A DNA stretch of 64,000 bases from Candidatus Zixiibacteriota bacterium (GTDB lineage: Bacteria > Zixibacteria > MSB-5A5 > UBA10806): NCBI GenBank assembly GCA_024641335.1, contig JAHEDG010000001.1, forward strand, positions 46,910 to 110,909. Reading direction: 5' to 3'. Positions 1 to 64,000 of this stretch are shown one piece after another. Under the pieces are notes generated by a model, which saw only the letters and a list, made by a program, of their open reading frames with translations, did no database searches and had not been told where the DNA came from. How positions within the stretch are numbered: position 1 is the stretch's first letter; the number at the start of each line of letters is the position of its first letter. Both the position numbers and the translations under genes were made by a program.

Positions 1-1
1 G

Positions 2-967
2 TTGAAAACCCATATTGTTTCGGTAAAATATAATGTCGCCGAGGAAATGCAGCAGGCGGTCAAGGGTCTGTTGAGTTCGCGGGGCACAGTGGATATCGAC
101 AAAAGAACCAACTCATTGGTTATCAGGGACTTGCCTGATGTCCTGGACAGGGTCGACGAGTTGATAGTGGTGTTGGATCAGGAAACCCGTCAGATAAAAA
201 TATCGGCGCAGCTGCTCGAAGTCGAAAGCGGTTTCATCAGAGAACTGGGAGTCGATTGGAGAGTAGTGAATTTCAATCGGGTTAATGAGACCGATGTGGA
301 TCCTGCCAGCGGCGACTATCTGACCAAACCTCTTTACCCGACTAATCCGGATCGTCAGAACTTCTCCGAGGAAGAGCTTCGTCAAGCCGGCACTAAGCAG
401 ATGGCCAATGATAAGTTAGCTCAGTTTTCCTTCGCTCGTATGCAGGGTGATTACAGCATCGGGGCGATTCTGGCGACCATTGAATCGAGCAATAAGGGCA
501 AAATAATAGCCCATCCCGAGGTTACCACACTGGATAATGTCGAGGCTTATATCCAGATGGGTCAGAAGATTCCGATCAAGCAGTTTGATCCGTCGGGCAA
601 CACTATCATTACTTTTTATGATGTTGGCACGAAACTAAGAGTTACGCCGCATGTCACATCGGAAAACAGGGTACTGCTTCATCTTATACCGGAACGCAGT
701 TCTTATCAGTTCGATCCCAACGGGGTGATCATCAACAGCCAGAACGCCGAAACCAACGTGGTTGTCGAGAACGGTGAAACCGCGGTCATCGGCGGGCTGA
801 CTAATCAGGAAGTTAAGACTCTGAGAACAGGTCTTCCGATTTTGAAGGATATTCCGATTTTGGGTCTTCTTTTCGGCTACGAGAAGAAGGAAGTGGTAAC
901 CAGAGACCTGGTTATCTTCGTTACCCCGACCATAGTGGAAATGCCCGTTCAAGCCTTTACCGAGTAA
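2..967 (+). CDS. pilQ: Type IV pilus / type II secretion secretin, C-terminal part (5' end truncated by window edge)
   Basis: ORF runs from window start. Secretin C-domain motifs are present: 'VTTLDNVEAYIQMGQKIPI', 'ETAVIGGL', 'GLPILKDIPILGLLFG...VIFVTPTIV'. These are typical of GspD/PilQ secretins. Confidence 0.8.
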   Translation: MKTHIVSVKYNVAEEMQQAVKGLLSSRGTVDIDKRTNSLVIRDLPDVLDRVDELIVVLDQETRQIKISAQLLEVESGFIRELGVDWRVVNFNRVNETDVDPASGDYLTKPLYPTNPDRQNFSEEELRQAGTKQMANDKLAQFSFARMQGDYSIGAILATIESSNKGKIIAHPEVTTLDNVEAYIQMGQKIPIKQFDPSGNTIITFYDVGTKLRVTPHVTSENRVLLHLIPERSSYQFDPNGVIINSQNAETNVVVENGETAVIGGLTNQEVKTLRTGLPILKDIPILGLLFGYEKKEVVTRDLVIFVTPTIVEMPVQAFTE

Positions 968-990
968 TCAATTCTTTTTATGAGCCAGAC

Positions 991-1021
991 GGCCCCGATA
1001 GCGATCGGGGCCTTTTTTTTG
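991..1021 (+). terminator. Rho-independent terminator after the secretin gene
   Basis: GC hairpin GGCCCCGAT-agcg-ATCGGGGCC immediately followed by an 8-9 nt T-run. Confidence 0.8.
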
Positions 1022-1106
1022 TTATTAAGCCTGTATAATTGTTTACCGGCATCGGGCGGAGATATCAAGGTCGAGGAAGTATATTCCGCCTTGCCATAAA
1101 TGTCGA

Positions 1107-2894
1107 TTGCTCTTATATTCATGGCCTATGTTCAAAGACGGGAGGAATATGCATTCAAACCGTTTCCAAAATAAAAGTCTGATCGATATTCTCAAGCAAA
1201 GCAAAGACTTGTATGGCGATAAGCCATGCATGAGGAGATTCGACGGGGAGAAATTCGTCGATTTGAGTTTCCGGCAGTTTGAGAATAAGGCGCTTAATAT
1301 AGCTAGAGGCCTGTTGTCCCTGGGATTGAATCCGGAGGACCGGGTCGCTCTGCTCTCGGAGAACCGTCCCGAATGGGGAGCGTCATATTTAGGGACATTG
1401 GCCGCCGGTTGTGTTAATGTGCCTCTTGACGCGCTATTGAAGGTTTCCGGCTGGAGCCATATCATCAGGGATTCCGGCGCTGCCGTTTTGATCGTCTCGC
1501 GAAATTTCCTTCCCGAACTCGAACAGATCTTCGGAGATCTTCCGAATTTGAAATATATTATCTGCATGGACAAGCCGTTGTCCGGATCTATCGCTGTGTC
1601 GCTCAGTGAGTTAGAGGAAAAAGGCGGGCAGTTTTCGGAGGCCTTGCCAACAATAGAATCGTCCGATATTGCGGCCATTCTCTATACCTCCGGTACTACC
1701 GGCCAGGCCAAAGGGGTGATGCTGACTCACCAGAATATAGCCACCGATATCGAGGGGGTTCTGCAGAAGATCCAGATAAAAGAGAATGATAATTTCATAT
1801 CTGTACTGCCTATTCACCATACCTTCGAGTGCACCTGCGGATTTCTTACTCCGCTGGCCGGCGGGGCTTGCATTACTTATGCCCGTGGTTTGGCATCGAA
1901 GCTGATTATCGAGGATATCAAGAACAATTCGGCGACTATCATTTTGGGAGTTCCGCTGCTCTACGAAAAAATGTACGCCGGTCTGATGAAGGCGATCTCC
2001 AAGAAACCTCCTTTGACCAGACTGATATTCAAGGCTACATATGGTTTGAGCGGGATAATGCTGGGTCTTTTAAAAACCGAATCAGGCAAAGTGATTTTCA
2101 AGGGTTTGCGGGAAAAGGCCGGGCTGTCGACGTTGAGGTTGATGGTATCCGGCGGCGCTCCCATGCCTCCGGAAATCGCCAGGGCTTTTAATCAGCTCGG
2201 ATTCGCGTTTATTCAGGGGTATGGCTTGACCGAATCATCACCGGTGCTGACATTAAATCCGATCGAGAAGCGTAAGGACGCTTCTATCGGCATACCGATA
2301 CCAGGCGCCGAGTTGAAGATAGTCGACACCGATAGTCGGGGGATCGGCCATATAATCGCCAGGGGCCCGATGATTATGAGGGGATACTACAAGAATCAGG
2401 AGGCTACCGACGAGGTTCTAAAGCAAGGCTGGCTCTATACCGGCGATTCCGGATGGGTGGATAACGACGGATATTATTATATTGCCGGCCGGCTGAAAAA
2501 TGTGATCGTAACCCAGGCCGGCAAGAATGTTTATCCGGAGGAGATCGAGTCGGAGTTGAATAAATCGCCTTATATTCTGGAATCTCTGGTTATGGGCCGT
2601 TCTCTTCGTGGCCAGCGAGGCGAGGAGATTCAGGCCATAGTGGTTCCCGATTATGAATTTATCGACGCCGCCGCGGCTGAAAGAGGACAGGAGTTTACGG
2701 TCGAGGAAATAGAGCGGACAATCAAGCAGGAAGTAGCCCGATACAGCTCGTCCCTGGCCGAATACAAAAAAGTCAAATATGTACAGCTGCGCGAGGAGGA
2801 GTTTGAGAAAACCTCCACCAAGAAAATCAAGAGATATCTGTTCGGGCATAAAGCCGAGCCCATAAATCTTAAAAACGATAGCGGGAAGAAATGA
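1107..2894 (+). CDS. AMP-dependent synthetase/ligase (long-chain fatty acid--CoA ligase-like)
   Basis: AMP-binding signature 'YTSGTTGQAKGVMLTH', 'GYGLTE', 'YTGDSGWVDNDGYYYIAGRLK'. The track start is TTG at 1107. ATG at 1128 or 1149 (after GGGAGG) is a possible true start. Confidence 0.85.
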   Translation: MLLYSWPMFKDGRNMHSNRFQNKSLIDILKQSKDLYGDKPCMRRFDGEKFVDLSFRQFENKALNIARGLLSLGLNPEDRVALLSENRPEWGASYLGTLAAGCVNVPLDALLKVSGWSHIIRDSGAAVLIVSRNFLPELEQIFGDLPNLKYIICMDKPLSGSIAVSLSELEEKGGQFSEALPTIESSDIAAILYTSGTTGQAKGVMLTHQNIATDIEGVLQKIQIKENDNFISVLPIHHTFECTCGFLTPLAGGACITYARGLASKLIIEDIKNNSATIILGVPLLYEKMYAGLMKAISKKPPLTRLIFKATYGLSGIMLGLLKTESGKVIFKGLREKAGLSTLRLMVSGGAPMPPEIARAFNQLGFAFIQGYGLTESSPVLTLNPIEKRKDASIGIPIPGAELKIVDTDSRGIGHIIARGPMIMRGYYKNQEATDEVLKQGWLYTGDSGWVDNDGYYYIAGRLKNVIVTQAGKNVYPEEIESELNKSPYILESLVMGRSLRGQRGEEIQAIVVPDYEFIDAAAAERGQEFTVEEIERTIKQEVARYSSSLAEYKKVKYVQLREEEFEKTSTKKIKRYLFGHKAEPINLKNDSGKK

Positions 2895-3970
2895 TATACG
2901 GAGTAATTCTCGCCGGCGGCCGCGGGGAAAGATTCTGGCCGCTTTCACGGTATGAGCATCCGAAACAGCTTTTAAAACTGACATCCTCGAAAACCATGAT
3001 AGAGGAAACAATCGATAGGTTGGAAGGATTTATTCCGGGTGAGCGAATCATGGTCGTGACCGGGGATCATCTGAAGGATAAGATACTTCAGGCGGCCGGA
3101 TCGCTGACCGAAGATAATCTTCTTTTAGAACCTGAGGGAAAAAATACCTGTCTGGCAATAGGTCTGGCGGCCATGCATATAATGGCCAGGGATCCCGACG
3201 GTATCATGGTGATATTATCGTCGGATCATATGATCAAGCCGCGCGAACGTCTGGTATCGCTTCTCAAGGCGGGAGCGGAAGTCGCCGGTGAAGATAATCA
3301 TTTGATCACCATAGGCGTGGTGCCGACCAGGGCGGAGACCGCTTACGGCTATGTAGAGCTGGATGAACAGTATACTCAAAAGGACGGCGTCAATTTCTTT
3401 TACGTAAAGAAATTCAAGGAAAAGCCGAATCCGACGGCGGCGCAGGAGTATTATCTCGATCGCCGCCATCTCTGGAATTCCGGCATGTTCATCTGGAAAG
3501 CCGAGGTTATTCTCAATGCTATTCAGGCGCATGTACCGGAAATTTACAAGTGTCTCGAGGAATATAAGGAGAGTATCGGATCGGATCGCGAGAAGACGGC
3601 CAGGAACAAACTATATTGCGATTGTTCCAATATATCCATCGATTTCGCGGTTCTTGAAAAAGCCTCTAACGTGCTGACCATGAAGGGGGATATCAAATGG
3701 GATGATGTCGGCTCATGGTTGGCCATCGAACGGATCCATGAACGGGACAGAAACAATAACGCCTCGATAGGGGATATTATTCTGGAGGACTCTTACGAAA
3801 ATATCGTGGTTAATGACGCCCATGGTGTGATAGTCGGGCTGGGCGTTTCGGATCTGGTGATCGTGCGGACCGGGGAGATTGTTATGGTAGCGCACAAGAC
3901 CAGAGTCGGGGAGATCAAGAACCTCTTAAACAATTTTGCCAAAGATGAGAATTATGAAAAATACTTATAG
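2891..3970 (+). CDS. manC: Mannose-1-phosphate guanylyltransferase (GDP-mannose pyrophosphorylase)
   Basis: N-terminal 'GVILAGGRGERFWPLSR...PKQ' nucleotidyltransferase motif. Length and overall similarity match ManC/CpsB without an isomerase domain. ATGA overlap with the upstream gene. Confidence 0.85.
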   Translation: MIYGVILAGGRGERFWPLSRYEHPKQLLKLTSSKTMIEETIDRLEGFIPGERIMVVTGDHLKDKILQAAGSLTEDNLLLEPEGKNTCLAIGLAAMHIMARDPDGIMVILSSDHMIKPRERLVSLLKAGAEVAGEDNHLITIGVVPTRAETAYGYVELDEQYTQKDGVNFFYVKKFKEKPNPTAAQEYYLDRRHLWNSGMFIWKAEVILNAIQAHVPEIYKCLEEYKESIGSDREKTARNKLYCDCSNISIDFAVLEKASNVLTMKGDIKWDDVGSWLAIERIHERDRNNNASIGDIILEDSYENIVVNDAHGVIVGLGVSDLVIVRTGEIVMVAHKTRVGEIKNLLNNFAKDENYEKYL

Positions 3971-4442
3971 GTTGGTCATGGTAATCCTGACGATTTCGGC
4001 GGCGGTTTTGTCATGCAATCGTTATACCGCTCCCAATTCTCGTCAGGCCATAGAGGATCGGCGCACCACCAGGGAAGCCCGTTACAACCTGACAGGTTTT
4101 CCCGGCGATCAGGATGTTATTACCGCCGATGTGCCGGCTTCCGATGATACGGTTAAGGCTCAATCGGATCAACTGACCTTTCCGGAATTTGTCAAGGATA
4201 GTGAGTTGAGCGAGACCGTCTTTTCGGTCCAGGTGTACGCGTCAAAATCGAGCGAAGAGGCCTCCGAATTCGAGGCGGATACCTCGCCGTTATTCGATGA
4301 GATAGTGCGCACTGATTACCGGGCGCCTTATTATAAGGTTAGGATCGGAGCCTGCACCACACTGGAAGAAGGGGAAGCCCTGTTGGAGAAGGTCAAAGGA
4401 ATGGGATTCAAGAGGGCCTGGCTGGTCAGAGTCAGTCAGTGA
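3936..4442 (+). CDS. SPOR-domain lipoprotein (peptidoglycan-binding)
   Basis: Signal peptide with lipobox-like 'AVLSC'. C-terminal SPOR-like region 'VQVYASKS...YYKVRIGACTTLEEGEALLEKVKGMGFKRAWLV'. Start could be any of the three Met at 3936-3954. Confidence 0.6.
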   Translation: MPKMRIMKNTYRLVMVILTISAAVLSCNRYTAPNSRQAIEDRRTTREARYNLTGFPGDQDVITADVPASDDTVKAQSDQLTFPEFVKDSELSETVFSVQVYASKSSEEASEFEADTSPLFDEIVRTDYRAPYYKVRIGACTTLEEGEALLEKVKGMGFKRAWLVRVSQ

Positions 4443-4466
4443 TATTACCCGGGAAGGAAATCAGTT

Positions 4467-5072
4467 TTGAGTCATGATGACGAAATAAAAAAATGCGCCG
4501 AAGCGATCCGTAATGGACAAGTCGTTCTTTTTCCCACGGATACGGTAGTGGGATTAGGCTGCAGATTCGATTCCGAGGAAGCCATAGAGAGGATTCGCGC
4601 GATCAAGGGAATCAAGGAAACGTCGCCAATGGCGGTGCTGATCTCATCGGCGGCCCAACTCGAAGATTTGAAAATGCGAAAAAGCCTTTATTTCAACATT
4701 CTCTCGAAAAAACTCTGGCCGGGAGGATTGACCCTGGTGATTACGTCCGAGAATCATTATCCCTGCAGCGGGGCCGGAAATACTCTGGGATTGAGAATGC
4801 CGGGTTCGGATCTGGTGCGTAAAATAATAGAGTTAGCCGGTGTGCCGATATCGGCGACGAGCGCCAATCTTCACGGGAAATCCGCGCCTCGACTTATGGC
4901 CGACGTGGACAGGAAAATTCTCGATGCCGCCGATTGCGTGTTCGATCTGGAGATCAAATCGGTCGGTCTTCCGTCGACCGTGGTGAAGATCGAGGCGGGG
5001 CAGATCAGGATCATGCGTGAAGGGGCGGTTCCGGCCGGCGATATCATGGAAGCCGTCGCGGAGGATGATTGA
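4467..5072 (+). CDS. tsaC: L-threonylcarbamoyladenylate synthase (YrdC/TsaC family)
   Basis: YrdC domain motifs 'VVLFPTDTVVGLGC', 'LTLVITSEN', 'PSTVVKIE'. Size about 200 aa. Confidence 0.75.
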   Translation: MSHDDEIKKCAEAIRNGQVVLFPTDTVVGLGCRFDSEEAIERIRAIKGIKETSPMAVLISSAAQLEDLKMRKSLYFNILSKKLWPGGLTLVITSENHYPCSGAGNTLGLRMPGSDLVRKIIELAGVPISATSANLHGKSAPRLMADVDRKILDAADCVFDLEIKSVGLPSTVVKIEAGQIRIMREGAVPAGDIMEAVAEDD

Positions 5073-5563
5073 GCGATAAACACTTCAAAGTGCTTTTTGT
5101 CTGTACCGGCAATACCTGCCGATCTCCCATGGCCGAGGGGATATTAAAATCGATTTTGAAGGCCAAGGGAATAGATAATATCCTGGTATCGTCAGCCGGG
5201 ACCGGCGGCCTGGATCGTTTCCCGGCAAGTACGTTCGCGGTCGAGGCGACCAAGCACTGGGATGTCGATATCACCGGGCATTATTCGAGGCGACTGGAGC
5301 CGGCGATGGCCAGAGAAGCAGATTTGATTCTGGCTATGGCTCCGGAGCATGTCGAGTATATTCTGGAAAAAGCGCCGGAAGTTAGAAAAAAGACCTACCT
5401 GTTAAAAGGTTATCCCCGGCCGTATTCGCCGCTTCAGGAAAGGGTCAATGATCCGATGGGCGGGCCGCTGGAATATTACAACCAGATATACCTCGAACTG
5501 GACGAAATCCTTCGCCGTATCGATGGCGATATCATAAAAATGGCCGAATCCTCCGGAAGCTGA
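5069..5563 (+). CDS. Low-molecular-weight protein-tyrosine phosphatase
   Basis: Active-site P-loop 'VCTGNTCRSPMAEG' (CX5R) and the DP motif of LMW-PTPs. 164 aa. Confidence 0.85.
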   Translation: MSDKHFKVLFVCTGNTCRSPMAEGILKSILKAKGIDNILVSSAGTGGLDRFPASTFAVEATKHWDVDITGHYSRRLEPAMAREADLILAMAPEHVEYILEKAPEVRKKTYLLKGYPRPYSPLQERVNDPMGGPLEYYNQIYLELDEILRRIDGDIIKMAESSGS

Positions 5564-5567
5564 TCGT

Positions 5568-6488
5568 ATGATTAGAACCGTAATATCGGCATTCATATTG
5601 ATTTGGTGTATATATACTTTTTCGACTGCCCAGGAAATTACTATCGCTCCGGATACTCTTTTATCCGACAGCTTATCGGTCGAGGGCAGTTCGGAAGATC
5701 CGTTAACGGAAGCCGCTCCATTGGATAACGCTCCCAAGACTCCTGTTTCAAAAAATTATATCAAAGCTTCGGCTGATTCGTCCTGGTGGTACAGAAAGAT
5801 AGAGAATAAGGCGTTCGGGGTTGGGGAAAGTCTGGAGTTCTCGGTAAAATACGGATCGATTCCCGCGGGGACAGCCGTTATACAGATTCCCGAGTTGGTC
5901 GAATATGAGAGCCGTCTTTGCTATAAAGTAGTTTCCACGGCTCACAGTAATGATGTCATTTCGGTATTCTACAGGGTTCGAGATACAGTTGAAACTGTTA
6001 TCGATTATAATGGTATTTTCCCCCGGAAATTCCGCAAGCATCTTAAAGAGGGGGGATACGAGATAGATCGAACGACTTATTTCGATCAAAGACGTCACCT
6101 GGCCATAACCGGAAATGATACTATCCCGACCTACGCGTTTGTTCAGGACGCTTTCTCGAGTCTTTATTATGCCCGGACGCAGGAGCTGATACCGGGTAAA
6201 GCGGTAATGATAGATAACCATACCGACCGAAAGAACTTTCCATTGAAGCTGGAAGTTTATAAAAAAGAACGCATAAAAGTTCCTGCCGGAGAGTTCGATT
6301 GTATTGTAGTCGAGCCGGTGATGCGGGCCGAGGGTATTTTCAAAGCCAAAGGGCGGATCTGGATCTGGCTTACCGACGATCAGTACAGAATACCTGTTAT
6401 GATGAAAACCGAGGTTTTCATCCTCGGCTCGGTGACCGCCAAACTCAAGAGCTATACGCTCGGTCAGACAGAGGAAACGGTTGAGTAA
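5568..6488 (+). CDS. Secreted hypothetical protein (possibly DUF3108-like)
   Basis: N-terminal signal peptide. No catalytic motifs recognised. Weak resemblance to the DUF3108 lipocalin-like family. Confidence 0.4.
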   Translation: MIRTVISAFILIWCIYTFSTAQEITIAPDTLLSDSLSVEGSSEDPLTEAAPLDNAPKTPVSKNYIKASADSSWWYRKIENKAFGVGESLEFSVKYGSIPAGTAVIQIPELVEYESRLCYKVVSTAHSNDVISVFYRVRDTVETVIDYNGIFPRKFRKHLKEGGYEIDRTTYFDQRRHLAITGNDTIPTYAFVQDAFSSLYYARTQELIPGKAVMIDNHTDRKNFPLKLEVYKKERIKVPAGEFDCIVVEPVMRAEGIFKAKGRIWIWLTDDQYRIPVMMKTEVFILGSVTAKLKSYTLGQTEETVE

Positions 6489-7443
6489 ATTCAAGAAAAT
6501 AGATCTATCCCGTATCAGAACAATAAAGGTCGAAGATCGCCAGACTAAATCCGAAAGTTCGAGATTTGCCAGGCCGGTCGATCCCGACATGACATTGGAA
6601 GAATTATTCCGGTCTTTGCCGTCATTATTGAAAGCCTCGGACCTTTTGGAATTCGCGGGAAAAATAGCCGCGGCAAAATCGGAAAGCCGGGGTATGGTCT
6701 GGATGATGGGGGCGCATCCACTCAAGGTCGGGCTTTCGCCAGTCATCATCGATCTTGTTCAGAATGGGTTTATCACTCATCTGGCGATTAATGGCGCCGG
6801 TGTTATACACGATCTGGAGATCGCTTTCTTCGGCAAAACATCGGAGGATGTAGCCGATGGACTGGCCGACGGCAGTTTCGGGATGGTCGAGGAGACTCCG
6901 GCTTTGATATTCGAAGCGGCCGGACAGGCGGTTCGGGATGGTCTTGGATTTGGCGAGGGTATCGGGAAATTTATCAGCGATCAGGCTCCGTCATTTGCCA
7001 GGTATTCGGTTATCGCGGCTTGCTATAATTCGGATGTTCCGGTGTCAGTTCATGCCGCCATCGGCACCGATACGATATCACAGCATCCCGGATTCGACGG
7101 CGGGACAATCGGGAAGCTATCGTATGATGATTTTCTTATACTGGCCGAATCGTTATCCGGGCTGACCGGAGGAGCGGTGGTCAATCTCGGATCGGCGGTG
7201 ATTTTGCCTGAAGTATTTCTCAAAGCGTTGACAGCTGCCCGGAACATTTACGGCAGGATAGATAATTTCGCCGCGGCGAATTTCGATATGATCCAGCATT
7301 ACAGGCCGAATGTTAATGTTGTCACCAGGCCGGTTATGGAATCGGGCCGGGGGTACAGCTTCACCGGTCATCATGAAATAATGCTGCCGATTCTGGCCGC
7401 CGCGATCAAGTACAAGTTCAATGAAATCGAGAAGAGGTCTTAG
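6481..7443 (+). CDS. Hypothetical protein, possibly deoxyhypusine synthase-like fold
   Basis: 'GAHPLKVGL...INGAGVIHDLE' resembles the nucleotide-binding core of DHS-like proteins. Low certainty. Confidence 0.3.
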   Translation: MSKFKKIDLSRIRTIKVEDRQTKSESSRFARPVDPDMTLEELFRSLPSLLKASDLLEFAGKIAAAKSESRGMVWMMGAHPLKVGLSPVIIDLVQNGFITHLAINGAGVIHDLEIAFFGKTSEDVADGLADGSFGMVEETPALIFEAAGQAVRDGLGFGEGIGKFISDQAPSFARYSVIAACYNSDVPVSVHAAIGTDTISQHPGFDGGTIGKLSYDDFLILAESLSGLTGGAVVNLGSAVILPEVFLKALTAARNIYGRIDNFAAANFDMIQHYRPNVNVVTRPVMESGRGYSFTGHHEIMLPILAAAIKYKFNEIEKRS

Positions 7444-7444
7444 A

Positions 7445-8974
7445 ATGTCTCAATTGGTAGAATGCGTTCCTAATTTTTCCGAGGGTAGAGATCCGGCAGT
7501 AATAGCGGCTATAGTGGCCGAGATAGAGAAAGTGGATGGAGTTCAGCTCCTCGACCAGGAAATGGATAAAGATCACAACCGCGCGGTGGTTACTATGGTC
7601 GGAGAGGCGGAGTCGGTATTGGAGGCCGCCTTCCGGGTTATCGCCAGGGCCTCCGAGTTGATCGATATGGAAAAACATAAAGGGGAGCATCCCCGCATGG
7701 GAGCTACCGATGTCTGCCCTTTCATACCGATATCGGGAATTACCATGGAAGAATGTATCAGCCTGGCCAAAAGGCTGGGAGAACGGGTCGGCAATGAGCT
7801 TCAGATACCGGTTTATCTATATGAATCCGCGGCAATTAAGCCCGAACGGGAGAACCTGGCCGATGTTCGCAAGGGGGAATACGAGGGTATAAGGGATTCC
7901 ATTGGTACCGATCCGAAAAGAAAACCCGATTTCGGGCCGTCGAAAACTCATCCCAAAGCCGGGGCTATTGCCATAGGGGCCCGGAATTACCTGATCGCGT
8001 TCAATGTTTATCTCGGTTCGCAAAATCTGCAGATCGCCAAGAATATCGCCAACGCTATCAGGCACGCGCAGGGAGGCTATCGCTATGTTAAGGCGATGGG
8101 CTTCGAAATCAAGGAACGTCAGCAGGTGCAGATTTCCATGAACCTGGTTAATTATGAAAAAACCCCTATTTTCAGAGTGTATGAGACCATAAAATCAGAA
8201 GCCGCCAGGTACGGTGTGCCGGTCGTCGGATCGGAGATTATAGGCCTGACCCCTCTGAAAGCGATTACCAGAACCGCCGATTTTTATCTCGGTCTTGAGA
8301 ATTTCAAGATGAACCAGGTGCTGGAGTACAAACTCAAATCGCGAAAGGTCGAGTCTAAAGAGGGGATGAGGGGTTTTCTCAACCTGGTAGCGGAAAAAAG
8401 CGCCACTCCAGGCGGGGGATCGGTTTCCGCTCTGGGTGGATCCTTAGCGGCCGCTTTGGGAGCGATGGTCTGCAGATTAACTATCGGCAAGAAGAAATAC
8501 GCCGACGTTTCCGATGAGCTGTCGGGAATATTAACAAGGGTAAGCGCTCTTCAAAGCGAACTTACGTTTCTGATAGAAAAAGACTCTCAGGCCTTCGATC
8601 GGGTTATGGACGCGATGAAGATGCCGAAATACACGGAGCACGAAATCGAACAGCGGGATCTGAAATTAGCCGAGGCCACGTTAGAGGCTTCGTCTGTTCC
8701 TCTCGAGGTCATGGAAAAAGCGGTATCGGTATTGGAGATGCTTCCGGATATTGCCGAGAAAGGAAACGTCAATTCCATTTCCGATGTCGGTGTAGCCAAC
8801 CTTATGGCTCTATCCGCTGTAAAAGGCGCTTATATGAATGTCCGTATCAACCTGCCCGGATTGCCGGATAAAGGGAATCGCCGGGAGCTGGCTGAAAAGG
8901 CCGCGGCGGTGTTGAAAAAAGCGGGTGATTTTTTTGATAAAACCGAGAAAATAGTGGATAAGAAGTTAGGATGA
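7445..8974 (+). CDS. ftcD: Bifunctional glutamate formimidoyltransferase / formimidoyltetrahydrofolate cyclodeaminase (FtcD-like fusion)
   Basis: N-terminal 'LVECVPNFSEGRD' is the hallmark start of formiminotransferases. The C-terminal 'ATPGGGSVSALGGSLAAALGAMV' is the cyclodeaminase signature. The track ORF starts at 7421, but MSQLVEC at 7445 is the likely start. Confidence 0.85.
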   Translation: MSQLVECVPNFSEGRDPAVIAAIVAEIEKVDGVQLLDQEMDKDHNRAVVTMVGEAESVLEAAFRVIARASELIDMEKHKGEHPRMGATDVCPFIPISGITMEECISLAKRLGERVGNELQIPVYLYESAAIKPERENLADVRKGEYEGIRDSIGTDPKRKPDFGPSKTHPKAGAIAIGARNYLIAFNVYLGSQNLQIAKNIANAIRHAQGGYRYVKAMGFEIKERQQVQISMNLVNYEKTPIFRVYETIKSEAARYGVPVVGSEIIGLTPLKAITRTADFYLGLENFKMNQVLEYKLKSRKVESKEGMRGFLNLVAEKSATPGGGSVSALGGSLAAALGAMVCRLTIGKKKYADVSDELSGILTRVSALQSELTFLIEKDSQAFDRVMDAMKMPKYTEHEIEQRDLKLAEATLEASSVPLEVMEKAVSVLEMLPDIAEKGNVNSISDVGVANLMALSAVKGAYMNVRINLPGLPDKGNRRELAEKAAAVLKKAGDFFDKTEKIVDKKLG

Positions 8975-9798
8975 AAAGAGAGTATATCGATCTGCATGTT
9001 CATACCAACGCCTCCGACGGTATTTTCACTCCGGCCGAGGTGATTCAACGGGCCATAGAAAAAAATCTGCGGGCTTTGGCTATTACCGATCATGATACTA
9101 TCGACGGCTATGTCGAGGCCGCGAAGTGCGCGGAGGATGACGAATTGGAGGTCATTCCGGGTGTCGAGCTTTCCTGCCACTATAACGGTTCCGATGTTCA
9201 TATTCTCGGCTATTATATCGATTACGAGGTTCCGGAGTTCGTCAAGAAGATCCTCAAGTTCAGGAATGAGAGGTATGAACGGGGAGAATCCATGGTGGAC
9301 AGACTGAATGAACTGGGCATTAATCTTTCTATGGAGACGGTACGTACTATCGCCGGCAAGAGCCCGTTGGGACGGCCGCATCTGGCCGACGCTTTATTAA
9401 AAGAGGAATTCGTTCAGACATACGATGAGGCTTTCGCCAGGTATCTGGGATACCACGCTCCGGCGTATGTGCCTAAGAAAGTACTGACTCCCGAGCATGG
9501 TATCGATCTGATTCATTTGACCAGGGGGGTGGCTATACTGGCTCATCCCGGAACGTTGAAACATGACGAATATATACCGGACCTGGTGGAGATGGGTCTC
9601 GACGGTATCGAGGCGTATCATTCGCAGCACGGTAAAAGCGATCAAATGCGATATAAGAATATGGCCAAAAAATACGGAGTCATATATACAGGCGGCTCCG
9701 ATTGCCACGGACCTCGCAAAGGAAAAGTATTGATGGGCAACCAGCGGGTTCCCTATAAGGTCCTGGAGGATTTGAAGCGGATCAAGGAGAGTAAATAG
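8971..9798 (+). CDS. PHP-domain phosphoesterase (TrpH/YciV-like)
   Basis: 'IDLHVHTNASDG...ALAITDHDT' PHP motif I/II. 275 aa. Confidence 0.8.
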   Translation: MKREYIDLHVHTNASDGIFTPAEVIQRAIEKNLRALAITDHDTIDGYVEAAKCAEDDELEVIPGVELSCHYNGSDVHILGYYIDYEVPEFVKKILKFRNERYERGESMVDRLNELGINLSMETVRTIAGKSPLGRPHLADALLKEEFVQTYDEAFARYLGYHAPAYVPKKVLTPEHGIDLIHLTRGVAILAHPGTLKHDEYIPDLVEMGLDGIEAYHSQHGKSDQMRYKNMAKKYGVIYTGGSDCHGPRKGKVLMGNQRVPYKVLEDLKRIKESK

Positions 9799-11651
9799 TG
9801 CGAAAACTGGTTTTGCCGATTATCCTGACGCTATTGGCGGCAGGAAACGTCCCGGCTGATAATCAATCCGAATCGGTTTTATTTTTACGGGAGCAGATGG
9901 CGATATTAAAGGGGAACGCGCCCGAAATACCGTCCCCCACAGGAACTAATGTTCGATTATGCGGGACGCCTATAACCGTGGCCGGATATTCATTGAGAAA
10001 GCAGGGTGTTCCGCTTCCGGCTGACGCTATGGTTTTGCGTCCGACATTTCTACCGGATACTCTCGGCGGTGAACATATTCTGGTTCATTACGTTTCCAGC
10101 GGCGCCCATGCGCCGTATGAAGTTTCGGTCGACACTCTTCCGGCGGATGGGGCGCCCGATTATATCAACCGTGTTCTGGAGATATTCGAGCATTGCTGGG
10201 ATTTTGAAACCGGGCCGGTATCGCTGAATTATCTCGGATTCAATGCTCCGCCATCGGATGCCGGGTTGGGAGGCGACAACAGGTATGATGTATATGTCAT
10301 GGCCTTGGACCCCGGTTTTTTCGGATTCACCAGCCCGGACGATGACACTACCGGATATCAGGTTTCCAGTTTTATAACGCTCGAAAACGATTTCGCGGGC
10401 ACCGGGTATCAGAATAATCCGCTGGATGCCGCTAAGGTAACCGCCGCCCATGAATTTTTCCACGCTATTCAGTTCGGGTATGACGCTTTAGAATTTGATT
10501 TCGACGATCCCGGTATCCCGGCCACATATAAACCCTGGTGGCTGGAGGCATCGGCTACCTGGATGGAAGACCAGGTATATGATGATATAAACGACTATAT
10601 CAACTACCTTCCTTTTTTCTACGGTTATCCCTGGATGGGGCTGGGTTCTTTCTCTTATAGCTACGGCAATCCCAGGGCTTATCACCCCTACGCTTCGTGT
10701 GTCTGGCCTATTTATCTTACCGAGAAGTACGGCTCGGGCATAGTGAAGGAAATATGGCAGGGATGCGCGTCCGTTCCGGGATATAATACTTTACTCGTGA
10801 CCGAAGGCCTGTTGCAGAGCCGCGGATCATCATTGTCCGAAGCTTATCTCGAGTTCTCTGTCTGGAACTATCATACCGGCCAGCGTGCCGATACCTCGGT
10901 TTATTTCAGCGAAGGGGCATTATTCCCCGATTCCATAAATATAACCGGTTTTATCGGCGATCTGACATCGACTCCCGTATTATTCGGAGGTCTTCCCAAT
11001 CCTCCGGAGCATTTGGGAGCGAATTATATCGTAATTCGGGCGGGACAAGATATCGGTGGAATAGCGGTCAGATTTGACGGAACCGACGTGGTCAACGCCG
11101 GATGGTTCGCGGCCATTGTCGGATACAGGCAGGGGGACAGCCAATGGCAGGATATGTTCCTTGTTCCCAATACCGGCGACGGGGCCGAGCAATGGCCCGA
11201 CTGGAACCTTTATGATGAGATCGTGATCATCCCGACCGTTTCAGGCTATTTCCCCTTTTACAATTCATATACCTACCACGGCGAAGTCAATTACGATCCG
11301 AGCATCGTGACCAACGGAGGCACTTCGCCGGAATTCAAGATAACCAAAGCTTATCCTTCTCCTTTCGTAATCGGGAGCGGTTCATCGGAGGTCACCATAC
11401 CGTATTCTCTGGACCGGCGATATACCAAAACCGAACTCGGGTTTTTAATATATAATTCCTACGGCGAATTGGTCAGGGAGCTGCCTAAAACGGATATTCC
11501 CTCTACCAGCCCCGGCCCGCACTCAATCGGAATTATCTGGGACGGCAGGAATGATGATGGTCAATACGCGGCCTCGGGGATTTATATCTTATATATGGAA
11601 GGGGACGGGAAATCCACGTCATTCAAAATCGCGGTAGTTAACAACAGGTAA
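9798..11651 (+). CDS. Secreted zinc metallopeptidase (HExxH) with T9SS-type C-terminal sorting domain
   Basis: GTG start with signal peptide. 'AAHEFFHAIQFGY' HExxH motif. The last ~100 aa match the Por/T9SS CTD pattern ('YPSPF...GELV...WDGRNDDG...SGIYI...FKIAVV'). Confidence 0.65.
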   Translation: MRKLVLPIILTLLAAGNVPADNQSESVLFLREQMAILKGNAPEIPSPTGTNVRLCGTPITVAGYSLRKQGVPLPADAMVLRPTFLPDTLGGEHILVHYVSSGAHAPYEVSVDTLPADGAPDYINRVLEIFEHCWDFETGPVSLNYLGFNAPPSDAGLGGDNRYDVYVMALDPGFFGFTSPDDDTTGYQVSSFITLENDFAGTGYQNNPLDAAKVTAAHEFFHAIQFGYDALEFDFDDPGIPATYKPWWLEASATWMEDQVYDDINDYINYLPFFYGYPWMGLGSFSYSYGNPRAYHPYASCVWPIYLTEKYGSGIVKEIWQGCASVPGYNTLLVTEGLLQSRGSSLSEAYLEFSVWNYHTGQRADTSVYFSEGALFPDSINITGFIGDLTSTPVLFGGLPNPPEHLGANYIVIRAGQDIGGIAVRFDGTDVVNAGWFAAIVGYRQGDSQWQDMFLVPNTGDGAEQWPDWNLYDEIVIIPTVSGYFPFYNSYTYHGEVNYDPSIVTNGGTSPEFKITKAYPSPFVIGSGSSEVTIPYSLDRRYTKTELGFLIYNSYGELVRELPKTDIPSTSPGPHSIGIIWDGRNDDGQYAASGIYILYMEGDGKSTSFKIAVVNNR

Positions 11652-11669
11652 AATGAAAGCCGAGGATGC

Positions 11670-12212
11670 ATGTCCGGAGTATCCGGTATCGCCAGGATTG
11701 GAGTTTTCGCGGCGTTGGCCTTCGGGTTGAACTCTCCGTTTTTGGCTGTTCCCAACGTGGAGGTTTTCAGCCTGACGATCTTCCTGTCCGGTTTGTTTAT
11801 GGGCAAAGCCAGCGGGACGGCAGTGGCGTTTGTGGCCGGGATTATTTTTGTTTTTTTCAACCCCAACGGTCCGCAGCCGATTCCTCTGGTCGGTTTTGTT
11901 CAGATATTCGGTTTTATGGTATTCGGATTTTCAGGAGGGTTGGCTCGGCCGATCCTATTGAACGTGAATGAAGCTGTTCGGGCGATCTGGCTAATGACTC
12001 TTTTGGGAATCGTTTTGACCCTGTGTTATGATCTTTTGACCAATCTGGCTTTCGCCTATCTCTTCGGACCTTTCTGGCCGGCGTTAATCGGAGGACTTGG
12101 GTTTAGCCTGGTGCATATAATCTGCAACGCCGTAATTTTTGGGCTGACTGGAGCAGTCGTTAACAGAATTTGGAAAAGAATAGAATTCGTAATGCCGCCG
12201 CTGGCGGGCTGA
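11670..12212 (+). CDS. Small polytopic membrane protein (ECF-transporter S-component-like)
   Basis: About 5-6 predicted TM helices and no soluble domain. Function not assignable. Confidence 0.4.
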   Translation: MSGVSGIARIGVFAALAFGLNSPFLAVPNVEVFSLTIFLSGLFMGKASGTAVAFVAGIIFVFFNPNGPQPIPLVGFVQIFGFMVFGFSGGLARPILLNVNEAVRAIWLMTLLGIVLTLCYDLLTNLAFAYLFGPFWPALIGGLGFSLVHIICNAVIFGLTGAVVNRIWKRIEFVMPPLAG

Positions 12213-14161
12213 TATTTCTGATCGTTTTAGTATCAGCGATTTACGGACAGGATACGCCCGGCGATACGTCGTGGGCGCCCGACCTGGCCGCCGAGGATAC
12301 GCTCGATATTCCGATTCCCGCGGTGGAAGATTCTATCGATATCAATCTGGACCGTCGCAAAACCAAGCATCCGATCGGGAAAACAGGGGCGGTAAAATCA
12401 TCCGATACGAAAGCCGATTTGGAAACAGCGGCTGTTGAAACCGATACTGTCGAATACAAACCGACTCCATATGATTTGAGGTTGTATATCGCTAAAGGTG
12501 TCGGCGATGATCTTAAAAACCGGCCGGATATTTTTATGGAGAGTCCAGGCACTGTCGGCTCTCCAAAAATACCGGTGGAGTATCTGAATACGGCCGGCCG
12601 CGAGATTACTCTCAACGGTTTGCCTTTTATCTACAACGGTATCTATCGTCCGTATATTATCGGCTCCGATCTCGAGGTTCTTCCCTGGGAGATATTCACC
12701 GGATCCGATTCCGGAGGGATGCCGTCGGCAACCGGAAAGCTCGATATATCATTGGGAGCGCCGCCGGTAGTTCAGAACAGATCCGACGTGGAGCTTGCCA
12801 GAGGGCCGTATAGATACAACGGCTCGAGATGGCGATATTATTTACCGCTGGGCCAGACCGCCCGAGCGTATTTCACGGTCGGTTTTAAAAGATCCGACGG
12901 TTATTTTCGTAATTCCGATTATGACGGTTATCATGTGACCGGCGGTCTTTCAGGATCGGTACCCGGCGGGCAGATCGATATCGACTTATGGAAACACAGG
13001 GCGAAATCGGGTCTGCAATCGTTTGACGATTTGCTGGAACAAGTGTCGAGACAGAGCAGGGGGATCAACCGGGCGGAAATCCGTTATAAAACCGATTTTA
13101 TCCCGAGTTTCGAACTAAGGGCTGTAGGGCTGTATCAAAGATCCGCTCAAACCATAACCGGATATTCCGGAGAGAATAAGAGCAAAAACGATATCGGCGG
13201 TGGAGAGATCTCCATCAGTGATTCTCTTTTATCGATGGGCATCGACCTGGGAATGACATATTATAATCTTCGCCTGTATGGAACATCAGGGTCGGTTCCA
13301 TCGACCGATCTGTTCGGTTTTTTTGGGCGGGCCTATGGCGATTTTCTGGGATTTCAATATGAAATGAATACGCGATATGAGGGCAACGATATCGACGGTT
13401 CGGCTCTGCTGCCGGATATTACCTTATCGTATGATCTTAATTCCCATTTCGCTCCTTTTGCCGCTTTTCAAATGGAACGGCGTATGCCCGATCTGTACCT
13501 GTTGAGTTTTCATGACTCCGTTTCGGATCTTGGTTACCCGGGCGTGCTGAATTCATATCGTTTTGAACCCGACCCGGATCTCAAATCGCCGGTTACATCG
13601 CGCGGAACGTTTGGTTTTCGAGCTGATATTGATCATCTGGAATCGGCTGTCTGTATCTCGCTGAAAAAAATAAAGGATCAGATATATTTGACTTACTCAA
13701 GCGACACGTCGGGGAATATCACTGTCTCTCCGGACAATTATGATGATGAATTTCTGGAGATAGCTTCCCGTCTGCAGGCCGACGCCGGGCCGTTCACCGC
13801 GGAGATATCCGGCTCATACAGGCAGTGGCAGGAAAGATATTTCGACGACGGTCTGGAAAAGGGGCCAGCCGCGACAGGATTCGGCAGGCTATCGTTTAAA
13901 AGACAGTTCTTTATCAGGGATCTCTACTTAGGCGGATCTTTGGAGCTGCGGGCTTCGTCCAGAAGGGACTACAGATCTATCAGAGTGGCTCTGACTGACG
14001 GTTTCGCCGCTTTCGCCGGACGACTGGAATTTCAATACAAGGATTTTATTTTCTGGCTTAACGACGAGAATCTGAGCAATCAGCTTTATTACACTCTGGC
14101 GCCGTATCCGGAAGCTCCCCGGACGGTTTGGTGGGGTTTCAGGTGGAATTTTTTTAATTGA
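12170..14161 (+). CDS. Putative outer-membrane beta-barrel protein
   Basis: Signal peptide 'LIFLIVLVSAIYG'. Alternating beta-strand-like composition rich in Y/G/S. Aromatic C-terminus '...WWGFRWNFFN' typical of OMPs. Confidence 0.45.
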   Translation: MEKNRIRNAAAGGLIFLIVLVSAIYGQDTPGDTSWAPDLAAEDTLDIPIPAVEDSIDINLDRRKTKHPIGKTGAVKSSDTKADLETAAVETDTVEYKPTPYDLRLYIAKGVGDDLKNRPDIFMESPGTVGSPKIPVEYLNTAGREITLNGLPFIYNGIYRPYIIGSDLEVLPWEIFTGSDSGGMPSATGKLDISLGAPPVVQNRSDVELARGPYRYNGSRWRYYLPLGQTARAYFTVGFKRSDGYFRNSDYDGYHVTGGLSGSVPGGQIDIDLWKHRAKSGLQSFDDLLEQVSRQSRGINRAEIRYKTDFIPSFELRAVGLYQRSAQTITGYSGENKSKNDIGGGEISISDSLLSMGIDLGMTYYNLRLYGTSGSVPSTDLFGFFGRAYGDFLGFQYEMNTRYEGNDIDGSALLPDITLSYDLNSHFAPFAAFQMERRMPDLYLLSFHDSVSDLGYPGVLNSYRFEPDPDLKSPVTSRGTFGFRADIDHLESAVCISLKKIKDQIYLTYSSDTSGNITVSPDNYDDEFLEIASRLQADAGPFTAEISGSYRQWQERYFDDGLEKGPAATGFGRLSFKRQFFIRDLYLGGSLELRASSRRDYRSIRVALTDGFAAFAGRLEFQYKDFIFWLNDENLSNQLYYTLAPYPEAPRTVWWGFRWNFFN

Positions 14162-14240
14162 AGCCGTGAAAGGTCTTTATATCTTTCCCGATGGATGTTA
14201 AGTTACGATAATTAAACCTGTTTTGCGGAGAGAATCGATT

Positions 14241-14786
14241 ATGACACGCGATCAGGCGTTGCAATGGGTGAACTCGGAGATAGGAAATCCCAACCTGGTG
14301 AAACATATATTAGCGGTCGAGGCCGGATGCCGACGATTGGCCAGGCATTTTGGCGAGGACGAGGATTACTGGGGAATGGTCGGCTTGCTGCACGATATCG
14401 ATTATCAGAAGACGGTCAATGATCCCGCTTTGCATACCAATATGGCGGCGGATTGGCTGAAAGAGAAAGGGTTCGATGAGCTTTTTATATACGCGGTCAA
14501 GGCCCATGCCGAGCATGTCGAACCTAAATCTAAACTGGATTGGACCCTATACACGGTCGATCCCACAACCGGGCTGATCGTGGCGGCGGCCCTGATGCAT
14601 CCTTCGCGATCGCTGGCCGGACTGGATACCCGGTTTTTGCTGAAGCGATTCAAGGAAAAACGTTTTGCCGCCGGGGCCCGAAGGGAAACTATCGCCGCCT
14701 GTTCCAATTTAGGATTGACCCTGGAGGAATTCCTCGGCCTGGTATTGGACGGGATGAGCGAGATATCTGATGATCTCGGCCTATAG
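14241..14786 (+). CDS. HD-domain phosphohydrolase
   Basis: 'HILAVEAG...LLHDIDY' H...HD motif. RBS GGAGAG 8 nt before the ATG at 14241. The track ORF begins at an upstream TTG at 14223. Confidence 0.7.
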   Translation: MTRDQALQWVNSEIGNPNLVKHILAVEAGCRRLARHFGEDEDYWGMVGLLHDIDYQKTVNDPALHTNMAADWLKEKGFDELFIYAVKAHAEHVEPKSKLDWTLYTVDPTTGLIVAAALMHPSRSLAGLDTRFLLKRFKEKRFAAGARRETIAACSNLGLTLEEFLGLVLDGMSEISDDLGL

Positions 14787-15117
14787 AATCGTTACGGTAT
14801 TTTCGCTTATCATGACGCTGAATGTCACCGCCTGGTGCGGATCGGGCGGAGATGATAACTGGTTTGGCCGGGATAAATTCGAGCATTTCACCATATCCGC
14901 GTTTTACGCCGGCGGGACTACGATAATAGCCAACCGTCATTTCGGACTGGAGCGGACCGGCTCAGTGGAAATAGGGATAGGTTTTTCATTTTCATTGGGA
15001 ACGGCCAAAGAGATTATCGACTCTAAAAATTCGGCCGCCACTTCGAGTTTTAGAGACCTGATCTGGGATATAGCCGGAGCGCTTGCCGGGGCGATTATCG
15101 CGGGTTCCGCGTTATGA
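14770..15117 (+). CDS. Small secreted/membrane hypothetical protein with glycine-zipper C-terminus
   Basis: Signal-peptide-like N-terminus. C-terminal 'AGALAGAIIAGSAL' glycine zipper. Confidence 0.4.
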   Translation: MISAYRIVTVFSLIMTLNVTAWCGSGGDDNWFGRDKFEHFTISAFYAGGTTIIANRHFGLERTGSVEIGIGFSFSLGTAKEIIDSKNSAATSSFRDLIWDIAGALAGAIIAGSAL

Positions 15118-16349
15118 AATATTATAAATCGAGAGTCTTCACCTGGTCTCTTTACGATTTCGCCAATACGATTTTCTCCATGAACGTGGTCAGTCTATAT
15201 TTCCCGTTGATGATAAAAAACAATTATGGCGGGGCCGATATAAATCTTTCGTTGGCCAGATCATCGGCCATGATCGCAGTGGCCCTGATAATGCCCCTGG
15301 CCGGCCTGGTGTCCGATAAATTCGGACGGCGGATGGGACCGGCTATTTTCTTCACTATCGTTTGCTGTCTGGCGACATTCAATCTCGGGCAGGGCGGATC
15401 GATGTTTTATCAGCTGATGATCTTCGCTGTGGCAGTATTTAGTTTCCAGGGGGCCCTGGTCTTCTATAACGCGGTATTGCCTCAGATCTCCGGGCCTGGG
15501 AAAATGGGACGAGTTTCAGGCTACGGTGTGGCGCTCGGATATATCGGGACTATTTTCGGATTGATTGTGGTCGGCTCGCTGGTCGGGCAGCGCTGTTATT
15601 CCCAGGTATTTCCGCTGACGGCGGTATTGTTTTTTGTTTTCGCTCTGCCATTTATGATCTCCATCCGGGATGACGCTCCCCGCCCCCTGAAAGGGATCGG
15701 AAAAAGCGCTATCGACTCGATCAGGAATATCGCCGACGTTTACCGTGACGCCCGTTCCCGTCCGGGCATCTTGAGATTCCTCCTGGGACGGTTTTTCATA
15801 GTCGAAGCTTTGGAGACGATCATCTTCTTTATGGCTGTCTATTTAAAAGAGGCTATCGGGTTTTCGGATAACAGGGCGGTATATGGAAATCTCAACGAAA
15901 TAACTCTGTTTTTGATAGTAGTCACTGTATTCACCGCGGCCGGATCGCTGGTCTGGGGATTTATCACCGAAAAGCTGGGGCCTCGCAATTCGCTTCTCTG
16001 GACAGTCGCGCTATGGATAGTTACCCTGGGGTGCATAATTTTCTTTTCGGATAAAACCCTGTTTATAATATTCGGGTCCATGGCCGGGATATCCTTAGGG
16101 GGAGTCTGGACGGCGGAGAGGCCTCTGCTGGTTAATCTGGTCAATGACAATAAAAAGCTGGCAGGTTATTTCGGATTGTTCGCGCTATCGGGACGGATGG
16201 CGGCGGTGATCGGCCCGATCATCTGGGGAATGATAGTATTGATATTCGATTCGATGGGCCCGATTAAGTACCGTTTCGCGGTAGCCTCGGTTTTAGTCAT
16301 GATGATAACCGGGCTGATAGTTTTGAGGAAGGTGCCGGATGCCAGATAA
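15114..16349 (+). CDS. MFS transporter, UMF1/Atg22-like family
   Basis: 'SLYDFANTIFS' N-terminal motif typical of the UMF1 family. 12 predicted TM segments. Confidence 0.75.
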   Translation: MKYYKSRVFTWSLYDFANTIFSMNVVSLYFPLMIKNNYGGADINLSLARSSAMIAVALIMPLAGLVSDKFGRRMGPAIFFTIVCCLATFNLGQGGSMFYQLMIFAVAVFSFQGALVFYNAVLPQISGPGKMGRVSGYGVALGYIGTIFGLIVVGSLVGQRCYSQVFPLTAVLFFVFALPFMISIRDDAPRPLKGIGKSAIDSIRNIADVYRDARSRPGILRFLLGRFFIVEALETIIFFMAVYLKEAIGFSDNRAVYGNLNEITLFLIVVTVFTAAGSLVWGFITEKLGPRNSLLWTVALWIVTLGCIIFFSDKTLFIIFGSMAGISLGGVWTAERPLLVNLVNDNKKLAGYFGLFALSGRMAAVIGPIIWGMIVLIFDSMGPIKYRFAVASVLVMMITGLIVLRKVPDAR

Positions 16350-17388
16350 TATCTACACTCAGATCGTCGGGGTCGTTCATGTTCACTCCATTTATTCCGA
16401 CGGCTCCAAGACTATCGAAGAGATCGCCCGTATTGGAGAGGGGGCCGGTCTGGATTTTCTGATGTTCACCGATCATAATACGTTAAAACCGCTGCGCGAC
16501 GGTCATCAGCGTTATCATGGCAAGACTGCGGTGATAGTAGGTTACGAGATAGAGGATGAAAACGACGAGAACCATTACCTGGCCTTCGGTCTCGATAATG
16601 TTCTCGAACGGGGCTTGAAAGCAGCCGAATATGTCGAGCGGGTCAGGCAGAACGGCGGTCTGGGAATCATAGCCCATCCCGATGAAGTGCGGAGCGCTTT
16701 CCCGCAATACCCGTCATACCCCTGGACCGAATGGGACACAGACGGATTTGACGCTATGGAGATCTGGAATCATATGTCCGCCTGGATGGAGTCTTTAAAG
16801 CCGATCAATATGCTCAAAATGGCCATCATGCCGCGAAGAAGCCTCCGGGGGCCGACACAGCGGGCGTTAGCCAAATGGGATGAAATCTCGGCCGGACGAC
16901 GGGTGGCCGGAGTAGGTTCGGCCGATGTCCATGCCCACGCTTACAGGAAAGGGCTGATCAAGCTGACCATATTTCCGTACAAGGTCCAGTTCCGCTCGAT
17001 CAGGACGCACCTCCTGCTCGACAGACCGCTTTCCGATGATATCATCGAAGCCCGGGATCAGATCTTCGAGGCAATCAGAAAATGCCGGGTATTCGTCTCC
17101 AATTTCAGGTGGGGAGACGCCAGAGGGTTCGAATTTTACGCCCGGGATAAAGATCGAATCTATCCTATGGGCGCTGAGGTGAGTCTTTCAAATGATCTCG
17201 TCTTGAACATGATCTCGCCGAAAACATCCGAAATAAGACTGATCAAAGATGGCCAACCGGTAATGTCCCAGACCGGAAACTGTTTTGAGATGGCAGTGCA
17301 AATTCCTGGTATATATAGAGTTGAGCTGTTCCTTAGAAAGAGAGGCTGGATATATTCGAATCATATTCGGGTTGGCCCAAAAAAATAA
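16339..17388 (+). CDS. PHP-domain metal-dependent phosphoesterase
   Basis: 'VHVHSIYSDGS...FLMFTDHN' PHP motifs. 349 aa. Confidence 0.7.
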   Translation: MPDNIYTQIVGVVHVHSIYSDGSKTIEEIARIGEGAGLDFLMFTDHNTLKPLRDGHQRYHGKTAVIVGYEIEDENDENHYLAFGLDNVLERGLKAAEYVERVRQNGGLGIIAHPDEVRSAFPQYPSYPWTEWDTDGFDAMEIWNHMSAWMESLKPINMLKMAIMPRRSLRGPTQRALAKWDEISAGRRVAGVGSADVHAHAYRKGLIKLTIFPYKVQFRSIRTHLLLDRPLSDDIIEARDQIFEAIRKCRVFVSNFRWGDARGFEFYARDKDRIYPMGAEVSLSNDLVLNMISPKTSEIRLIKDGQPVMSQTGNCFEMAVQIPGIYRVELFLRKRGWIYSNHIRVGPKK

Positions 17389-17627
17389 GGGTGAAACAAC
17401 CTGGATAGAGGGGGGCTGGAACTACCCAGATTATCGTCTCACCCTTAAAACACAGTATAAATAAGGTAGAATCGGTTTGTTGTCAAGAATTTTCCCCTTC
17501 TCCCGGAATTCGAAAATAATATTCGCTTTTATAAAGCCGAAACGGATGTCGGGCATGATAGCTATAAAAATTGAAAATTCCCTCGGTTTCCATGCGGAAT
17601 ATGGGAAAATATATTAGCGGTATTTAG

Positions 17628-17843
17628 TTAACCGATAAAATTGGAGACAGGAGGTAGATCATCGCTTTTGTTTTTATTTTGTTTATGATGCGACAATTGG
17701 GGGGTCAGTATGTTTTTCGAACGCATTTGAGCCTCGGCCGCCGCTACCATATCCCCGGTGATTCCGCGGGTTTTATCTTTGGCGGTTCGGTCGATCTCAT
17801 GGGTTTCTGGCATTAACGATTTGGCACTCGGAATTTCTTTCAT
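17628..17843 (-). CDS. Small hypothetical protein (71 aa) with consensus Shine-Dalgarno
   Basis: On the minus strand, AGGAGG lies 7 nt upstream of ATG (the + strand shows 'catattttccctcct'). Sits in a 526-bp intergenic gap. No recognisable domain. Confidence 0.45.
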   Translation of the reverse strand: MKEIPSAKSLMPETHEIDRTAKDKTRGITGDMVAAAEAQMRSKNILTPQLSHHKQNKNKSDDLPPVSNFIG

Positions 17844-17902
17844 ATTTTCCCTCCTGATTATATATCGGCATAATAAGCCCAAAATCTTAGTGTTTTATGT
17901 AG

Positions 17903-17931
17903 TTGACATAATATTTGGCCGGTTCTAATAT
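17903..17931 (+). promoter_or_regulatory. Candidate sigma-70 promoter (TTGACA-N17-TAATAT) for the sensor kinase gene
   Basis: Near-consensus -35 and -10 hexamers with a 17-nt spacer. They end about 8 nt before the ATG at 17939, implying a leaderless or very short-leader mRNA. Confidence 0.5.
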
Positions 17932-17938
17932 TCAATTA

Positions 17939-19948
17939 ATGAGACAGGATAAATGGAACAGACCATTTCCTTTTTTCGGCCTGAAATTACGTCATGCCGT
18001 AGCCCTTCTGGTGTGCCTGGGGCTGATTTTGGTTCTGGCCGGGTATTTTTCAGTAAATGTAGGGCAAAAAGCTGCATTCAAAGCGGTAACCGCCCAGGGA
18101 CGAGCCCTGACCGAATCGCTGTTATCGTCGGCCCAGATAATTATCGAGGCGGACGATGAATTTACAGCCGAGGGTATTGATCGGCTATCAGCGGGGATCG
18201 CCGGATTTACCAGACGGATAAAAAGCCCGACCCAGGGTAATCTCGACAGCCTCAGGCAGATGGTTCAGGCGGAGAAAATATATTATATGCGAAAGCAGGA
18301 GATGATCGCGGTATCGTCCGGCAAGAGTGTATTCCCCTGGGATGATATCAAATCCTGGCTCGATTCGCTGGAGATCGATCCGGAGACCGAGATCATTTAT
18401 GAATTTCGGCAGGATGATACCGATCGGTATCTGTGGGCCTATTTCCCTTATGATAAAGAAAAAGGTATCTTCCTGGTCGCCCGGTGGCTTTACGGCCAAT
18501 ACGGCAATAGCAATCTGGGGTTATCGTATCTTCTGAATCAGGTGGCCAGAGAATCCGGAGTAGAATATATCATGCTCCAGAATCTCGACGGGATTATATT
18601 CGCGTCGAAAAAAGTTGCCAGTATGCCTCGTATAAGCGACGATCCTTTTTTGGGAGAAGCGCTCAAAAGCGATACCACCTGCAGCAGGCTCATTATTTTT
18701 CAAGACAGGGAAATACTGGAAACCACCAGGCGGTTCGAATCCAGAGAATTCGAGGGGCTTTTCCGGGTAGGGCTGTCGATGTTTGGATATCGGGAGATAA
18801 CCGATGGCATGAAAAGTCAGGTATGGCTGATGGTGGCGGCCCTGATAATGTTAGGGATGTTGGCTTTCGGGGTGGTTGTGGGATTTCAGAATTTCGATCT
18901 GCTAAAAGCCGGCCTGGATAAGGCCGATATCATATCCCGCAATCTGCTCGATTCGATTCCCGGGCCGGTGATCGCGGTCGACAGAAACCTGATCATTACC
19001 GATATCAACTCCGCCGCCAGATCGAGTTTCGGGTTGCAATCGCTGCGGGCGGGAACGGATTACCGCGGGGCGTTCAGGGATGATCCGTTCAGATTCGATC
19101 CGGTGGTGCGAAATATGAGAATCGCCGGTTTCGAGGGGAGAGTGACCGACTCCGGAAATCGTTATTTTATTACATCCACCCCTTTGATCGGCTCCGACGG
19201 TGAATTGATAGGGGCTATCGCCATCGCCCAGGATATCACCGATACCCGCCGTCTGGAAGAAATAGCCGAATCACGCCGCCGTCTCTCGGAACTCGGCGCG
19301 CTGGCCGCTTCGATGGCTCACGAGATAAGGAATCCTCTTAACGCCATCGGCATAACTATTCAAAGGATGAAAAACGAGATCAGGCCGAAAGAAAATTCAG
19401 ACGAGTATGACCGTTTCATCGACGGCTTGAAAATGGAAATCAGCCGGCTCAACTCGATTATAGAGAAATTTCTGGCTGTCGCTCGGTCAGTTCGTCCGGA
19501 GATAGCTGATGTTGATATAGAAGATCTGATTTCCCGCGCGGTGGATCTTTTCCGGACGCAGGCCGAGGCCAGGAAAATCGTTATCGACTGGAAAGCCGGG
19601 TCGTCCGATACAATAATACAAGGCGACAAGGACGGCCTGACACAGGCGCTGATCAATATTATAAAGAATAGTATCGAGGCGTTGCAGAGAGAAGGCCGAA
19701 TAGAGATAGGGGTCGCCCGGAAAAATGATAAGATCATCATATCGATCTCGGATAACGGTCCCGGTATGGAGGATACAGGTTCGGCATTGAAACCGTTTCA
19801 CACGACCAAAAAAGATGGCACCGGGCTGGGGCTTTCCACCGCCTCAAAGATTCTCACTGATCACGGCGGGGAATTGGCCATCGAATCCGCTCCGGGCAGA
19901 GGATGCCGGGTAGATATGATTATTCCGTTAAAACGAGGTTCCCAATGA
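17939..19948 (+). CDS. Sensor histidine kinase (TM + PAS + HisKA + HATPase), NtrB/AtoS-like
   Basis: H-box 'AHEIRNPLNAI'. ATP-binding N, G1 and G2 boxes ('NIIKNSIEA', 'DNGPGM', 'GTGLGLS'). An internal PAS-like region is present. The track ORF starts at 17915 inside the putative promoter, so the Met at 17939 is preferred. Confidence 0.85.
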   Translation: MRQDKWNRPFPFFGLKLRHAVALLVCLGLILVLAGYFSVNVGQKAAFKAVTAQGRALTESLLSSAQIIIEADDEFTAEGIDRLSAGIAGFTRRIKSPTQGNLDSLRQMVQAEKIYYMRKQEMIAVSSGKSVFPWDDIKSWLDSLEIDPETEIIYEFRQDDTDRYLWAYFPYDKEKGIFLVARWLYGQYGNSNLGLSYLLNQVARESGVEYIMLQNLDGIIFASKKVASMPRISDDPFLGEALKSDTTCSRLIIFQDREILETTRRFESREFEGLFRVGLSMFGYREITDGMKSQVWLMVAALIMLGMLAFGVVVGFQNFDLLKAGLDKADIISRNLLDSIPGPVIAVDRNLIITDINSAARSSFGLQSLRAGTDYRGAFRDDPFRFDPVVRNMRIAGFEGRVTDSGNRYFITSTPLIGSDGELIGAIAIAQDITDTRRLEEIAESRRRLSELGALAASMAHEIRNPLNAIGITIQRMKNEIRPKENSDEYDRFIDGLKMEISRLNSIIEKFLAVARSVRPEIADVDIEDLISRAVDLFRTQAEARKIVIDWKAGSSDTIIQGDKDGLTQALINIIKNSIEALQREGRIEIGVARKNDKIIISISDNGPGMEDTGSALKPFHTTKKDGTGLGLSTASKILTDHGGELAIESAPGRGCRVDMIIPLKRGSQ

Positions 19949-21294
19949 GACTATTGGTGATCGATGATGAAGCCCATCAGCGCGAATTGCTTTCCGATTA
20001 TCTGAAAAAAAACGGACATCAGGTAGCTGTCGCCGGTGACGGGGAGGAAGCGATCGAGCTTCTCAAGTCCGAAGGGGCCGAGGCCGCCCTGGTCGATATG
20101 CGGATGCCGAAAATGGATGGTCTGGCATTTATCCGGGCGGGTCTCGATCTGTATCCAGACCTGGCCATAGTGGTCATGACCGCTTATGGCACAGTGGAAT
20201 CGGCGGTCGAGGCCATGAAAGCCGGGGCCTTCGATTATATGCTCAAACCGATTGATCTGGATCATCTGCAGGTTATCCTGACCAGAATTAAAAATAATCA
20301 TCGGCTGGTTATGGAAAACCGTTACCTGAAACGAAAACTTCAGGAAGCTGATGGTCATCAGAAGATTATAGGCGGTTCCGAGGCTATCAGAAAGGTCCTG
20401 GCGGAGGTTTCCAGAATAGCGCAATCTGACGCCACGATTCTGATACGGGGTGAATCGGGTACCGGCAAGGAACTGGTCGCCAACGCTATCCACGCCGCTT
20501 CACCCAGATCCTCCGGACCGTTTTTGGCGGTCAATTGTGCCTCACTGCCGGAAACGCTGCTCGAATCGGAGCTTTTCGGTCATGAGAAGGGGGCCTTCAC
20601 CGGAGCGACCGCCAGGCATCTGGGACGGTTCGAGCTGGCCGATAGAGGGACTATTTTCCTCGATGAGATCGGCGATATCTCTCCGGCCACCCAGGTTAAG
20701 CTTCTGCGGGTATTGGAATCGAGGACTATTCAGAGGATCGGCCAGGGGAAGGATATTGCCGTTGATATCAGGATTGTCTCGGCCACCAACCAGGATCTCG
20801 ATGCCAGGGTCAGGGAAGGTGTTTTTCGGGAGGATCTGTTTTACCGATTGAATGTCATTCCACTGTTCATTCCACCCCTGCGCGAGCGACGCCAGGATAT
20901 ATTACCGCTTTTGGAATTTTTTATCGAAAAATACAACAGGAAAAACAACAAAGCGATCAGGGGAATCACCCCGAAAGCCAAGGACGCTTTGCTCAATTAT
21001 TCGTGGCCGGGCAATGTCCGCGAGTTGGAGAATTTAATCGAAAGGGCGATTGTCCTTTCCACCGGAGAGGTTATAGATCTTGACGATATCGAGTCAGGTG
21101 TCGGGCGTCAGGCTACGGAGAAAGAGATCCTTTTCGCCGATGATCTGGATCTGTCCGGTCTGGAAAAAAAGGCTATAGTCGAGGCTTTGAAAAGAACCAA
21201 CGGAAGTCTGACCCAGGCCGCTGATCTTTTGGGAATTCACAGAAACTCGATCAGGTTGAAAATCAATAAATACGGGATAGATCATAAGAATTGA
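19945..21294 (+). CDS. Sigma-54-dependent response regulator (NtrC family: REC + AAA+ + Fis-type HTH)
   Basis: Receiver 'LLVIDDE...VDMRMP'. Walker A 'GESGTGKE'. GAFTGA loop 'ESELFGHEKGAFTGA'. C-terminal HTH. ATGA start/stop overlap with the kinase gene. Confidence 0.9.
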   Translation: MRLLVIDDEAHQRELLSDYLKKNGHQVAVAGDGEEAIELLKSEGAEAALVDMRMPKMDGLAFIRAGLDLYPDLAIVVMTAYGTVESAVEAMKAGAFDYMLKPIDLDHLQVILTRIKNNHRLVMENRYLKRKLQEADGHQKIIGGSEAIRKVLAEVSRIAQSDATILIRGESGTGKELVANAIHAASPRSSGPFLAVNCASLPETLLESELFGHEKGAFTGATARHLGRFELADRGTIFLDEIGDISPATQVKLLRVLESRTIQRIGQGKDIAVDIRIVSATNQDLDARVREGVFREDLFYRLNVIPLFIPPLRERRQDILPLLEFFIEKYNRKNNKAIRGITPKAKDALLNYSWPGNVRELENLIERAIVLSTGEVIDLDDIESGVGRQATEKEILFADDLDLSGLEKKAIVEALKRTNGSLTQAADLLGIHRNSIRLKINKYGIDHKN

Positions 21295-21403
21295 TGCACA
21301 ATACTATTTCGCGCGCGAACAATATTTGTGCGTGGCTTGATTCCGAATTTTGGCCGATATTTATAACGTATTGAGGTTCATCAGGTTAATTGATAGCCAT
21401 GAT

Positions 21404-21418
21404 TGGCACGGAAATTGT
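21404..21418 (+). promoter_or_regulatory. Candidate sigma-54 (-24/-12) promoter: TGGCACG-N4-TTGT
   Basis: Perfect -24 element TGGCAC. The -12 element is TTGT (consensus TTGC) at the correct spacing, about 40 nt upstream of the 21457 start and directly downstream of the NtrC-type activator gene. Confidence 0.45.
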
Positions 21419-21456
21419 ATTAATAATTGACGGGAAATATGAGAATGGAGGACAAA

Positions 21457-22326
21457 ATGACGAGCAATCGCGAAACGACAAGGATGAAGTCACTGTTGGT
21501 ATTAGTTGTTTCCCTTATGCTTTTGGCCATTGCCTGCGATGTTAGAGAGACTGTTTATGTAGATGGTCAGGATATCACTCCTCCGCCGGTTCCGTCGGGC
21601 GTAAGATCGATCACCGGAGACGGAGTGGTCTGGGTGCATTGGAATGAGATAACAGGGGTTGACGATCTCGAGGGTTTCAAGATTTTTCGCAGTATAGATA
21701 ATAATATTTTTAACCGAATCGCCACGGTTTCGGCCGCGGTCAGCAGCTATGCCGATTATAATGTAATCAACGGCCAGACTTATTTTTACGGAGTCAGCTC
21801 TTTTGATTTTGACGGGAACGAATCCAACGAATCATTCGATTACGTGATCGTATTCGACACGCCCCGTCCCGAAGGTATCGCGACCATTTTCAATTCCGCC
21901 GACCCGGGTTATACCGATATCTCCGGCTTTGATTTTTCATCGGAGACCAGGGTGCTTTGGAGCAGTCCGGACTGCGATATTAACTTGGAATACGATGATA
22001 CTCCGGGCATAACCTCGTTTTATATCTGGCTCGGGCCGCACGGCCTGGCGATTCAGGATATGGGTTATACCAGCGGTTTCGACGATATCTCTTATGCTCC
22101 CCCGGCCGGCTGGTCCGGGATGGAATACGTAGAGGCTATCGAGGGTCATACCTATGTGCTCCTGACCATGGATAATCACTACGCGAAGGTTCGTATTTCC
22201 AGTTTCAGCGGTGTTCCCGCTTACAGCATGACCTTCGAATGGGGCTACCAGACAGATACCGGCAATCGTGAACTCAAGATCGATCCCTCTACTCTGGGTA
22301 TCGATATAAGCGAGGCTGGGCAGTAG
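21457..22326 (+). CDS. Lipoprotein with fibronectin type III-like domain
   Basis: GGAGG RBS before the ATG at 21457. Lipobox 'LLAIAC'. FN3-like 'VHWNEITGVDDLEGFKIFRS...YADYNVINGQTYFYGVSSFDFDGNES'. Confidence 0.55.
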   Translation: MTSNRETTRMKSLLVLVVSLMLLAIACDVRETVYVDGQDITPPPVPSGVRSITGDGVVWVHWNEITGVDDLEGFKIFRSIDNNIFNRIATVSAAVSSYADYNVINGQTYFYGVSSFDFDGNESNESFDYVIVFDTPRPEGIATIFNSADPGYTDISGFDFSSETRVLWSSPDCDINLEYDDTPGITSFYIWLGPHGLAIQDMGYTSGFDDISYAPPAGWSGMEYVEAIEGHTYVLLTMDNHYAKVRISSFSGVPAYSMTFEWGYQTDTGNRELKIDPSTLGIDISEAGQ

Positions 22327-22421
22327 CGATGAGGAATATTTTGCAAAGATACCGAGATGGTATCCCGGACGGCCGGACGCTTGAGTCCGCTGTCCGTACC
22401 GATAGAAAGGCGGTGATCGCG

Positions 22422-23900
22422 ATGAAATGGAAAAGTATGGCAATAGCCGCGATCCTGACGGCCGGAATGGCTGTCGGAGCCGGGGCTGGAGAATACTGGG
22501 GAAGACATGGAAACGGACCTGATATAGAGGTCTGGACCAACAAGGGAGATAATTCCACCTATTATTTCGGCGAGGATGTGGCGGTATATTTCCAGGCCGA
22601 GGACGATTGCTATGTCGTGGTTTACGATATCGATCCGTCGGGCGAGGTAACTGTGCTGTTTCCTTCCAATTACTTCAGCAGCAGTTATGTTACCGGCGGA
22701 CGGGTTTACCGCGTGCCGGATTATTACGACGATTACACTCTCGAAGTTTCCGGCAGATCCGGCAGGGAATATATTTACGCCGTGGCCAGCTACGACTATA
22801 TCAATCCTCCCGATTTCATGAAATATATCGGGTACGACTACGGCAATGATGACTCTTACAACGAAGATTATTTTGTCATGAAAGTCCGGGGCGAACAAGA
22901 GGATTTTGTCGAATTTGTCAGGCACAGACTGGTCGGCGATTCGTACTCGGTAGCCTTTACCAGGTTCAATGTCGATACCGGCTACCGTCATCACAACCAT
23001 TACCGCTACTGGGATTATGATCCGTACAATGTCGGTTCCGCCTGGATAGGATGCAATTTCCCTGGCGCGGAGATCTGGATCGATGGTGTTTATTTCGGCA
23101 TCGCGCCGGTTCTTATTCCGAGGATATACTTAGGGCGTCACTGGGTCTGGGTATATTACGGCGGGTATCCGTGCTACCAGCAGTATTTTTATGTCTCCGG
23201 GTACAGCAGGTATTATCTGGATATCAAGGTTGACAGGCGCTATCGGGATACCCGTCACCGTCGCTCCTCATTCAGGGACTGGAGATTCAATGAAGAAAGA
23301 TATCGCAATGACGGTGATTTTCTCAAGGATGTTCGGGCGGTCAGGGAGAAGAACGTCCGCCGTCGGGGATTGCCGTCGAATGTTATCCGCGACCTCGACA
23401 AGAAAGGCGCTATACGGGCGAACGCGCCAATCTTGAAACAGGTCCGAGAGAGCGATAGCAGAAGCGACCGTGTCAGGGTGATGGAGAAGAGACAGGCCCG
23501 GGAAGAGGCCGGGAGGAAGATCGACAGGCGGGGAGAAACTGCCGCGCCGTCCAATCCCGAGAGGATAAAAAAAGAGATCAGGCCGGGCGAGAATATGATT
23601 GACAGCCGGGGGATCGAAAGGCAAATTAACCCTGACGAATCCCGGCGGGAGAAAAACGGGAAAACGATAGAAAAGAGACAGTCGGTTCGTGATTCCGATT
23701 CAGGGAAAACGGTTATCAAAGAAAAGAAGAAGGAAACGCCAAAGAGCGAAACCGTAAAAGAGACCAAAATTAGGAGCGGAGAATCGGTCAAATCCGAGGG
23801 GAAATCCTCAAAAGAGCCTTCTGTGAAACGTAACAGGGAATCGAAACAGAAGGTTAAATCTCCGAAGAAATCGTCGTCGGATAAGGATGGGAGACAATGA
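22422..23900 (+). CDS. Secreted DUF4384 + PEGA domain protein with ~230-aa highly charged low-complexity tail
   Basis: Signal peptide 'MKWKSMAIAAILTAGMAVGAGAG'. DUF4384-like 'VAVYFQAEDDCYVVVYDIDPSGEVTVLFP'. PEGA-like 'GAEIWIDGVYFGIAPVLIP...GRHWVWV'. C-terminal R/K/E/D/S-rich region. The track ORF has a 31-aa N-terminal extension that would mask the signal peptide. Confidence 0.6.
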   Translation: MKWKSMAIAAILTAGMAVGAGAGEYWGRHGNGPDIEVWTNKGDNSTYYFGEDVAVYFQAEDDCYVVVYDIDPSGEVTVLFPSNYFSSSYVTGGRVYRVPDYYDDYTLEVSGRSGREYIYAVASYDYINPPDFMKYIGYDYGNDDSYNEDYFVMKVRGEQEDFVEFVRHRLVGDSYSVAFTRFNVDTGYRHHNHYRYWDYDPYNVGSAWIGCNFPGAEIWIDGVYFGIAPVLIPRIYLGRHWVWVYYGGYPCYQQYFYVSGYSRYYLDIKVDRRYRDTRHRRSSFRDWRFNEERYRNDGDFLKDVRAVREKNVRRRGLPSNVIRDLDKKGAIRANAPILKQVRESDSRSDRVRVMEKRQAREEAGRKIDRRGETAAPSNPERIKKEIRPGENMIDSRGIERQINPDESRREKNGKTIEKRQSVRDSDSGKTVIKEKKKETPKSETVKETKIRSGESVKSEGKSSKEPSVKRNRESKQKVKSPKKSSSDKDGRQ

Positions 23901-24262
23901 AGAAGAGAATAGCCATAATAGCCATGATGGTCTTATTGGCTGTATCGTCTCCGGCCTGGGCGGTTAAAAAGGTGGAGAAGAAGAAGAAGCAATCGAGCGG
24001 GCAGGTCAATAACCAGCAGGCCCCGTCGGATACCGCCCGGGATAGAGAAGCAACTCCTCCCGGCAGCCGCCAGGAATCGACCCCTCCTTCACCACCTCCG
24101 CCTACTAGAGAAGAACCGAGGGAGCAGCCAAAAGATCGTTTTATTGACAATAATGGCGACGGAATCAACGACGATATTCAGCAGAAACCGTCGGTCCGGA
24201 TCAGGAAAAAAGAGGAACAGCGGCAGGATCCGGAGAAGCAGAACGATAGAAATTTCAGATAG
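23897..24262 (+). CDS. Small secreted disordered acidic/proline-rich protein
   Basis: Signal peptide 'IAIIAMMVLLAVSSPAWA'. KKKK, PPSPPPP and 'DNNGDGINDD' (Ca-binding-like Asp loop) segments. ATGA overlap with the upstream gene. Confidence 0.5.
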   Translation: MKKRIAIIAMMVLLAVSSPAWAVKKVEKKKKQSSGQVNNQQAPSDTARDREATPPGSRQESTPPSPPPPTREEPREQPKDRFIDNNGDGINDDIQQKPSVRIRKKEEQRQDPEKQNDRNFR

Positions 24263-24287
24263 ACAGCGAAAAGAAATCTAAATTTAA

Positions 24288-24313
24288 AAGCCCCGGAAAT
24301 CCGGGGCTTTTTA
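24288..24313 (+). terminator. Rho-independent terminator
   Basis: AAAGCCCCGG-aaat-CCGGGGCTTTTT hairpin followed by a T-run. Confidence 0.8.
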
Positions 24314-24392
24314 TTATAATAAGGCGAACGGCTCCCGCCGAAGATCATAATGGTTGACAAAGAGGCATAAATTCGGAGATAATGAATATAGT

Positions 24393-25298
24393 ATGCCGAC
24401 GGGATTGTCTCTTGTAATCAGGGTAAAATCGCCTTTGGTGATATCCGAAAAGGGAGAATTGGATATCGATATCCTGCGGACCATGCTGGAAACAGGTTTG
24501 GCGGCGCTATCGGGCCATAATGATTATATCGGATATCTCGGTTCGCTTTTCGGCTTGTCCGATACTGTCGGAATGAAGGTCAACACGCTTGGAGGGCCGG
24601 GTATCTCGACCCATGCCGAAGCGGTTGGTTTGATTTCGGATTTTTTGGGTCAATCCGGTATTCCCCTCAAAAAACAGCTGATTTGGGATCGTCAGGATAG
24701 AGAGCTTTCAGCCGTCGGTTTCAAAGTGACCGCCCGTGGGGACGGTCCCCGTTGTTTCGGCACCGATCATAAAGGGGTAGGATATTCCGATAACCTGGTT
24801 TCCCGAGGCAGAATCGGGGGTCTTTTGAGCAGGATTCTGGAGGAATATTGCGATTCGCTTATTAATCTGCCGGTGTTGAAAGATCACGGCATTGCCGGGA
24901 TAACCTGTTCGATGAAGAATCATTATGGGAGTATTCACAATCCCAACAAATATCACGGCAACGCCTGCGACCCGTATATCTCCGACCTCAACAGTCTGGA
25001 ACAGATAAGGTCCAGGCAGCGTTTGATAATAGTGGACGCCTTGAAAGTTCAGTATCATGGCGGCCCGGCGTACCACCGGCAATGGGCGTCGAATTACGGG
25101 GCCCTGTTATTTGGAATCGATCCGGTGGCGGTTGACACCGTCGGTTACGGGATTATCGAGAATTTAAGGGTATCCGCCGGATTGGAAAAGCTGAAGGGAA
25201 CGAAAAGAGAGCCGAAATATATAAGTAGATCTGAAGAGTACGGACTCGGCAACAGCGATCCGGGAAAAATCGATCTTCGGGAGTTTACCGTAACTTAG
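24393..25298 (+). CDS. DUF362 domain protein
   Basis: 'DTVGMKVNTLGGPGISTH' core typical of DUF362. The track ORF starts at TTG 24354. That TTG is part of a TTGACA-N18-GATAAT promoter-like sequence, so the ATG at 24393 is preferred. Confidence 0.55.
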   Translation: MPTGLSLVIRVKSPLVISEKGELDIDILRTMLETGLAALSGHNDYIGYLGSLFGLSDTVGMKVNTLGGPGISTHAEAVGLISDFLGQSGIPLKKQLIWDRQDRELSAVGFKVTARGDGPRCFGTDHKGVGYSDNLVSRGRIGGLLSRILEEYCDSLINLPVLKDHGIAGITCSMKNHYGSIHNPNKYHGNACDPYISDLNSLEQIRSRQRLIIVDALKVQYHGGPAYHRQWASNYGALLFGIDPVAVDTVGYGIIENLRVSAGLEKLKGTKREPKYISRSEEYGLGNSDPGKIDLREFTVT

Positions 25299-25330
25299 GA
25301 CGATAATTGTTTTTTAAAGGACAGGATTAA

Positions 25331-27013
25331 TTGATGAAGTCAGCCAGATTTGCTATAATATTTTTTATCGTGACGGCCCTTGCCTGCGGCAGGGCGGTGA
25401 AAAAAGAAACCGGTCCCGATTCGGGCGAAAAGGACGCATATTCGTCATACCGGGCTTATGATCATTTTGTCAAGGGAGACCTCTACGAACAGTCGGGGAA
25501 TCTCGACGGCGCCGTGGACGAATATCGCAAAGCGTTGATCTACGACCCGTTTTCGGCCGAAATCAGGCGGACATTGTCGGATGTTTATTTCAATCAGAGG
25601 AAATTCAGCGAAGCGGCGGTGCTTCGCTCGGAGATAAAACAAAAAACAGTTGACGATTATAATTTCATAGGGGATTGCCTGCATTTCAGCCGGGATTTCA
25701 GAGGGGCTCTCGATTTTTACAAGAGATCTCTGGAAATGGACCCCAGACAGTATCTTCCCAGAAAATACTCGGCCGGGCTTTATCAGTATCTGGGCGATAT
25801 GGATGAGGCCGAAAAGCAATATAAAGTCGCCGTGGAACACGCGCCGGATAAGCAGGAAGCCTGGCTCGATCTGGGTACTTTTTATCTCAGGCAGTCCGAT
25901 GACGATCGGGCGTTGGGCGCTTTCGAGGAAGCCTTGAAAGAAGATTCCAGCGATGTTCGCACTATTCTGGAAATCGCTTCCATCAGAATGAACGCCGGGG
26001 ATACGACCCTGGCGGACAGTATGTATATCGATCTGGCCGAGAAAAACTGGGATAATCCGGCTATGCTTCAGTCTATGGTGCCGTTGTTTTTCTCCGTAAA
26101 CGATGACCAGACGGCCCGCAGAATCGGGGCCCGCGTTCTGGAGCTCGAGCCCGGCAATCCCGATGTTCAAAGACAATACGCTTATATCCTTTTCAGCAGC
26201 CAGAAATTTGTCCAGGCCGAATCTCTGATGATCGTGTTGGACCAGAATGGTCATGCCGATTCGGATATCTATTACTATCTGGCCAGAATCAGGCAGTATA
26301 ATGATGATTATCCGGCGGCCGAGGGGTATTTCAATAAGGCGCTGGCTCTCAACGATACCTTGTCGGACGCCTGGATCGGTCTGGCTATGAGCGTCGATTT
26401 GCAGGGTAGATATCAGGAAGCTCTTGTCTTAATGAAGAACGCCCTGGATAAAATCCCGGGGGACTCGACAGTCATTATGTTTTACACTGCTGTTGTACAT
26501 TCCAATAACGAGCGGTTCGAGCTGGCCCGCGACGGATATATCCGCCTGTTGAACTCCAATCCGGATAATATTCAATTCAAATTCAATTTGGGTGCCTCTT
26601 ACGAAAGGCTGGGGCAGTTTGATGACGCGGAAAGAGAATTCAAACAGATTATAAAGAAAACGCCCGATAATCCGCTGGCTTTGAATTATCTCGGATATAT
26701 GTACGCTGATAAGGGGATAAAACTCAATGAGGCCTTAGCGATGATTGAAAAGGCCATATCTTTAGATCCGGACAACGGCGCTTTCCTTGACAGCTATGCC
26801 TGGGCGTTGTATAAACTGAAAAGGTATGATGAGGCTATTGTGCAGATGAACAAGGCGTTGGAGATAGACGATAGCGACGCTATTCTATTCGATCATCAGG
26901 GGGATATCTACGCCGCCTTGAATCAACCGGACAAAGCAAGGGAGAGCTGGGGCAAAGCGCTCGAGCTCGATCCCGATAACCAGGAAATTATCTCGAAATT
27001 GAAACTTAGGTGA
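25331..27013 (+). CDS. TPR-repeat lipoprotein
   Basis: Lipobox 'ALACG'. Multiple 34-aa TPR-like repeats ('AWLDLGTFYLRQSDDDRALGAFEEALK' and similar). Confidence 0.8.
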   Translation: MMKSARFAIIFFIVTALACGRAVKKETGPDSGEKDAYSSYRAYDHFVKGDLYEQSGNLDGAVDEYRKALIYDPFSAEIRRTLSDVYFNQRKFSEAAVLRSEIKQKTVDDYNFIGDCLHFSRDFRGALDFYKRSLEMDPRQYLPRKYSAGLYQYLGDMDEAEKQYKVAVEHAPDKQEAWLDLGTFYLRQSDDDRALGAFEEALKEDSSDVRTILEIASIRMNAGDTTLADSMYIDLAEKNWDNPAMLQSMVPLFFSVNDDQTARRIGARVLELEPGNPDVQRQYAYILFSSQKFVQAESLMIVLDQNGHADSDIYYYLARIRQYNDDYPAAEGYFNKALALNDTLSDAWIGLAMSVDLQGRYQEALVLMKNALDKIPGDSTVIMFYTAVVHSNNERFELARDGYIRLLNSNPDNIQFKFNLGASYERLGQFDDAEREFKQIIKKTPDNPLALNYLGYMYADKGIKLNEALAMIEKAISLDPDNGAFLDSYAWALYKLKRYDEAIVQMNKALEIDDSDAILFDHQGDIYAALNQPDKARESWGKALELDPDNQEIISKLKLR

Positions 27014-28704
27014 GAAGAACCGGTCTCGTTTTTTATTTAGTTTGCTTATCGCTTTCGGTTATTTTGACCTGCGCGGTAAATGATTCTCCGTCGGGAGGAC
27101 CAGCTGATACAACGCCCCCTACGGTAGTCAATGTAGAACCGGAACCCGGCAGCACCGGCATATCCGCCGATATCGTATTCTCCATAGAGTTTTCGAAACC
27201 GATGAGACCTGACGCGGTAGAGAATTCTATTTTCCTTTCCCCTGTTTTCTGGGATTACCCCGAATTCAAATGGTCGGGAAGAAAACTGACCATCAAGCCC
27301 CCGGAAAAACTTAAGGAAAATACCACCTATGTGCTGACTGTCGGTGCGGGCGCCACCGATACCCGCCGTAACAAGATGGGCAAATCGTATAGTTTCCCGT
27401 TTTCCACCGGCGCTATGATCGACAGCGGATCGGTCTGGGGAGGGATATTCTCTCTGGAAAGCAATCGAACATCATACGATATCTGGGCATACAGAATAGA
27501 CAGTTCGACAATCTCCGGTTTTATGGCCCTGATACCCGATTATGGAACACAGGTCGATTCCGCAGGAGGTTTTTCCATCCAGAATATGGCGGCCGGAGAT
27601 TATATCGTGGTGGCTGTCGACGACAAGAATGATGACCTGTTCTGCGATCCATCGTCCGAATCAATGGCCTTGCCGCCGGGGATTGTCTCTGTCGCCGGAA
27701 GCGCCCGGATCGACGGAATAATCTTAAGGCCCGAACGACGGGATACGATTCCGGCTTTTTTCTCCAGGGTGGAACCGCTCAACGACCGGCTTTTGTCAGT
27801 AGAATTTTCTCAGCCGGTAGATGACAGGATGGAATTGGATACCGTGTCTTACTATATTCAGGCTTCCGATTCGTCGGGGTTGGCGATCATGGGAGCTTAT
27901 CTGTCTGAAAGCGGACGTTTGAATATCGAGACCGATTATCAGTCCGCGGAGAGATCTTATCGGCTCAAGCCGAACGGTCTAATCTCCGAATGGGGTGTGC
28001 GGTTCGATACGTCGGGAGGCAGCTTCAAGGGCAATCCCAAGCCCGATTCAGCCGGTCCGAAATTAATATCCACTTTTCCTCCCGGCGGTTCGCGATCTGT
28101 TTACCAGGATACTGTTGTGGAACTGACCTTCTCCGAAAGGATCAATCCCCGCGGTTTTGCCGAATCGGTGTCCATGGTTTCGGATTCTCTGGATACTCTG
28201 CCGTTTATTCCGAAATGGACATCTCCCAATAAAGCGGCTCTATTAGTACCTGGCGGGATTCCCAGGGAGAAGAAAATAGAAGTTCGATTGCGGCCCGAGA
28301 AAATCTTCGATACGGTCGGCAACCGTATGGAAGACAGTGTAGTTACTTTCTCTTTCAAGCTGGCTCCTGTCGATACGGTCGGCTCGGTTTTAGCCAGGAT
28401 AAAATCGATCGGTCGATATCCCGTGATTGGCGAGCTAAAATCGCTTCGTCGGGGAGGGGAAACATATCAGGCCTCCGCTAATTCCGCCGGCCTGGTTCGA
28501 TTCCAAACAGTTATGCCGGGATCTTACAAATTTTATTTCTATGAAGATAAAGACCTTAACGGTAAATGGAGTCCTGGGTCGGTTACTCCTTTCCGGCCGG
28601 CGGATCGTTTTTCATTTCTGCCCGATTCCATTATTGTCAGATCCAGATGGGATACTGAAATAGGTGAAGTGGATTTACCTGTTGTCAACAGCGAAAAATA
28701 TTGA
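27010..28704 (+). CDS. Secreted protein with SbsA-type Ig-like domains
   Basis: Signal peptide. 'PPTVVNVEPEPGSTGISADIVFSIEFSKPM' and 'PKLISTFPPGGSRSVYQDTVVELTFSERI' bacterial Ig-like (Big_5) motifs. Confidence 0.55.
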   Translation: MRRTGLVFYLVCLSLSVILTCAVNDSPSGGPADTTPPTVVNVEPEPGSTGISADIVFSIEFSKPMRPDAVENSIFLSPVFWDYPEFKWSGRKLTIKPPEKLKENTTYVLTVGAGATDTRRNKMGKSYSFPFSTGAMIDSGSVWGGIFSLESNRTSYDIWAYRIDSSTISGFMALIPDYGTQVDSAGGFSIQNMAAGDYIVVAVDDKNDDLFCDPSSESMALPPGIVSVAGSARIDGIILRPERRDTIPAFFSRVEPLNDRLLSVEFSQPVDDRMELDTVSYYIQASDSSGLAIMGAYLSESGRLNIETDYQSAERSYRLKPNGLISEWGVRFDTSGGSFKGNPKPDSAGPKLISTFPPGGSRSVYQDTVVELTFSERINPRGFAESVSMVSDSLDTLPFIPKWTSPNKAALLVPGGIPREKKIEVRLRPEKIFDTVGNRMEDSVVTFSFKLAPVDTVGSVLARIKSIGRYPVIGELKSLRRGGETYQASANSAGLVRFQTVMPGSYKFYFYEDKDLNGKWSPGSVTPFRPADRFSFLPDSIIVRSRWDTEIGEVDLPVVNSEKY

Positions 28705-28734
28705 CTTAATCACCCCATATAGTATTATCAACTG

Positions 28735-31700
28735 ATGCTTCGAAATCTGGTTCGTAAATCGGTCCTGATGGTGGCGTTTTTCTGTGTATTTTGCATAATT
28801 TTTACCGGATTAACAGCCGCCGAATCGAAATCAGTTCATAAGGTTCTGTTTTCTCCTGATAGACCTGTGACCGGATCGTTGCGTATCGAATTCCCGGATA
28901 ACCGGTTAAAACCGTTGTTTGCCTATGCGGCAACTGCCGACGGTCGTTTTCCGGCATCGGCTCCGGTTGTCACCGCCGACGCCATAAACCTGGAATTACC
29001 ATCGGATCGAGGGGCAGTCACAGGCGTAGTTATCCTGGCCGAAAGCGGTTTGCCGGATCCCGATTTTTCGCGCTTGAGAATATTGTCGGGCGGCCGTGCT
29101 CTTAAGGGGTTTTTTAGTTGGTACGATGGTCTGTCGCTGGACGTTTTGAACAGTGTCACTGATAGTCTGGCCCTGGCGGAAGTCGGAGCCTCTGATACTC
29201 ATAAGATAGGATTCACTACTTCATCGCTGGCCTTGAGCGACTCGGCTATAATCTGGGTTACTTTCCCCGGCGGTTTCGATATCTCGGCCATCGGTACGGC
29301 GATCTATTCCGACAATGACCCGGCTAATAACGGCAATGAACCGCAGGTGGCCTCATGGGATAGCGTCGGGCAGACGGTTAAGTTTTTCCTGAATTCCGGA
29401 GCTCAACCGGCTGTGGTCGGTTCGAGAATATCGGTGGTATTTTCGCCGGTGACCAACGATACGGCAGCCGGCAGTTTCACAGTTGTAGCGCTGACCACCG
29501 ACTCTCTTGGCAATATTGAGAACGGCCCCGATGTTTCGGCGCCCTTTAACCTGAACCCGTCAGCTCTGGATCATATTGCCATTTCTCCATCGGCTCCGAT
29601 AAGTATTCCGGCCGATTCATCGGTTCTCTTCGATGTCAGCGGGGCGGATATATACAACAATATTATCGATACGCTGACATTCGCCTACGCCCTGACTGTC
29701 GATTCCTGCGGACAGGTTTCAGACGGGATTTTCACCGCTATCAAAGTGGGGGCCTGCTACCTGACAGCGTCAACAGGCGGCATTACCGATTCATCCGGCT
29801 TGATCACGGTCGTACCGGGGCAGATAGGCAGGTTCGGATTGAGCGGATATCCGGAATCGAGAACGGCCGGCGTCGGTTTTATCAATCCGATCAATGTTAA
29901 GGTATATGACGTTCGCGAGAATATTAAGACCGATTATCTGGGAGAAATGTGGTTTACCAGCTCCGATACTCTGGCCACTCTGCCTTATAATTCGGTTTCG
30001 CGCTACACGTTTACCGTGGGTGACCAGGGGCAGCATAATTTCGCGGGTTCCGGTTTTACTTTGAGAACCGCCGGGAATATGTATATCATGGCTACGAACG
30101 GCCCGGTTACCGATTCCACCGCCTTTATCAGGGTAAACTCGGCGGTGATAGACACTTTTCTCTTCAGTGTCGTAGCATCACAAACCGCCGGATATAGTTT
30201 CAATCTGCAGGTTGTTTCGGCCTATGATCAGTTTAATAATCCGGCATCCGGCCAGGTGATAGTCTCGTTCTCCGGCGGAACAGGCGGGAATTCCCCCGAC
30301 GGCATACCTCCGTCGCTGAATAATATCAATGTTACTTCGGGCAACGGTTCCGCCTTGCAAACCCTGACCAACGCTGTCCCGACTATTCTCGAAGGTTCGG
30401 TTTCCGGAGCGATGAGTATCGGCGATACTATTTTGGTGGCGCCGGGCAATCTGGGACGATTTACATTGGACGGTTATCCCGATTCCACTACCGCGGGAAA
30501 TGTTTTTCCGAATCCCGGAATCGATGCTACGGTCTTTGATATTTTCGGCAATCTCAAAACGAATTTCCTCGATTCGGTTTATTTCGAAAGCTCCGACACG
30601 CTGGCTGTAGTGCCGTATACCGGTTCAGGCAACTCGAAATATAAATTCGTTTCGGCCGATTCCGGTTCGCATATATTTCCCGGAGCTGGATTTATATTAA
30701 AGACATCCAATGAGCAGGATATAAGCATTACCAACGGAACAATCGCGGACACATCCAACAATATCATGGTCTGGCCGGGGCCGATCAATTCATTCATTCT
30801 CTTCGCTCCGATACCGCCGGTAACCGCGGGAACACCATTTCAGGTTACGGTTAACAATTGCCGAGATCAATGGGCTAATCCGACCGGAGGCACGGTTACC
30901 GTGACCGACAGCGTCGGGGGAGGATCATCTCCCAACGGCACGCCTCCGATATTCAATTCCATTCGGGTTGTCAGCGGCGCCGGCAGCGCGTATCAGACGC
31001 TGGTCAATATGGTCACGACGGTTTTATCCGGGGCGTCCGGTTCCATAGTGAGAGTAACCGACAGCGTATACGTCCTGCCGGGATCGTCTCTGGGGGTACT
31101 CGATCTGAATATTACCACTCCTCAAGTCAACGCCACTCCGTTTACCGGCACGGCTGATCTTACAGCTTATGATACCTATGGCAATTTGAAGACCAATTTC
31201 GACGCTTCGTCCGATAATATTACTATCTCCTCATCCGCCGGAGGGGTCATGCAGAACAATCTTTTTGATCAGGCGGGGGATTTTGTCGGCGGCGTAGTCG
31301 ATCTGGTTGCCCGGGGAACTTCATTCAATGGACGAGGAGGGGTGATGACCTTCTCGGCTGCCTCCAATTCAGGGGTAATCGGGATTTCCGACCCGGTGGA
31401 TATGCGGGCTATCTCCTGCGACAGCCTGCTGATTAACGAAGCTATCGTATCCTGGGGCGATACCGCTACCGGTATTGCCTGGGTTACCAACGACGGCGGA
31501 GCGCCGGTTGATATCACCGATATAGATGTATACACCGAATCGGGGACCACGCTCAATCCCGTATCCATAACTCCCGCGCTGCCTCACACGCTCGGTCCCG
31601 GCCTGGATAACGCCTATAATATCGCAATAGAGATTCCGATCGGTTTTACTCCCGGCATATATCCATTAACTGCCGCTGTCGCCGGGGCGTTCGGCATATA

Positions 31701-34683
31701 TCCTGTTTATGACACATTAAGCGGATTCGCCGATACCCTGGAAATCCAGCAGGCGTCGAATATAGGGTATGTCGCCGGATCACTCAACCGCGATACTCTC
31801 TCGACCGGGGAATGGTACTCCTTATCATTTAGAATCAGCAATACCGGCGATGCCGGGTTCGGAGTTCTGGATAGTTCCTTTATATATTTTACCGATACCG
31901 TCCGGGAATTTATGGCCCCGATATCCAGCGGAGTTTATGTTCCTCCGAATACTCCTTCGGGGATCCTGGCTGTTATGGATTCCGCTCTGGTCGATCCTTT
32001 ATTTGGCGAGGGGATTTACCAGGCTCAATTCATTTATTACGGCCGGGAGAACGGTCATTTTATATCCGGCTCGTTCCCGCTCAACGATTCGATCAGAATT
32101 CAGGCAAGCGCGGATATTTCTTATATAACCGGCTCTCTGAATATCGCTTCCCTGGTTCCGGGACAAAACGCTTTGTTTTCCATCCGGGTTCATAACTCCG
32201 GAGCGGCTTCGTTTATTGTGGATCATCAGAACACCAGGTTTTATTTTACCGATTCGGTCAGGGATTATATCGCCTATGCCGATACATCGTCGGGCAACAG
32301 GGTCGATATGATTACCTCTGATACCACCATACATTTTGCCCAGGCGGTGCTGCATTCGCAGTTTTCCTCGGGGATATATCAGCCCGGCATAAATCTGCGA
32401 GGGACCCAGAACGGAATATATAAGAATTTAACCCTTAATTCCTCGCCAGATTCCGTTTTGGTATCTTCCCGCGGGACATTAAGAATCGACACGACTTACA
32501 TAATGACCCGCAACGCTCCCTTCGCCAATATATCCCAACCTTGTTCATTGCTGGTCAGTGTTTCCAACGGCGGGGAGGAGGGAATAGATAATTTCGCCAT
32601 TAATCTTTTTACCGACGGCGGTTCCACAGTTCCCGCGCCGTTTACCGTCGCCCATCTCAACGGTCTGAGCTCGATCGATACGATATTTCAGATCACCTCC
32701 GGGGCGGCGCCTGATTCGAGCGAGATATTCTCAAGCTCCATATCCGGCGGGTCAGGAGAGATTATCGGACTTCCGCCGCCGATCCTTCCGCCGCTCGATA
32801 ATTACGCCCTGCTGGTTATAGAGACACCGGCAGAGCTGGCTCTTTCGCCCATAGATATTGTCTCGCCTCCGGAAGCGATGGACGACACGGTTACTATCGG
32901 GCAGAACCTTATCATTTCGGCTTCGGCAGCCAATCTCGGACAGGCCGATATTACGGGGGTTCAAAGTCTCACTCTCGATCCGGGATCGACAGGGTTCATC
33001 ATTAACGGGCCGGCGTCCCAGACTTTTATTCTCGATCAGGATCTGTTCTGGAATATAACCGCGCCCCCAAACCCGGTCAGCCTGGCCGTATTGACCATAC
33101 GTTTTACGTCATTTCCATTCGATCGCAACGACGGTTCCTCGTCGGTGGGAGCGGATTCGGTTTCCACTCGAACTTTCGAAATTGATACCAGCCCCGCGAT
33201 CAGTCAGAGTCCGGCCGTCACCGCCCCGGCCGGGGCAGTCGACCGGTTAATCTCTACCGATCAGACATTTGCCCTGACTGATACACTTGACCCGCTCGGT
33301 ATCTATTCCGGTCTTTCGGCGCTTATCGAGCTTCCCGCCGGTTTTACCACGCAAGATTCGCTTTTAAAACATCCTTCCGGGAATATTGTTCGCTGGACTT
33401 TAAGAGCTCCGTCAGTTCCGATGGATGATTCTGTGGCTGTGCACAGCTGGCTTTTCGATACCAATACCGGCGATTCAGTCGGGACAGCGGTCGATTATAT
33501 CGTCTTATCGACGGTACGGCGGGCCGATCTGAATATATCATCGAGGATAGCCGGTCCGCAGGCGGCGTTGGACGGCATCCTCGAACCGTCCTCGGAGCTG
33601 TTGTTCTCGGCCAGGGTAGATAATAACGGTACGGCCGCGGCAGGTACAGGCCGATTGCTTTTACATTTAGGCAGCCCCGATATGATCTCTCAGGAGCCGC
33701 TGGTCAGGGATTTCACCCCAGGCGTACCGGTACAATGGACCATTACGGTTCCGGATACCGAAAGCGTGGTTCCGATACCGATCTGGGCCACCATAGATTC
33801 CATACCTGATGACGTGAACAGTAATCTGCCGTCATTCGTATCCAATGATCTTTCCGGTGTCACTGTGACAGTGAAGGAGCTGCTGCCTCAAATGGCTGTT
33901 ATCCCCCGCGCGGCCTATTCGGGATCGGTGGTCAAAGGGCAGGAGTTGGTTTTTCTTTCATTCGCCATACGTGACAGGGACAGGGGAGGTTCCTATTCAG
34001 TGGGAGTGCTCGAATTAAGTTTCGGTTTACATTCCAGCCCGGTGGCGGATATTTACAGTCTTTTCTCCAGCGCGTCTCTAAGCTGGGATGCATCGTTCGT
34101 GGAAGCCGCGACCGGAACACCCGGGTTGATGAGTTTTGTTTTCCCGGATACCATTGTTCTGGGGCCGGGAGAGACCATAGAATTCGATCTTAATATCACA
34201 ATTTCCGACAGCGCCCCGGCCGTGGACTTTTCGCTGGCTCTGGATGGGGAGGATATCTTAGGGGTTGCTTTCGATAACGGCATCCCCACAGCCGGATTGA
34301 TCGGCGTCTCCTCAACCGGAGACCCATTGCTCTGGGAAGGGAATCCCACGGTTATTCTCGATGCCGATTTCTCCTCTTCGGTATCCAGCTATCCCAATCC
34401 GTTTAATCCCGATAACGAGGCGGCCAAAATAGGATATTACCTGGCGGCCGCTTCTGATCTTGAAATTAGAATATTCACCCTGCTCGGCGAACTGGTATGG
34501 ACGAAGAGTATCGGCAAAAGCGACGCTCTTGGCGGAGCGGGTCTGCATACCGGGGATTCGGCATTATTATGGTACGGCAAGAACGATTCCGGATATGAGA
34601 TTAATTCCGGAGTTTATATCTGCATAATAAAAAATATTACTACCGGCGAGGAGGAGAGATTCAAAATCGCGGTCGTAAAATAA
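28735..34683 (+). CDS. Giant (1982 aa) cell-surface protein with repeated Ig-like modules and T9SS-type C-terminal sorting domain
   Basis: Signal peptide. About three repeated modules 'G(Y)P(E/D)S(R/T)TAG...V(Y/F)D(V/I)..N.KT(D/N)(Y/F)L...(F/W)..SSDTLA..PY'. C-terminal 'SYPNPFNP...GELVW...WYGKNDSG...SGVYICII...FKIAVVK' matches the Por secretion tail. Confidence 0.75.
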   Translation: MLRNLVRKSVLMVAFFCVFCIIFTGLTAAESKSVHKVLFSPDRPVTGSLRIEFPDNRLKPLFAYAATADGRFPASAPVVTADAINLELPSDRGAVTGVVILAESGLPDPDFSRLRILSGGRALKGFFSWYDGLSLDVLNSVTDSLALAEVGASDTHKIGFTTSSLALSDSAIIWVTFPGGFDISAIGTAIYSDNDPANNGNEPQVASWDSVGQTVKFFLNSGAQPAVVGSRISVVFSPVTNDTAAGSFTVVALTTDSLGNIENGPDVSAPFNLNPSALDHIAISPSAPISIPADSSVLFDVSGADIYNNIIDTLTFAYALTVDSCGQVSDGIFTAIKVGACYLTASTGGITDSSGLITVVPGQIGRFGLSGYPESRTAGVGFINPINVKVYDVRENIKTDYLGEMWFTSSDTLATLPYNSVSRYTFTVGDQGQHNFAGSGFTLRTAGNMYIMATNGPVTDSTAFIRVNSAVIDTFLFSVVASQTAGYSFNLQVVSAYDQFNNPASGQVIVSFSGGTGGNSPDGIPPSLNNINVTSGNGSALQTLTNAVPTILEGSVSGAMSIGDTILVAPGNLGRFTLDGYPDSTTAGNVFPNPGIDATVFDIFGNLKTNFLDSVYFESSDTLAVVPYTGSGNSKYKFVSADSGSHIFPGAGFILKTSNEQDISITNGTIADTSNNIMVWPGPINSFILFAPIPPVTAGTPFQVTVNNCRDQWANPTGGTVTVTDSVGGGSSPNGTPPIFNSIRVVSGAGSAYQTLVNMVTTVLSGASGSIVRVTDSVYVLPGSSLGVLDLNITTPQVNATPFTGTADLTAYDTYGNLKTNFDASSDNITISSSAGGVMQNNLFDQAGDFVGGVVDLVARGTSFNGRGGVMTFSAASNSGVIGISDPVDMRAISCDSLLINEAIVSWGDTATGIAWVTNDGGAPVDITDIDVYTESGTTLNPVSITPALPHTLGPGLDNAYNIAIEIPIGFTPGIYPLTAAVAGAFGIYPVYDTLSGFADTLEIQQASNIGYVAGSLNRDTLSTGEWYSLSFRISNTGDAGFGVLDSSFIYFTDTVREFMAPISSGVYVPPNTPSGILAVMDSALVDPLFGEGIYQAQFIYYGRENGHFISGSFPLNDSIRIQASADISYITGSLNIASLVPGQNALFSIRVHNSGAASFIVDHQNTRFYFTDSVRDYIAYADTSSGNRVDMITSDTTIHFAQAVLHSQFSSGIYQPGINLRGTQNGIYKNLTLNSSPDSVLVSSRGTLRIDTTYIMTRNAPFANISQPCSLLVSVSNGGEEGIDNFAINLFTDGGSTVPAPFTVAHLNGLSSIDTIFQITSGAAPDSSEIFSSSISGGSGEIIGLPPPILPPLDNYALLVIETPAELALSPIDIVSPPEAMDDTVTIGQNLIISASAANLGQADITGVQSLTLDPGSTGFIINGPASQTFILDQDLFWNITAPPNPVSLAVLTIRFTSFPFDRNDGSSSVGADSVSTRTFEIDTSPAISQSPAVTAPAGAVDRLISTDQTFALTDTLDPLGIYSGLSALIELPAGFTTQDSLLKHPSGNIVRWTLRAPSVPMDDSVAVHSWLFDTNTGDSVGTAVDYIVLSTVRRADLNISSRIAGPQAALDGILEPSSELLFSARVDNNGTAAAGTGRLLLHLGSPDMISQEPLVRDFTPGVPVQWTITVPDTESVVPIPIWATIDSIPDDVNSNLPSFVSNDLSGVTVTVKELLPQMAVIPRAAYSGSVVKGQELVFLSFAIRDRDRGGSYSVGVLELSFGLHSSPVADIYSLFSSASLSWDASFVEAATGTPGLMSFVFPDTIVLGPGETIEFDLNITISDSAPAVDFSLALDGEDILGVAFDNGIPTAGLIGVSSTGDPLLWEGNPTVILDADFSSSVSSYPNPFNPDNEAAKIGYYLAAASDLEIRIFTLLGELVWTKSIGKSDALGGAGLHTGDSALLWYGKNDSGYEINSGVYICIIKNITTGEEERFKIAVVK

Positions 34684-34787
34684 TACCGGCTGCCTTTCTC
34701 CTGGCGGCCGCGGTATTTTCCACAGTCCATTCACAGGGGGATTCGGGCCGGGAATCGCCGTTCTCCTTAGGCGCCGGGGCCAGAGGT

Positions 34788-36515
34788 ATGGGCATGGGGC
34801 ATGCCTATGTTTCCCTGTCGGGCGACGCTTCCGCGCCGTTCTGGAATTCGGCCGCTATCGCCGGAATCGACAGGCCGGAGTTTATGGCTTTCCGAACTAC
34901 CCTGTTTTTGGAAACTAATTACGATTGCCTCGGTTTTTCATATCCTATGGAAAATATCGGCGTTTTTTCGCTCTCCCTGGGGAGAATAGGCGCGGATAAT
35001 ATTCCCCGCAGGGATCAATTCAACAGGCTGATAGATACCTTCTCATCATCCGAGACACAGCTGGGTTTGAGCTATGCCCGCGATATCATTTATGGACTTA
35101 ACGGAGGGATTACAATCAAGGCTGTCTCCAAGGATATCGGCGGCGCGGCGGGAGCCGGGACCGGAGCCGATCTGGGGTTCCAGTTTTCCCCTCCATTCGC
35201 GGAATATATCACCCTGGGGATGGGGTTCAATGATCTGATTCGGCCGGGGATAAAATTGTTGTCGGCCCAGGATAAATACGCCACAGTCTCTCGTTTCGGT
35301 ATAGCTTCATCCAATAAAGTCGGCGATAAATTCCAATTCACCGAAAGCCTGGAGCTTAATTCGTCGGCAGGACGCAAAACCAGGTTTATGATCGGGGCGG
35401 AGATGGCTTATACCGGACAATATTTCCTCCGGGCCGGTTATAATTATGAGCGGATCACATTTGGCGCGGGAATTATTTACAGATTCATTAAACTCGATTA
35501 TGCGTTCGAGAATTACGAATTCCTCGGCGCCAGCCATAAAATATCATTCGGTGTGTCGTTCGGAAAATCAGTCGGTTTGAGCAGGGAAGCTCGTCTGGCC
35601 GGAATGGTGGAAAAGGAAAGAAAGAAGTGGGAGGCGAATCTGGCCGGCAGGCAATCGTTGGCGGCGGATTCGATAGTGATTGTTGCGGATAGTCTTTTAG
35701 TTAACGGGCAATATCAGGAGGCTCTATTCAACTATGAGAAATCCCTGGCCCTGGACAGCGGTTCAGAAAAAGCTCGAGTTATGGTCGACAGCGTAATGAA
35801 CCTGATCATTTTCAATTCTATCAGGAATGTCTCTGACAAGAAGCGCGAAGAGCTTATCGCCGGCCGGGTGCAATCGGCCCTCAATGATCAGAAAGCGGGT
35901 CTTTTCAACGACGCTATTCTGAAATACAATCTTCTAATCGAGATCGATCCCGGCAATAAAGCTCTTACCGATCTTCTGAAAGCGGCCCGTAACGCCCGGA
36001 CAGCGGAAATCACCAGACGAAGAGAACAGGCCCGGACCCGTCAGGAACAAGGCGATCTGACCGGAGCGCTGGCCGAATGGAATCAGGTATTATCGCTCGA
36101 CAGAAACGATGCTATGGCTCGGTCTCAATCCGAGATAGTTTTAAAACAGATGAGAGCCAACGATCTGGTGGCCGCGGCTGTGGCCAGTGTGAATGAGGGT
36201 AATTTCGAACGAGCCGCCGACTATCTTAGCCGGGCGCAGGAATTGAAGCCGGATGACAGATCCATAAGGAACCTGCTTATAGATACCCGTTCGAAATCGG
36301 TTCCCCCGACATCGTTGGAGGATATAAAAGCCAATTCGGAGCATTGGTCGATTTATATCTCGGCGTTGGAAAGTTACCAGGCCAGCGATTATAACAAAGC
36401 GATCGAGACCTGGGAAAGGCTCAGAGATTTCTATCCCAATAATCCCGATCTTGAGAAAAATATCAGCCAGGCCAGGCAACGGTTATCCGCTCAAGGCGGA
36501 AACTCCCGAGATTAA
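34788..36515 (+). CDS. PorV/LptO-like outer-membrane beta-barrel fused to C-terminal TPR-like helical domain (true start probably upstream, non-canonical)
   Basis: 'GMGHAYVSLSGDASAPFWNSAAIAG' resembles the N-terminal motif of PorV/UPF0164-type OMPs. The beta-barrel half ends at 'LDYAFENYEFLGASHKISFGVSFG'. A second half of about 300 aa has TPR-like helical repeats. An in-frame signal peptide lies upstream with no ATG/GTG/TTG (see findings). Confidence 0.5.
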   Translation: MGMGHAYVSLSGDASAPFWNSAAIAGIDRPEFMAFRTTLFLETNYDCLGFSYPMENIGVFSLSLGRIGADNIPRRDQFNRLIDTFSSSETQLGLSYARDIIYGLNGGITIKAVSKDIGGAAGAGTGADLGFQFSPPFAEYITLGMGFNDLIRPGIKLLSAQDKYATVSRFGIASSNKVGDKFQFTESLELNSSAGRKTRFMIGAEMAYTGQYFLRAGYNYERITFGAGIIYRFIKLDYAFENYEFLGASHKISFGVSFGKSVGLSREARLAGMVEKERKKWEANLAGRQSLAADSIVIVADSLLVNGQYQEALFNYEKSLALDSGSEKARVMVDSVMNLIIFNSIRNVSDKKREELIAGRVQSALNDQKAGLFNDAILKYNLLIEIDPGNKALTDLLKAARNARTAEITRRREQARTRQEQGDLTGALAEWNQVLSLDRNDAMARSQSEIVLKQMRANDLVAAAVASVNEGNFERAADYLSRAQELKPDDRSIRNLLIDTRSKSVPPTSLEDIKANSEHWSIYISALESYQASDYNKAIETWERLRDFYPNNPDLEKNISQARQRLSAQGGNSRD

Positions 36516-36602
36516 ACTTTACATGCTCCCGGCTTATTCCTAATATTAACGGCGGAGGTTTATTGTAGAAGTATGGCCAGAAAGCCGATAAAAGAGGTTT
36601 TC

Positions 36603-39488
36603 ATGAGCTTTCCCGCAGACGAGGGACAGCTCGAGGATATCCGAAGCAGCATACGCAATGTCCTGACGGAATCCGATCTTTCCAGCAAGGATATCAACGG
36701 CGTACTCCTTGCTATTGAGGAAGTCTGTACCAATGTCATCAGGCACGCTTATCTCTATGGCCCCGGAACTATCAGGATAAAAGTAAAACTGTACCATGGG
36801 CGGGTCTCTTTCTCCATATTCGATAAAGGCCGCAAATTCGATTACGATCATTCCGAAACCCCTGATCTGAACCGCTATATCAAAACCGGCCGCAAAGGCG
36901 GCCTGGGGTTATATCTGATCCGCAAGATGATGGATTCTGTGGAGTATTATTCCCGCGATGGCGAAAACGAACTGCGTATGGAAAAACAGGCCGACAAACA
37001 ACCGTCGAGAACTATCAGGGCTCCGGGCGTTTCCATCAGGGTGAAATTTTCTCTATGGGCGTCGCTGGTCGTCTTCGCCATCGTTACCAGCGTATTTATC
37101 TACATAGATAAGAGAACCGCCGAAGGAGCCACGGCCAGATTCTTCAAAGGCGCCTCCGATGTCATGGATTCATTTGTTTCCGATATCGGCGATAAGATCA
37201 TCTTCAAGGATGTAGATCTCTCCAAATCTGCCGAAGCCTGGCTGAAAGCCAATGAAAGTTTCACTTACCTGGTAGTAACCGATACTTCCGCGACTATAAT
37301 CGCCGATCCTAATAATCCCCGGAAGTTTCTCTCCAGATATGAGCCTATCCCCGAAAGCTACTATAACAACGACATAGCGGTTCAGGATTCATCGGGTATA
37401 AAAGCGTTCCATTACAAGAACACGGTGAAGCTCAACAACAATATCGTCGGATACGCCTATTTCGGAATTCTGGAATCTCCTCTGTTGGTGGAAATCGCCA
37501 ACGCCCGGCGGGGGTTATTTATAATCGCCATATTCGGTTTGATTGCCGGTTTCGTGGCGGTCTTCATGCTATCCAATTATTTTGTGAAACCGATTCAGAA
37601 GCTTACCGAAGGGGTGCTGAGAATAGGCGACGGCAATCTCGACCAGACCCTGCCGGTGGAGGGCGCCGATGAGTTTGCCGAGATAGCTATGGCATTCAAT
37701 GAGATTACCAACAAGTTCAAAAAATCGCAGGTAAACCTGGTCGAACAGGAACGTCTGCAAAAGGAAATGCAGGTGGCCCAGGAAATCCAGCATGCCCTTT
37801 TGCCTCGCAAATTTCCGGATGTCGAAGGGTACGATATCTCCACTATCTACCGGGCGGCCAAGGACGTGGGCGGAGATTATTTCGATTTCGTCAGGATCGA
37901 CGAGCATTCCATGGGGATAATCGTGGCCGACGTTTCCGGTAAAGGTGTTCCCGGGTCTCTGGTTATGACCATGATTCGAACGGCCCTGCGTTTGGAGTCG
38001 AGAGAAAACTATTCTCCCACATCCATCCTGAGCAAGGTTAACAAGTTCGTGGCCGACGATGTCAAGAAGGGAATGTTCATTACCATTTTCTTTATCACTC
38101 TGGATTCCCGAAAACGAACTATCTCTTACGCTTCCGCTGGTCATAATCCCATGATTCTATTCAGGAAAGATACCAATTCCTGCTATTTCCTCAATACCCG
38201 CGGAATGCCGCTGGGGATAAGCCTGCCGGACGATATCGCCTTTGAGGATTCTCTCCAGCATGACAGTGTCAAGCTGAAGAAAGACGATATGCTGGTGATC
38301 TACACCGATGGTATTACCGAGGCGATGAATAATTCCGGTCAGCAGTACGGCAACGACCGTCTGATCGAATTCATAAAAGCCAATTCCGAACTTCATCCTG
38401 AAGAGTTCACCAAAAAATTAGATGCCGATATCAACCGGTTTACTGCCGGAGCGCCGCAAAACGATGATATCACCCTGGTTGTGATTAAGGAAAAGATCAT
38501 GCTCGACGAGATAGTTTTCCAGCAGAGAAAACGTTTGATCGAGATGGTCGAATATGAGGGTATTTCAGCCGAGGATGCCTGCAAGGAGGCCGGGGTTTCC
38601 ATTTCGACCTATTATAAATACCGCCGCCGCTGGCAGAGGCTGGGTGACGCGGGATTACTGGATAAGAAGCTCAGGGCCGATTCCGGCATGAAGCAGATTC
38701 CCTATGAGGCTCGCAAGGAGATCCTCAATATAGTCAGAACTCACCCGGAATTCGGGGCCAAGAGAATAATCGATGAGGCTCGGAAAAACGGGATAGCTGA
38801 TCTGGATATGCGCGGTTTAAGCGAAGAGCTGACTCGCATGAGACTCAACACCAAAAAACTCCGTCTGGAATATGTGGAGAGAATGGGAGCTATGTCTCCC
38901 GATATGAGAGCGGAACTCGATAAGGAGATACTCAAGGATAAGGAGAAGAAAGAGCAGATCGACCGCGACGCCTATCTCGAGCAGATCAAGAAAAGCATCA
39001 GCGATAAGGCCCTGGAGGTTCCGCAGGGCTCCGATGAGGAACTCGAAAAGCTCAAGAGCCTGGAAACTGCTTTAGGAGATACGGGACTGTACAGCGATAT
39101 AGCCTCCGAACTGGGCAAACTCGGAGGAGGAAAAGATATCGCCGGTCTTTTCGAAAAGATGATACTGAAAATGGCCGAAGCTAAAGTGGATGAGGCTGAA
39201 ACCAGGGGAAATCCGGCCGAAGAAACAAATGATCAGGCGGCCGATCTGAACGTCTCAGAGTCGAAGGATAGCTTCCCGTCTCCTGAAGAGCCGAAAGAAA
39301 CAGGCGATTCCGAAGACAATGCCGGAAAACAGCCCGAGTTGGCGCCACAAACCCTGCCGGAATCGGACGCCACGCCTATCGACGTGGTCGACGCTGCTTC
39401 AGAGAATGACAATGCCGGCGAAGAAGAAGAACAGTTGGATTGGGACAATTACAGCAAAAAGCTTCAGGAAAAATTCGATAAAAAATGA
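36603..39488 (+). CDS. Multidomain membrane signalling protein: RsbW-like anti-sigma Ser/Thr kinase (HATPase) + TM + periplasmic sensor + TM + HAMP + PP2C/SpoIIE phosphatase + transposase-like HTH + acidic tail
   Basis: N-terminal 'LLAIEEVCTNVIRHAY...GGLGLYLIRKMMD' (HATPase_c_2). Two TM segments flank a ~130-aa loop. HAMP 'IQKLTEGVLRIGDGNLDQTL'. PP2C 'GGDYFDFVRIDEHSMGIIVADVSGKGVPGSLVMT...DMLVIYTDGITEA'. HTH 'GISAEDACKEAGVSISTYYKYRRRWQRLGDAGLLDKK...HPEFGAKRIIDE'. Start at 36603 (AAAGAGG RBS) is preferred over the track start 36573. Confidence 0.7.
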   Translation: MSFPADEGQLEDIRSSIRNVLTESDLSSKDINGVLLAIEEVCTNVIRHAYLYGPGTIRIKVKLYHGRVSFSIFDKGRKFDYDHSETPDLNRYIKTGRKGGLGLYLIRKMMDSVEYYSRDGENELRMEKQADKQPSRTIRAPGVSIRVKFSLWASLVVFAIVTSVFIYIDKRTAEGATARFFKGASDVMDSFVSDIGDKIIFKDVDLSKSAEAWLKANESFTYLVVTDTSATIIADPNNPRKFLSRYEPIPESYYNNDIAVQDSSGIKAFHYKNTVKLNNNIVGYAYFGILESPLLVEIANARRGLFIIAIFGLIAGFVAVFMLSNYFVKPIQKLTEGVLRIGDGNLDQTLPVEGADEFAEIAMAFNEITNKFKKSQVNLVEQERLQKEMQVAQEIQHALLPRKFPDVEGYDISTIYRAAKDVGGDYFDFVRIDEHSMGIIVADVSGKGVPGSLVMTMIRTALRLESRENYSPTSILSKVNKFVADDVKKGMFITIFFITLDSRKRTISYASAGHNPMILFRKDTNSCYFLNTRGMPLGISLPDDIAFEDSLQHDSVKLKKDDMLVIYTDGITEAMNNSGQQYGNDRLIEFIKANSELHPEEFTKKLDADINRFTAGAPQNDDITLVVIKEKIMLDEIVFQQRKRLIEMVEYEGISAEDACKEAGVSISTYYKYRRRWQRLGDAGLLDKKLRADSGMKQIPYEARKEILNIVRTHPEFGAKRIIDEARKNGIADLDMRGLSEELTRMRLNTKKLRLEYVERMGAMSPDMRAELDKEILKDKEKKEQIDRDAYLEQIKKSISDKALEVPQGSDEELEKLKSLETALGDTGLYSDIASELGKLGGGKDIAGLFEKMILKMAEAKVDEAETRGNPAEETNDQAADLNVSESKDSFPSPEEPKETGDSEDNAGKQPELAPQTLPESDATPIDVVDAASENDNAGEEEEQLDWDNYSKKLQEKFDKK

Positions 39489-40228
39489 TAAAACTGGCAA
39501 TTCTGACTTCCAAAGGCGGTACCGGCAAGACAACGACCGCTATTAACCTCGGACATGGTCTGGCTTTATCGGGAAAACGGGTATTGCTTGTGGACTGCGA
39601 TCCCCAGGGATCGGCGTCCTCCGCTTTCAATGTCAATTCCGATAAAGGGCTGGTCGATCTGATGATGAATAACACGGCGGATATCTTTAAGGTCCGGCCG
39701 AATTTCTATCTTTTGCCATCCGGCCGCAAGAGGCTGGCCGATCTGGAGATGAAAATAGCCGCCATGCCGGATCGGAATAATATCCTCAGCAGGTCTCTTT
39801 CCCGGCTTTCGGGGTGCGATTATGTAATTTTAGATTGCTCTCCGTCGATAAATGTCATAAATTTAAACGCCTTAGAATATGCCGATTACTTATTGATCCC
39901 TTCTTCGCTGGATTACTTTTCGCTGGAAGGGGTCAAGACGACGATGGAGATAAAGAGAGAAATGAGCGCTGGCAGGAACGGATCCCTTGAGATTGTCGGA
40001 GTATTGCCGACATTTTATGATAGGAGGACGACTATTTCCAGACTGGCCCTGGAGAATCTCAGGGATAATTACGGTGATATGGTGCTAACCACGGAAATTA
40101 GAAACAATGCTCAGATAAAAAAGTCTCAATGGCATCGGAAAACAATATTCGAGTACGCCCCTTACTCCTACGGCGCATACGATTATTTTAACCTGTCAAA
40201 GGAGATTTTGGAAAGGCTGGGGGATTAA
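39485..40228 (+). CDS. ParA/MinD-family P-loop ATPase
   Basis: Deviant Walker A 'KGGTGKTT'. 'LLVDCDPQGSAS' and 'VILDCSP' motifs. ATGA overlap with the upstream gene. Confidence 0.85.
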   Translation: MIKLAILTSKGGTGKTTTAINLGHGLALSGKRVLLVDCDPQGSASSAFNVNSDKGLVDLMMNNTADIFKVRPNFYLLPSGRKRLADLEMKIAAMPDRNNILSRSLSRLSGCDYVILDCSPSINVINLNALEYADYLLIPSSLDYFSLEGVKTTMEIKREMSAGRNGSLEIVGVLPTFYDRRTTISRLALENLRDNYGDMVLTTEIRNNAQIKKSQWHRKTIFEYAPYSYGAYDYFNLSKEILERLGD

Positions 40229-40234
40229 AAAGCT

Positions 40235-40954
40235 ATGAGCGATATCAAGATATCTCTGGACAGTTCCGCTTCGGAAGGAGCTATCTCGGTAGTCAGGGTG
40301 GACGGGGTTATCGATACCATGACCGCCCCGGAGTTGGAAAAAGTCATGAACTCCCTGCTGGAGCAACGGAAATATAATATCATTGTCGATCTGGGAGGGG
40401 TTGACTATATCTCCTCGGCCGGTTGGGGTATATTTATTTCCAATATCCGGGAGATCAGGCAAAATGCCGGGGATATTAAGTTGGCCAGGATGATCCCCAA
40501 TGTCTATGAGATATTCGAGCTTCTGGAATTCGATTCTATTCTCAGAGCGTTCGATACGCTGGAGAAGGCCAAAAATGACTACGATGCGGCCGGAGGTAAA
40601 ATACCAGTCTCCACAGCGGTGGCTGCCGGACAAATCTCGGGCCAGGCTTCGCCCGAATCCAAACCCGCTGATCCGGCCGTTCCGCTGACCCCCATAGACG
40701 ATGGGAGTCCGAAGGAGTTTTCCGGTTCCAAGCCTCAAATGGCTCCGTCGTCGCCCGGAATTCACGCGGTGGTTCTCGAGCTGGTCAATAAGGACCCGTT
40801 TTTCAGCATCTCCGAAATAAAGAATGAGGTCAACAGAAGACAGCCGCAGCATAAGGCCGGGTGGTGGAAGATATGGTCGATTCTCAAGGAACATAAACTC
40901 CTTAGCAAGAAAAGCCGATATCGCAGAGCGAGGACCCAATCCGGGGATAAGTAA
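40235..40954 (+). CDS. STAS-domain anti-sigma-factor antagonist (SpoIIAA/RsbV-like) with ~120-aa C-terminal extension
   Basis: STAS core 'ISVVRVDGVIDTMTAPELEKVM...IIVDLGGVDYISSAGWGIF' with the conserved phosphorylatable Ser in 'YISSAG'. Pro/Ser-rich linker followed by a basic C-terminal segment. Confidence 0.75.
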   Translation: MSDIKISLDSSASEGAISVVRVDGVIDTMTAPELEKVMNSLLEQRKYNIIVDLGGVDYISSAGWGIFISNIREIRQNAGDIKLARMIPNVYEIFELLEFDSILRAFDTLEKAKNDYDAAGGKIPVSTAVAAGQISGQASPESKPADPAVPLTPIDDGSPKEFSGSKPQMAPSSPGIHAVVLELVNKDPFFSISEIKNEVNRRQPQHKAGWWKIWSILKEHKLLSKKSRYRRARTQSGDK

Positions 40955-42777
40955 TGAGTAATTCCCCCCTGTCCAAGGCTTATATAGCCCTGTTTATTAT
41001 ATTAGGCGCGGTATTGCCCGCGGTCATTTATTTTGCCCCGTCTTTTTCGATTGCCGCCGGATTGGGGGCAGGGATATTGATTGTCATGGTTTCGATATCG
41101 TTAAGCCTGCTGAAAACAGTCCGGGAATCGGCGCTTGTCAGCAGTTTGTATGACCACGAACGCGCTCGGGAATGGTCGCTGGCCCCGAAGCTTTTATCCG
41201 AGATTGCCGCTGATAACGGCCAGAATAAGCGGCTGGATTTAAAGATCGCGGAATTGCTGAAAGATAAGTTTCAGTTTGCGAATTTCGCCATATTCTTCAG
41301 GGAGGGGCAGAAGTATGAACCCTGGGTTTACTCCGGCATATCTTCCCGCCGCCTCGGTTCTCCCAAGGCCTTTCTTTTAAGGCAGTATTTCAGAGGAATT
41401 AAGGAAAACGGCTCGGTTTCGACCGACGAGAGAATCCTGAGGCTGCTGTTTAAAAACCACTCCGATGACGATTTTGAATTTTCCTATTCCTTCGTCTATC
41501 AATGGGATCGCTCCCGGTCAATTATTCTGGTTGCCGGAAAGCCGGCGGATCTTATGGCCGACGCTTTGAAAAGCCCTGACTTTAACAGGACTTTATGGCC
41601 GTTTCTGGATTCCCAGCTGCGTCAGGGGATGTATCACGAAAAAATCCAATCGGAGCTCAAACGGCAGAGAAACGGCTATTCCCAAACGAAACGGGAGAAC
41701 GCCGATCTCAATAAAGAACTTAATAACAGGCTTTTGAATTTAAATTCATTTGTAAAAATATCCGGCGACCTATATTCTATTTTCAATGAGGATCAATTGT
41801 TCGCCACGCTGAAGGAAGTTGTCAAAGGCCAGCTGGGAGCCGATAAAACCGGGATTCTACATCCCACCGGCGAGGGTCATTTTGCTCTGGACGACGGTGA
41901 CATACAGCCCGAATTGAAATTAATATTGGATTCCGAATCGGAATTTTTCAGTTTGCTGGCTAAAAATCCCAAGCCGGTGCTTTTGCCTCTGGCTGCTTCA
42001 GGACTCAAGAAGGACGAGCCGTTTATCAGCGCGGCGTTGGGAAATGGTTACCAGGCCGCCTGTTCCATCAGGGTGGGAGACAAGCAGGGAGCGGTTCTTT
42101 TGGTCGGGTCGAAGAACGACAAAACTCCTTATTCTCAGTTCGCCCTCGATTCCCTTTCCATTATCACCAATATCGCCTCGCTGGCCCTGGAGAATATCAG
42201 GCAATATTCCACTATAGAGAAACTCTCTTATACCGACAGCATGACCGGGATCTACAACTACCGTTATTTTTATAAACGACTCAGCGAGGAAATTCTCAGA
42301 TCCAAAAGGTATGACCGTGAACTTTCGCTGGTGATTCTGGACATAGACAATTTCAAGATATTCAACGATAACTACGGCCATCAAACCGGCGATTTGATCT
42401 TAAAGCAGATATCGCGTCTGATCATGGAGACCATACGATCCATCGACGTGGTCAGCAGGTACGGCGGGGAGGAATTCTGTATAATAATGCCCGATACCGG
42501 CGAGGATAACTGCAATATTTTTATCGAGAGATTGAGAAATGAGATCGCTAATTTCAAATTCAAGTCCGAATCTGTCGATGTCAAAACGCCGGTTACGGTC
42601 TCGGTCGGAGGGGCGATATTTCCAGGGCACGCCGAAACTCCGGACAGAATTATCTATTGCGCCGACATGGCCCTTTTGAAAGCCAAATCGATGGGGCGTA
42701 ATAAAGCCATAATGTTTCAACCGGGGCTTTTGGAACAGGAGAAATCCTCAATTGGGAGGTTCGATGATAACTTATAG
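40954..42777 (+). CDS. Membrane-anchored GGDEF diguanylate cyclase with N-terminal sensory region
   Basis: Two N-terminal TM helices and a ~380-aa cytoplasmic region. GGDEF domain with active site 'RYGGEEF' and I-site 'RSID' five residues upstream. Confidence 0.85.
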   Translation: MSNSPLSKAYIALFIILGAVLPAVIYFAPSFSIAAGLGAGILIVMVSISLSLLKTVRESALVSSLYDHERAREWSLAPKLLSEIAADNGQNKRLDLKIAELLKDKFQFANFAIFFREGQKYEPWVYSGISSRRLGSPKAFLLRQYFRGIKENGSVSTDERILRLLFKNHSDDDFEFSYSFVYQWDRSRSIILVAGKPADLMADALKSPDFNRTLWPFLDSQLRQGMYHEKIQSELKRQRNGYSQTKRENADLNKELNNRLLNLNSFVKISGDLYSIFNEDQLFATLKEVVKGQLGADKTGILHPTGEGHFALDDGDIQPELKLILDSESEFFSLLAKNPKPVLLPLAASGLKKDEPFISAALGNGYQAACSIRVGDKQGAVLLVGSKNDKTPYSQFALDSLSIITNIASLALENIRQYSTIEKLSYTDSMTGIYNYRYFYKRLSEEILRSKRYDRELSLVILDIDNFKIFNDNYGHQTGDLILKQISRLIMETIRSIDVVSRYGGEEFCIIMPDTGEDNCNIFIERLRNEIANFKFKSESVDVKTPVTVSVGGAIFPGHAETPDRIIYCADMALLKAKSMGRNKAIMFQPGLLEQEKSSIGRFDDNL

Positions 42778-43771
42778 CGATAAATCGAATGGCCGCGGTT
42801 TGAGCGCCCGGACGATTATGGGTCTGTTTATGCTGATCTGCTTTATGGCCAGCCCGATTTCACTGCTTCGGGCCCAGACAAGTGATCAGTCTTATATCAT
42901 CGGAGTCGGCGATATCCTGACTATATCGTTCTGGCAGGAGCCAGAACTCAATACGGCGGCCAGGGTCGGGGAAGACGGGATGATTACCCTGCCGGTAATT
43001 GGCGATATCAAGGCCGGAGGACTTTCCACCTCGAGATTGTCGAAAAATATAGTGGAGCAGATGACATTTTACCATACTCCCATTTCTCAAGCTACGGTAG
43101 TGGTAACCGAGTATCATTCCAGGTACGTGGTGGTGACCGGAGAGATCACCAACCCGGCCACTCAAAGCTATGAAAAAATCCCGGATCTCTGGAGAGTGAT
43201 TCTCGATGCCGGAGGACCTACCAGCATGGCCGATCTATCCCATGTAACCATAATCCGGAAAGTCGGCGATAAATCCGAGGTTCTCAATGTCAATATGTAC
43301 GATATAATCAGGAGCGGCGATCTCGGCCGGGCTCCTGAACTTAAGCCGGGAGACCTGGTTAATGTCCCGACCTCATCCCTGGGCGTAGCTTTCGATCTCG
43401 GCAAGGGTTCTAAATTCGAAGGCAAGAATATTTATTATGTCCTCGGTAATGTTTTAACGCCCGGCGTGCGGAACCTCGAAGATGGAATGGACGTATTAGA
43501 TGCCATAACCGCGGCCGGAGGGTATACGCCCGAGGCAGATTTGAAAAATGTCAGGGTGATTGTAAAGGGCACGACTTATTCCAGCATCGTGAAATTGGAT
43601 ATGGAAAAATATATCGAGCAGGGTTCGCCGGCCAGATTAGTTCTCGGCCCGGAGGATACGGTAGTTATCCCGGCCAGGAGATCAAACGCTTTTTCAGGCG
43701 CCTTGAACGCGGCCATACAGATTATCCCGTTGATAACGGCCTTAGGGACTTTGGTCCTTTTATCGAGATAG
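42764..43771 (+). CDS. wza: Polysaccharide export outer-membrane protein (Wza-like; Poly_export + SLBB)
   Basis: 'YIIGVGDILTISFWQEPELNTAARVGEDGMITLPVIGDIKAGGLS' Poly_export motif. Repeated SLBB-like segments. GGGAGG RBS before the ATG at 42764. Confidence 0.8.
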   Translation: MITYSDKSNGRGLSARTIMGLFMLICFMASPISLLRAQTSDQSYIIGVGDILTISFWQEPELNTAARVGEDGMITLPVIGDIKAGGLSTSRLSKNIVEQMTFYHTPISQATVVVTEYHSRYVVVTGEITNPATQSYEKIPDLWRVILDAGGPTSMADLSHVTIIRKVGDKSEVLNVNMYDIIRSGDLGRAPELKPGDLVNVPTSSLGVAFDLGKGSKFEGKNIYYVLGNVLTPGVRNLEDGMDVLDAITAAGGYTPEADLKNVRVIVKGTTYSSIVKLDMEKYIEQGSPARLVLGPEDTVVIPARRSNAFSGALNAAIQIIPLITALGTLVLLSR

Positions 43772-43777
43772 GAATAT

Positions 43778-45361
43778 TTGAGCAACTCCGAAAAACAGGT
43801 TGATATCAGGGAATACTGGGGAGTAATCGTCAGGCGCAAAGCCGTACTTATTTTGCCCTTGATTATTGTCCCGCTGATCGCGCTGGCCGCCAGTTATTTT
43901 CTCGCGCCGGTATATATGTCGTCGGTCAGTATTATGCTCGGGGAATCACGGATTCTGCCCCCATCGGTGGAACGTCAACTCGAAGGACAGCCGTCTTATT
44001 CGAGAATCTCCAATCTGGAAAGGCAGAGGTCATACCAGAACCAGATAACTTCCACCAAATACCTGCGGCGGCTTATAGCCGTACTTGATATCCCCATAAA
44101 CGACCAGATCAGGCAGGTAGCGGCTCAAACCAAAGCCCTATACCCTGAAATCTCCGAGAACGAACTGGCCGAGACTATCCTGGCCAACGGTCTCGGGAAA
44201 AATGTAGTAGTCGAGCTCAGCGCCCACGATCTGCTTCAGATCTCATTCGAGGCTTCCGACCCGGTTTCGGCTCAGAAGAGAGCCAAGGCCCTGGCTGATA
44301 TCTTTATCGAGGAGAGCCTGGCTAACGAACTGGCCGGGATCAGATCGAATATCACTTTCTCGGAAGAACAACTGGCATTTTATCGGGATAAACTGAAAAC
44401 CGCCGAGGAGAAACTGACCAATTTCCGTCAGCAGCTTTTGGTCAGCGGGGTGGCGGAAGATACCAGCGGATACAGTCTGCTGCAGATAGTTTCTGCGGCC
44501 GAGGCTCTGGATCTGGAGATCTCTGTTCAGGAGAGTAAACTGCTCGATTTGCGGGCGAAGATGATTTCGGATAAGGTCGATGTCGGCAAGCTGAATATCC
44601 CCAATGAGCTGCAGGCGGCCAAAGATCAACTTTTGAAAACTATAAGCAAGCTGACCGATCTTATAACCAAACACAGCTGGCGCGATCCCAAGGTCCTGAA
44701 TCTCAATGAGGAAGCCAGAATCATGCTGGCCGATCTCAATACCAGAATCAAGGGGGACGTGAACCGCAGATACGCCGATCGTTCGGAATCGATCAGGGAT
44801 AATATCGCCGCTTATCTGATCGGGCAGTTGAATCTCGATTTCAACCGGGAAAAAAGGATTACTCTGGATAAAAGCATCGGACGGATAAAATCCCAGCTTT
44901 CGAAAAATCCGGATTCAGAAATTACCATGGAGCGGCTGCGCAGCGAAATCGATAATTACAAAACCCTTTATGATCTTTTCGTGCAGCATTCCCAGTACGC
45001 CGCCATAGATCAATCGGCCAAGAAAGTTGAGGCCGAAGCCAAGTATATTATTATAAAGCCGGCGTCTCTTCCGCTGATCCCTGAGTTCCCCAATAAAATC
45101 AAGCTTCTGCTAATGGGTTTTGTACTCGGTTTGATATTGGGGGGAGGAGTGATCCTTCTTTTGGAGATCATCGACAGCTCGTTTAAGAAAGTAGAGGATG
45201 TCGAGGAATATCTGAAGCTAAGGGTGGTCGGAACTATCCCGAAAATCGCTCTGCCTTACGGTTCAGGGTTTAAAAAGAAAATACCTGTTTTGATCGGCGC
45301 CGGTATAAGTTTTATTTTGGTGCTTTTGATCATATTTTTAAATTTTAGGAAGAACGGTTAA
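43778..45361 (+). CDS. Polysaccharide co-polymerase (Wzz/Wzc-like chain-length determinant, no kinase domain)
   Basis: N-terminal TM, long coiled-coil periplasmic region, and a C-terminal TM with 'PASLPLIPEFPNKIKLLLMGFVLGLILGGG' (GNVR-like). Confidence 0.75.
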   Translation: MSNSEKQVDIREYWGVIVRRKAVLILPLIIVPLIALAASYFLAPVYMSSVSIMLGESRILPPSVERQLEGQPSYSRISNLERQRSYQNQITSTKYLRRLIAVLDIPINDQIRQVAAQTKALYPEISENELAETILANGLGKNVVVELSAHDLLQISFEASDPVSAQKRAKALADIFIEESLANELAGIRSNITFSEEQLAFYRDKLKTAEEKLTNFRQQLLVSGVAEDTSGYSLLQIVSAAEALDLEISVQESKLLDLRAKMISDKVDVGKLNIPNELQAAKDQLLKTISKLTDLITKHSWRDPKVLNLNEEARIMLADLNTRIKGDVNRRYADRSESIRDNIAAYLIGQLNLDFNREKRITLDKSIGRIKSQLSKNPDSEITMERLRSEIDNYKTLYDLFVQHSQYAAIDQSAKKVEAEAKYIIIKPASLPLIPEFPNKIKLLLMGFVLGLILGGGVILLLEIIDSSFKKVEDVEEYLKLRVVGTIPKIALPYGSGFKKKIPVLIGAGISFILVLLIIFLNFRKNG

Positions 45362-45364
45362 TTT

Positions 45365-46483
45365 ATGTCCGGCACAGGTTACTCCGATAAAATAAAACAT
45401 CTCGACCGGGAGTATCTCGTTCAAACTTCAATCAACGGTCAAACCCGGTCTATCAATGTTTCTATTTTCCATTCCGGGCAGCTGATAAGCGGTCGGGTTT
45501 TTCCGCACCCTGATAATCTGGACGATCAGGGTCTGGCTGAATACACCCTGGAAATTCACAGACAATATCGCGCTGATTTCGCTTCGCTACTCGGCCTGAT
45601 CGAAAAAATGAAAGAATCTGACCGCCCGGATATCATAGGCAAAATAGGTATGACACTTTATTCTCGGAAACTCTATAACGAGGGACTGGAATTACTGGCA
45701 TCGGCGGTGGAGAAGCACCCTGAGAATTCCGGGCTGAAAATGATCATGGGGAAATTGCTTTTGGCTACCGGACGGTTCGCGGAGGCTCAGGCAAGCCTCA
45801 AATCTGCGGTGGATCTTTCGCCGGAATATCCCGATTACAGGAATCTTTTGGGCGTTGCCTGCCTCAGATCCGAAAAGCCCGTGGAAGCTATTGCCCAATT
45901 CAAGAAGGCGGTGGAGTTGAATATCTATTTCGACCAGGCTCATTTCAATCTCGGACTGGGGTATATTCTTAACGGCATAGTCAAAGAGGATTTCGAACTG
46001 GCCAGAAATCTCAAGGCAAACAGCATCGAGGCGTTCGGCAAAGCGGCCATGTTTAATCCCCGCCTGATCTGCGACGAGTATAAAAAGGGGCTGGCTCTGC
46101 TGGAAGAAGACAAACTGGAAGAATCATTCGCCATTCTTGCCGATATAGCCGAAAATCCCGATATCGAATCGCCCAAAGAAAGACTGATGGAAATGTACTT
46201 GCGGTATGTTCATGGCGAAAACGGTGTAACGGAAGATGGAATCAAAGATTATATCGAGAAAATTCAAAATCTCCTGAAAGCCAGCCCGGCTTACGCCGAT
46301 TTGCAGAATGAACTGGGTATGGCCTATACCATAATGGGGAAATTCATGAGAGATAAGGCTATCGAACACTTCAAAAAGGCGCTCGATGTCAATCCGCGTT
46401 TTTCCCGCGCCAATAAAAATCTGAGGCTTTCGGAGAACGACTTGAAAGGTTTCGAGGTGCTTCTGGAGGCTATCCTCAAATGA
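45365..46483 (+). CDS. TPR-repeat protein
   Basis: Several TPR-like repeats ('AIAQFKKAVELNIYFDQAHFNLGLGY', 'AIEHFKKALDVNPRFSRANKNL'). Confidence 0.7.
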   Translation: MSGTGYSDKIKHLDREYLVQTSINGQTRSINVSIFHSGQLISGRVFPHPDNLDDQGLAEYTLEIHRQYRADFASLLGLIEKMKESDRPDIIGKIGMTLYSRKLYNEGLELLASAVEKHPENSGLKMIMGKLLLATGRFAEAQASLKSAVDLSPEYPDYRNLLGVACLRSEKPVEAIAQFKKAVELNIYFDQAHFNLGLGYILNGIVKEDFELARNLKANSIEAFGKAAMFNPRLICDEYKKGLALLEEDKLEESFAILADIAENPDIESPKERLMEMYLRYVHGENGVTEDGIKDYIEKIQNLLKASPAYADLQNELGMAYTIMGKFMRDKAIEHFKKALDVNPRFSRANKNLRLSENDLKGFEVLLEAILK

Positions 46484-47187
46484 ATCACATAAAGAACAAA
46501 CCATCCATAATATCGCTCTATGATAAGGAATCGGCGGTAGCCACCGAACTGCGCAGAATAGTCTCGAATCTGAAATCGGTCGGCGAAAACAAAATCCGCA
46601 GTCTGCTGGTGACATCAGCTACTGTGGCTGAGGGCAAATCCATTACCAGCTGTTATCTCGGGATTACCGCCGCCAGCCTGATGCAGGCTAAGGTCGCCGT
46701 GATCGATTTCGATTTACGCAAGCCGAGAATCCACGAATATTTCGGTATTGCTCCCGATGGCGGTTTGGCCGATGTTCTCTCCGGAAAAGCCGGCATCAAG
46801 AATGTTTCCAGGTCTACGGGAATTCCCAATTTATCAGTCATCACCGCGGGAAAAGTCAGCTCTTTGCCGACCGATATTCTGGATAGAGGAGATATCCCGG
46901 CCTTGTTTCAGGAGTTAAAGTTCTATTTCGATTTCATTGTTATCGATTCACCGCCGGTGATCCCGGTTTCCGATCCCCTTCTTTTAGCAGACAATGTCGA
47001 CGGTGTATTGATAGTTATCAGAGCCGGATCCACCCAACGGGAAGTGGTCAACCGAGCCGCCAATCTTTTGCGGAACGCAGGCAGTAATATCGTTGGAGTT
47101 GTCCTCAACGACTATGAAGACGTCCTTCCTTATTATTATAAGGACAGGTATTACGGTTATCATTACTCCGATAAGAAACCAGGATAA
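46480..47187 (+). CDS. Bacterial tyrosine-protein kinase (BY-kinase, CpsD/CapB-like cytoplasmic ATPase)
   Basis: Walker A 'SATVAEGKS', A' 'VAVIDFDLRKP', B 'DFIVIDSPP'. C-terminal tyrosine cluster 'YYYKDRYYGYHY'. Confidence 0.85.
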   Translation: MNHIKNKPSIISLYDKESAVATELRRIVSNLKSVGENKIRSLLVTSATVAEGKSITSCYLGITAASLMQAKVAVIDFDLRKPRIHEYFGIAPDGGLADVLSGKAGIKNVSRSTGIPNLSVITAGKVSSLPTDILDRGDIPALFQELKFYFDFIVIDSPPVIPVSDPLLLADNVDGVLIVIRAGSTQREVVNRAANLLRNAGSNIVGVVLNDYEDVLPYYYKDRYYGYHYSDKKPG

Positions 47188-47706
47188 TCAGATCCGTTAA
47201 ATTATCCGCATGCATTCTTTTTGCAATGTTTTGCATAATGGAATTATATGATCTATGTTTTAGTATTGGCCGCAATTATCGTTTTGGATCTGGGGAGCCT
47301 CCCTGTATTTTTGTGCCACCATAAGGTGTTATAAGATATAAAGATATAAGCGTTAAAATTATCTTGGGCGGTTAGATATATATTCTTTTGTCAAGACAGC
47401 GTTGTGGCAGCGAATTTGCGATTACATTTCCATAATTAAGGTGAAACTAATTTTGGAGAGTAATTTTTGAGATACCAAAGTCCTGTCGCAAATCCACTAG
47501 CCCACTACTGGGAAGAAGAGTTTATAGGGTTTTGGGGTCAATGGCTGAGATTCCGTGCAGGATCTCAACGGTTGCTCTACTATTTTCTCGGTGAGTTGGT
47601 ATTTGCCAATATCTATCTGCTTTTGGAGAGTATTGCCAACCATACCGTTATCTCCGCAGGACATTCGATAATCGTCAGGGTAAAATATAAACTTCACCCA
47701 TCGGTA

Positions 47707-48366
47707 ATGGTCAAAAGGGCTCTTGATATCGCCGGATCGCTGGTCGGTCTGGTTATCAGTCTTCCGTTTTGGCTAATAATACCGGCACTCATCAAACTCG
47801 ACAGCCCCGGGCCGATCTTTTATACGCAGGTTAGGGTAGGACGTAACCGTCGGAGAGCAAGCCGTCGCCATGTGGCCGTGGAAGCTCCTCAGAAGCGCGG
47901 CCGCGGTGATCGTCGTCAGGAATCGGGATTTGGCAAGCCGTTTAGAATAATCAAATTCAGGACTATGAAACTGGATGCCGAAAGTCAATCCGGCCCTGTC
48001 TGGGCTACCAAGAGCGATCCGAGGATTACCAGAATCGGACGTATTCTCAGAAAGACCAGAATAGATGAAATCCCTCAGCTTCTCAATGTGTTGACCGGAG
48101 AGATGAGCATTGTCGGACCTCGCCCGGAGAGGCCGTATTTTGTGGCCAGGCTCGATGGCGTTGTAGAAAATTACCTGGAACGTTTCAATGTCAAGCCGGG
48201 AGTTACCGGTCTGGCGCAGGTCGAGCATAAATATGATGAGAGCATCGATGACGTAAGCCGCAAAACCAGGTATGATCTGCGGTACATCAGAAGCTGGAGC
48301 GTTATCCAGGATATCAAGATCATGCTTAAGACGGTGATTGTTGTTATTAGCGCTCGCGGAATGTAG
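47707..48366 (+). CDS. Polyprenyl-phosphate sugar-1-phosphate transferase (Bac_transf family, small WbaP/EpsL-like) with Arg-rich insertion
   Basis: 'MVKRALDIAGSLVGLV...PGPIFYTQVRVG', 'KFRTM', 'DEIPQLLNVLTGEMSIVGPRPERP'. The track ORF extends to 47467, but family alignment supports the Met at 47707. Confidence 0.8.
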   Translation: MVKRALDIAGSLVGLVISLPFWLIIPALIKLDSPGPIFYTQVRVGRNRRRASRRHVAVEAPQKRGRGDRRQESGFGKPFRIIKFRTMKLDAESQSGPVWATKSDPRITRIGRILRKTRIDEIPQLLNVLTGEMSIVGPRPERPYFVARLDGVVENYLERFNVKPGVTGLAQVEHKYDESIDDVSRKTRYDLRYIRSWSVIQDIKIMLKTVIVVISARGM

Positions 48367-48677
48367 CCAAAAGAAAAATTGGAATATGAACGGGGAGATA
48401 TTATCCCCGTTTTTTGTTTGGGATAAACTGCTTGCGTGAATTGCCGATATTAAGTATGTTTCCATTTTGAAAAGACTTAGGGGGAAGCCGGGCCTTTTAT
48501 GACAGGGTAATTCACGTCTTAAGGCTTCTTTTAGGAGGGAATAATTGAGTTTGATTTCCAAAGTTGGGAGTATAAAGACAATTGACAGATTTATGATCTG
48601 TTTTGTTGGTGGGATCGAGTTAACAATCGCGATTGCCGCGTCCATGAGGGCTAATTCGCTTTTCGGGGGAATTTAAT

Positions 48678-49385
48678 ATGGTTGGAAAAATATCCTTAAT
48701 ACTAATTTCAGGCTTTTTGCTTATTAGTCCGCCGCCGGCTGCGGGTCAGGATGATCAGCAGATTACTATTGTCACCAGCCCTCCGGGAGCAACAGTATTT
48801 CTTTATGGCGAAATGGATCTAATCGCCAACACTCCCGCCAGGCTGCCCTTGAAACTTTCTGGAAGATACCAGGCCAAAATTACCCGTCCCGGATACGAAA
48901 CCTGGAAAGGCGATTTGACCTTTGTGCCGGGAAGCAATAACAATTTCGAAATCAAAATGACCAGGAAAAGCCGTTTAAAGGCGGGTCTTCGTTCTGTATT
49001 CGTGCCCGGTTGGGGGCAGATATATTCCGGCAAGAAGACCGGCGGAATCATGCTGACATCCGGGGCGGCCGTTTCGGCAGTGGCCGTATATTTCACAGAC
49101 AGCAGATATAAAGATAAATTTTCCGATTACAATATCGCTATCATGAACTACACGAACGCGGTTTCTATAGAAGACAGGATCCGTTATAAAACGATCCTCG
49201 ATGATAAACAAAGAACGGCTTACAGGGCTGAAACCGACAGACGGATAGCCATTGCCGCGGCCGGGGCATTATGGGTATTCAATGTTCTGGACGCCGTTTT
49301 GTTTTTCCCCGAGACCGATCTGTTTTATCCTACTGTGGCCTCCATAGATGGCGGCGCGCAGTTGACTTTTACGGTCAGGTTTTAG
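48678..49385 (+). CDS. Secreted PEGA-domain protein
   Basis: Signal peptide. 'SPPGATVFLYGEMDLIANTPARLPLKLSGRYQAKITRPGYETW' PEGA motif. C-terminal hydrophobic segment. Confidence 0.6.
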   Translation: MVGKISLILISGFLLISPPPAAGQDDQQITIVTSPPGATVFLYGEMDLIANTPARLPLKLSGRYQAKITRPGYETWKGDLTFVPGSNNNFEIKMTRKSRLKAGLRSVFVPGWGQIYSGKKTGGIMLTSGAAVSAVAVYFTDSRYKDKFSDYNIAIMNYTNAVSIEDRIRYKTILDDKQRTAYRAETDRRIAIAAAGALWVFNVLDAVLFFPETDLFYPTVASIDGGAQLTFTVRF

Positions 49386-49394
49386 GGGGCGGAT

Positions 49395-51257
49395 ATGAAA
49401 TTAGAAATGTCATCTAATATTCTGGCAGCGGCTCTTGCCGTATTGGTATTGGGACTGGCTTGTTCCCGAGAAATAACCGAACCGGTATCGGCGCCCATCA
49501 GCGGGGATATCCCACCGACCCCACTTCATCTTTCAGCGATTGTCGGGGACGCGACAGTCACTCTTAGTTGGGACATTTCCGACACTGCGGAGATATCCAA
49601 ATACTATATTTATTCAGCCGATTCATCGGCCGGCATCTATACCAAAATAGGACAGACCGTGGCCATGAGCTACACGGTTTCGAACCTCGAAAACGGTATT
49701 GTCGGATATTTCAGCGTTTCGTCTGTCAGCCTGGATGGTTTCGAAGGATATAGATGCGATCCGGTGGAAGCGGTACCCGATCTCTACGGCATAATTATCA
49801 GCGAAGGGTTGGAATTTATCGATACCAGAGACGTTGTTCTGATTTTGACAGCTCCATCACAGACCGGTCTTATGCAGGTATCGTCGGACTCGAGTTTTTC
49901 CGGCTCGCAATGGGAAGTATTCAATACAGGGAGAAACTTCCGGCTTCCGACGGGCGACGGTGTGAAAACAGTTTTCGCTCGATTCCGGGATTCATCCGGC
50001 AGGATGACCATCGGCCATTACAGCGATACTATTATACTCGATACGCAGGCGATTATCGATTCGGTCAGGTTTTCTCCGTCTGGCGCACCCTTCACGCCGG
50101 GCGATAACGTTCATTTCCGCTTATTCGCGGCCGAGACCGACGGTCAGGCCGGAGTTCGGATCGGAAATGGTATCCTGACATTTTTGTTGAACGATAATGG
50201 CGAAAGAGGAGATGTTACCGCCGATGACGGGATCTATGAAGTTGACTATATACTCGATAGTTCACTCGATTTCGAAAATCAGATAGTTTTCGGGACATTT
50301 ACCGATCGCGCCGGCAATGATGCCGGGCCGGTCCAGGCCGGTTCCGGTATTTCGGTTCGACGTTTTCCCGACCCGGTTACCCTTTATGATGTAAATACTC
50401 CCCAGGGGCAATATGATCGTCTGGAGCTGTCGTGGGGACGATCATCCGCGCAGGATTTCGCGCAATACAGAATCTACCGCGGTGTTTCGGCCGGAGTGGA
50501 TTCCAGCGATTACCTGGTCCGTGTACTGTCTTCATCATCCGCCACTACGTTGACCGATACCGGGTTGAGTGAAAGCACCGCTTATTTCTATAAGGTTTAT
50601 GTGGCCGATAACACCGGATTATGGACCGGTTCCAATGAAGCTGACGGTACAACCGGGCTGGATTTGCCTCCCGATCCCGCGAATCTTTACCCGCTGGTGA
50701 TCGAACCCGATCGATATTCGGATATCGCTCTGGAGTGGAGCCGATGTCTCGATACTGATTTCGAATCCTACAGGCTGTTCCGCTGGCAGGAAGATATCGG
50801 TCGGGCCGATAGTGTTATGGTAAATTTCACTACCGATTCGGGACGTTTGACATTCACAGATAATCCGCCGTTTAACACATCGGAAGATACCCTGAATATC
50901 TGGTATATTTTGCGTACTTATGATCGAGGCGGACAGAGTTCCGCGTCGGACAGCATCAGAGCGCATCTAATTGATAATTTGCCTCCGCAGGTTGACGGCG
51001 TGGTAGCGCCATCGGACAGCGCTCTGGTCATTACCTGGACTTCGCCCGATCTTCCCGATTTCGGAAGCTACCGGCTGCTGCGGGATATAGACTCTGATCC
51101 TGCCGGCGCATTGACCGTGTTCGTCACCACTCTGCAGGCAACCGGGTCATACACCGACAGTTCAGCCGTCGAAACTCAAGTATATTTCTACTGGCTCGAT
51201 CTGGCCGACCGGAGAGGCAACAGCTCCAGAACCCTGTTGGGCAGCGGATCCTGGTAG
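49395..51257 (+). CDS. Lipoprotein with multiple fibronectin type III-like domains
   Basis: Lipobox 'LGLACS'. Repeated 'LSW...Y.IYR...YFY.V...D..GNxS'-type FN3 segments. Confidence 0.55.
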   Translation: MKLEMSSNILAAALAVLVLGLACSREITEPVSAPISGDIPPTPLHLSAIVGDATVTLSWDISDTAEISKYYIYSADSSAGIYTKIGQTVAMSYTVSNLENGIVGYFSVSSVSLDGFEGYRCDPVEAVPDLYGIIISEGLEFIDTRDVVLILTAPSQTGLMQVSSDSSFSGSQWEVFNTGRNFRLPTGDGVKTVFARFRDSSGRMTIGHYSDTIILDTQAIIDSVRFSPSGAPFTPGDNVHFRLFAAETDGQAGVRIGNGILTFLLNDNGERGDVTADDGIYEVDYILDSSLDFENQIVFGTFTDRAGNDAGPVQAGSGISVRRFPDPVTLYDVNTPQGQYDRLELSWGRSSAQDFAQYRIYRGVSAGVDSSDYLVRVLSSSSATTLTDTGLSESTAYFYKVYVADNTGLWTGSNEADGTTGLDLPPDPANLYPLVIEPDRYSDIALEWSRCLDTDFESYRLFRWQEDIGRADSVMVNFTTDSGRLTFTDNPPFNTSEDTLNIWYILRTYDRGGQSSASDSIRAHLIDNLPPQVDGVVAPSDSALVITWTSPDLPDFGSYRLLRDIDSDPAGALTVFVTTLQATGSYTDSSAVETQVYFYWLDLADRRGNSSRTLLGSGSW

Positions 51258-51258
51258 T

Positions 51259-52101
51259 ATGAAACTGACCGCCCTGGACAAGATCAATCTTTTTGTCCGT
51301 ATTTACGGCAGGATGTTCGCGGCTGTTTTCAATTTTGCTCCCTGGGCGCCATTTTTAATTCTGGCTTTTTTTCAAGCCTTAGGCCTGTTCGGTCTGATCA
51401 ATTTTCATTTGAGCGGATGGTCAGCGCTGATATCGCCGTTAATATCGCGATTCATTTCCGAGGAGATGATTCATTATCCTCAATATTATCTGGCTCTTCC
51501 GTCTCTTTATTCCAGCTATAGTACTTTTATTCTCGGTCCTACGATTTGGGTGATTCTCTCCGCGGCGGCGGTCCACAAGCTTTCCGGATATCATTCGGGG
51601 GAGAAGATTTCTCTAAAAGAGGCCTTGAGATCCAGCCGACGTTTATATTTCCCGCTTTTGTTGTTCTGGATTATCGAGACCGGGATTGTTTTGGTTGTCA
51701 TGCTGGCCCCATCGGTTGTCCTGGCTCAGGCGGCGGCCACGAGTCCACTTCGTAAACTTGTTTTGAATACCGGTTTGAATTGCGCGGCGTTCGCGGTTTC
51801 TGCCTTTTTTGTCTATACGATCCCCGGAGTGATTATAGGGGGTAAGAAAATATTCTCCGCTATCGCTGGAAGCGCCGGACTTTGCGCCCGAAATTTCTTT
51901 TTGACCTTCTTTATAGTAGCGGTTCCCGGATCGATCGGATTGGTCTTCGATCTGATCTTGACAGAATTTTCAGGCAGGATAGTCACTTTGCTTAATCCCG
52001 AGCTTATATTGTTGATACTTTATATCAGGATCGCCGCCGGGATATTCGTCAATCTCTTTATTTACGGAGCGGCCGTTTTCGTTTATAAAGAACTCGAATA
52101 A
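51259..52101 (+). CDS. Polytopic membrane protein, unknown function
   Basis: About 6-7 hydrophobic helices and no recognised domain. ATGA overlap with the upstream gene. Confidence 0.4.
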   Translation: MKLTALDKINLFVRIYGRMFAAVFNFAPWAPFLILAFFQALGLFGLINFHLSGWSALISPLISRFISEEMIHYPQYYLALPSLYSSYSTFILGPTIWVILSAAAVHKLSGYHSGEKISLKEALRSSRRLYFPLLLFWIIETGIVLVVMLAPSVVLAQAAATSPLRKLVLNTGLNCAAFAVSAFFVYTIPGVIIGGKKIFSAIAGSAGLCARNFFLTFFIVAVPGSIGLVFDLILTEFSGRIVTLLNPELILLILYIRIAAGIFVNLFIYGAAVFVYKELE

Positions 52102-52570
52102 GAGCCGCCAAGATAGAAATTATTCGGGCTAACTTTCGATGCCTAATATCGAGGCGTCATTGAACCACCGGTTGTTCCAGCCATATTGAATAAATAAAAC
52201 AATCAAAAATCTCCATATTTTTCTGAAACAGTTTTGAGCATTTTGCCGGCCGGAATTTTCGCAATTCGCAAAGTGCGATGGATTTTTGGCTTATTCAGCC
52301 GTGCAAATCAAGATCCGCCATAACTCCGGCCGCCCGCGTTCCGGAGGCGTATCCTGTTGATAATATGACTGTTACGGATCAATGTTTTCATGGCCGATCA
52401 GTTTTAAGAGGTTACGGCATGCCGTTTGCCATATTACGGGTCGGAACTTTGAAAACAGAATGAATTTCCGAAGGAATTGCCTCGATATTTCGGGAAATTA
52501 AAGTTGCCGAAATAATATTCGATAAGAAACAGTGAAGAACTAATAACCCAATAAACAGAGAGGTGAGCAA

Positions 52571-52996
52571 ATGTTGAGGAATTTCCATCGTAACAATAAG
52601 GGTTTCACCCTTATCGAGCTGATGATCGTCGTGGTCATTATCGGTATCCTGGCCGCACTGGCCATTCCGCGTTTCATGCGTTCTACCACCAAATCCAAGC
52701 AGTCAGAAGCCAAGCAGCTCTTAAAGCAGGTCTACACCATGCAGAGAGCCTACAGACAGGAATTCAATACTTACACCCTTAACGGTGTAACCGCCAGCGC
52801 CGCCGCTCCGCAGGCTTTCGCTACGATCGGCGTCGATGTAATGGGTTCCGCCAGATACTCATTCGCCATGGTTTCCGACGTAAACACTTTCACTTGCACG
52901 GCTACCGCCGATCTTGACGATGATCCTACAATCGATACCTGGACAATCGATCAGAATGGTACTCTGACCAACACGATCGACGACTCTTCGCTCTAA
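52571..52996 (+). CDS. pilA: Type IV pilin (PilA-like major pilin), copy 1
   Basis: Prepilin leader plus 'G|FTLIELMIVVVIIGILAALAIPRF' N-methylation/hydrophobic segment with Glu at position 5. Confidence 0.85.
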   Translation: MLRNFHRNNKGFTLIELMIVVVIIGILAALAIPRFMRSTTKSKQSEAKQLLKQVYTMQRAYRQEFNTYTLNGVTASAAAPQAFATIGVDVMGSARYSFAMVSDVNTFTCTATADLDDDPTIDTWTIDQNGTLTNTIDDSSL

Positions 52997-53012
52997 CGTA
53001 ACGAATTCGAAC

Positions 53013-53044
53013 GGGGGACGGTATTCCGTCCCCCGATTTTTTTT
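53013..53044 (+). terminator. Rho-independent terminator between the two pilin genes
   Basis: GGGGGACGG-tatt-CCGTCCCCC hairpin followed by T8. Confidence 0.85.
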
Positions 53045-53075
53045 AGCCGGTTTGACCGGATAAATTGGAGGAAAT

Positions 53076-53501
53076 ATGATCATGGCCGGAAAGAAGAGGA
53101 GTTCAGGATTTACCCTGATTGAATTGATGATTGTCGTGGTTATCATAGGCATCCTCGCGGCTCTGGCCATCCCCCGATTCATGATAGCGGCCGCCAAATC
53201 CAAACAATCGGAAGCCAAAGAGCTTCTCAAACAGATTTACTCTATGCAGCGGGCATATTTTATGGAAAACGAGACCTATACCCTTAACGGGGTAACGGCA
53301 TCGGCTGCCGCGCCCGCGGCTTTCGATCAGATTGGAGTGGAAATTATGAACAGCGCCAGATATACGTATTCTATGGTTTCCGACGTTAACACTTTCACAT
53401 GCACAGCTACAGCCGATATTGACGAGGACCCCACAATCGACACCTGGACAATTAATAATAACGGTCTGCTGGTCAATCCTATAGATGACGCTACTATGTA
53501 A
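53076..53501 (+). CDS. pilA: Type IV pilin, copy 2 (paralogue, ~65% identical to copy 1)
   Basis: Same 'GFTLIELMIVVVIIGILAALAIPRF' core. The C-terminal halves are collinear ('TYTLNGVTASAAAP...VSDVNTFTCTATAD...DPTIDTWTI'). Confidence 0.85.
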   Translation: MIMAGKKRSSGFTLIELMIVVVIIGILAALAIPRFMIAAAKSKQSEAKELLKQIYSMQRAYFMENETYTLNGVTASAAAPAAFDQIGVEIMNSARYTYSMVSDVNTFTCTATADIDEDPTIDTWTINNNGLLVNPIDDATM

Positions 53502-53542
53502 TTTTCTCGCGGCTGTTCTCAGCTATTTACTTTTTTTATAGA

Positions 53543-54343
53543 TTGGTTTATAATATGGCGATGCGCGACCCAGTTATTCTCGCCCTTGTTTTTGTTTTCG
53601 GAGCTGTATTCGGGAGTTTTATCAATGTCCTGATATACCGGATTCCGAGGAAAATGTCTCTGCTGAAACCGCCGTCGACCTGCCCGAATTGCCTGACAAA
53701 AATCAGATATTATGACAACATCCCCATATTGTCCTTTATTATTCTCAAAGGCAGATGCCGTCATTGCCGAACTAAAATTTCCAGCCGCTATCCGATGGTG
53801 GAGCTTTCGGCCGGATTGCTTGCGGTCCTGGCTATATTCGTATTCGGAGTGACACCGAAAGGCGGTATTGCCGTTTTTCTTACGTTCATTTTCATAGCCG
53901 TGTTTTTTATCGATCTTGAATTTACCATAATTCCCGATGTTTTCACTCTGCCGGGAACGGTTCTGGGATTTTGTCTGAGTTTTATACCGGGCGGTTTTGT
54001 CAGCTGGAAGCAGTCGTTGATCGGGCTTATTGTGGGCGGAGGAGTATTTCTTCTGGTCGGTCTGCTGGGCGAATTCATATTCAAAAAGGAAGCCCTCGGT
54101 TTCGGCGATGTCAAATTCGCGGCTATGCTGGGGGCGTTTCTGGGATGGCAAAACCTGCTGCTGATCCTGGTATTGGCATCTTTCCTGGGATCAATAGTCG
54201 GGATAACCATGATTTATCTATCCGGCAGGAAAGATAAATCGTCGTATATTCCATTCGGTCCATTTTTAACCATATCGGCCTGGCTGGCGATCTATACGGG
54301 TGATATCATTATCATGGCTTATCGGCGTTTTATAGGTCTTTAG
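53543..54343 (+). CDS. pilD: Prepilin peptidase (A24 family, PilD)
   Basis: Zinc-ribbon 'CPNC...CRHC'. Multiple TM helices. Catalytic Asp context 'FGDVKFAAMLGAFLGW'. Confidence 0.85.
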   Translation: MVYNMAMRDPVILALVFVFGAVFGSFINVLIYRIPRKMSLLKPPSTCPNCLTKIRYYDNIPILSFIILKGRCRHCRTKISSRYPMVELSAGLLAVLAIFVFGVTPKGGIAVFLTFIFIAVFFIDLEFTIIPDVFTLPGTVLGFCLSFIPGGFVSWKQSLIGLIVGGGVFLLVGLLGEFIFKKEALGFGDVKFAAMLGAFLGWQNLLLILVLASFLGSIVGITMIYLSGRKDKSSYIPFGPFLTISAWLAIYTGDIIIMAYRRFIGL

Positions 54344-54388
54344 ATCCTGATCAATTGAACGTCGTCGGTTTTTTGCCGATAATCCATA

Positions 54389-56230
54389 GTGATGGCCAAA
54401 AAATATGATAGATACGAACTGGAGATTATTATCTCGCTGGGATTTCTAATCCTGTTCTTAATCTCCACTAATTTTATCTCTGGTTTTTCTTTCGAACGGG
54501 CCGTCCGCGGTCAATACTCCCAATTCGAGATTTCAATCAATATGGCCGCTAATCTTATAAAGACCGAACTCGAGGATAAAGCTCCCAAATGGACACGCTC
54601 CAGCGCCGCACTCTTCGAGAATTTGCAGGATCTGGCCATACTGACCGACGTCGGGGCTTTGAGTGTCACCGATACCGAGGGGAACGTGGTGGCCGAAATA
54701 AATACCGCCGCCGTTCGCGATTCGGAAAATTCTCTTGTTGTTAAACGTCCTTTAGTGAATTCCGACGGCAAGACCATAGGGTATCTTCTAATTTCGTCCG
54801 TGAATCCCATGGAGAGGGCTTTTCGGCGCTTATCCCGCTGGGATCTGATATTCAGGATCGGCGGTTTGTTGGGCGCTCTTATCATGGGGGGATATTTCCT
54901 GCGGGCGATATTATATCCATACAGACGAATCAAACGGGAAGCTATGGATTTCAATCTGGATATCAAGCCGGAAGGGCGGGAGCAGGGAATCGAATATATA
55001 GTCGATACCTTTAAAGATATAATTCTGGAATTGGAAGAGGGACGAGAGCAGCTCGAAAATATGTATGCCGATTCCGAAAAACGAGCCGATTCACTCGCCA
55101 GGTACAATGAATATATCCTTGGCTCCATCACCTCCGGCGTGGTTATTTGCGATTCCAGCGGCAAAATATCGCGATTCAATCCGTCAGCCGAAAAAATCCT
55201 CCAGTATTTCGAAAAAGACTGCCGCGGCAGGCACTACAAAGAACTTTTCGGCGCGAACCACAAGCTGTCGGTCCTGTTGGACGACGCTCTAATCCTCGGC
55301 ACGGTTCATTCCCGTCTCGAATTCGAGATAAAACGTCCCGATAACGAAAAGTTATGGCTGGGATGTTCATCATCCATGATAAATGACGAGAATGGAGAGG
55401 GGATGGGGGCGGCAATACTGATGATCGATCTGACCGAAATCAGACGTCTTCAGGAAATCTCGTCTTATTCTGAAAAAATGGCCTCGCTTGGTGAAATGTC
55501 CGCCGGGCTGGCCCACGAAATTAGAAATTCCTTCGCGGCAGTAATAGGATTCGCCAATTTAGTGAAAAAATCTCCGGTTCTCGACAAGGGAACCGCCGAT
55601 CTGGTCGATTCATTGAAAAACGAAAGTCTGGCCGCTGAAGCTCTGCTCTCCCGATTCTTAAATTATGCCCGTCCGCTGGAAATTGTACCCGAACCGATAG
55701 ATTTGCGTCAGCTCGCGGAGTCAGCCATCGGCAATCTTTCCTCGATGGATAATATCAGCCTCGAAACCAGGTTTGAAGAGAATCTACCGGATATCACCGG
55801 TGATTTCGCTCTCTTAAAACAGGTATTGTCGAACCTGCTGCTCAACGCTTGTGATGCTGTACAGGGGGGAGGGCATATTATCCTGGAGATCAAAATGAAT
55901 CCCAGAAAAAATCCTCGAGAGAGAAACGAGATGGTGATCTCGGTTTCCGATAACGGAATCGGTATCGATCCGAGCAAAAAAGAGAAGATCTTCGAACCGT
56001 TTTATACTGATAAGGCCAATGGGACCGGTCTTGGTCTTGCTCTGGTCAAGAAGATAGTCATACTGCATAGAGGCAGAATAGAAGTTCACAGCAAACCGGG
56101 AAAGGGCACCAGATTTACTCTCTATTTGCCCCAGGATCACTGTTCCAACGATTCATCCGGGATTAAAACCGCCGCATCAGCGTTGCCGGAAAAAGCTCCG
56201 AGATTAGATACTTCGGATAAATTGAGATGA
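54389..56230 (+). CDS. Sensor histidine kinase (TM + PAS + HisKA + HATPase)
   Basis: H-box 'AHEIRNSFAAV'. ATP-binding N/G boxes ('LLNACDA', 'DNGIGI', 'GTGLGLA'). Confidence 0.85.
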   Translation: MMAKKYDRYELEIIISLGFLILFLISTNFISGFSFERAVRGQYSQFEISINMAANLIKTELEDKAPKWTRSSAALFENLQDLAILTDVGALSVTDTEGNVVAEINTAAVRDSENSLVVKRPLVNSDGKTIGYLLISSVNPMERAFRRLSRWDLIFRIGGLLGALIMGGYFLRAILYPYRRIKREAMDFNLDIKPEGREQGIEYIVDTFKDIILELEEGREQLENMYADSEKRADSLARYNEYILGSITSGVVICDSSGKISRFNPSAEKILQYFEKDCRGRHYKELFGANHKLSVLLDDALILGTVHSRLEFEIKRPDNEKLWLGCSSSMINDENGEGMGAAILMIDLTEIRRLQEISSYSEKMASLGEMSAGLAHEIRNSFAAVIGFANLVKKSPVLDKGTADLVDSLKNESLAAEALLSRFLNYARPLEIVPEPIDLRQLAESAIGNLSSMDNISLETRFEENLPDITGDFALLKQVLSNLLLNACDAVQGGGHIILEIKMNPRKNPRERNEMVISVSDNGIGIDPSKKEKIFEPFYTDKANGTGLGLALVKKIVILHRGRIEVHSKPGKGTRFTLYLPQDHCSNDSSGIKTAASALPEKAPRLDTSDKLR

Positions 56231-56232
56231 AC

Positions 56233-57579
56233 TTACGCGCCGCTCACGGTCATCCGGGCTACCCGGAACGACGGTGATGATATCGGTCCGAGGAATTCCA
56301 GATCATTACCCACCATATCGATATTCTGAAGCATCTCCAGTATATTGGAGGCTACCGTTATTCCCTCGACAGGATAAGTTAATTCTCCGTTTTCGATCCA
56401 AATACCTGACGCTCCCAGCGAATAATCGCCTGTTACCGAGTTGGCTCCGAAACCCATCAGGTTAGTCAGAAAGAGCCCCTCTTTTACAGATCCGATAATA
56501 TCGGCAGGCGCGTGTTCGCCGTTTTCAAGGTAGAAATTGAATGGTCCTATCGAGGGCAGTGATGATGATTCCCTTTGGGCATTACCGGTCGATTCGACTC
56601 CGGATTTGCGGGCGGTGTAGGAATCGTACATATACGATACCAATTCCCCGCGGGAAATTATCTGTCTTTTCGACGTTGCCGCTCCTTCGCCGTCGAACGG
56701 GGCTGAGGCCAGACCTCGTTTCAAAACCCCGTCATCGACTATCGTAATCAGTGACGAGGCGATTTTTTTGCCGAGTTTTCCTGCCAGGTATGACGCTTTT
56801 CTATAGATCAATTTACCGTTCAAAGCCTCGCTCAAGCTGTTTAGCACCGATAGTCCTGAAACATTATCGAAAACAACCGGGACCCGGGCGGTGCGGGGTG
56901 TTCTCGCTCCTAACATCCTGACTGTTCTCTCGGCGGCTCTCTCGGCTATTGTTTCGGGAGCCTGGAGATCGGAGAAATTACGTTTGAACGAGAACCACCA
57001 TCCCCCCTGAAGCTTGTCGTTTTCTCTGGCTACCGGCTGGCAGACCATATAGCAAAATGATGATTTGTACGAGAGATTTCGCCCGAAAGAATTGGCTATG
57101 TAAGTCGTTGTCGAACCGTCGAAGAAACCGGCCCCTTCGGAATTCGATATCCTGGAATCATACTCGAACATAGCCGATTCCATTTTTTGACAGGCCTCGA
57201 TTTTCCATTCGGTGGTAATTTTTTCTATTTGCGGGTCGAACAGATCGAAGTCGGCGGATAGAGGTTCTTCGTCCTGATCGGGCAGTCCGTTGAATTGGTC
57301 TTCGGTAGTCTGGGCCGCTAACCTGACCGCTCCTTCGGCCGCCTGCTCCAATCCGGATTTGGTAAAATTGGAACCGAAAAAGAAGCCGAGTTTTTTATCT
57401 TTGAAAACCCGTAAGCCATACCCTTGAGAAATAGCCTCTTTGATATTTTCCAATTCCCGCATCCTGGTCTTCACTTCGGATTCGCGGCCGCTGGTGATGA
57501 AGACATCGGCCTGGTCCGCTCCTTTATGGATGGCGGCTCTGATTATATCGTTGGCGAACTGCTCCGGATGTATTGTCAT
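56233..57579 (-). CDS. pmbA: TldE/PmbA-family metalloprotease subunit
   Basis: PmbA_TldD family length and similarity. Lacks the HExxxH of TldD. Adjacent to and co-oriented with the TldD gene. Confidence 0.75.
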   Translation of the reverse strand: MTIHPEQFANDIIRAAIHKGADQADVFITSGRESEVKTRMRELENIKEAISQGYGLRVFKDKKLGFFFGSNFTKSGLEQAAEGAVRLAAQTTEDQFNGLPDQDEEPLSADFDLFDPQIEKITTEWKIEACQKMESAMFEYDSRISNSEGAGFFDGSTTTYIANSFGRNLSYKSSFCYMVCQPVARENDKLQGGWWFSFKRNFSDLQAPETIAERAAERTVRMLGARTPRTARVPVVFDNVSGLSVLNSLSEALNGKLIYRKASYLAGKLGKKIASSLITIVDDGVLKRGLASAPFDGEGAATSKRQIISRGELVSYMYDSYTARKSGVESTGNAQRESSSLPSIGPFNFYLENGEHAPADIIGSVKEGLFLTNLMGFGANSVTGDYSLGASGIWIENGELTYPVEGITVASNILEMLQNIDMVGNDLEFLGPISSPSFRVARMTVSGA

Positions 57580-59093
57580 TATGCCCCTCCGGATGTCATC
57601 GATTTTCCCGCGATGGCTGTACCGCCGACAGTAATCTCGGATATCTTACATGTCGGCAGTCCAACTCCCACCGGTACGGATTGATTGTCTTTGCCGCAGG
57701 TTCCGACTCCGGAATCATATTCGAGATCGTTGCCCACCATAACCACCTTTTGCAATACCTCGGGGCCGGAACCTATCAGGTTCGCTCCCTTGACAGGATA
57801 AGTCAATTTGCCGTCTTCGATCATATATCCTTCGGTAACCTGAAATACGAACTGCCCGTTGGAAATATCCACCTGCCCACCCCCGAACGACTTGGCGTAA
57901 AAACCTTTCTTTACCGACGACAATATCTCATCGGGCGTATTATCGCCCGGCAGCATGAATGTATTGGTCATTCGGGGCATCGGATAATGCTGGTATGATT
58001 CGCGACGGCCTGAACCACGGGGAACGGCGTTCATCAGTCCGGCGTTTAGTCTGTCGGTCATATATTCTCTTAGAATCCCGTTTTCTATTAACGTTTTTCT
58101 CTCGGAGCGGCGCCCTTCGTCATCGATATTGATACTTCCCCTCAAATTCGGAATGGTCCCATCGTCGATAACCGTACATAGCTCCGAGGCCACTTTCTGC
58201 CCGATTCTTCCAGAATACAGGGATGTGCCCTTTCGGTTGAAATCGGCTTCCAGGCCGTGCCCAACCGCCTCATGCAAAAGAATTCCGGCCCAGCCGTTGC
58301 CCAGGACTACAGTTTGCGGTCCCGCGGGCGCTTCCCTTGCGTTAAGAAGAACGAGAGATTGTTTTACCGCTTTAACGGCGAAATCTTCGGGCGTGTGATT
58401 TTCAAAATATTCGAATCCGACTCTGCCGCCCCCGCCTTCCCGTCCCGATTGCCGGTTATTTCCTTCCATAGCGTAGGCAGCCACATTAAACCTGGTCATG
58501 ATTCTCTGATCGCCGGCCATTAATCCATCGGAATTAATCACCAGGACTAATTTTACGCCGTCCCAGATGGAGGCTTCGACCTGGTATACGCGGGGATCCT
58601 GATCGAAGGCCGCTTTATTCGCCCGCCAGAGCAAATCGGCCTTTTTGGAAGCCTCGACGCTATCCGGGGGAATTTTCACCGGAGAGATATCCCCCGCTTT
58701 CTCCGGTCTGATATTCACGCCATCTATTTTATTTCGCCGCGACCCTGCGGCTATAAAGGATGCCGTTGCGGCGGCCTTCAGCAGGTCTTTTTTATCGAAG
58801 ATTTCTGTATAAGCATATCCGGTTTTTTCTCCGTGGATCACCCTGATACCGACGCCGTTGGAAACCCCGGATTGGGCTTGCCGTATCTTGTTTTCTTCCA
58901 GAGAGATACCGCCGATAATCGAAAATTCGGCGTATATTTCGGCGAATTCTCCACCTCGCGAGAGGGCCTCGGAAAATACCCTGTCTATGGCGGCGGAGGT
59001 TAAGAGGGATTCGATTATGGAATATCCATCTTTCATGGATTGGGCTATTTTAATCCCGCTGAAGACATCTTTTATCATTTCCGGGTTTGCCAT
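57579..59093 (-). CDS. tldD: TldD-family metalloprotease
   Basis: 'LLHEAVGHGLEADF' HExxxH zinc motif characteristic of TldD. 504 aa. Confidence 0.8.
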   Translation of the reverse strand: MANPEMIKDVFSGIKIAQSMKDGYSIIESLLTSAAIDRVFSEALSRGGEFAEIYAEFSIIGGISLEENKIRQAQSGVSNGVGIRVIHGEKTGYAYTEIFDKKDLLKAAATASFIAAGSRRNKIDGVNIRPEKAGDISPVKIPPDSVEASKKADLLWRANKAAFDQDPRVYQVEASIWDGVKLVLVINSDGLMAGDQRIMTRFNVAAYAMEGNNRQSGREGGGGRVGFEYFENHTPEDFAVKAVKQSLVLLNAREAPAGPQTVVLGNGWAGILLHEAVGHGLEADFNRKGTSLYSGRIGQKVASELCTVIDDGTIPNLRGSINIDDEGRRSERKTLIENGILREYMTDRLNAGLMNAVPRGSGRRESYQHYPMPRMTNTFMLPGDNTPDEILSSVKKGFYAKSFGGGQVDISNGQFVFQVTEGYMIEDGKLTYPVKGANLIGSGPEVLQKVVMVGNDLEYDSGVGTCGKDNQSVPVGVGLPTCKISEITVGGTAIAGKSMTSGGA

Positions 59094-59281
59094 CCTTCCT
59101 GGCTTTATCAGTGTTCCTTTTTTAACCGGTATTCAGTCCCGAAAGTTCGAAATTCATCAATTTAATTACTATGAAAAGCCGGGTAATTCAAGAATTAACA
59201 ATTATGAGAATTTTACCGTTTCATTGAATAGAGCCGCTTAAAGGGCTTGGAAAGCAGGCCGATAGAGTAAGGGAATGGAAC

Positions 59282-60604
59282 TTGGGAAGGAATACTATGT
59301 CTTTGAGAAATAAGATATTCAAAAAACTCGATTCCCTGGAACTGATTGTCTCGCCGCCGGCAATTATCGCCCAGGTGCTGGCTCTAATTGATAAAGATCA
59401 GTCTTCGGCTTCCAAACTTTCCGAAATAATCTTAAAAGACGCCAATTTGACCGCCAGAGTCTTACGGGTGGCCAATTCGTCATTTTACGGATACCGCCAG
59501 CAGGTAACTAATGTCAATCAGGCGATAATGGTCCTCGGACAAAACGTTGTTCGATGCCTGGTTCTATCCATTTCAATTTATAATCAAATCGCTTCCAAAC
59601 AAACCAGGAATGAAAAAGAATTTGCTAATATCTGGCAGCACCTGATCGAAACAGCGGTATCAGCTAAAGGGGCCGCCACCGCGGCAGGGTACAAGGACGA
59701 GGACACCGCCTATGTCGCCGGGCTTCTCCACGATATAGGACGTCTTTTTTTATTTCAGTATTTCAGCAAAGAGACTTTTCAGGTGCGGCGTCTCATGGCC
59801 GACGGTCTGACTATGACCGAAGGAGAACGCAAGATATTGGACACCAATCATCAGGAAGTTGGGGCGTATATTGCCAAACGTTGGGATATGCCCGAAGCTC
59901 TCGTGGAGGCTATCGCTATCCATCATCCCGCGAATGAACGCGATCTTGAGAAAATGTCGGTCTTATCCAGAATTATTGTGCTGGCCGATAATCTTTCTCC
60001 CGCCAATTCCGAATATCCCGAGGATCTGAACGGAGCCGGAATAAAGATCAGCCTGCTGGATTTGGCTGCCCGGTCTCTCGAAATCGATATTGAAAAAATC
60101 CGGAAGATCTATAAACTGCTGCCCAAGGAAGTTTTGAGCAACGCCGAAGGGATGGAATTGAACTTAGGCGACGCTTTCGAATATCTTTCCAGAACCAATG
60201 ATGAGCTCTTCGGGTTATATTTGGAGTTAGCCAAGGTCTTTAGGGAGAGACAGGATTTGAGCAAACAGATCCTTTGGGAGGAAAGACTGGAAGGAACCCA
60301 GGAATCTCTGCGGATAGCCTTAGCGACTCTTTCGCACTATATCAATAACGCCACCATGCAAATCAGCGGGCAATGCGAAGTTGCCCAACTGCTATATGAG
60401 CAGGGTCATAAAGACAAGGTATTTCAGAAAATTCCTGTCCTGACCGAATCGATAAGATCATCGATACGAAAGATATCGGCTGTTTTGGAAGAGCTTTCCG
60501 GGGTGGCCAGCGTGGAGAATATGAATTTCTTCAAGCACTCCAGGGCCATAGATATCGAAGAGGCTCTCAAAAGACGCCTGGAGCCTGAAAAGATCAAAGC
60601 CTGA
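59282..60604 (+). CDS. HDOD-domain signalling protein with C-terminal coiled-coil extension
   Basis: 'LVSPPAIIAQVLALIDKDQSSASKLSEIILKDANLTARVLRVANSSFYG' matches the HDOD N-terminal consensus. 'AGLLHDIG' HD-like motif. Confidence 0.75.
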   Translation: MGRNTMSLRNKIFKKLDSLELIVSPPAIIAQVLALIDKDQSSASKLSEIILKDANLTARVLRVANSSFYGYRQQVTNVNQAIMVLGQNVVRCLVLSISIYNQIASKQTRNEKEFANIWQHLIETAVSAKGAATAAGYKDEDTAYVAGLLHDIGRLFLFQYFSKETFQVRRLMADGLTMTEGERKILDTNHQEVGAYIAKRWDMPEALVEAIAIHHPANERDLEKMSVLSRIIVLADNLSPANSEYPEDLNGAGIKISLLDLAARSLEIDIEKIRKIYKLLPKEVLSNAEGMELNLGDAFEYLSRTNDELFGLYLELAKVFRERQDLSKQILWEERLEGTQESLRIALATLSHYINNATMQISGQCEVAQLLYEQGHKDKVFQKIPVLTESIRSSIRKISAVLEELSGVASVENMNFFKHSRAIDIEEALKRRLEPEKIKA

Positions 60605-60622
60605 TAATAATCAGCGGAAATA

Positions 60623-61195
60623 CTATTTTATAACTATCGTTCCCGGCGTAAAGCGGGGCGTCCACGCATGGACACCGTCAGGAGAGCCGAGATAAGTTTC
60701 TTTCTGCCTCGGATCGATGGTCGATTCGAGGGCATAGACTCCCGGTTTGGCCTTTTTGTTTACGCTGAAATAAATCCAGGCTGCCCTTTCCGGTTTTTTC
60801 GGGGAGAGCAGAGGGGAATTGTCCTTGCCGCCCAAATCGTAAATTCCGGCCATCGAAATAAATCCGGTATCGATTTTACTGTTGGTGAATTTTTCGTCCC
60901 AGCCTGTCAGGGAATTAACAAATACCACCGAATCGGCCTTCATCGCGCCGACATCATATTTTACGGCGATGCAGAAACTGCCAATTCCCTCCCAACGGTC
61001 GTCACCATTGCTCCTGTTATCATCGGTGAGGATACTCATTCCCACCGCGACTTTCCCGCCGGGGGAGGCGTTGACCGAATCCAGAATAACGTAATCGGGA
61101 TTGCCAGTATCTATCCTCTGGTTTTCGGCCCGGCCCGATACCGCGGCGCTCAGGAAAACAGAAATCAGAATGATTGTTGATATCCGCGTCCTCAT
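60623..61195 (-). CDS. Secreted hypothetical protein
   Basis: Signal peptide 'ILISVFLSAAVSGRA'. No recognised domain. Confidence 0.4.
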   Translation of the reverse strand: MRTRISTIILISVFLSAAVSGRAENQRIDTGNPDYVILDSVNASPGGKVAVGMSILTDDNRSNGDDRWEGIGSFCIAVKYDVGAMKADSVVFVNSLTGWDEKFTNSKIDTGFISMAGIYDLGGKDNSPLLSPKKPERAAWIYFSVNKKAKPGVYALESTIDPRQKETYLGSPDGVHAWTPRFTPGTIVIK

Positions 61196-61962
61196 TATTT
61201 CTCCACCGTTTTCCCGCTTATCGGGATGCTGAAACGAGAATCGGGGTTTCCATCGGCCGCGATTGTCACCGAGGCCACAAATGATCCGGGTTGTATATGA
61301 CCCAGATATTCGAGAACTAATTCGGCCGATTTTCCGGGTTTCAATGATGCTTTCGAAAGGGAAGTTTTGACTATTTTATCCGACGGTTGGGACAGAATTT
61401 TAAGGTCGGCTGTCTCCGTACCGGTATTAGTGATCTTCACCTTAACCGTTGATTTCCCGCCTTCGTCGATCGCCCCGAAATCGACTATCGCCGGTTCCGC
61501 CATCAAGGTTAAGAGGGGATTATTTATATTGGCATTAAAAGAAATTTTGAAATAGGGATTGATCGGATCGTCGCAATTGATATTGATATATTTTCTCACC
61601 AGACCCTGCAGTTTTTTAGTATTCAGCGATACCGAGAGATTAGTCGATTCTCCCGGAGCGATTCTATCGGAACTCAAAGGTGCGGTGGTACAACCGCAGG
61701 TCGGCTTGACCTTGGTGATAACCAGCGTATCTGTTCCTGTATTTCTAAAGATGAAATCATGGGTCACAACGCTTCCTTTGGGTATCGATCCGAAATCCCA
61801 GAAGTCCTCGTCTACTTTTATCCTGGCTTTGGATGCCGGATCGACCTTGATTATCGCCGGGGAGTCCTCATCATCGGTTTGAGCCGCGAGCGACGGAGCT
61901 AAAACCAAAAAAATCATCATGGCGATTGAAAAAGCGGACAGAGCGAATTTCAGGTATCTCAT
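61195..61962 (-). CDS. DUF1573 domain protein (two tandem DUF1573 repeats)
   Basis: Two copies of the 'FDFG.I..G......F...NTG...L.I.......CGCT' pattern ('VKPTCGCTTA'). Signal peptide. Start at the Met with AGGAG RBS at 61962. The track start is 62004. Confidence 0.7.
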   Translation of the reverse strand: MRYLKFALSAFSIAMMIFLVLAPSLAAQTDDEDSPAIIKVDPASKARIKVDEDFWDFGSIPKGSVVTHDFIFRNTGTDTLVITKVKPTCGCTTAPLSSDRIAPGESTNLSVSLNTKKLQGLVRKYININCDDPINPYFKISFNANINNPLLTLMAEPAIVDFGAIDEGGKSTVKVKITNTGTETADLKILSQPSDKIVKTSLSKASLKPGKSAELVLEYLGHIQPGSFVASVTIAADGNPDSRFSIPISGKTVEK

Positions 61963-62014
61963 TGCTACTTCTCCTTTTTGGGTCAAGGTACGCGGGCTCG
62001 ACAAAATGTCAAGT

Positions 62015-62977
62015 TTATTCCAGAAACCCCAGATTTTTCATCCAGCTATCATTATATATTTTGGATAAGTAGCGGTTGCCGGAATCTGCCATGATAACCA
62101 CCGGACAGCTTATTCCCGGATCATCTTTAAGTAATTGGTCGGCCGCCGCTATAACAGCCCCTGATGATCCGCCGCTAAATATCCCTTCGGTTCCGGCTAT
62201 TTTTCTCGAAGTCGAAAAAGCCTGCCGGTCGCTTATGGTTACGAAACGGTCTATAATATTGAAATCGAGCGCTTCCACCAGTTTGTCTCCCCCGATCCCC
62301 TCTATCTCATAATGCTCCGCCGCGGGCAGTTTTCCGGTTTCGAAATAGGGGCCGAATACCGAGCCTTCTGAATCGACGGCGACAATTTTTACTGTCGGTT
62401 TTTTTTCTTTTAGATACCGGGCCACTCCGGAAATAGTGCCGCCGGTTCCGGCTCCGGCTATCAGGCAGTCAATTTCACCGTCGGTTTGTTTCCATATCTC
62501 GGGGCCGGTAGTATCGTAATGGCAGCGGATATTGGCCGGATTATTGTACTGATCCAGGTAGATCGAATCGGGTATCATACCGGCCAATTTTTCGGCGGTT
62601 TTATAGCTGGAGCGCGGATCATCGGCTTGAACGGTATGAGGAGTCAGGATCAATTCGGCTCCGTAGGACCGCATCATATCCTGTTTCTCCTTAGAATTTT
62701 TATCGCTCATGACAATAACCGCTCGGTAGTTTTTCACAGCGCATATCCAGGCCACAGATATGCCGGTGTTGCCCGATGTCACCTCGATGACCGTGCCGCC
62801 GTGCTTCAATCTGCCGTCCCGTTCCGCCGCTTCGATGAGCGATATGGCCAACCGATCCTTGACAGATCCGCCGGGATTGAACATTTCGGCTTTGGCCAGG
62901 ATTGTTTTTCCGGGAATGACCTTTTCCAGCGGCAATAACGGCGTATTGCCGATATGGCTGATCAAATTCGCGTTCAT
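62015..62977 (-). CDS. Cysteine synthase family PLP enzyme (CysK/CysM-like)
   Basis: 'IGNTPLLPL', PLP-lysine context 'NPGGSVKDRLA', and 'TSGNTGISVAWICA' glycine-rich PLP phosphate loop. The track start is 63001, but the Met at 62977 matches the family N-terminus. Confidence 0.8.
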   Translation of the reverse strand: MNANLISHIGNTPLLPLEKVIPGKTILAKAEMFNPGGSVKDRLAISLIEAAERDGRLKHGGTVIEVTSGNTGISVAWICAVKNYRAVIVMSDKNSKEKQDMMRSYGAELILTPHTVQADDPRSSYKTAEKLAGMIPDSIYLDQYNNPANIRCHYDTTGPEIWKQTDGEIDCLIAGAGTGGTISGVARYLKEKKPTVKIVAVDSEGSVFGPYFETGKLPAAEHYEIEGIGGDKLVEALDFNIIDRFVTISDRQAFSTSRKIAGTEGIFSGGSSGAVIAAADQLLKDDPGISCPVVIMADSGNRYLSKIYNDSWMKNLGFLE

Positions 62978-63131
62978 TTTCAAAGTTTGCCGAATCAGCA
63001 TGTCATTTTATACCGTATTTTACAGCTAAAGTTCAAGTATTTTTTAGTCTCGAAAATGAAAATGCCCGACGAAAATCAGCTGTTTATCGGCCGCCTGGCG
63101 GGCACAGTTGACAATAAAGCCAAAAAACATA

Positions 63132-63158
63132 TTGATATTCGGCCTCTGGCGGTATAAT
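63132..63158 (+). promoter_or_regulatory. Candidate sigma-70 promoter for purD (TTGATA-N15-TATAAT)
   Basis: Consensus -10 TATAAT 27 nt upstream of the purD ATG. The spacer is short at 15 nt, so confidence is moderate. Lies in the divergent intergenic region with the cysK-like gene. Confidence 0.4.
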
Positions 63159-63184
63159 ATTGCTTAACTAAATTTGGGAGGAGT

Positions 63185-64000
63185 ATGAAAATCCTTGTAG
63201 TGGGAAAAGGCGGCCGCGAGCACGCCCTGGTATGGAAATTGTCCCAATCCAAAAGGGTCGATAAAATCTATGTGGCCCCGGGCAATGCCGGAATCTCCAG
63301 GCTCGCGGAAGTTGTCAATATAGAGGTGGATCAATTGGACGCCCTTGCTGATTTTGCCGAAAAAAACAAAATCGGTCTTACGGTGGTCGGGCCGGAGCTT
63401 CCCCTGACTATGGGTATTGTTGATGTTTTCGAGGAGAGGGGGCTGAAGATATTCGGCCCTAACAAAGAAGCGGCCGAAATAGAGGGATCTAAATCGTTCG
63501 CCAAGAATTTCATGCACAAATACCATATCCCAACAGCCCGTTTCAAAGTCTTCGAAAACCATTTTGAAGCTTTGGATTTTGTCCAATCGGCCAGTTATCC
63601 TCTGGTAATAAAAGCGGACGGTCTGGCGGCGGGCAAGGGAGCCGTGGTGGTTAATAATCCGCGGGAAGCCAAGATTACGGTCGAGAATATTATGGTGGAC
63701 AGAGTATTCGGCGAGGCCGGCTCGAAATTGGTGATTGAAGAGTTCCTGACCGGCGAGGAGGTTACGGTCATGGCTTTCACCGACGGCGAGCGGATCATTC
63801 CGATGGTCTCGGCCCAGGATCATAAGAGGATTGGAGAAGGGGATACCGGGCTTAATACCGGAGGCATGGGCGCCTATGCCCCGACCACTATTGTCGCGGA
63901 GCGGATGCTCAAGCAGATAACCGAAGAGATTCTGGAGCCGACCATAAGAGGACTGGCCGAACAGGGCAGGGTTTACACCGGTGTTTTGTATACCGGTTTG
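63185..64000 (+). CDS. purD: Phosphoribosylamine--glycine ligase (3' end beyond window)
   Basis: 'MKILVVGKGGREHALVWKL...VAPGNAG' PurD N-terminus. ATP-grasp 'VIKADGLAAGKGAVVV'. GGAGG RBS 5 nt upstream. Absent from the ORF track because no stop codon falls in the window. Confidence 0.9.
   Translation, partial: MKILVVGKGGREHALVWKLSQSKRVDKIYVAPGNAGISRLAEVVNIEVDQLDALADFAEKNKIGLTVVGPELPLTMGIVDVFEERGLKIFGPNKEAAEIEGSKSFAKNFMHKYHIPTARFKVFENHFEALDFVQSASYPLVIKADGLAAGKGAVVVNNPREAKITVENIMVDRVFGEAGSKLVIEEFLTGEEVTVMAFTDGERIIPMVSAQDHKRIGEGDTGLNTGGMGAYAPTTIVAERMLKQITEEILEPTIRGLAEQGRVYTGVLYTGL

Follow-up and report, generated by a model that had tools for sequence, protein, structure and literature searches.

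Four adjacent genes encode what is probably a bifunctional membrane partner switch, in which a kinase-phosphatase fusion protein would set the phosphorylation of a STAS protein and, in Zixibacteria, feed c-di-GMP signalling and exopolysaccharide export. Judged from sequence and from comparison of related loci, we put the probability of this reading at about 0.6. The genes occupy positions 36573 to 42777 on the + strand of the window, that is, the whole 64-kb stretch of DNA analysed here. All sequences used are metagenome-assembled genomes.

The four-gene module

Each open reading frame lies exactly at the coordinates given by a first-pass annotation of the window. Its description of tightly packed or overlapping genes is borne out by the junctions: in gene order, the first pair overlaps by 4 nt, the second is separated by 6 nt and the third shares 1 nt (TAATG). 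The kinase, PP2C, ParA-like, STAS and GGDEF domains that it had assigned were all recovered by Pfam HMM search, with matches well over the curated cut-offs. Rfam and tRNA scans found nothing. The gene order recurs across the Zixibacteria loci examined (the GGDEF gene is absent in L082), so the arrangement is not due to chance. The features of the module are:

36573-39488, + strand: fusion protein, 971 aa, comprising an RsbW-type Ser kinase, TM1, a Cache-like sensor, TM2, HAMP, PP2C, tandem HTH and an acidic tail
36609-36986, + strand: kinase domain, aa 13-138 (HATPase_c_2, PF13581; Pfam 100 bits)
37026-37595, + strand: TM1 (aa 152-180), periplasmic alpha/beta Cache-like sensor (aa 181-310) and TM2 (aa 311-341), from hydropathy
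37569-37703, + strand: HAMP, aa 333-377 (Pfam 45 bits), with a coiled-coil linker leading on to the phosphatase
37902-38489, + strand: PP2C/SpoIIE phosphatase, aa 444-639 (PF07228; Pfam 171 bits)
38502-38885, + strand: tandem transposase-type HTH, HTH1 aa 644-695 and HTH2 aa 711-771 (HTH_28/23/32)
38898-39485, + strand: acidic C-terminal tail, aa 776-971, helical then disordered, net charge -27
39485-40228, + strand: ParA/MinD-type P-loop ATPase, 247 aa (Pfam AAA_31 133 bits, CbiA)
40235-40954, + strand: STAS protein, 239 aa, with STAS domain aa 1-118, disordered linker 119-172 and basic four-helix HTH-like domain 173-235
40415-40417, + strand: Ser61 codon, predicted phospho-acceptor (HMMER alignment to the SpoIIAA phospho-serine)
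40751-40939, + strand: HTH-like domain at the STAS C-terminus, a homologue of HTH2 in the fusion protein (hhalign 97.3%, E=2e-11)
40954-42777, + strand: membrane-anchored cyclase, 607 aa, with hydrophobic N-terminus aa 4-57, variable middle and GGDEF domain aa 426-584 (nt 42229-42705; Pfam 148 bits)

In the kinase domain of the fusion protein the N-box (EEVCTN, 49-54), G1 box (D84xG86) and G2 box (GGLG, 109-112) are intact, and all three are kept in 24 sequences from all lineages. As the first-pass annotation had it, the kinase is N-terminal, ahead of the first TM helix, with two hydrophobic segments at 152-180 and 311-341. Its proposal that a periplasmic sensor with HAMP replaces a receiver also stands, as there is no Response_reg match and the centre of the protein reads TM, Cache-like sensor, TM, HAMP. 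The sensor region (160-330) is modelled by AF2 with pLDDT above 90; sCache_3_2 matches this fusion protein weakly (E=0.033) and is precomputed for many homologues. A helix at 367-408 lies between HAMP and PP2C in the AF2 model. The phosphatase motifs GGDYFD (433-438), ADVSGKG (452-458), YTDGITE (577-583) and NDDIT (630-634) are unvarying across phyla and hold the metal-binding Asp residues D435, D438, D453, D579, D631 and D632. PDB matches of the domain include the P. aeruginosa response-regulator PP2C domains (3es2/3eq2) and Rv1364c. The full-length AF2 model has a pTM of 0.39, and contacts between the domains are thus not reliably informed by it.

The presumed substrate is the STAS protein, whose N-terminal domain matches PF01740 (62 bits) and, also above cut-off, TIGR00377, with a fold that matches SpoIIAA and RsbV. 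Within YISSAG (58-63), where a phosphorylatable serine had been proposed, the predicted acceptor is Ser61, which falls on the phospho-serine in the alignment to SpoIIAA and does not vary among 9 divergent STAS sequences.

The ATPase has a deviant Walker A motif with its signature lysine (KGGTGKT, 10-16), along with the Walker A' and B motifs DCDPQ (37-41) and ILDCSP (115-120). It reached no named subfamily (chromosome/plasmid ParA, MinD, BcsQ, FlhG), all NCBIfam models being sub-threshold (ParA_partition 95 against 180, BcsQ 68 against 158), and no gene for a ParB- or MinE-like partner occurs among the ORFs of the 64-kb window. A homologue search returned solely Zixibacteria module orthologues and no new context. 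The motif DWDxYxKKL, conserved at the very end of the fusion protein, was considered as a ParA-activating peptide; this candidate was dropped, since divergent Zixibacteria that still have ParA do not conserve it.

The cyclase carries GGEEF (504-508), the I-site RSID (495-498) five residues upstream and DIDNFKIFND (463-472). The intact GGEEF and RxxD I-site of the first-pass annotation are accordingly seen, and these residues, together with the DIDNFKIFND-type metal/substrate residues, are invariant in 8 module-linked cyclases, consistent with an active enzyme under product control.

Taken together, one protein would hold two opposing cytoplasmic activities around a periplasmic sensor, with the kinase before TM1 and PP2C after TM2 and HAMP. 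A signal would move the TM helices and HAMP and shift the balance of kinase and phosphatase, and this balance would determine the phosphorylation state of Ser61. What the sequences show is the content in genes and domains, the intactness of the catalytic motifs, the synteny and the common ancestry of the HTH-like domains; we infer the signal and the STAS targets, and likewise who phosphorylates whom.

Conserved core and lineage-specific genes

Six-frame HMM mapping was used to compare gene order at 52 loci, which represent six or more candidate phyla; 47 of these loci were evaluable for upstream and 44 for downstream genes. The genes flanking the module in the window are:

28735-34683, + strand: giant secreted surface protein, 1982 aa, with an N-terminal signal/TM segment and a T9SS-type-like C-terminal domain of ~130 aa (ORF; no Pfam family)
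34659-36515, + strand: PorV/PorQ-family outer-membrane protein with C-terminal TPR repeats (NCBIfam PorV_fam NF033709, 96.4 bits against a cut-off of 90)
42752-43771, + strand: Wza-like exporter, contiguous with the module
43778-45361, + strand: Wzz-like co-polymerase, an exopolysaccharide export gene
45365-46483, + strand: cytoplasmic TPR protein, among the export genes
46480-47187, + strand: BY-kinase-type ATPase, an exopolysaccharide export gene
47467-48366, + strand: priming sugar transferase (Bac_transf; Pfam 213 bits), first of the exopolysaccharide biosynthetic part

A giant surface protein, recognised by its C-terminal 130 aa, and a PorV-like gene precede the fusion gene in all 47 evaluable loci. 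The STAS gene follows it in 41 of 44, with none nearby at the other three (L027-L029). The conserved unit is therefore the giant surface protein, the PorV-like protein, the fusion protein and the STAS protein, and the ParA and GGDEF genes are lineage-specific. For the first-pass view of the four genes as a module, this means that the order recurs in Zixibacteria and is not a conserved unit across phyla. The core of fusion and STAS proteins is ancient, and because it is always encoded right after the giant surface and PorV-like proteins, its probable role is to report cell-surface state. Adjacent separate genes for STAS, kinase and membrane PP2C in the Deltaproteobacteria loci L066 and L070 carry the same parts, so the fusion protein is the product of a simple gene fusion.

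Within the upstream pair, the C-terminus of the giant protein weakly matches that of PorZ (E=8.5e-6). Signal-peptide considerations and comparison with orthologues indicate that the PorV-like gene likely starts at ATT 34659 and not at the listed ATG 34788, which would add a signal peptide. A candidate intrinsic terminator after the giant gene was rejected; its hairpin falls in the part of the following gene that encodes an Ala-rich signal peptide.

In Zixibacteria the core has recruited the ParA-type ATPase and a GAF-GGDEF cyclase and heads a locus for exopolysaccharide export. Module-linked ParA orthologues are confined to Zixibacteria and Krumholzibacteria (13/44 evaluable loci). Export genes lie next to the module in most, not all, Zixibacteria loci and in no other phylum. 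A TPR gene follows STAS in 13 loci, and does so directly in loci of the FCPU426 and Krumholzibacteria types; in most phyla only housekeeping genes follow the STAS gene.

The GGDEF gene comes directly after STAS in six of the seven evaluable Zixibacteria loci and in the partial locus L043, with stop and start codons overlapping or nearly so. It is missing in the Zixibacteria locus L082 and in all non-Zixibacteria loci, so that 6 of 44 evaluable loci have it. Given its absence from L082 and from most lineages carrying the core, the cyclase is not an ancestral or general target of the switch. Its catalytic domain is conserved and its N-terminal region variable (27-49% identity; lengths 333-607 aa), with a middle that is GAF-like in homologues, GAF being recorded for the one in L081. 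With a sensory region of its own, the cyclase could be regulated separately. This distribution and this variability would suit a cyclase independent of the switch, taking its own signal through the N-terminal membrane and GAF-like region and acting as another regulator of the adjacent exopolysaccharide locus. We regard such independence as unlikely, however, in view of the tight coupling of the two genes in seven Zixibacteria loci, of a second, independent lineage (L051) in which unfused PP2C, STAS and kinase genes are followed by a GGDEF gene, and of three experimental precedents for STAS-type control of a cyclase (PMC8457831).

Candidate outputs of the switch

The preferred reading is that the STAS protein, in one of its phosphorylation states, acts on the cyclase and/or the export machinery and thereby on matrix production. 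This would be the most likely course by the examples of SypE-SypA, HsbA-HsbD and BgrV-BgrR. The general idea of a partner-switching circuit with c-di-GMP output, already put forward in the first-pass annotation, is in keeping with the precedents HsbA-HsbD, BgrV-BgrR and SiaC-SiaD (PMC8457831, PMC5085249). For Zixibacteria the cassette thus predicts how matrix production is switched. This simple model gives no role to ParA, to the HTH elements of the fusion and STAS proteins or to the cytoplasmic TPR protein.

A classical anti-sigma switch, in which the kinase sequesters a sigma factor encoded elsewhere until unphosphorylated STAS frees it, is also suggested by the sequences, the only PDB sequence match of the kinase domain being B. 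subtilis RsbW (E=1.1e-12) and the STAS protein being nearest SpoIIAA/RsbV. The cyclase, ParA and export genes would then be its regulon or chance neighbours, and sigma genes need not be linked. We consider this very unlikely. The first-pass statement that no sigma factor is encoded nearby agrees with our search, which found no sigma-70 family gene among the ORFs of at least 150 aa in the 64-kb window; none was noted among the called genes of four related loci. The kinase, moreover, is tethered to the membrane a few residues from TM1, and outputs other than sigma factors are the rule for its relatives with kinase and phosphatase on one chain (SypE, HsbR). Genes for a histidine kinase and a sigma-54 activator lie ~15 kb upstream of the module; in a scan for sigma-54 promoters, counts were at or below chance, and only the positions of the two best sites were suggestive.

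Two regions absent from the first-pass annotation widen the range of outputs. The first is the tandem HTH of the fusion protein, with HTH_28/HTH_23/HTH_32 Pfam matches at residues 651-740 and helices of pLDDT 84-91. The second is a folded HTH-like domain with which the STAS protein ends, where only a long C-terminal extension had been described: the extension is there, and the domain had been overlooked. It is modelled with pLDDT above 90, has a net charge of +9 and matches HTH_Tnp_Tc3_2 weakly (E=0.0046). Its homology to HTH2 is supported by reciprocal HMM matches in many loci, and the C-terminal domain is strongly basic across homologues (mean +7.3). With these regions the switch may act through DNA binding or docking, independently of both cyclase and ParA. 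Since only housekeeping genes follow STAS in most phyla, the output there must sit in the core proteins or elsewhere in the genome.

The HTH regions could bind DNA. STAS phosphorylation would then decide whether the STAS protein stays at the membrane, bound to the kinase domain or to the acidic tail, or is released to regulate the locus, with no sigma factor involved and with the cyclase and ParA as lineage add-ons. We consider this possible, though less likely than not. It agrees with an HTH region whose place is the same in all lineages and which contains invariant residues; among 19 cross-phylum fusion homologues, 15-17 match a transposase-type HTH and 7 match Sigma70_r4_2. It agrees too with the STAS C-terminal domain, homologous to HTH2, confidently folded and basic, which is found in 29 of 44 loci over several phyla and in ~50 of the best 150 cluster representatives. 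Against DNA binding, STAS proteins of the Krumholzibacteria and FCPU426 type have no such domain, and few DNA-binding regulators have their HTH tethered to the membrane. Furthermore, no operator motif was identified, the HTH-region profile gave weak matches only against the sequences of solved structures (3o60, E=0.001; TnsB, E about 0.5), and HTH-like domains may instead be protein-protein modules.

In a docking role, the STAS C-terminus would bind HTH2 or the acidic tail and so tether the substrate to its enzyme for specificity. The true targets of the STAS protein would then be ParA, the TPR protein or the export/secretion machinery, and control would be post-translational. We think this unlikely. 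Enzyme and substrate do carry homologous domains, and their charges are opposite (+9 on the STAS domain, -27 on the tail); docking interactions are reported to set PP2C-STAS specificity (PMC11418112). In two phyla the STAS gene set includes ParA, and the TPR gene follows STAS at the 13 loci mentioned above. Precedents are the Anabaena STAS domain that directly controls a polysaccharide glycosyltransferase (PMC13555669) and SypA, which works post-transcriptionally (PMC3610818, PMC8256260). However, the fusion protein keeps both HTHs where the STAS protein of a lineage lacks the domain, and neither the sequence nor the length of the tail is well conserved, the total length of the fusion protein ranging from 727 to 1427 aa in other phyla.

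At its widest, the locus may be a hitherto undescribed cassette for envelope-to-genome signalling in FCB-type candidate phyla, made up of giant surface protein, PorV-like protein, kinase/phosphatase with HTH and STAS-HTH. Here the phosphorylation state of STAS would decide between retention at the membrane, through contact with kinase domain, paralogous HTH or acidic tail, and release to DNA, without a sigma factor. We think this proposal unlikely; if true, the state of a giant T9SS-type adhesin would be coupled to transcription. The strict tie to giant surface and PorV-like proteins over several uncultured phyla suggests a conserved coupling of surface state to signalling. The cassette is also ‘labelled’ by nature, in that homologous HTH-like domains mark enzyme and substrate, and lineage add-ons (ParA, GGDEF, TPR protein) mark candidate targets. 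Our literature search found no prior description of Zixibacteria partner switches, STAS-HTH fusions or T9SS-STAS links, which, with incomplete coverage, is weak evidence of novelty.

Relation to known partner switches

The nearest analogue of the module appears to be SypE-SypA of Vibrio fischeri and not HsbR. In SypE a serine kinase at the N-terminus and a PP2C at the C-terminus enclose a central regulatory domain; the protein acts on the STAS protein SypA in an exopolysaccharide locus (PMC3610818). SypA acts after transcription, and its target is still described as unknown (PMC3610818, PMC8256260), partner switches without a sigma factor being an open area. By its published description, SypE shares with our fusion protein an N-terminal RsbW-like kinase and a C-terminal PP2C on one chain (PMC3610818, PMC8256260). 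The first-pass claim of a novel architecture is therefore to be narrowed: the layout is new, but this pairing was already known from SypE. Both systems have a single STAS substrate with a conserved serine, encoded in a polysaccharide locus and with a target that is not a known sigma factor. The centre of SypE is a receiver (REC), whereas that of the module fusion is TM1, a Cache-like sensor, TM2 and HAMP, and with these in place of REC the module protein would sense directly across the membrane. The tandem HTH, acidic tail, STAS HTH-like domain and inserted ParA and GGDEF genes likewise set the module apart. The syp region, like that of the module, includes a sigma-54 activator; to our knowledge, it has no counterpart to the link with giant surface and PorV-like proteins.

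In the Hsb system of P. aeruginosa, the phosphorylation of a STAS protein is governed by an enzyme that is both kinase and phosphatase, and the STAS protein interacts with a membrane GGDEF cyclase bearing an I-site, in the choice between biofilm and motility (PMC5085249). HsbR is soluble, with the order receiver-PP2C-kinase and an Hpt phosphorelay, whereas the module fusion is ordered kinase-sensor-PP2C and has no REC. The window contains neither an Hpt gene nor one for FlgM, which is a further binding partner of HsbA. HsbD, with six TM helices, lacks a GAF-like region, and hsbD was gained near, not within, its operon, while the module cyclase gene directly follows STAS.

SiaABCD, also of P. 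aeruginosa, is a four-gene operon of membrane HAMP-PP2C phosphatase, kinase, phospho-switch protein and GGDEF cyclase, in which unphosphorylated SiaC activates the cyclase SiaD (PMC8457831, PMC7647112). Its kinase SiaB is separate, and SiaC is a DUF1987 protein, STAS-like in fold only and phosphorylated on Thr, whereas the module switch protein is a STAS protein; Sia has neither ParA nor HTH. Scores of the module against the NCBIfam Sia equivalogs are far below cut-off (SiaA 79 against 700, SiaD 153 against 290). In BgrSTUWV-BgrR of Sinorhizobium meliloti, a STAS protein controls a diguanylate cyclase driving the exopolysaccharide mixed-linkage beta-glucan (cited in PMC8457831). The system differs in having separate RsbU-, RsbW- and RsbV-like proteins and stressosome-type components, and it is not known to include a membrane fusion protein, HTH domains or ParA.

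RsbU-RsbV-RsbW, SpoIIE-SpoIIAA-SpoIIAB and Rv1364c of M. tuberculosis, the last with phosphatase, kinase and STAS fused in one chain (PMC12143880), draw on the same three domain families as the module. They control a linked sigma factor, however, and have no TM/Cache/HAMP between kinase and phosphatase and no HTH; the order in Rv1364c, PAS-PP2C-kinase-STAS, differs as well. Control of PP2C dimers by HAMP or coiled coils is known (PMC12143880). In HenR-All4160 of Anabaena PCC 7120, a STAS domain directly controls synthesis of a polysaccharide layer, its phosphorylation being set by a PP2C and by kinases (PMC13555669). In Anabaena the fusion partner of the STAS domain is a glycosyltransferase, and the kinases are encoded elsewhere, whereas the module STAS is fused to an HTH-like domain. 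Each element of the module therefore has a precedent, and what is new is their layout, within a larger cassette spread over several candidate phyla; since no single element is unprecedented, its value lies in the new architecture and the testable hypotheses that it offers.

Architecture of the four-gene module

Four + strand ORFs lie exactly where the first-pass annotation had placed a signalling module, and neighbouring ORFs overlap by 4 nt at the first junction, lie 6 nt apart at the second and share 1 nt at the third.

36573-39488, +, fusion gene, ORF of 971 aa
39485-40228, +, ParA-type ATPase gene, ORF of 247 aa
40235-40954, +, STAS gene, ORF of 239 aa
40954-42777, +, GGDEF cyclase gene, ORF of 607 aa

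The domains proposed for these products were checked by HMM search, and all were recovered far over the curated cut-offs.

Domains recovered in Pfam and NCBIfam
HATPase_c_2: fusion protein, aa 13-138
HAMP: fusion protein, aa 333-377
SpoIIE/PP2C: fusion protein, aa 444-639
ParA/MinD-type P-loop ATPase: product of 39485-40228
STAS domain: product of 40235-40954
GGDEF: cyclase, aa 426-584

In the fusion protein, the N, G1 and G2 boxes of the kinase are intact, as are the four aspartate-containing motifs of the PP2C domain. The ParA-type ATPase keeps its deviant Walker A motif (KGGTGKT), and the cyclase has both the GGEEF motif and the RxxD I-site attributed to it, the latter as RSID five residues upstream. 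Hydrophobic segments at residues 152-180 and 311-341 of the fusion protein flank a periplasmic α/β domain, scored as sCache_3_2 in homologues. Since two such segments bracket this domain, the kinase is placed in the cytoplasm ahead of TM1, as had been claimed, and HAMP-PP2C in the cytoplasm after TM2.

The STAS protein had been credited with a phosphorylatable serine in YISSAG. HMMER aligns YISSAGWG with FMDSSGLG of SpoIIAA, so the predicted phospho-acceptor is Ser61; nine divergent STAS sequences all keep this residue. A 247-aa antisense ORF (40196-40939, −) mirrors nearly the whole STAS gene, and other genes are likewise overlain; these long antisense ORFs, which lack protein-family support, are most likely artefacts.

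Helix-turn-helix region of the fusion protein and HTH-like domain of the STAS protein

C-terminal to the PP2C domain, the fusion protein carries a tandem helix-turn-helix (HTH) region (aa 644-771) that the first-pass annotation did not mention. It matches HTH_28, HTH_23, HTH_32 and the N-termini of IS481/IS630 transposases (Pfam, NCBIfam), and its position is identical in every lineage examined. Among 19 cross-phylum homologues of this region, 15-17 matched transposase-type HTH families and seven matched Sigma70_r4_2. A helical segment follows, then a disordered acidic tail with a net charge of −27.

38898-39485, +, C-terminal tail of the fusion protein, length highly lineage-variable

Total length of the fusion protein ranges from 727 to 1427 aa across lineages, with great variation in the tail; in many Zixibacteria a short basic motif (DWDxYxKKLxxKF) is conserved at its end.

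The long C-terminal extension described for the STAS protein is present, but it consists of a disordered linker (119-172) plus a four-helix domain (173-235) that is predicted with pLDDT above 90 and has a net charge of +9. By sequence comparison, this domain and the fusion protein's second HTH are homologous (hhalign probability 97.3%, E = 2e-11). HMMs of the two find one another in many loci, and the C-terminal domain of the STAS protein also has a weak independent match to a Tc3 transposase HTH, the second of that enzyme. When 1.84 billion cluster representatives were searched with a profile, 144 proteins scored at E ≤ 1e-30, and about 50 of the best 150 representatives aligned over the full length of STAS plus C-terminal domain. 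Among the proteins returned were some of 600-1500 aa in which STAS is repeated 3-4 times.

Gene neighbourhood and its conservation

Close homologues bear source names that put the organism in Zixibacteria. For comparison, 80 loci were fetched with a fusion-protein profile from one genome per GTDB species, four further Zixibacteria loci were added by exact protein look-up, and module parts were mapped by tblastn and HMMs. The full kinase-PP2C-HTH architecture occurs in 52 loci, labelled Zixibacteria, Krumholzibacteriota, Eisenbacteria, KSB1, FCPU426 or Calditrichota, with some further labels that are doubtful.

Module parts and neighbours at evaluable loci
Giant-protein C-terminus and PorV-like gene directly upstream of fusion gene: 47/47
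STAS ≤3.5 kb downstream of fusion gene: 41/44
STAS with HTH-like C-terminal domain: 29/44
ParA-type gene: 13/44 (7 Zixibacteria, 6 Krumholzibacteria-type)
GGDEF gene: 6/44 (Zixibacteria only)
Cytoplasmic TPR protein homologue (window copy at 45365-46483) ≤5 kb away: 13/44

The four genes are co-localised in most Zixibacteria loci but are not a conserved unit across phyla. Because the giant-protein and PorV-like genes are constant and ParA and GGDEF are lineage-limited, the conserved unit reaches further upstream than the four genes and less far downstream. The gene order giant protein, PorV-TPR, fusion, ParA, STAS does not vary among the Zixibacteria loci. GGDEF lies directly 3' of STAS in L001, L002, L008, L043 (a partial locus), L081, L083 and L084, and is absent after STAS in L082. 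Wza-Wzz-(TPR)-BY-kinase export genes adjoin the module in most Zixibacteria loci, sometimes inverted, and are absent in L081. At non-Zixibacteria loci, STAS is followed by housekeeping genes (gltX, obg, dprA, aconitase, isocitrate dehydrogenase).

In six Krumholzibacteria-type loci (L004, L005, L009, L013, L022, L041), ParA and the TPR gene are flanked by a total of five STAS paralogues, in the order fusion, three STAS, ParA, TPR, two STAS (about 12.6-17 kb in L004); all keep the Ser61 equivalent and none has the HTH-like domain. An apparently reduced form related to the cassette occurs at an Ignavibacteriales locus and a second Zixibacteria locus (L054 and L056, about 7-12 kb), with the giant-protein C-terminus, PorV-like gene, HAMP-PP2C without kinase or HTH, and STAS. 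The 372-aa TPR protein encoded at 45365-46483, between Wzz and BY-kinase, has neither signal peptide nor TM segment; its homologues directly follow STAS in FCPU426-type and Krumholzibacteria-type loci. It may be part of the signalling module rather than of export.

Read from its first ATG (34788), the PorV-like gene encodes no signal peptide. The in-frame region upstream of this codon (34602-34800) has no stop back to 34602 and no ATG, GTG or TTG, and encodes QNRGRKIIPAAFLLAAAVFSTVHSQ. On this sequence, ATT at 34659, preceded by GGAGGAG and giving a 25-nt overlap with the end of the giant gene, would be the start. The gene is arranged likewise in the close relative L001, and more remote orthologues have a canonical Met start and a signal peptide. 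The strongest terminator-like hairpin of the region (34687-34710; 8 pairs, 7 G-C) lies inside the Ala-rich signal-peptide coding stretch of this gene and is probably not a terminator.

Nearly all genes within 1-56 kb are on the + strand, and many are envelope-related. Besides the module and the giant-protein and PorV-like genes, this set takes in a secretin fragment (2-967), genes for TPR, Big_5, fn3 and PEGA/DUF5683 proteins, the export genes, the gene for a priming sugar transferase, and the phosphatase and the histidine kinase-activator pair described below. It also includes a tandem pair of type IV pilin-like genes (each product 141 aa, prepilin motif GFTLIELMIVV) directly upstream of a prepilin peptidase (A24) gene, at 52571-54343. 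About 41 kb separate a Wzb-like low-molecular-weight phosphotyrosine phosphatase (5069-5563) from the BY-kinase-type ATPase downstream (46480-47187); the two may be a functional pair despite this distance. At 59282-60604, about 17 kb downstream of the cyclase, lies a gene whose product has HDOD and HD domains.

About 15 kb upstream of the module (17915-21294, +), a histidine kinase (HisKA-HATPase) gene overlaps one for a sigma-54-dependent response regulator (REC-AAA-HTH_8), a pair reminiscent of SypF/SypG from syp. The sigma-54 −24/−12 consensus is matched with one mismatch at only two sites, a count at chance level (1.8 expected). Both are intergenic and on the + strand: 21404-21418 (TGGCACGGAAATTGT) shortly precedes the gene that follows the sigma-54 activator, and 47405-47419 (TGGCAGCGAATTTGC) shortly precedes the priming sugar transferase gene.

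Proposed mechanism and relation to known systems

The best-supported reading, drawn from homology and synteny, is that the module would act as a bifunctional membrane partner switch. Two opposed cytoplasmic enzymes, kinase and PP2C, would lie on either side of the periplasmic sensor and set the phospho-state of Ser61 on the STAS protein. SypE offers a parallel, with a receiver domain between its antagonistic enzymes (PMC3610818), and HAMP and coiled-coil linkers are a documented control of PP2C dimers (PMC12143880). The kinase position before TM1 is explained by fusion of neighbouring genes: at two Deltaproteobacteria loci, STAS, an RsbW-like kinase (141-145 aa) and a membrane HAMP-PP2C (619-658 aa) are separate adjacent genes, with a 4-nt overlap between kinase and phosphatase genes in one locus, L066. 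L051, from another lineage, has an unfused set of sensor-PP2C, STAS, kinase-containing protein and GGDEF.

From the constant linkage to the giant-protein and PorV-like genes, what is sensed would seem to be a state of the cell surface; signalling by the T9SS cargo PorA to the PorXY system is a conceptual parallel (PMC12152298). As to output, the start of the cyclase gene overlaps the stop codon of STAS, export genes lie directly downstream of the cyclase, and the cyclases of the Hsb, Bgr and Sia systems are under the control of STAS-type proteins (PMC5085249, PMC8457831). On these grounds, a c-di-GMP and matrix output is plausible in Zixibacteria; since the cyclase is missing elsewhere, such an output cannot be the ancestral one. 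The homologous HTH-like domains, basic STAS domain and acidic enzyme tail point to a DNA-binding output or a docking mechanism.

No NCBIfam or Pfam model covers the full architecture, and an incomplete literature search found no description of it or of a STAS-HTH fusion. What makes the module of interest is the conserved cassette with its HTH-bearing switch proteins, and not the cyclase link first emphasised. Functionally, the module belongs with partner switches: kinase, phosphatase and STAS protein are present and a linked sigma factor is not, no sigma-70 family gene occurring among window ORFs of at least 150 aa, in line with the first-pass annotation. Its fusion protein does not follow the domain order of HsbR. 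The module contains no orthologue of SiaA or SiaD, the model scores being far below the cut-offs. Nearest in design is SypE-SypA, from which it differs in that its fusion protein has no receiver domain.

Follow-up and report, generated by a model that had tools for sequence, protein, structure and literature searches.

The locus described here raises the question of why a membrane protein that carries both a kinase and a phosphatase should also carry a DNA-binding domain resembling that of a transposase, and what such a domain could be doing there. The window, i.e., the whole stretch of 64,000 nucleotides that was analyzed from a Candidatus Zixiibacteriota bacterium, had been read in an initial annotation as encoding a kinase, a periplasmic sensor, a phosphatase, and a helix-turn-helix (HTH) domain in one membrane protein. 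Pfam matches and an uninterrupted open reading frame (ORF) show that this architecture is real, and both peptides quoted in that annotation lie inside the ORF at 36573..39488. The gene, its promoter, and the parts of its product are as follows.

36518..36546, plus strand: predicted sigma-70-like promoter (TTTACA-17-TAATAT) in the 57-bp gap 5′ of the sensor gene, from a consensus scan
36573..39488, plus strand: whole gene of the 971-residue hybrid partner-switching sensor (single ORF, Pfam domains, Zixibacteria orthologues)
36609..36986, plus strand: RsbW/SpoIIAB-like serine kinase (HATPase_c_2), residues 13-138 (Pfam, 1.3e-28)
37044..37580, plus strand: first transmembrane segment (TM1, ~158-178), periplasmic sensor (~179-313), and second transmembrane segment (TM2, ~314-336), from hydropathy windows
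37569..37703, plus strand: HAMP domain, residues 333-377 (Pfam, 1.3e-11)
37902..38489, plus strand: SpoIIE/PP2C phosphatase domain, residues 444-639 (Pfam PF07228, 3.9e-50)
38511..38894, plus strand: exapted IS481-type bipartite HTH module, residues 647-774 (Pfam, NCBIfam, hhalign, AF2)
38898..39206, plus strand: conserved helical region specific to the Zixibacteria subfamily, residues 776-878 (alignment A1, AF2)
39207..39428, plus strand: acidic disordered linker, residues 879-952 (pLDDT, charge count, alignment A1)
39429..39485, plus strand: conserved C-terminal peptide EQLDWDNYSKKLQEKFDKK (alignment A1, AF2)

From the N to the C terminus, the sensor thus consists of an RsbW-like kinase, a transmembrane segment, a periplasmic sensor, a second transmembrane segment, HAMP, SpoIIE/PP2C, the HTH module, and a tail. 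The kinase domain matched HATPase_c_2 (PF13581) over the full profile and the NCBIfam RsbW model at 3.1e-20, the latter under the family cut-off. The periplasmic region aligns to that of protein P0025, in which the matching region hits sCache_3_2, pointing to a Cache-like sensor in relatives. The metal-binding motifs of PP2C phosphatases (DVSGKG, YTDG, and DDIT) are present in the translation, and the NCBIfam model closest to this domain is SiaA (2.2e-22, far under its cut-off). By domain identity, the sensor is a PP2C phosphatase joined to a HATPase_c_2 kinase of the partner-switching type. Among the 10 Zixibacteria loci that could be aligned across the corresponding gap, both hexamers of the predicted promoter are conserved.

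The initial annotation had placed a transposase-like N-terminal HTH region after the PP2C domain, and profile searches confirmed it. The module comprises HTH1 (residues ~651-699), a linker (KKLRADS), and HTH2 (~706-775), which ends in RLNTKKLRLEY. HTH_28 (at 651-699) and HTH_23 both exceeded their Pfam gathering scores, and HTH_32 (at 679-738) fell short of its own (28.5 bits for a cut-off of 33.7). The NCBIfam IS481 transposase model NF033577 aligned residues 651-762 to profile positions 1-111 of 284 with an E value of 2.6e-14, followed by the IS630 (2.6e-6) and IS3 (1e-4) models, and hhalign placed the module onto residues 6-132 of an HTH-plus-rve transposase from locus L016 (97.6%, E value of 2.7e-12). 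All annotated plasmid matches of the module were IS481 transposases. Residues 647-774 therefore align over the whole N-terminal DNA-binding region of the IS481 family and share its signatures, namely, the S(R)xxxYxW/Y helix, the PxYG turn, and the LNTxKxRLEY helix. An AF2 model (pLDDT of ~90) was entirely helical with two confidently predicted subdomains; its nearest folds were the DNA-binding domains of TnsB, MuA, Pax6, and ArgR/DeoR, with weak significance throughout, and a PDB sequence search with the C-terminal 329 residues returned nothing significant.

Homology to the transposase ends at residue 774, where the rve core would start. As the annotation had also stated, no integrase or DDE domain follows: Pfam gave no rve/DDE match at an E value of ≤1, either for the whole protein or for its C-terminal 329 residues. 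Likewise, no inverted repeats flank the gene according to a repeat search over ~26.5 kb, which returned chance-level matches only, and no second copy of the module was found within the window. The module is thus homologous to the N-terminal HTH region of IS481 transposases and has lost the catalytic core. It further differs from these transposases in having neither terminal repeats nor mobility, in being less positively charged, and in being embedded in a signaling protein as a single syntenic copy with a fixed location in 12 genomes.

Full-length orthologues of the sensor (961 to 981 residues, 65 to 71% identical) are found in Zixibacteria metagenome-assembled genomes, and the locus is syntenic across these 12 Zixibacteria genomes; the split genes of L001 and L003 correspond to frameshifts in those assemblies. 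The module itself is 50 to 57% identical across these genomes and the many metagenomes that carry the fusion, with invariant residues. Because the gene is vertically conserved, the module is a domesticated one and not an inserted IS element, and the domestication suggested earlier is further supported by the missing rve domain and terminal repeats. A search with the module returned 1,100 matches in all, and among the best 150 cluster representatives about half (~76) were modules fused to PP2C. In a neighbor-joining tree, the PP2C-fused modules form one clade that holds no transposase module and no GT2-fused module, and the IS481 head was therefore likely captured by the sensor in a single old exaptation. 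For the metagenome scan, we used a narrower alignment of PP2C-fused modules since the broad one was too diverse. The family extends over Zixibacteria, Krumholzibacteriota, and many uncultured lineages and includes variants that end in 3xSTAS or TPR domains, so that the view of this protein as a singular oddity does not hold. Domestication of transposase DNA-binding domains is much better documented in eukaryotes, and the sensor offers a clear and ancient bacterial case.

The genes that surround the sensor gene are as follows.

28735..34683, plus strand: 1982-residue secreted Ig-like repeat protein, a putative adhesin that heads the conserved block (ORF)
34788..36515, plus strand: PorV/PorQ-family beta-barrel and TPR protein, directly 5′ of the sensor gene (NCBIfam PorV_fam, 96.4 bits for a cut-off of 90)
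39485..40228, plus strand: ParA/MinD-family ATPase (Pfam AAA_31, 1.5e-38; CbiA)
40235..40954, plus strand: STAS substrate protein (Pfam STAS, 6.7e-17)
40954..42777, plus strand: diguanylate cyclase with a large N-terminal region (Pfam GGDEF, 2.1e-43)

A cognate STAS protein with a phosphorylatable serine is encoded nearby, and its DYISSAGWG block is invariant among orthologues. This protein consists of a STAS domain (residues 1-118), whose model superposes on SpoIIAA/RsbV with a target-normalized TM score of ~0.9, a disordered linker (124-171), and a C-terminal domain of the HTH2 type (176-237; nucleotides 40760-40945), in which AF2 predicted four helices with a pLDDT of ~95; this related domain on the STAS partner had been missed in the initial annotation. 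The C-terminal extension is conserved in orthologues. Its relation to the sensor module was established via the STAS proteins of other lineages: a hidden Markov model (HMM) built from their C-terminal extensions matched residues 178-235 of the STAS protein in the window (E value of 1.2e-6). A word-indexed search with the extension alone returned one protein, and its fold could not be named via Foldseek because the STAS model returned STAS-domain matches only. In all 60 loci whose sensor is unfused, the STAS protein bears an extension of 98 to 124 residues that terminates in HTH2. Where STAS is instead fused behind the HTH of the sensor, none of the six free STAS proteins has such an extension. 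STAS is thus always coupled to an HTH2-homologous domain, either at its own C terminus or by fusion after the sensor HTH.

We propose that the sensor is a hybrid, membrane-anchored partner-switching regulator with a transposase-derived nucleic acid-binding output or anchor, a STAS protein as substrate, and a ParA-recruiting tail, a reading that could equally well prove right or wrong. The Cache-like periplasmic sensor and HAMP would set the balance between the N-terminal RsbW-like kinase and the C-terminal PP2C phosphatase, with the product of the STAS gene, two genes downstream, as the target of both. The HTH head, the complete bipartite head of an IS481 transposase, probably captured a single time in the distant past and retained without its catalytic core, would still bind nucleic acid as the output or anchor domain of the system and would cooperate with its homologue, the HTH2 of the STAS protein. 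Whether STAS-HTH2 is held at the sensor or free would then depend on STAS phosphorylation, an arrangement that would stand in for the sigma factor used by classical partner switches. The regulated targets may be the adjoining adhesin/PorV, c-di-GMP, and exopolysaccharide genes. A bolder version, which we consider unlikely, makes DNA binding itself the switched output of a sigma factor-free partner switch: a single ancient capture would have given the HTH to both sensor and STAS, phosphorylation of STAS would control whether a composite HTH complex assembles on DNA or is released, and the C-terminal peptide would hand this complex to ParA to be positioned beside the PorV-linked adhesin and exopolysaccharide machinery. 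If true, bacteria would have their own parallel to the Pax/CENP-B type of transposase domestication, here as part of a signaling pathway.

Binding of DNA by the module, and with it the unusual one-component regulator envisaged in the initial annotation, is inferred from its fold, its homology, and its conserved basic residues. Within Zixibacteria, 17 basic residues vary hardly or not at all, and across 76 PP2C-fused modules, 18 positions are at least 60% Lys/Arg, including recognition-helix positions 40, 42, 43, 89, 113, 119, and 122; true transposases share a basic residue at four of these positions. Modules fused to PP2C nonetheless have a much lower net charge (mean of +5, and +5 here) than transposases (+14 to +18) and GT2-fused modules (+10 to +18), which is compatible with weakened DNA binding. 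The lower charge also fits a rather unlikely alternative in which the HTH no longer binds DNA and serves as a protein docking platform that holds the HTH2 of STAS or the sensor's own kinase and keeps the substrate tethered, as a noncovalent equivalent of the 3xSTAS fusions. The output would then be post-translational, e.g., STAS activating the neighboring diguanylate cyclase as in HsbA/HsbD or SiaC/SiaD. The either/or pattern described above, STAS fused behind the sensor HTH or STAS with its own HTH2, is perfect and agrees with docking, as do the SiaD-like GGDEF gene directly 3′ of the STAS gene and the post-transcriptional action of SypE/SypA. Moreover, no DNA target site emerged from intergenic footprinting between the upstream genes, in which the promoter was the sole conserved noncoding element near the gene, and the repeat search over ~26.5 kb revealed no operator-like repeated motif. 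Against docking, the basic residues of the predicted recognition helices are strongly conserved, some of them in common with real transposases, and a direct hhalign comparison of the Zixibacteria STAS alignment with the sensor C terminus gave no significant similarity between the STAS extension and the module. We also know of no precedent for HTH2-HTH2 docking in IS481 heads.

The region behind the module had been described as ~200 extremely acidic, low-complexity residues, which is correct for residues 879-952 and wrong for both the helices before them and the Lys-rich end after them. Residues 776-878 form a long helix followed by an LGDTxLYxEIAxELxKLxGG block (alignment A1; AF2 helices at residues 134-236 of the modeled segment), and an HMM of the tail matches almost exclusively Zixibacteria-type proteins. 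The linker (~75 residues, net charge of -19) is variable in sequence, with poorly conserved columns in alignment A1 and a pLDDT below 50 across segment residues 235-310. The last 19 residues make up a Lys-rich amphipathic peptide with the motif W-x-x-Y-G/S-x-K/R-L plus Lys/Arg, predicted to be helical (pLDDT of ~75); in alignment A1, its W315, Y318, L322, and K325 show no or almost no variation.

Directly after this peptide, the stop codon of the sensor gene overlaps the start codon of the ParA gene (ATGA). The ATPase carries a deviant Walker A motif of the ParABS type, KGGxGKT (KGGTGKT, within SKGGTGKTT), and matched the NCBIfam models ParA_partition (3.2e-27) and BcsQ (6.4e-19), each under its cut-off. 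It is present in every Zixibacteria locus with 70 to 83% identity. The tail motif and ParA occur together in Zixibacteria and in loci L020, L024, L027, L028, L090, L100, L108, L109, and L110, and both are absent in 65 loci with readable downstream sequence, absence of ParA meaning none within 6 kb; there are no discordant cases, and distant relatives end in the same motif only where a ParA gene adjoins. As the HTH is present in the 65 loci without ParA, ParA tracks the C-terminal peptide and not the HTH, a correlation that may partly reflect shared ancestry instead of independent events. Other ParA/MinD ATPases have partners with short basic peptides, such as the ParB N terminus, MinE, and the BcsQ partners, and the present pair resembles them in combining a deviant Walker A ATPase with a neighbor that ends in a Lys/Arg-rich peptide on a flexible linker; here, the peptide is C-terminal, and to our knowledge its W-x-x-Y-G core matches no known motif. 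We propose the peptide as a candidate contact site for ParA. Within the partner-switching reading, the basic amphipathic peptide, which follows the helical spacer and the acidic linker, would recruit the translationally coupled ATPase or stimulate it, and ParA would in turn position the complex. The link between motif and ParA thus hints at how signaling complexes could be placed within the cell.

ATPases of the ParA family usually act with a DNA-binding partner of the HTH or RHH type, and the HTH could accordingly be a ParB-like centromere or nucleoid adaptor that binds DNA so that ParA positions the membrane signaling and secretion complex along the nucleoid. The conserved translational coupling and a BcsQ-like profile match that covers the ATPase end to end speak for this idea, which we nevertheless find quite improbable and rejected as the main reading since the HTH occurs with or without ParA, including the 65 loci with none within 6 kb. 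In addition, Pfam detected no ParB/Srx-type domain in the sensor, and the ~26.5-kb repeat search detected no parS-like repeats. The ATPase was also considered as a polysaccharide tyrosine kinase and rejected; a separate BY-kinase at 46480-47187 scores over its NCBIfam cut-off. Finally, an in-frame IS481 insertion, an assembly chimera, or a decaying, functionless transposase remnant has a practically negligible probability and is refuted by the conservation data, for although JGI labels fragments of the C-terminal region “transposase,” the fusion recurs in 12 genomes and many metagenomes without any change of position, with an intact frame, invariant residues, no rve remnant, and no inverted repeats.

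The partner-switching reading has several relatives among known systems. RsbW/RsbV/RsbU and SpoIIAB/SpoIIAA/SpoIIE use the same three domain families, but here kinase and phosphatase are fused and membrane anchored, an HTH is present on both sensor and STAS, and the operon has no sigma factor gene; Pfam found no sigma factor in the operon, in 10 of the larger upstream ORFs, or in the larger downstream ORFs to 56230. SypE of Vibrio fischeri, which we take to be cytoplasmic with a central receiver (REC) domain between kinase and PP2C, differs from the sensor, which has no Response_reg match and carries TM-sensor-TM-HAMP between the two enzymes instead. We know of no report of an HTH in SypE or SypA or of a coupling to ParA. 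The likeness lies in an RsbW-like kinase and a PP2C domain in one polypeptide, with a small STAS target; SypE is a response regulator, and SypE/SypA, the nearest analogue studied so far, act below the level of transcription (PMC3843225). Both loci are also exopolysaccharide loci with Wza, Wzz, and priming-transferase genes, with a histidine kinase and a sigma-54 regulator nearby. Partner switches that regulate polysaccharide or biofilm formation without a sigma factor include SypE/SypA (PMC3843225, PMC4517449), with further sigma factor-free precedents in HsbR/HsbA (PMC6482189) and Anabaena HenR/All4160 (bioRxiv 10.64898/2026.04.08.717354). For several of these biofilm and polysaccharide switches (SypE/SypA, HsbR/HsbA, and SiaABCD), it is not yet known what the STAS protein acts on at the molecular level (PMC3843225, PMC4517449). 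In the present system, sensor enzyme and STAS both bear a recognizable nucleic acid-binding domain, which provides a concrete, testable output.

In Pseudomonas aeruginosa, the HsbR/HsbA/HsbD and SiaA/B/C/D systems similarly connect a phosphatase/kinase and a small switch protein to a diguanylate cyclase and biofilm formation (PMC6482189). SiaA is a membrane HAMP-PP2C protein, and SiaA and SiaD are the best NCBIfam matches here. The proteins of the window are not orthologues of SiaA and SiaD because their scores lie far under the curated cut-offs (79.4 versus 700 bits for SiaA, NF038263; 153.2 versus 290 bits, or 7.7e-45, for SiaD, NF038266). The cyclase of the window reads RSID...GGEEF, i.e., a GGEEF motif with an RxxD I-site. 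Unlike the present locus, the Hsb and Sia systems lack an HTH, a ParA, and a PorV-like neighbor. Bacteroidetes hybrid two-component systems and membrane-tethered factors of the ToxR/CadC type also combine a membrane sensor, signaling enzymes, and a DNA-binding domain in a single polypeptide that controls neighboring polysaccharide-related genes, but they use a His-Asp phosphorelay or none, have AraC or OmpR folds, and share no homology with the sensor.

Upstream of the sensor gene, a PorV-family gene was found in all 59 metagenome loci whose sequence reaches far enough, and likewise in each Zixibacteria locus extending 5′ of the sensor gene. The gene of the Ig-like repeat protein is syntenic in Zixibacteria and in distant loci, and the apparent gap that follows it (34684-34787) proved to be coding upon intergenic footprinting. 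Genes for a histidine kinase and a sigma-54 response regulator also lie upstream and may supply transcriptional control. The sensor thus belongs to a large family of regulators beside adhesin and slime-synthesis genes, so far undescribed; our literature search found nothing on this architecture. In public annotation, these proteins appear as “transposase,” “RsbU,” or “anti-sigma factor antagonist.”

Features assigned to the sensor protein from Pfam matches, and features of the two genes downstream of it, are as follows.

36573 to 39488, plus strand: sensor gene, one ORF, 971 aa
sensor residues 13-138: HATPase_c_2 (RsbW-type kinase)
sensor residues 333-377: HAMP
sensor residues 444-639: SpoIIE/PP2C
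sensor residues 651-699: HTH_28, over the gathering score
sensor residues 679-738: HTH_32, slightly under threshold
39485-40228: ParA-like ATPase, whose start codon overlaps the sensor stop (ATGA)
40760-40945: HTH2-type C-terminal domain of the STAS protein (residues 176-237)

HTH_23 also exceeded its gathering score, and fainter matches were obtained for HTH_Tnp_1, LZ_Tnp_IS481, and TnsD. Two hydrophobic segments (residues ~158-178 and 314-336) flank a periplasmic region of ~135 aa, thus placing the kinase, HAMP, PP2C, and all downstream parts in the cytoplasm. The single ORF, the Pfam matches, and the hydrophobic segments agree with the initial annotation, which had proposed a kinase, a membrane sensor, a PP2C phosphatase, and an HTH in one protein, and both peptides cited there lie within the 971-aa sensor. 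Comparison of orthologous loci revealed a conserved sigma-70-like promoter in the 57-bp gap 5′ of the gene.

The bipartite HTH module of the sensor corresponds to the head of an IS481 transposase. Residues 651-762 aligned to positions 1-111 of the 284-position NCBIfam IS481 model (E = 2.6e-14), the IS630 (2.6e-6) and IS3 (1e-4) models being far weaker. A tblastn search of plasmids with the module returned 22 records at ~30% identity, and all matches with an annotated feature were labeled "IS481 family transposase." The nearest mobile relative found was the head of a 295-aa protein (HTH_28, HTH_32, and rve) from one MAG (OZ244870.1, loci L016-L019), in which at least three full copies with identical protein matches and one shorter related copy are present; this IS481-like transposase looks like an active IS. 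The window-family profile aligned with its residues 6-132 (97.6% probability, E = 2.7e-12) and stopped immediately before the rve core (156-259), indicating that the captured piece was the entire DNA-binding head and nothing more. The transposase N-terminal homology suggested initially was recovered by Pfam, the NCBIfam IS481 model, and profile alignment.

An exhaustive profile search identified 1100 cluster representatives related to the module (E ≤ 1e-3). Among the best 150 of these plus the first nine homologues, about 76 were PP2C fused (kinase-(Cache)-HAMP-PP2C-HTH), their C-termini differing (the Zixibacteria tail, a run of three STAS domains, or TPR repeats at the end of a long linker); 57 were GT2 fused, with two tandem N-terminal HTH modules; and one was a true transposase (HTH and rve). 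A processive GT2 glycosyltransferase followed the HTH modules in 9/9 sampled GT2-fused proteins. This large GT2-fused family (P0052-P0102; locus L022 8001-11615, outside the window) comprises glycosyltransferases of 500-2900 aa, thus membrane polysaccharide synthases bearing DNA-binding heads, and at least one member belongs to a Bathyarchaeia archaeon. In a neighbor-joining tree, all 76 PP2C-fused modules and eight fragments formed a single clade without any GT2-fused or transposase module inside, a pattern that points to a single old exaptation, although the tree is crude. Public names for family members include "transposase," "RsbU/anti-sigma regulatory factor," and "anti-sigma factor antagonist," and one STAS-fused member comes from Candidatus Krumholzibacteriota. 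A literature search for the kinase-HAMP-PP2C-HTH architecture found no description. Partner switching is known; a partner-switching system that took up a transposase DNA-binding head, widespread in poorly studied phyla, is apparently undescribed so far.

In the STAS protein of the window, an almost invariant STAS domain resembling SpoIIAA is joined through a disordered linker to a conserved C-terminal four-helix domain of ~60 aa (pLDDT ~95 in the predicted structure). In all 60 metagenome loci whose sensor carries no STAS (60/60), the downstream STAS protein bears a 98-124-aa extension whose terminal domain matches the module's HTH2 half, whereas free STAS proteins encoded beside a kinase-HAMP-PP2C-HTH-3xSTAS sensor lack it (6/6). 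The sensor-module HMM matched the extension directly in 21 loci (E = 1e-5 to 2.5e-8). Conversely, an extension HMM matched residues 178-235 of the window STAS protein (E = 1.2e-6), its sole match in the six-frame window, and also the HTH2 of a real transposase. In every case, therefore, STAS is physically joined to an IS481-type HTH: it is either fused in cis to the module of the sensor or carries such a domain at its own C-terminal end.

By domain homology, the kinase and phosphatase would act on STAS Ser60/61, as in classical partner switching. We propose that the HTH domains provide the output and that phosphorylation of STAS controls their binding to nucleic acid. We consider it about an even call that the HTH is a DNA-binding output or anchor. 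Basic residues of the predicted recognition helices are strongly conserved throughout the PP2C-fused clade, several being likewise basic in true transposases, which supports such an output. Counting against it, no operator was found near the sensor locus, the module has a net charge of +5 versus +14 to +18 in transposases, and a sigma-54 system lies nearby. In addition, Vibrio fischeri SypE/SypA, which like this locus combines kinase and PP2C in one protein with a separate STAS protein and an EPS locus, acts post-transcriptionally. The main rival, that the HTH domains became a docking pair tethering STAS to its enzymes, seems possible but rather unlikely; the fused-or-HTH2 pattern of STAS fits docking and DNA output equally. 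A scan covering the operon and the majority of the larger ORFs in the window found no sigma factor. The locus also resembles the Pseudomonas aeruginosa HsbR/HsbA/HsbD and SiaABCD systems, the closest NCBIfam models being SiaA and SiaD, both far below cut-off.

The final ~200 aa of the sensor, initially described as acidic and of low complexity, fit that description only at residues 879-952, which are acidic, disordered, and variable (net charge -19); residues 776-878 are conserved helices, and a further conserved helix of 19 residues (EQLDWDNYSKKLQEKFDKK) ends the protein. Its motif, [ILV]-[GDN]-W-x-x-Y-[GS]-x-[KR]-L with Lys/Arg after it, also closes distant relatives whose C-termini otherwise differ. 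In every motif-bearing lineage (Zixibacteria and loci L020, L024, L027, L028, L090, L100, L108, L109, and L110), a ParA-family gene overlaps or abuts the stop codon. Motif-less loci with readable downstream sequence have no ParA within 6 kb and carry the STAS gene directly next (65/65). The terminal peptide is the putative contact site for ParA; shared ancestry could inflate the correlation between motif and ParA. A ParB-like role of the HTH module alongside ParA is very unlikely, since the module occurs in both ParA-bearing and ParA-less classes. The C-terminus of the ParA-like ATPase is unusually Tyr-rich (FEYAPYSYGAYDYF).

As first noted from the sequence, the sensor lacks a transposase catalytic domain (no rve match in Pfam), and no inverted repeats were found flanking the gene; no second module copy was found in the window. 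The whole C-terminal part was found again in 12 MAGs, assigned to Candidatus Zixiibacteriota or binned close to that group, where it lies within full-length orthologues (961-981 aa). Wherever the contig reaches far enough, the gene order is fixed: giant Ig-repeat protein, PorV/PorQ-like + TPR, sensor, ParA, STAS, GGDEF, and Wza. These observations uphold the proposed domestication of the module. That the HTH fusion is an artefact is so improbable that we give it almost no weight. The sensor gene is frameshift-split in two metagenome assemblies (L001 and L003, the L003 break falling inside the HTH module), so that gene callers output stand-alone "transposase" proteins, an annotation trap for this family.

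The gene just 5′ of the sensor encodes the PorV/PorQ-like + TPR protein (34788-36515), an arrangement present at 59/59 metagenome loci. The apparent 104-bp gap behind the giant protein's stop (34684-34787) shows coding-like conservation in 12 loci, suggesting that this gene begins 5′ of ATG 34788, probably at a non-ATG start directly behind the preceding stop. Farther upstream, on the same strand, are a PAS histidine kinase and a sigma-54-dependent response regulator (REC-AAA-HTH_8; 17915-21294), reminiscent of SypF/SypG in the Vibrio syp locus. Downstream features are as follows.

40954-42777: diguanylate cyclase whose GGEEF site is intact and preceded, at a distance of five residues, by an RxxD I-site (RSID)
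46480-47187: separate BY-kinase, above the NCBIfam cut-off
within 43778-48366: Bac_transf priming transferase

The ~420-aa N-terminal region of the diguanylate cyclase had no Pfam match, and its counterpart in some relatives (L028) is a GAF-GGDEF protein. Beyond Wza, the window encodes Wzz, a TPR protein, the BY-kinase, and the priming sugar transferase (43778-48366), which together indicate a Wzx/Wzy-type EPS locus; the nearest NCBIfam model for the Wzz-like chain-length determinant is of the XrtA/PEP-CTERM type, below cut-off. Two direct repeats of 300 nt (52601-52900 and 53106-53405) are 71% identical and 505 nt apart. The first lies inside a stretch without any ORF of ≥200 aa (52102-53518), and the second ends ~115 nt short of the next ORF of that size (53519-54151, minus strand).
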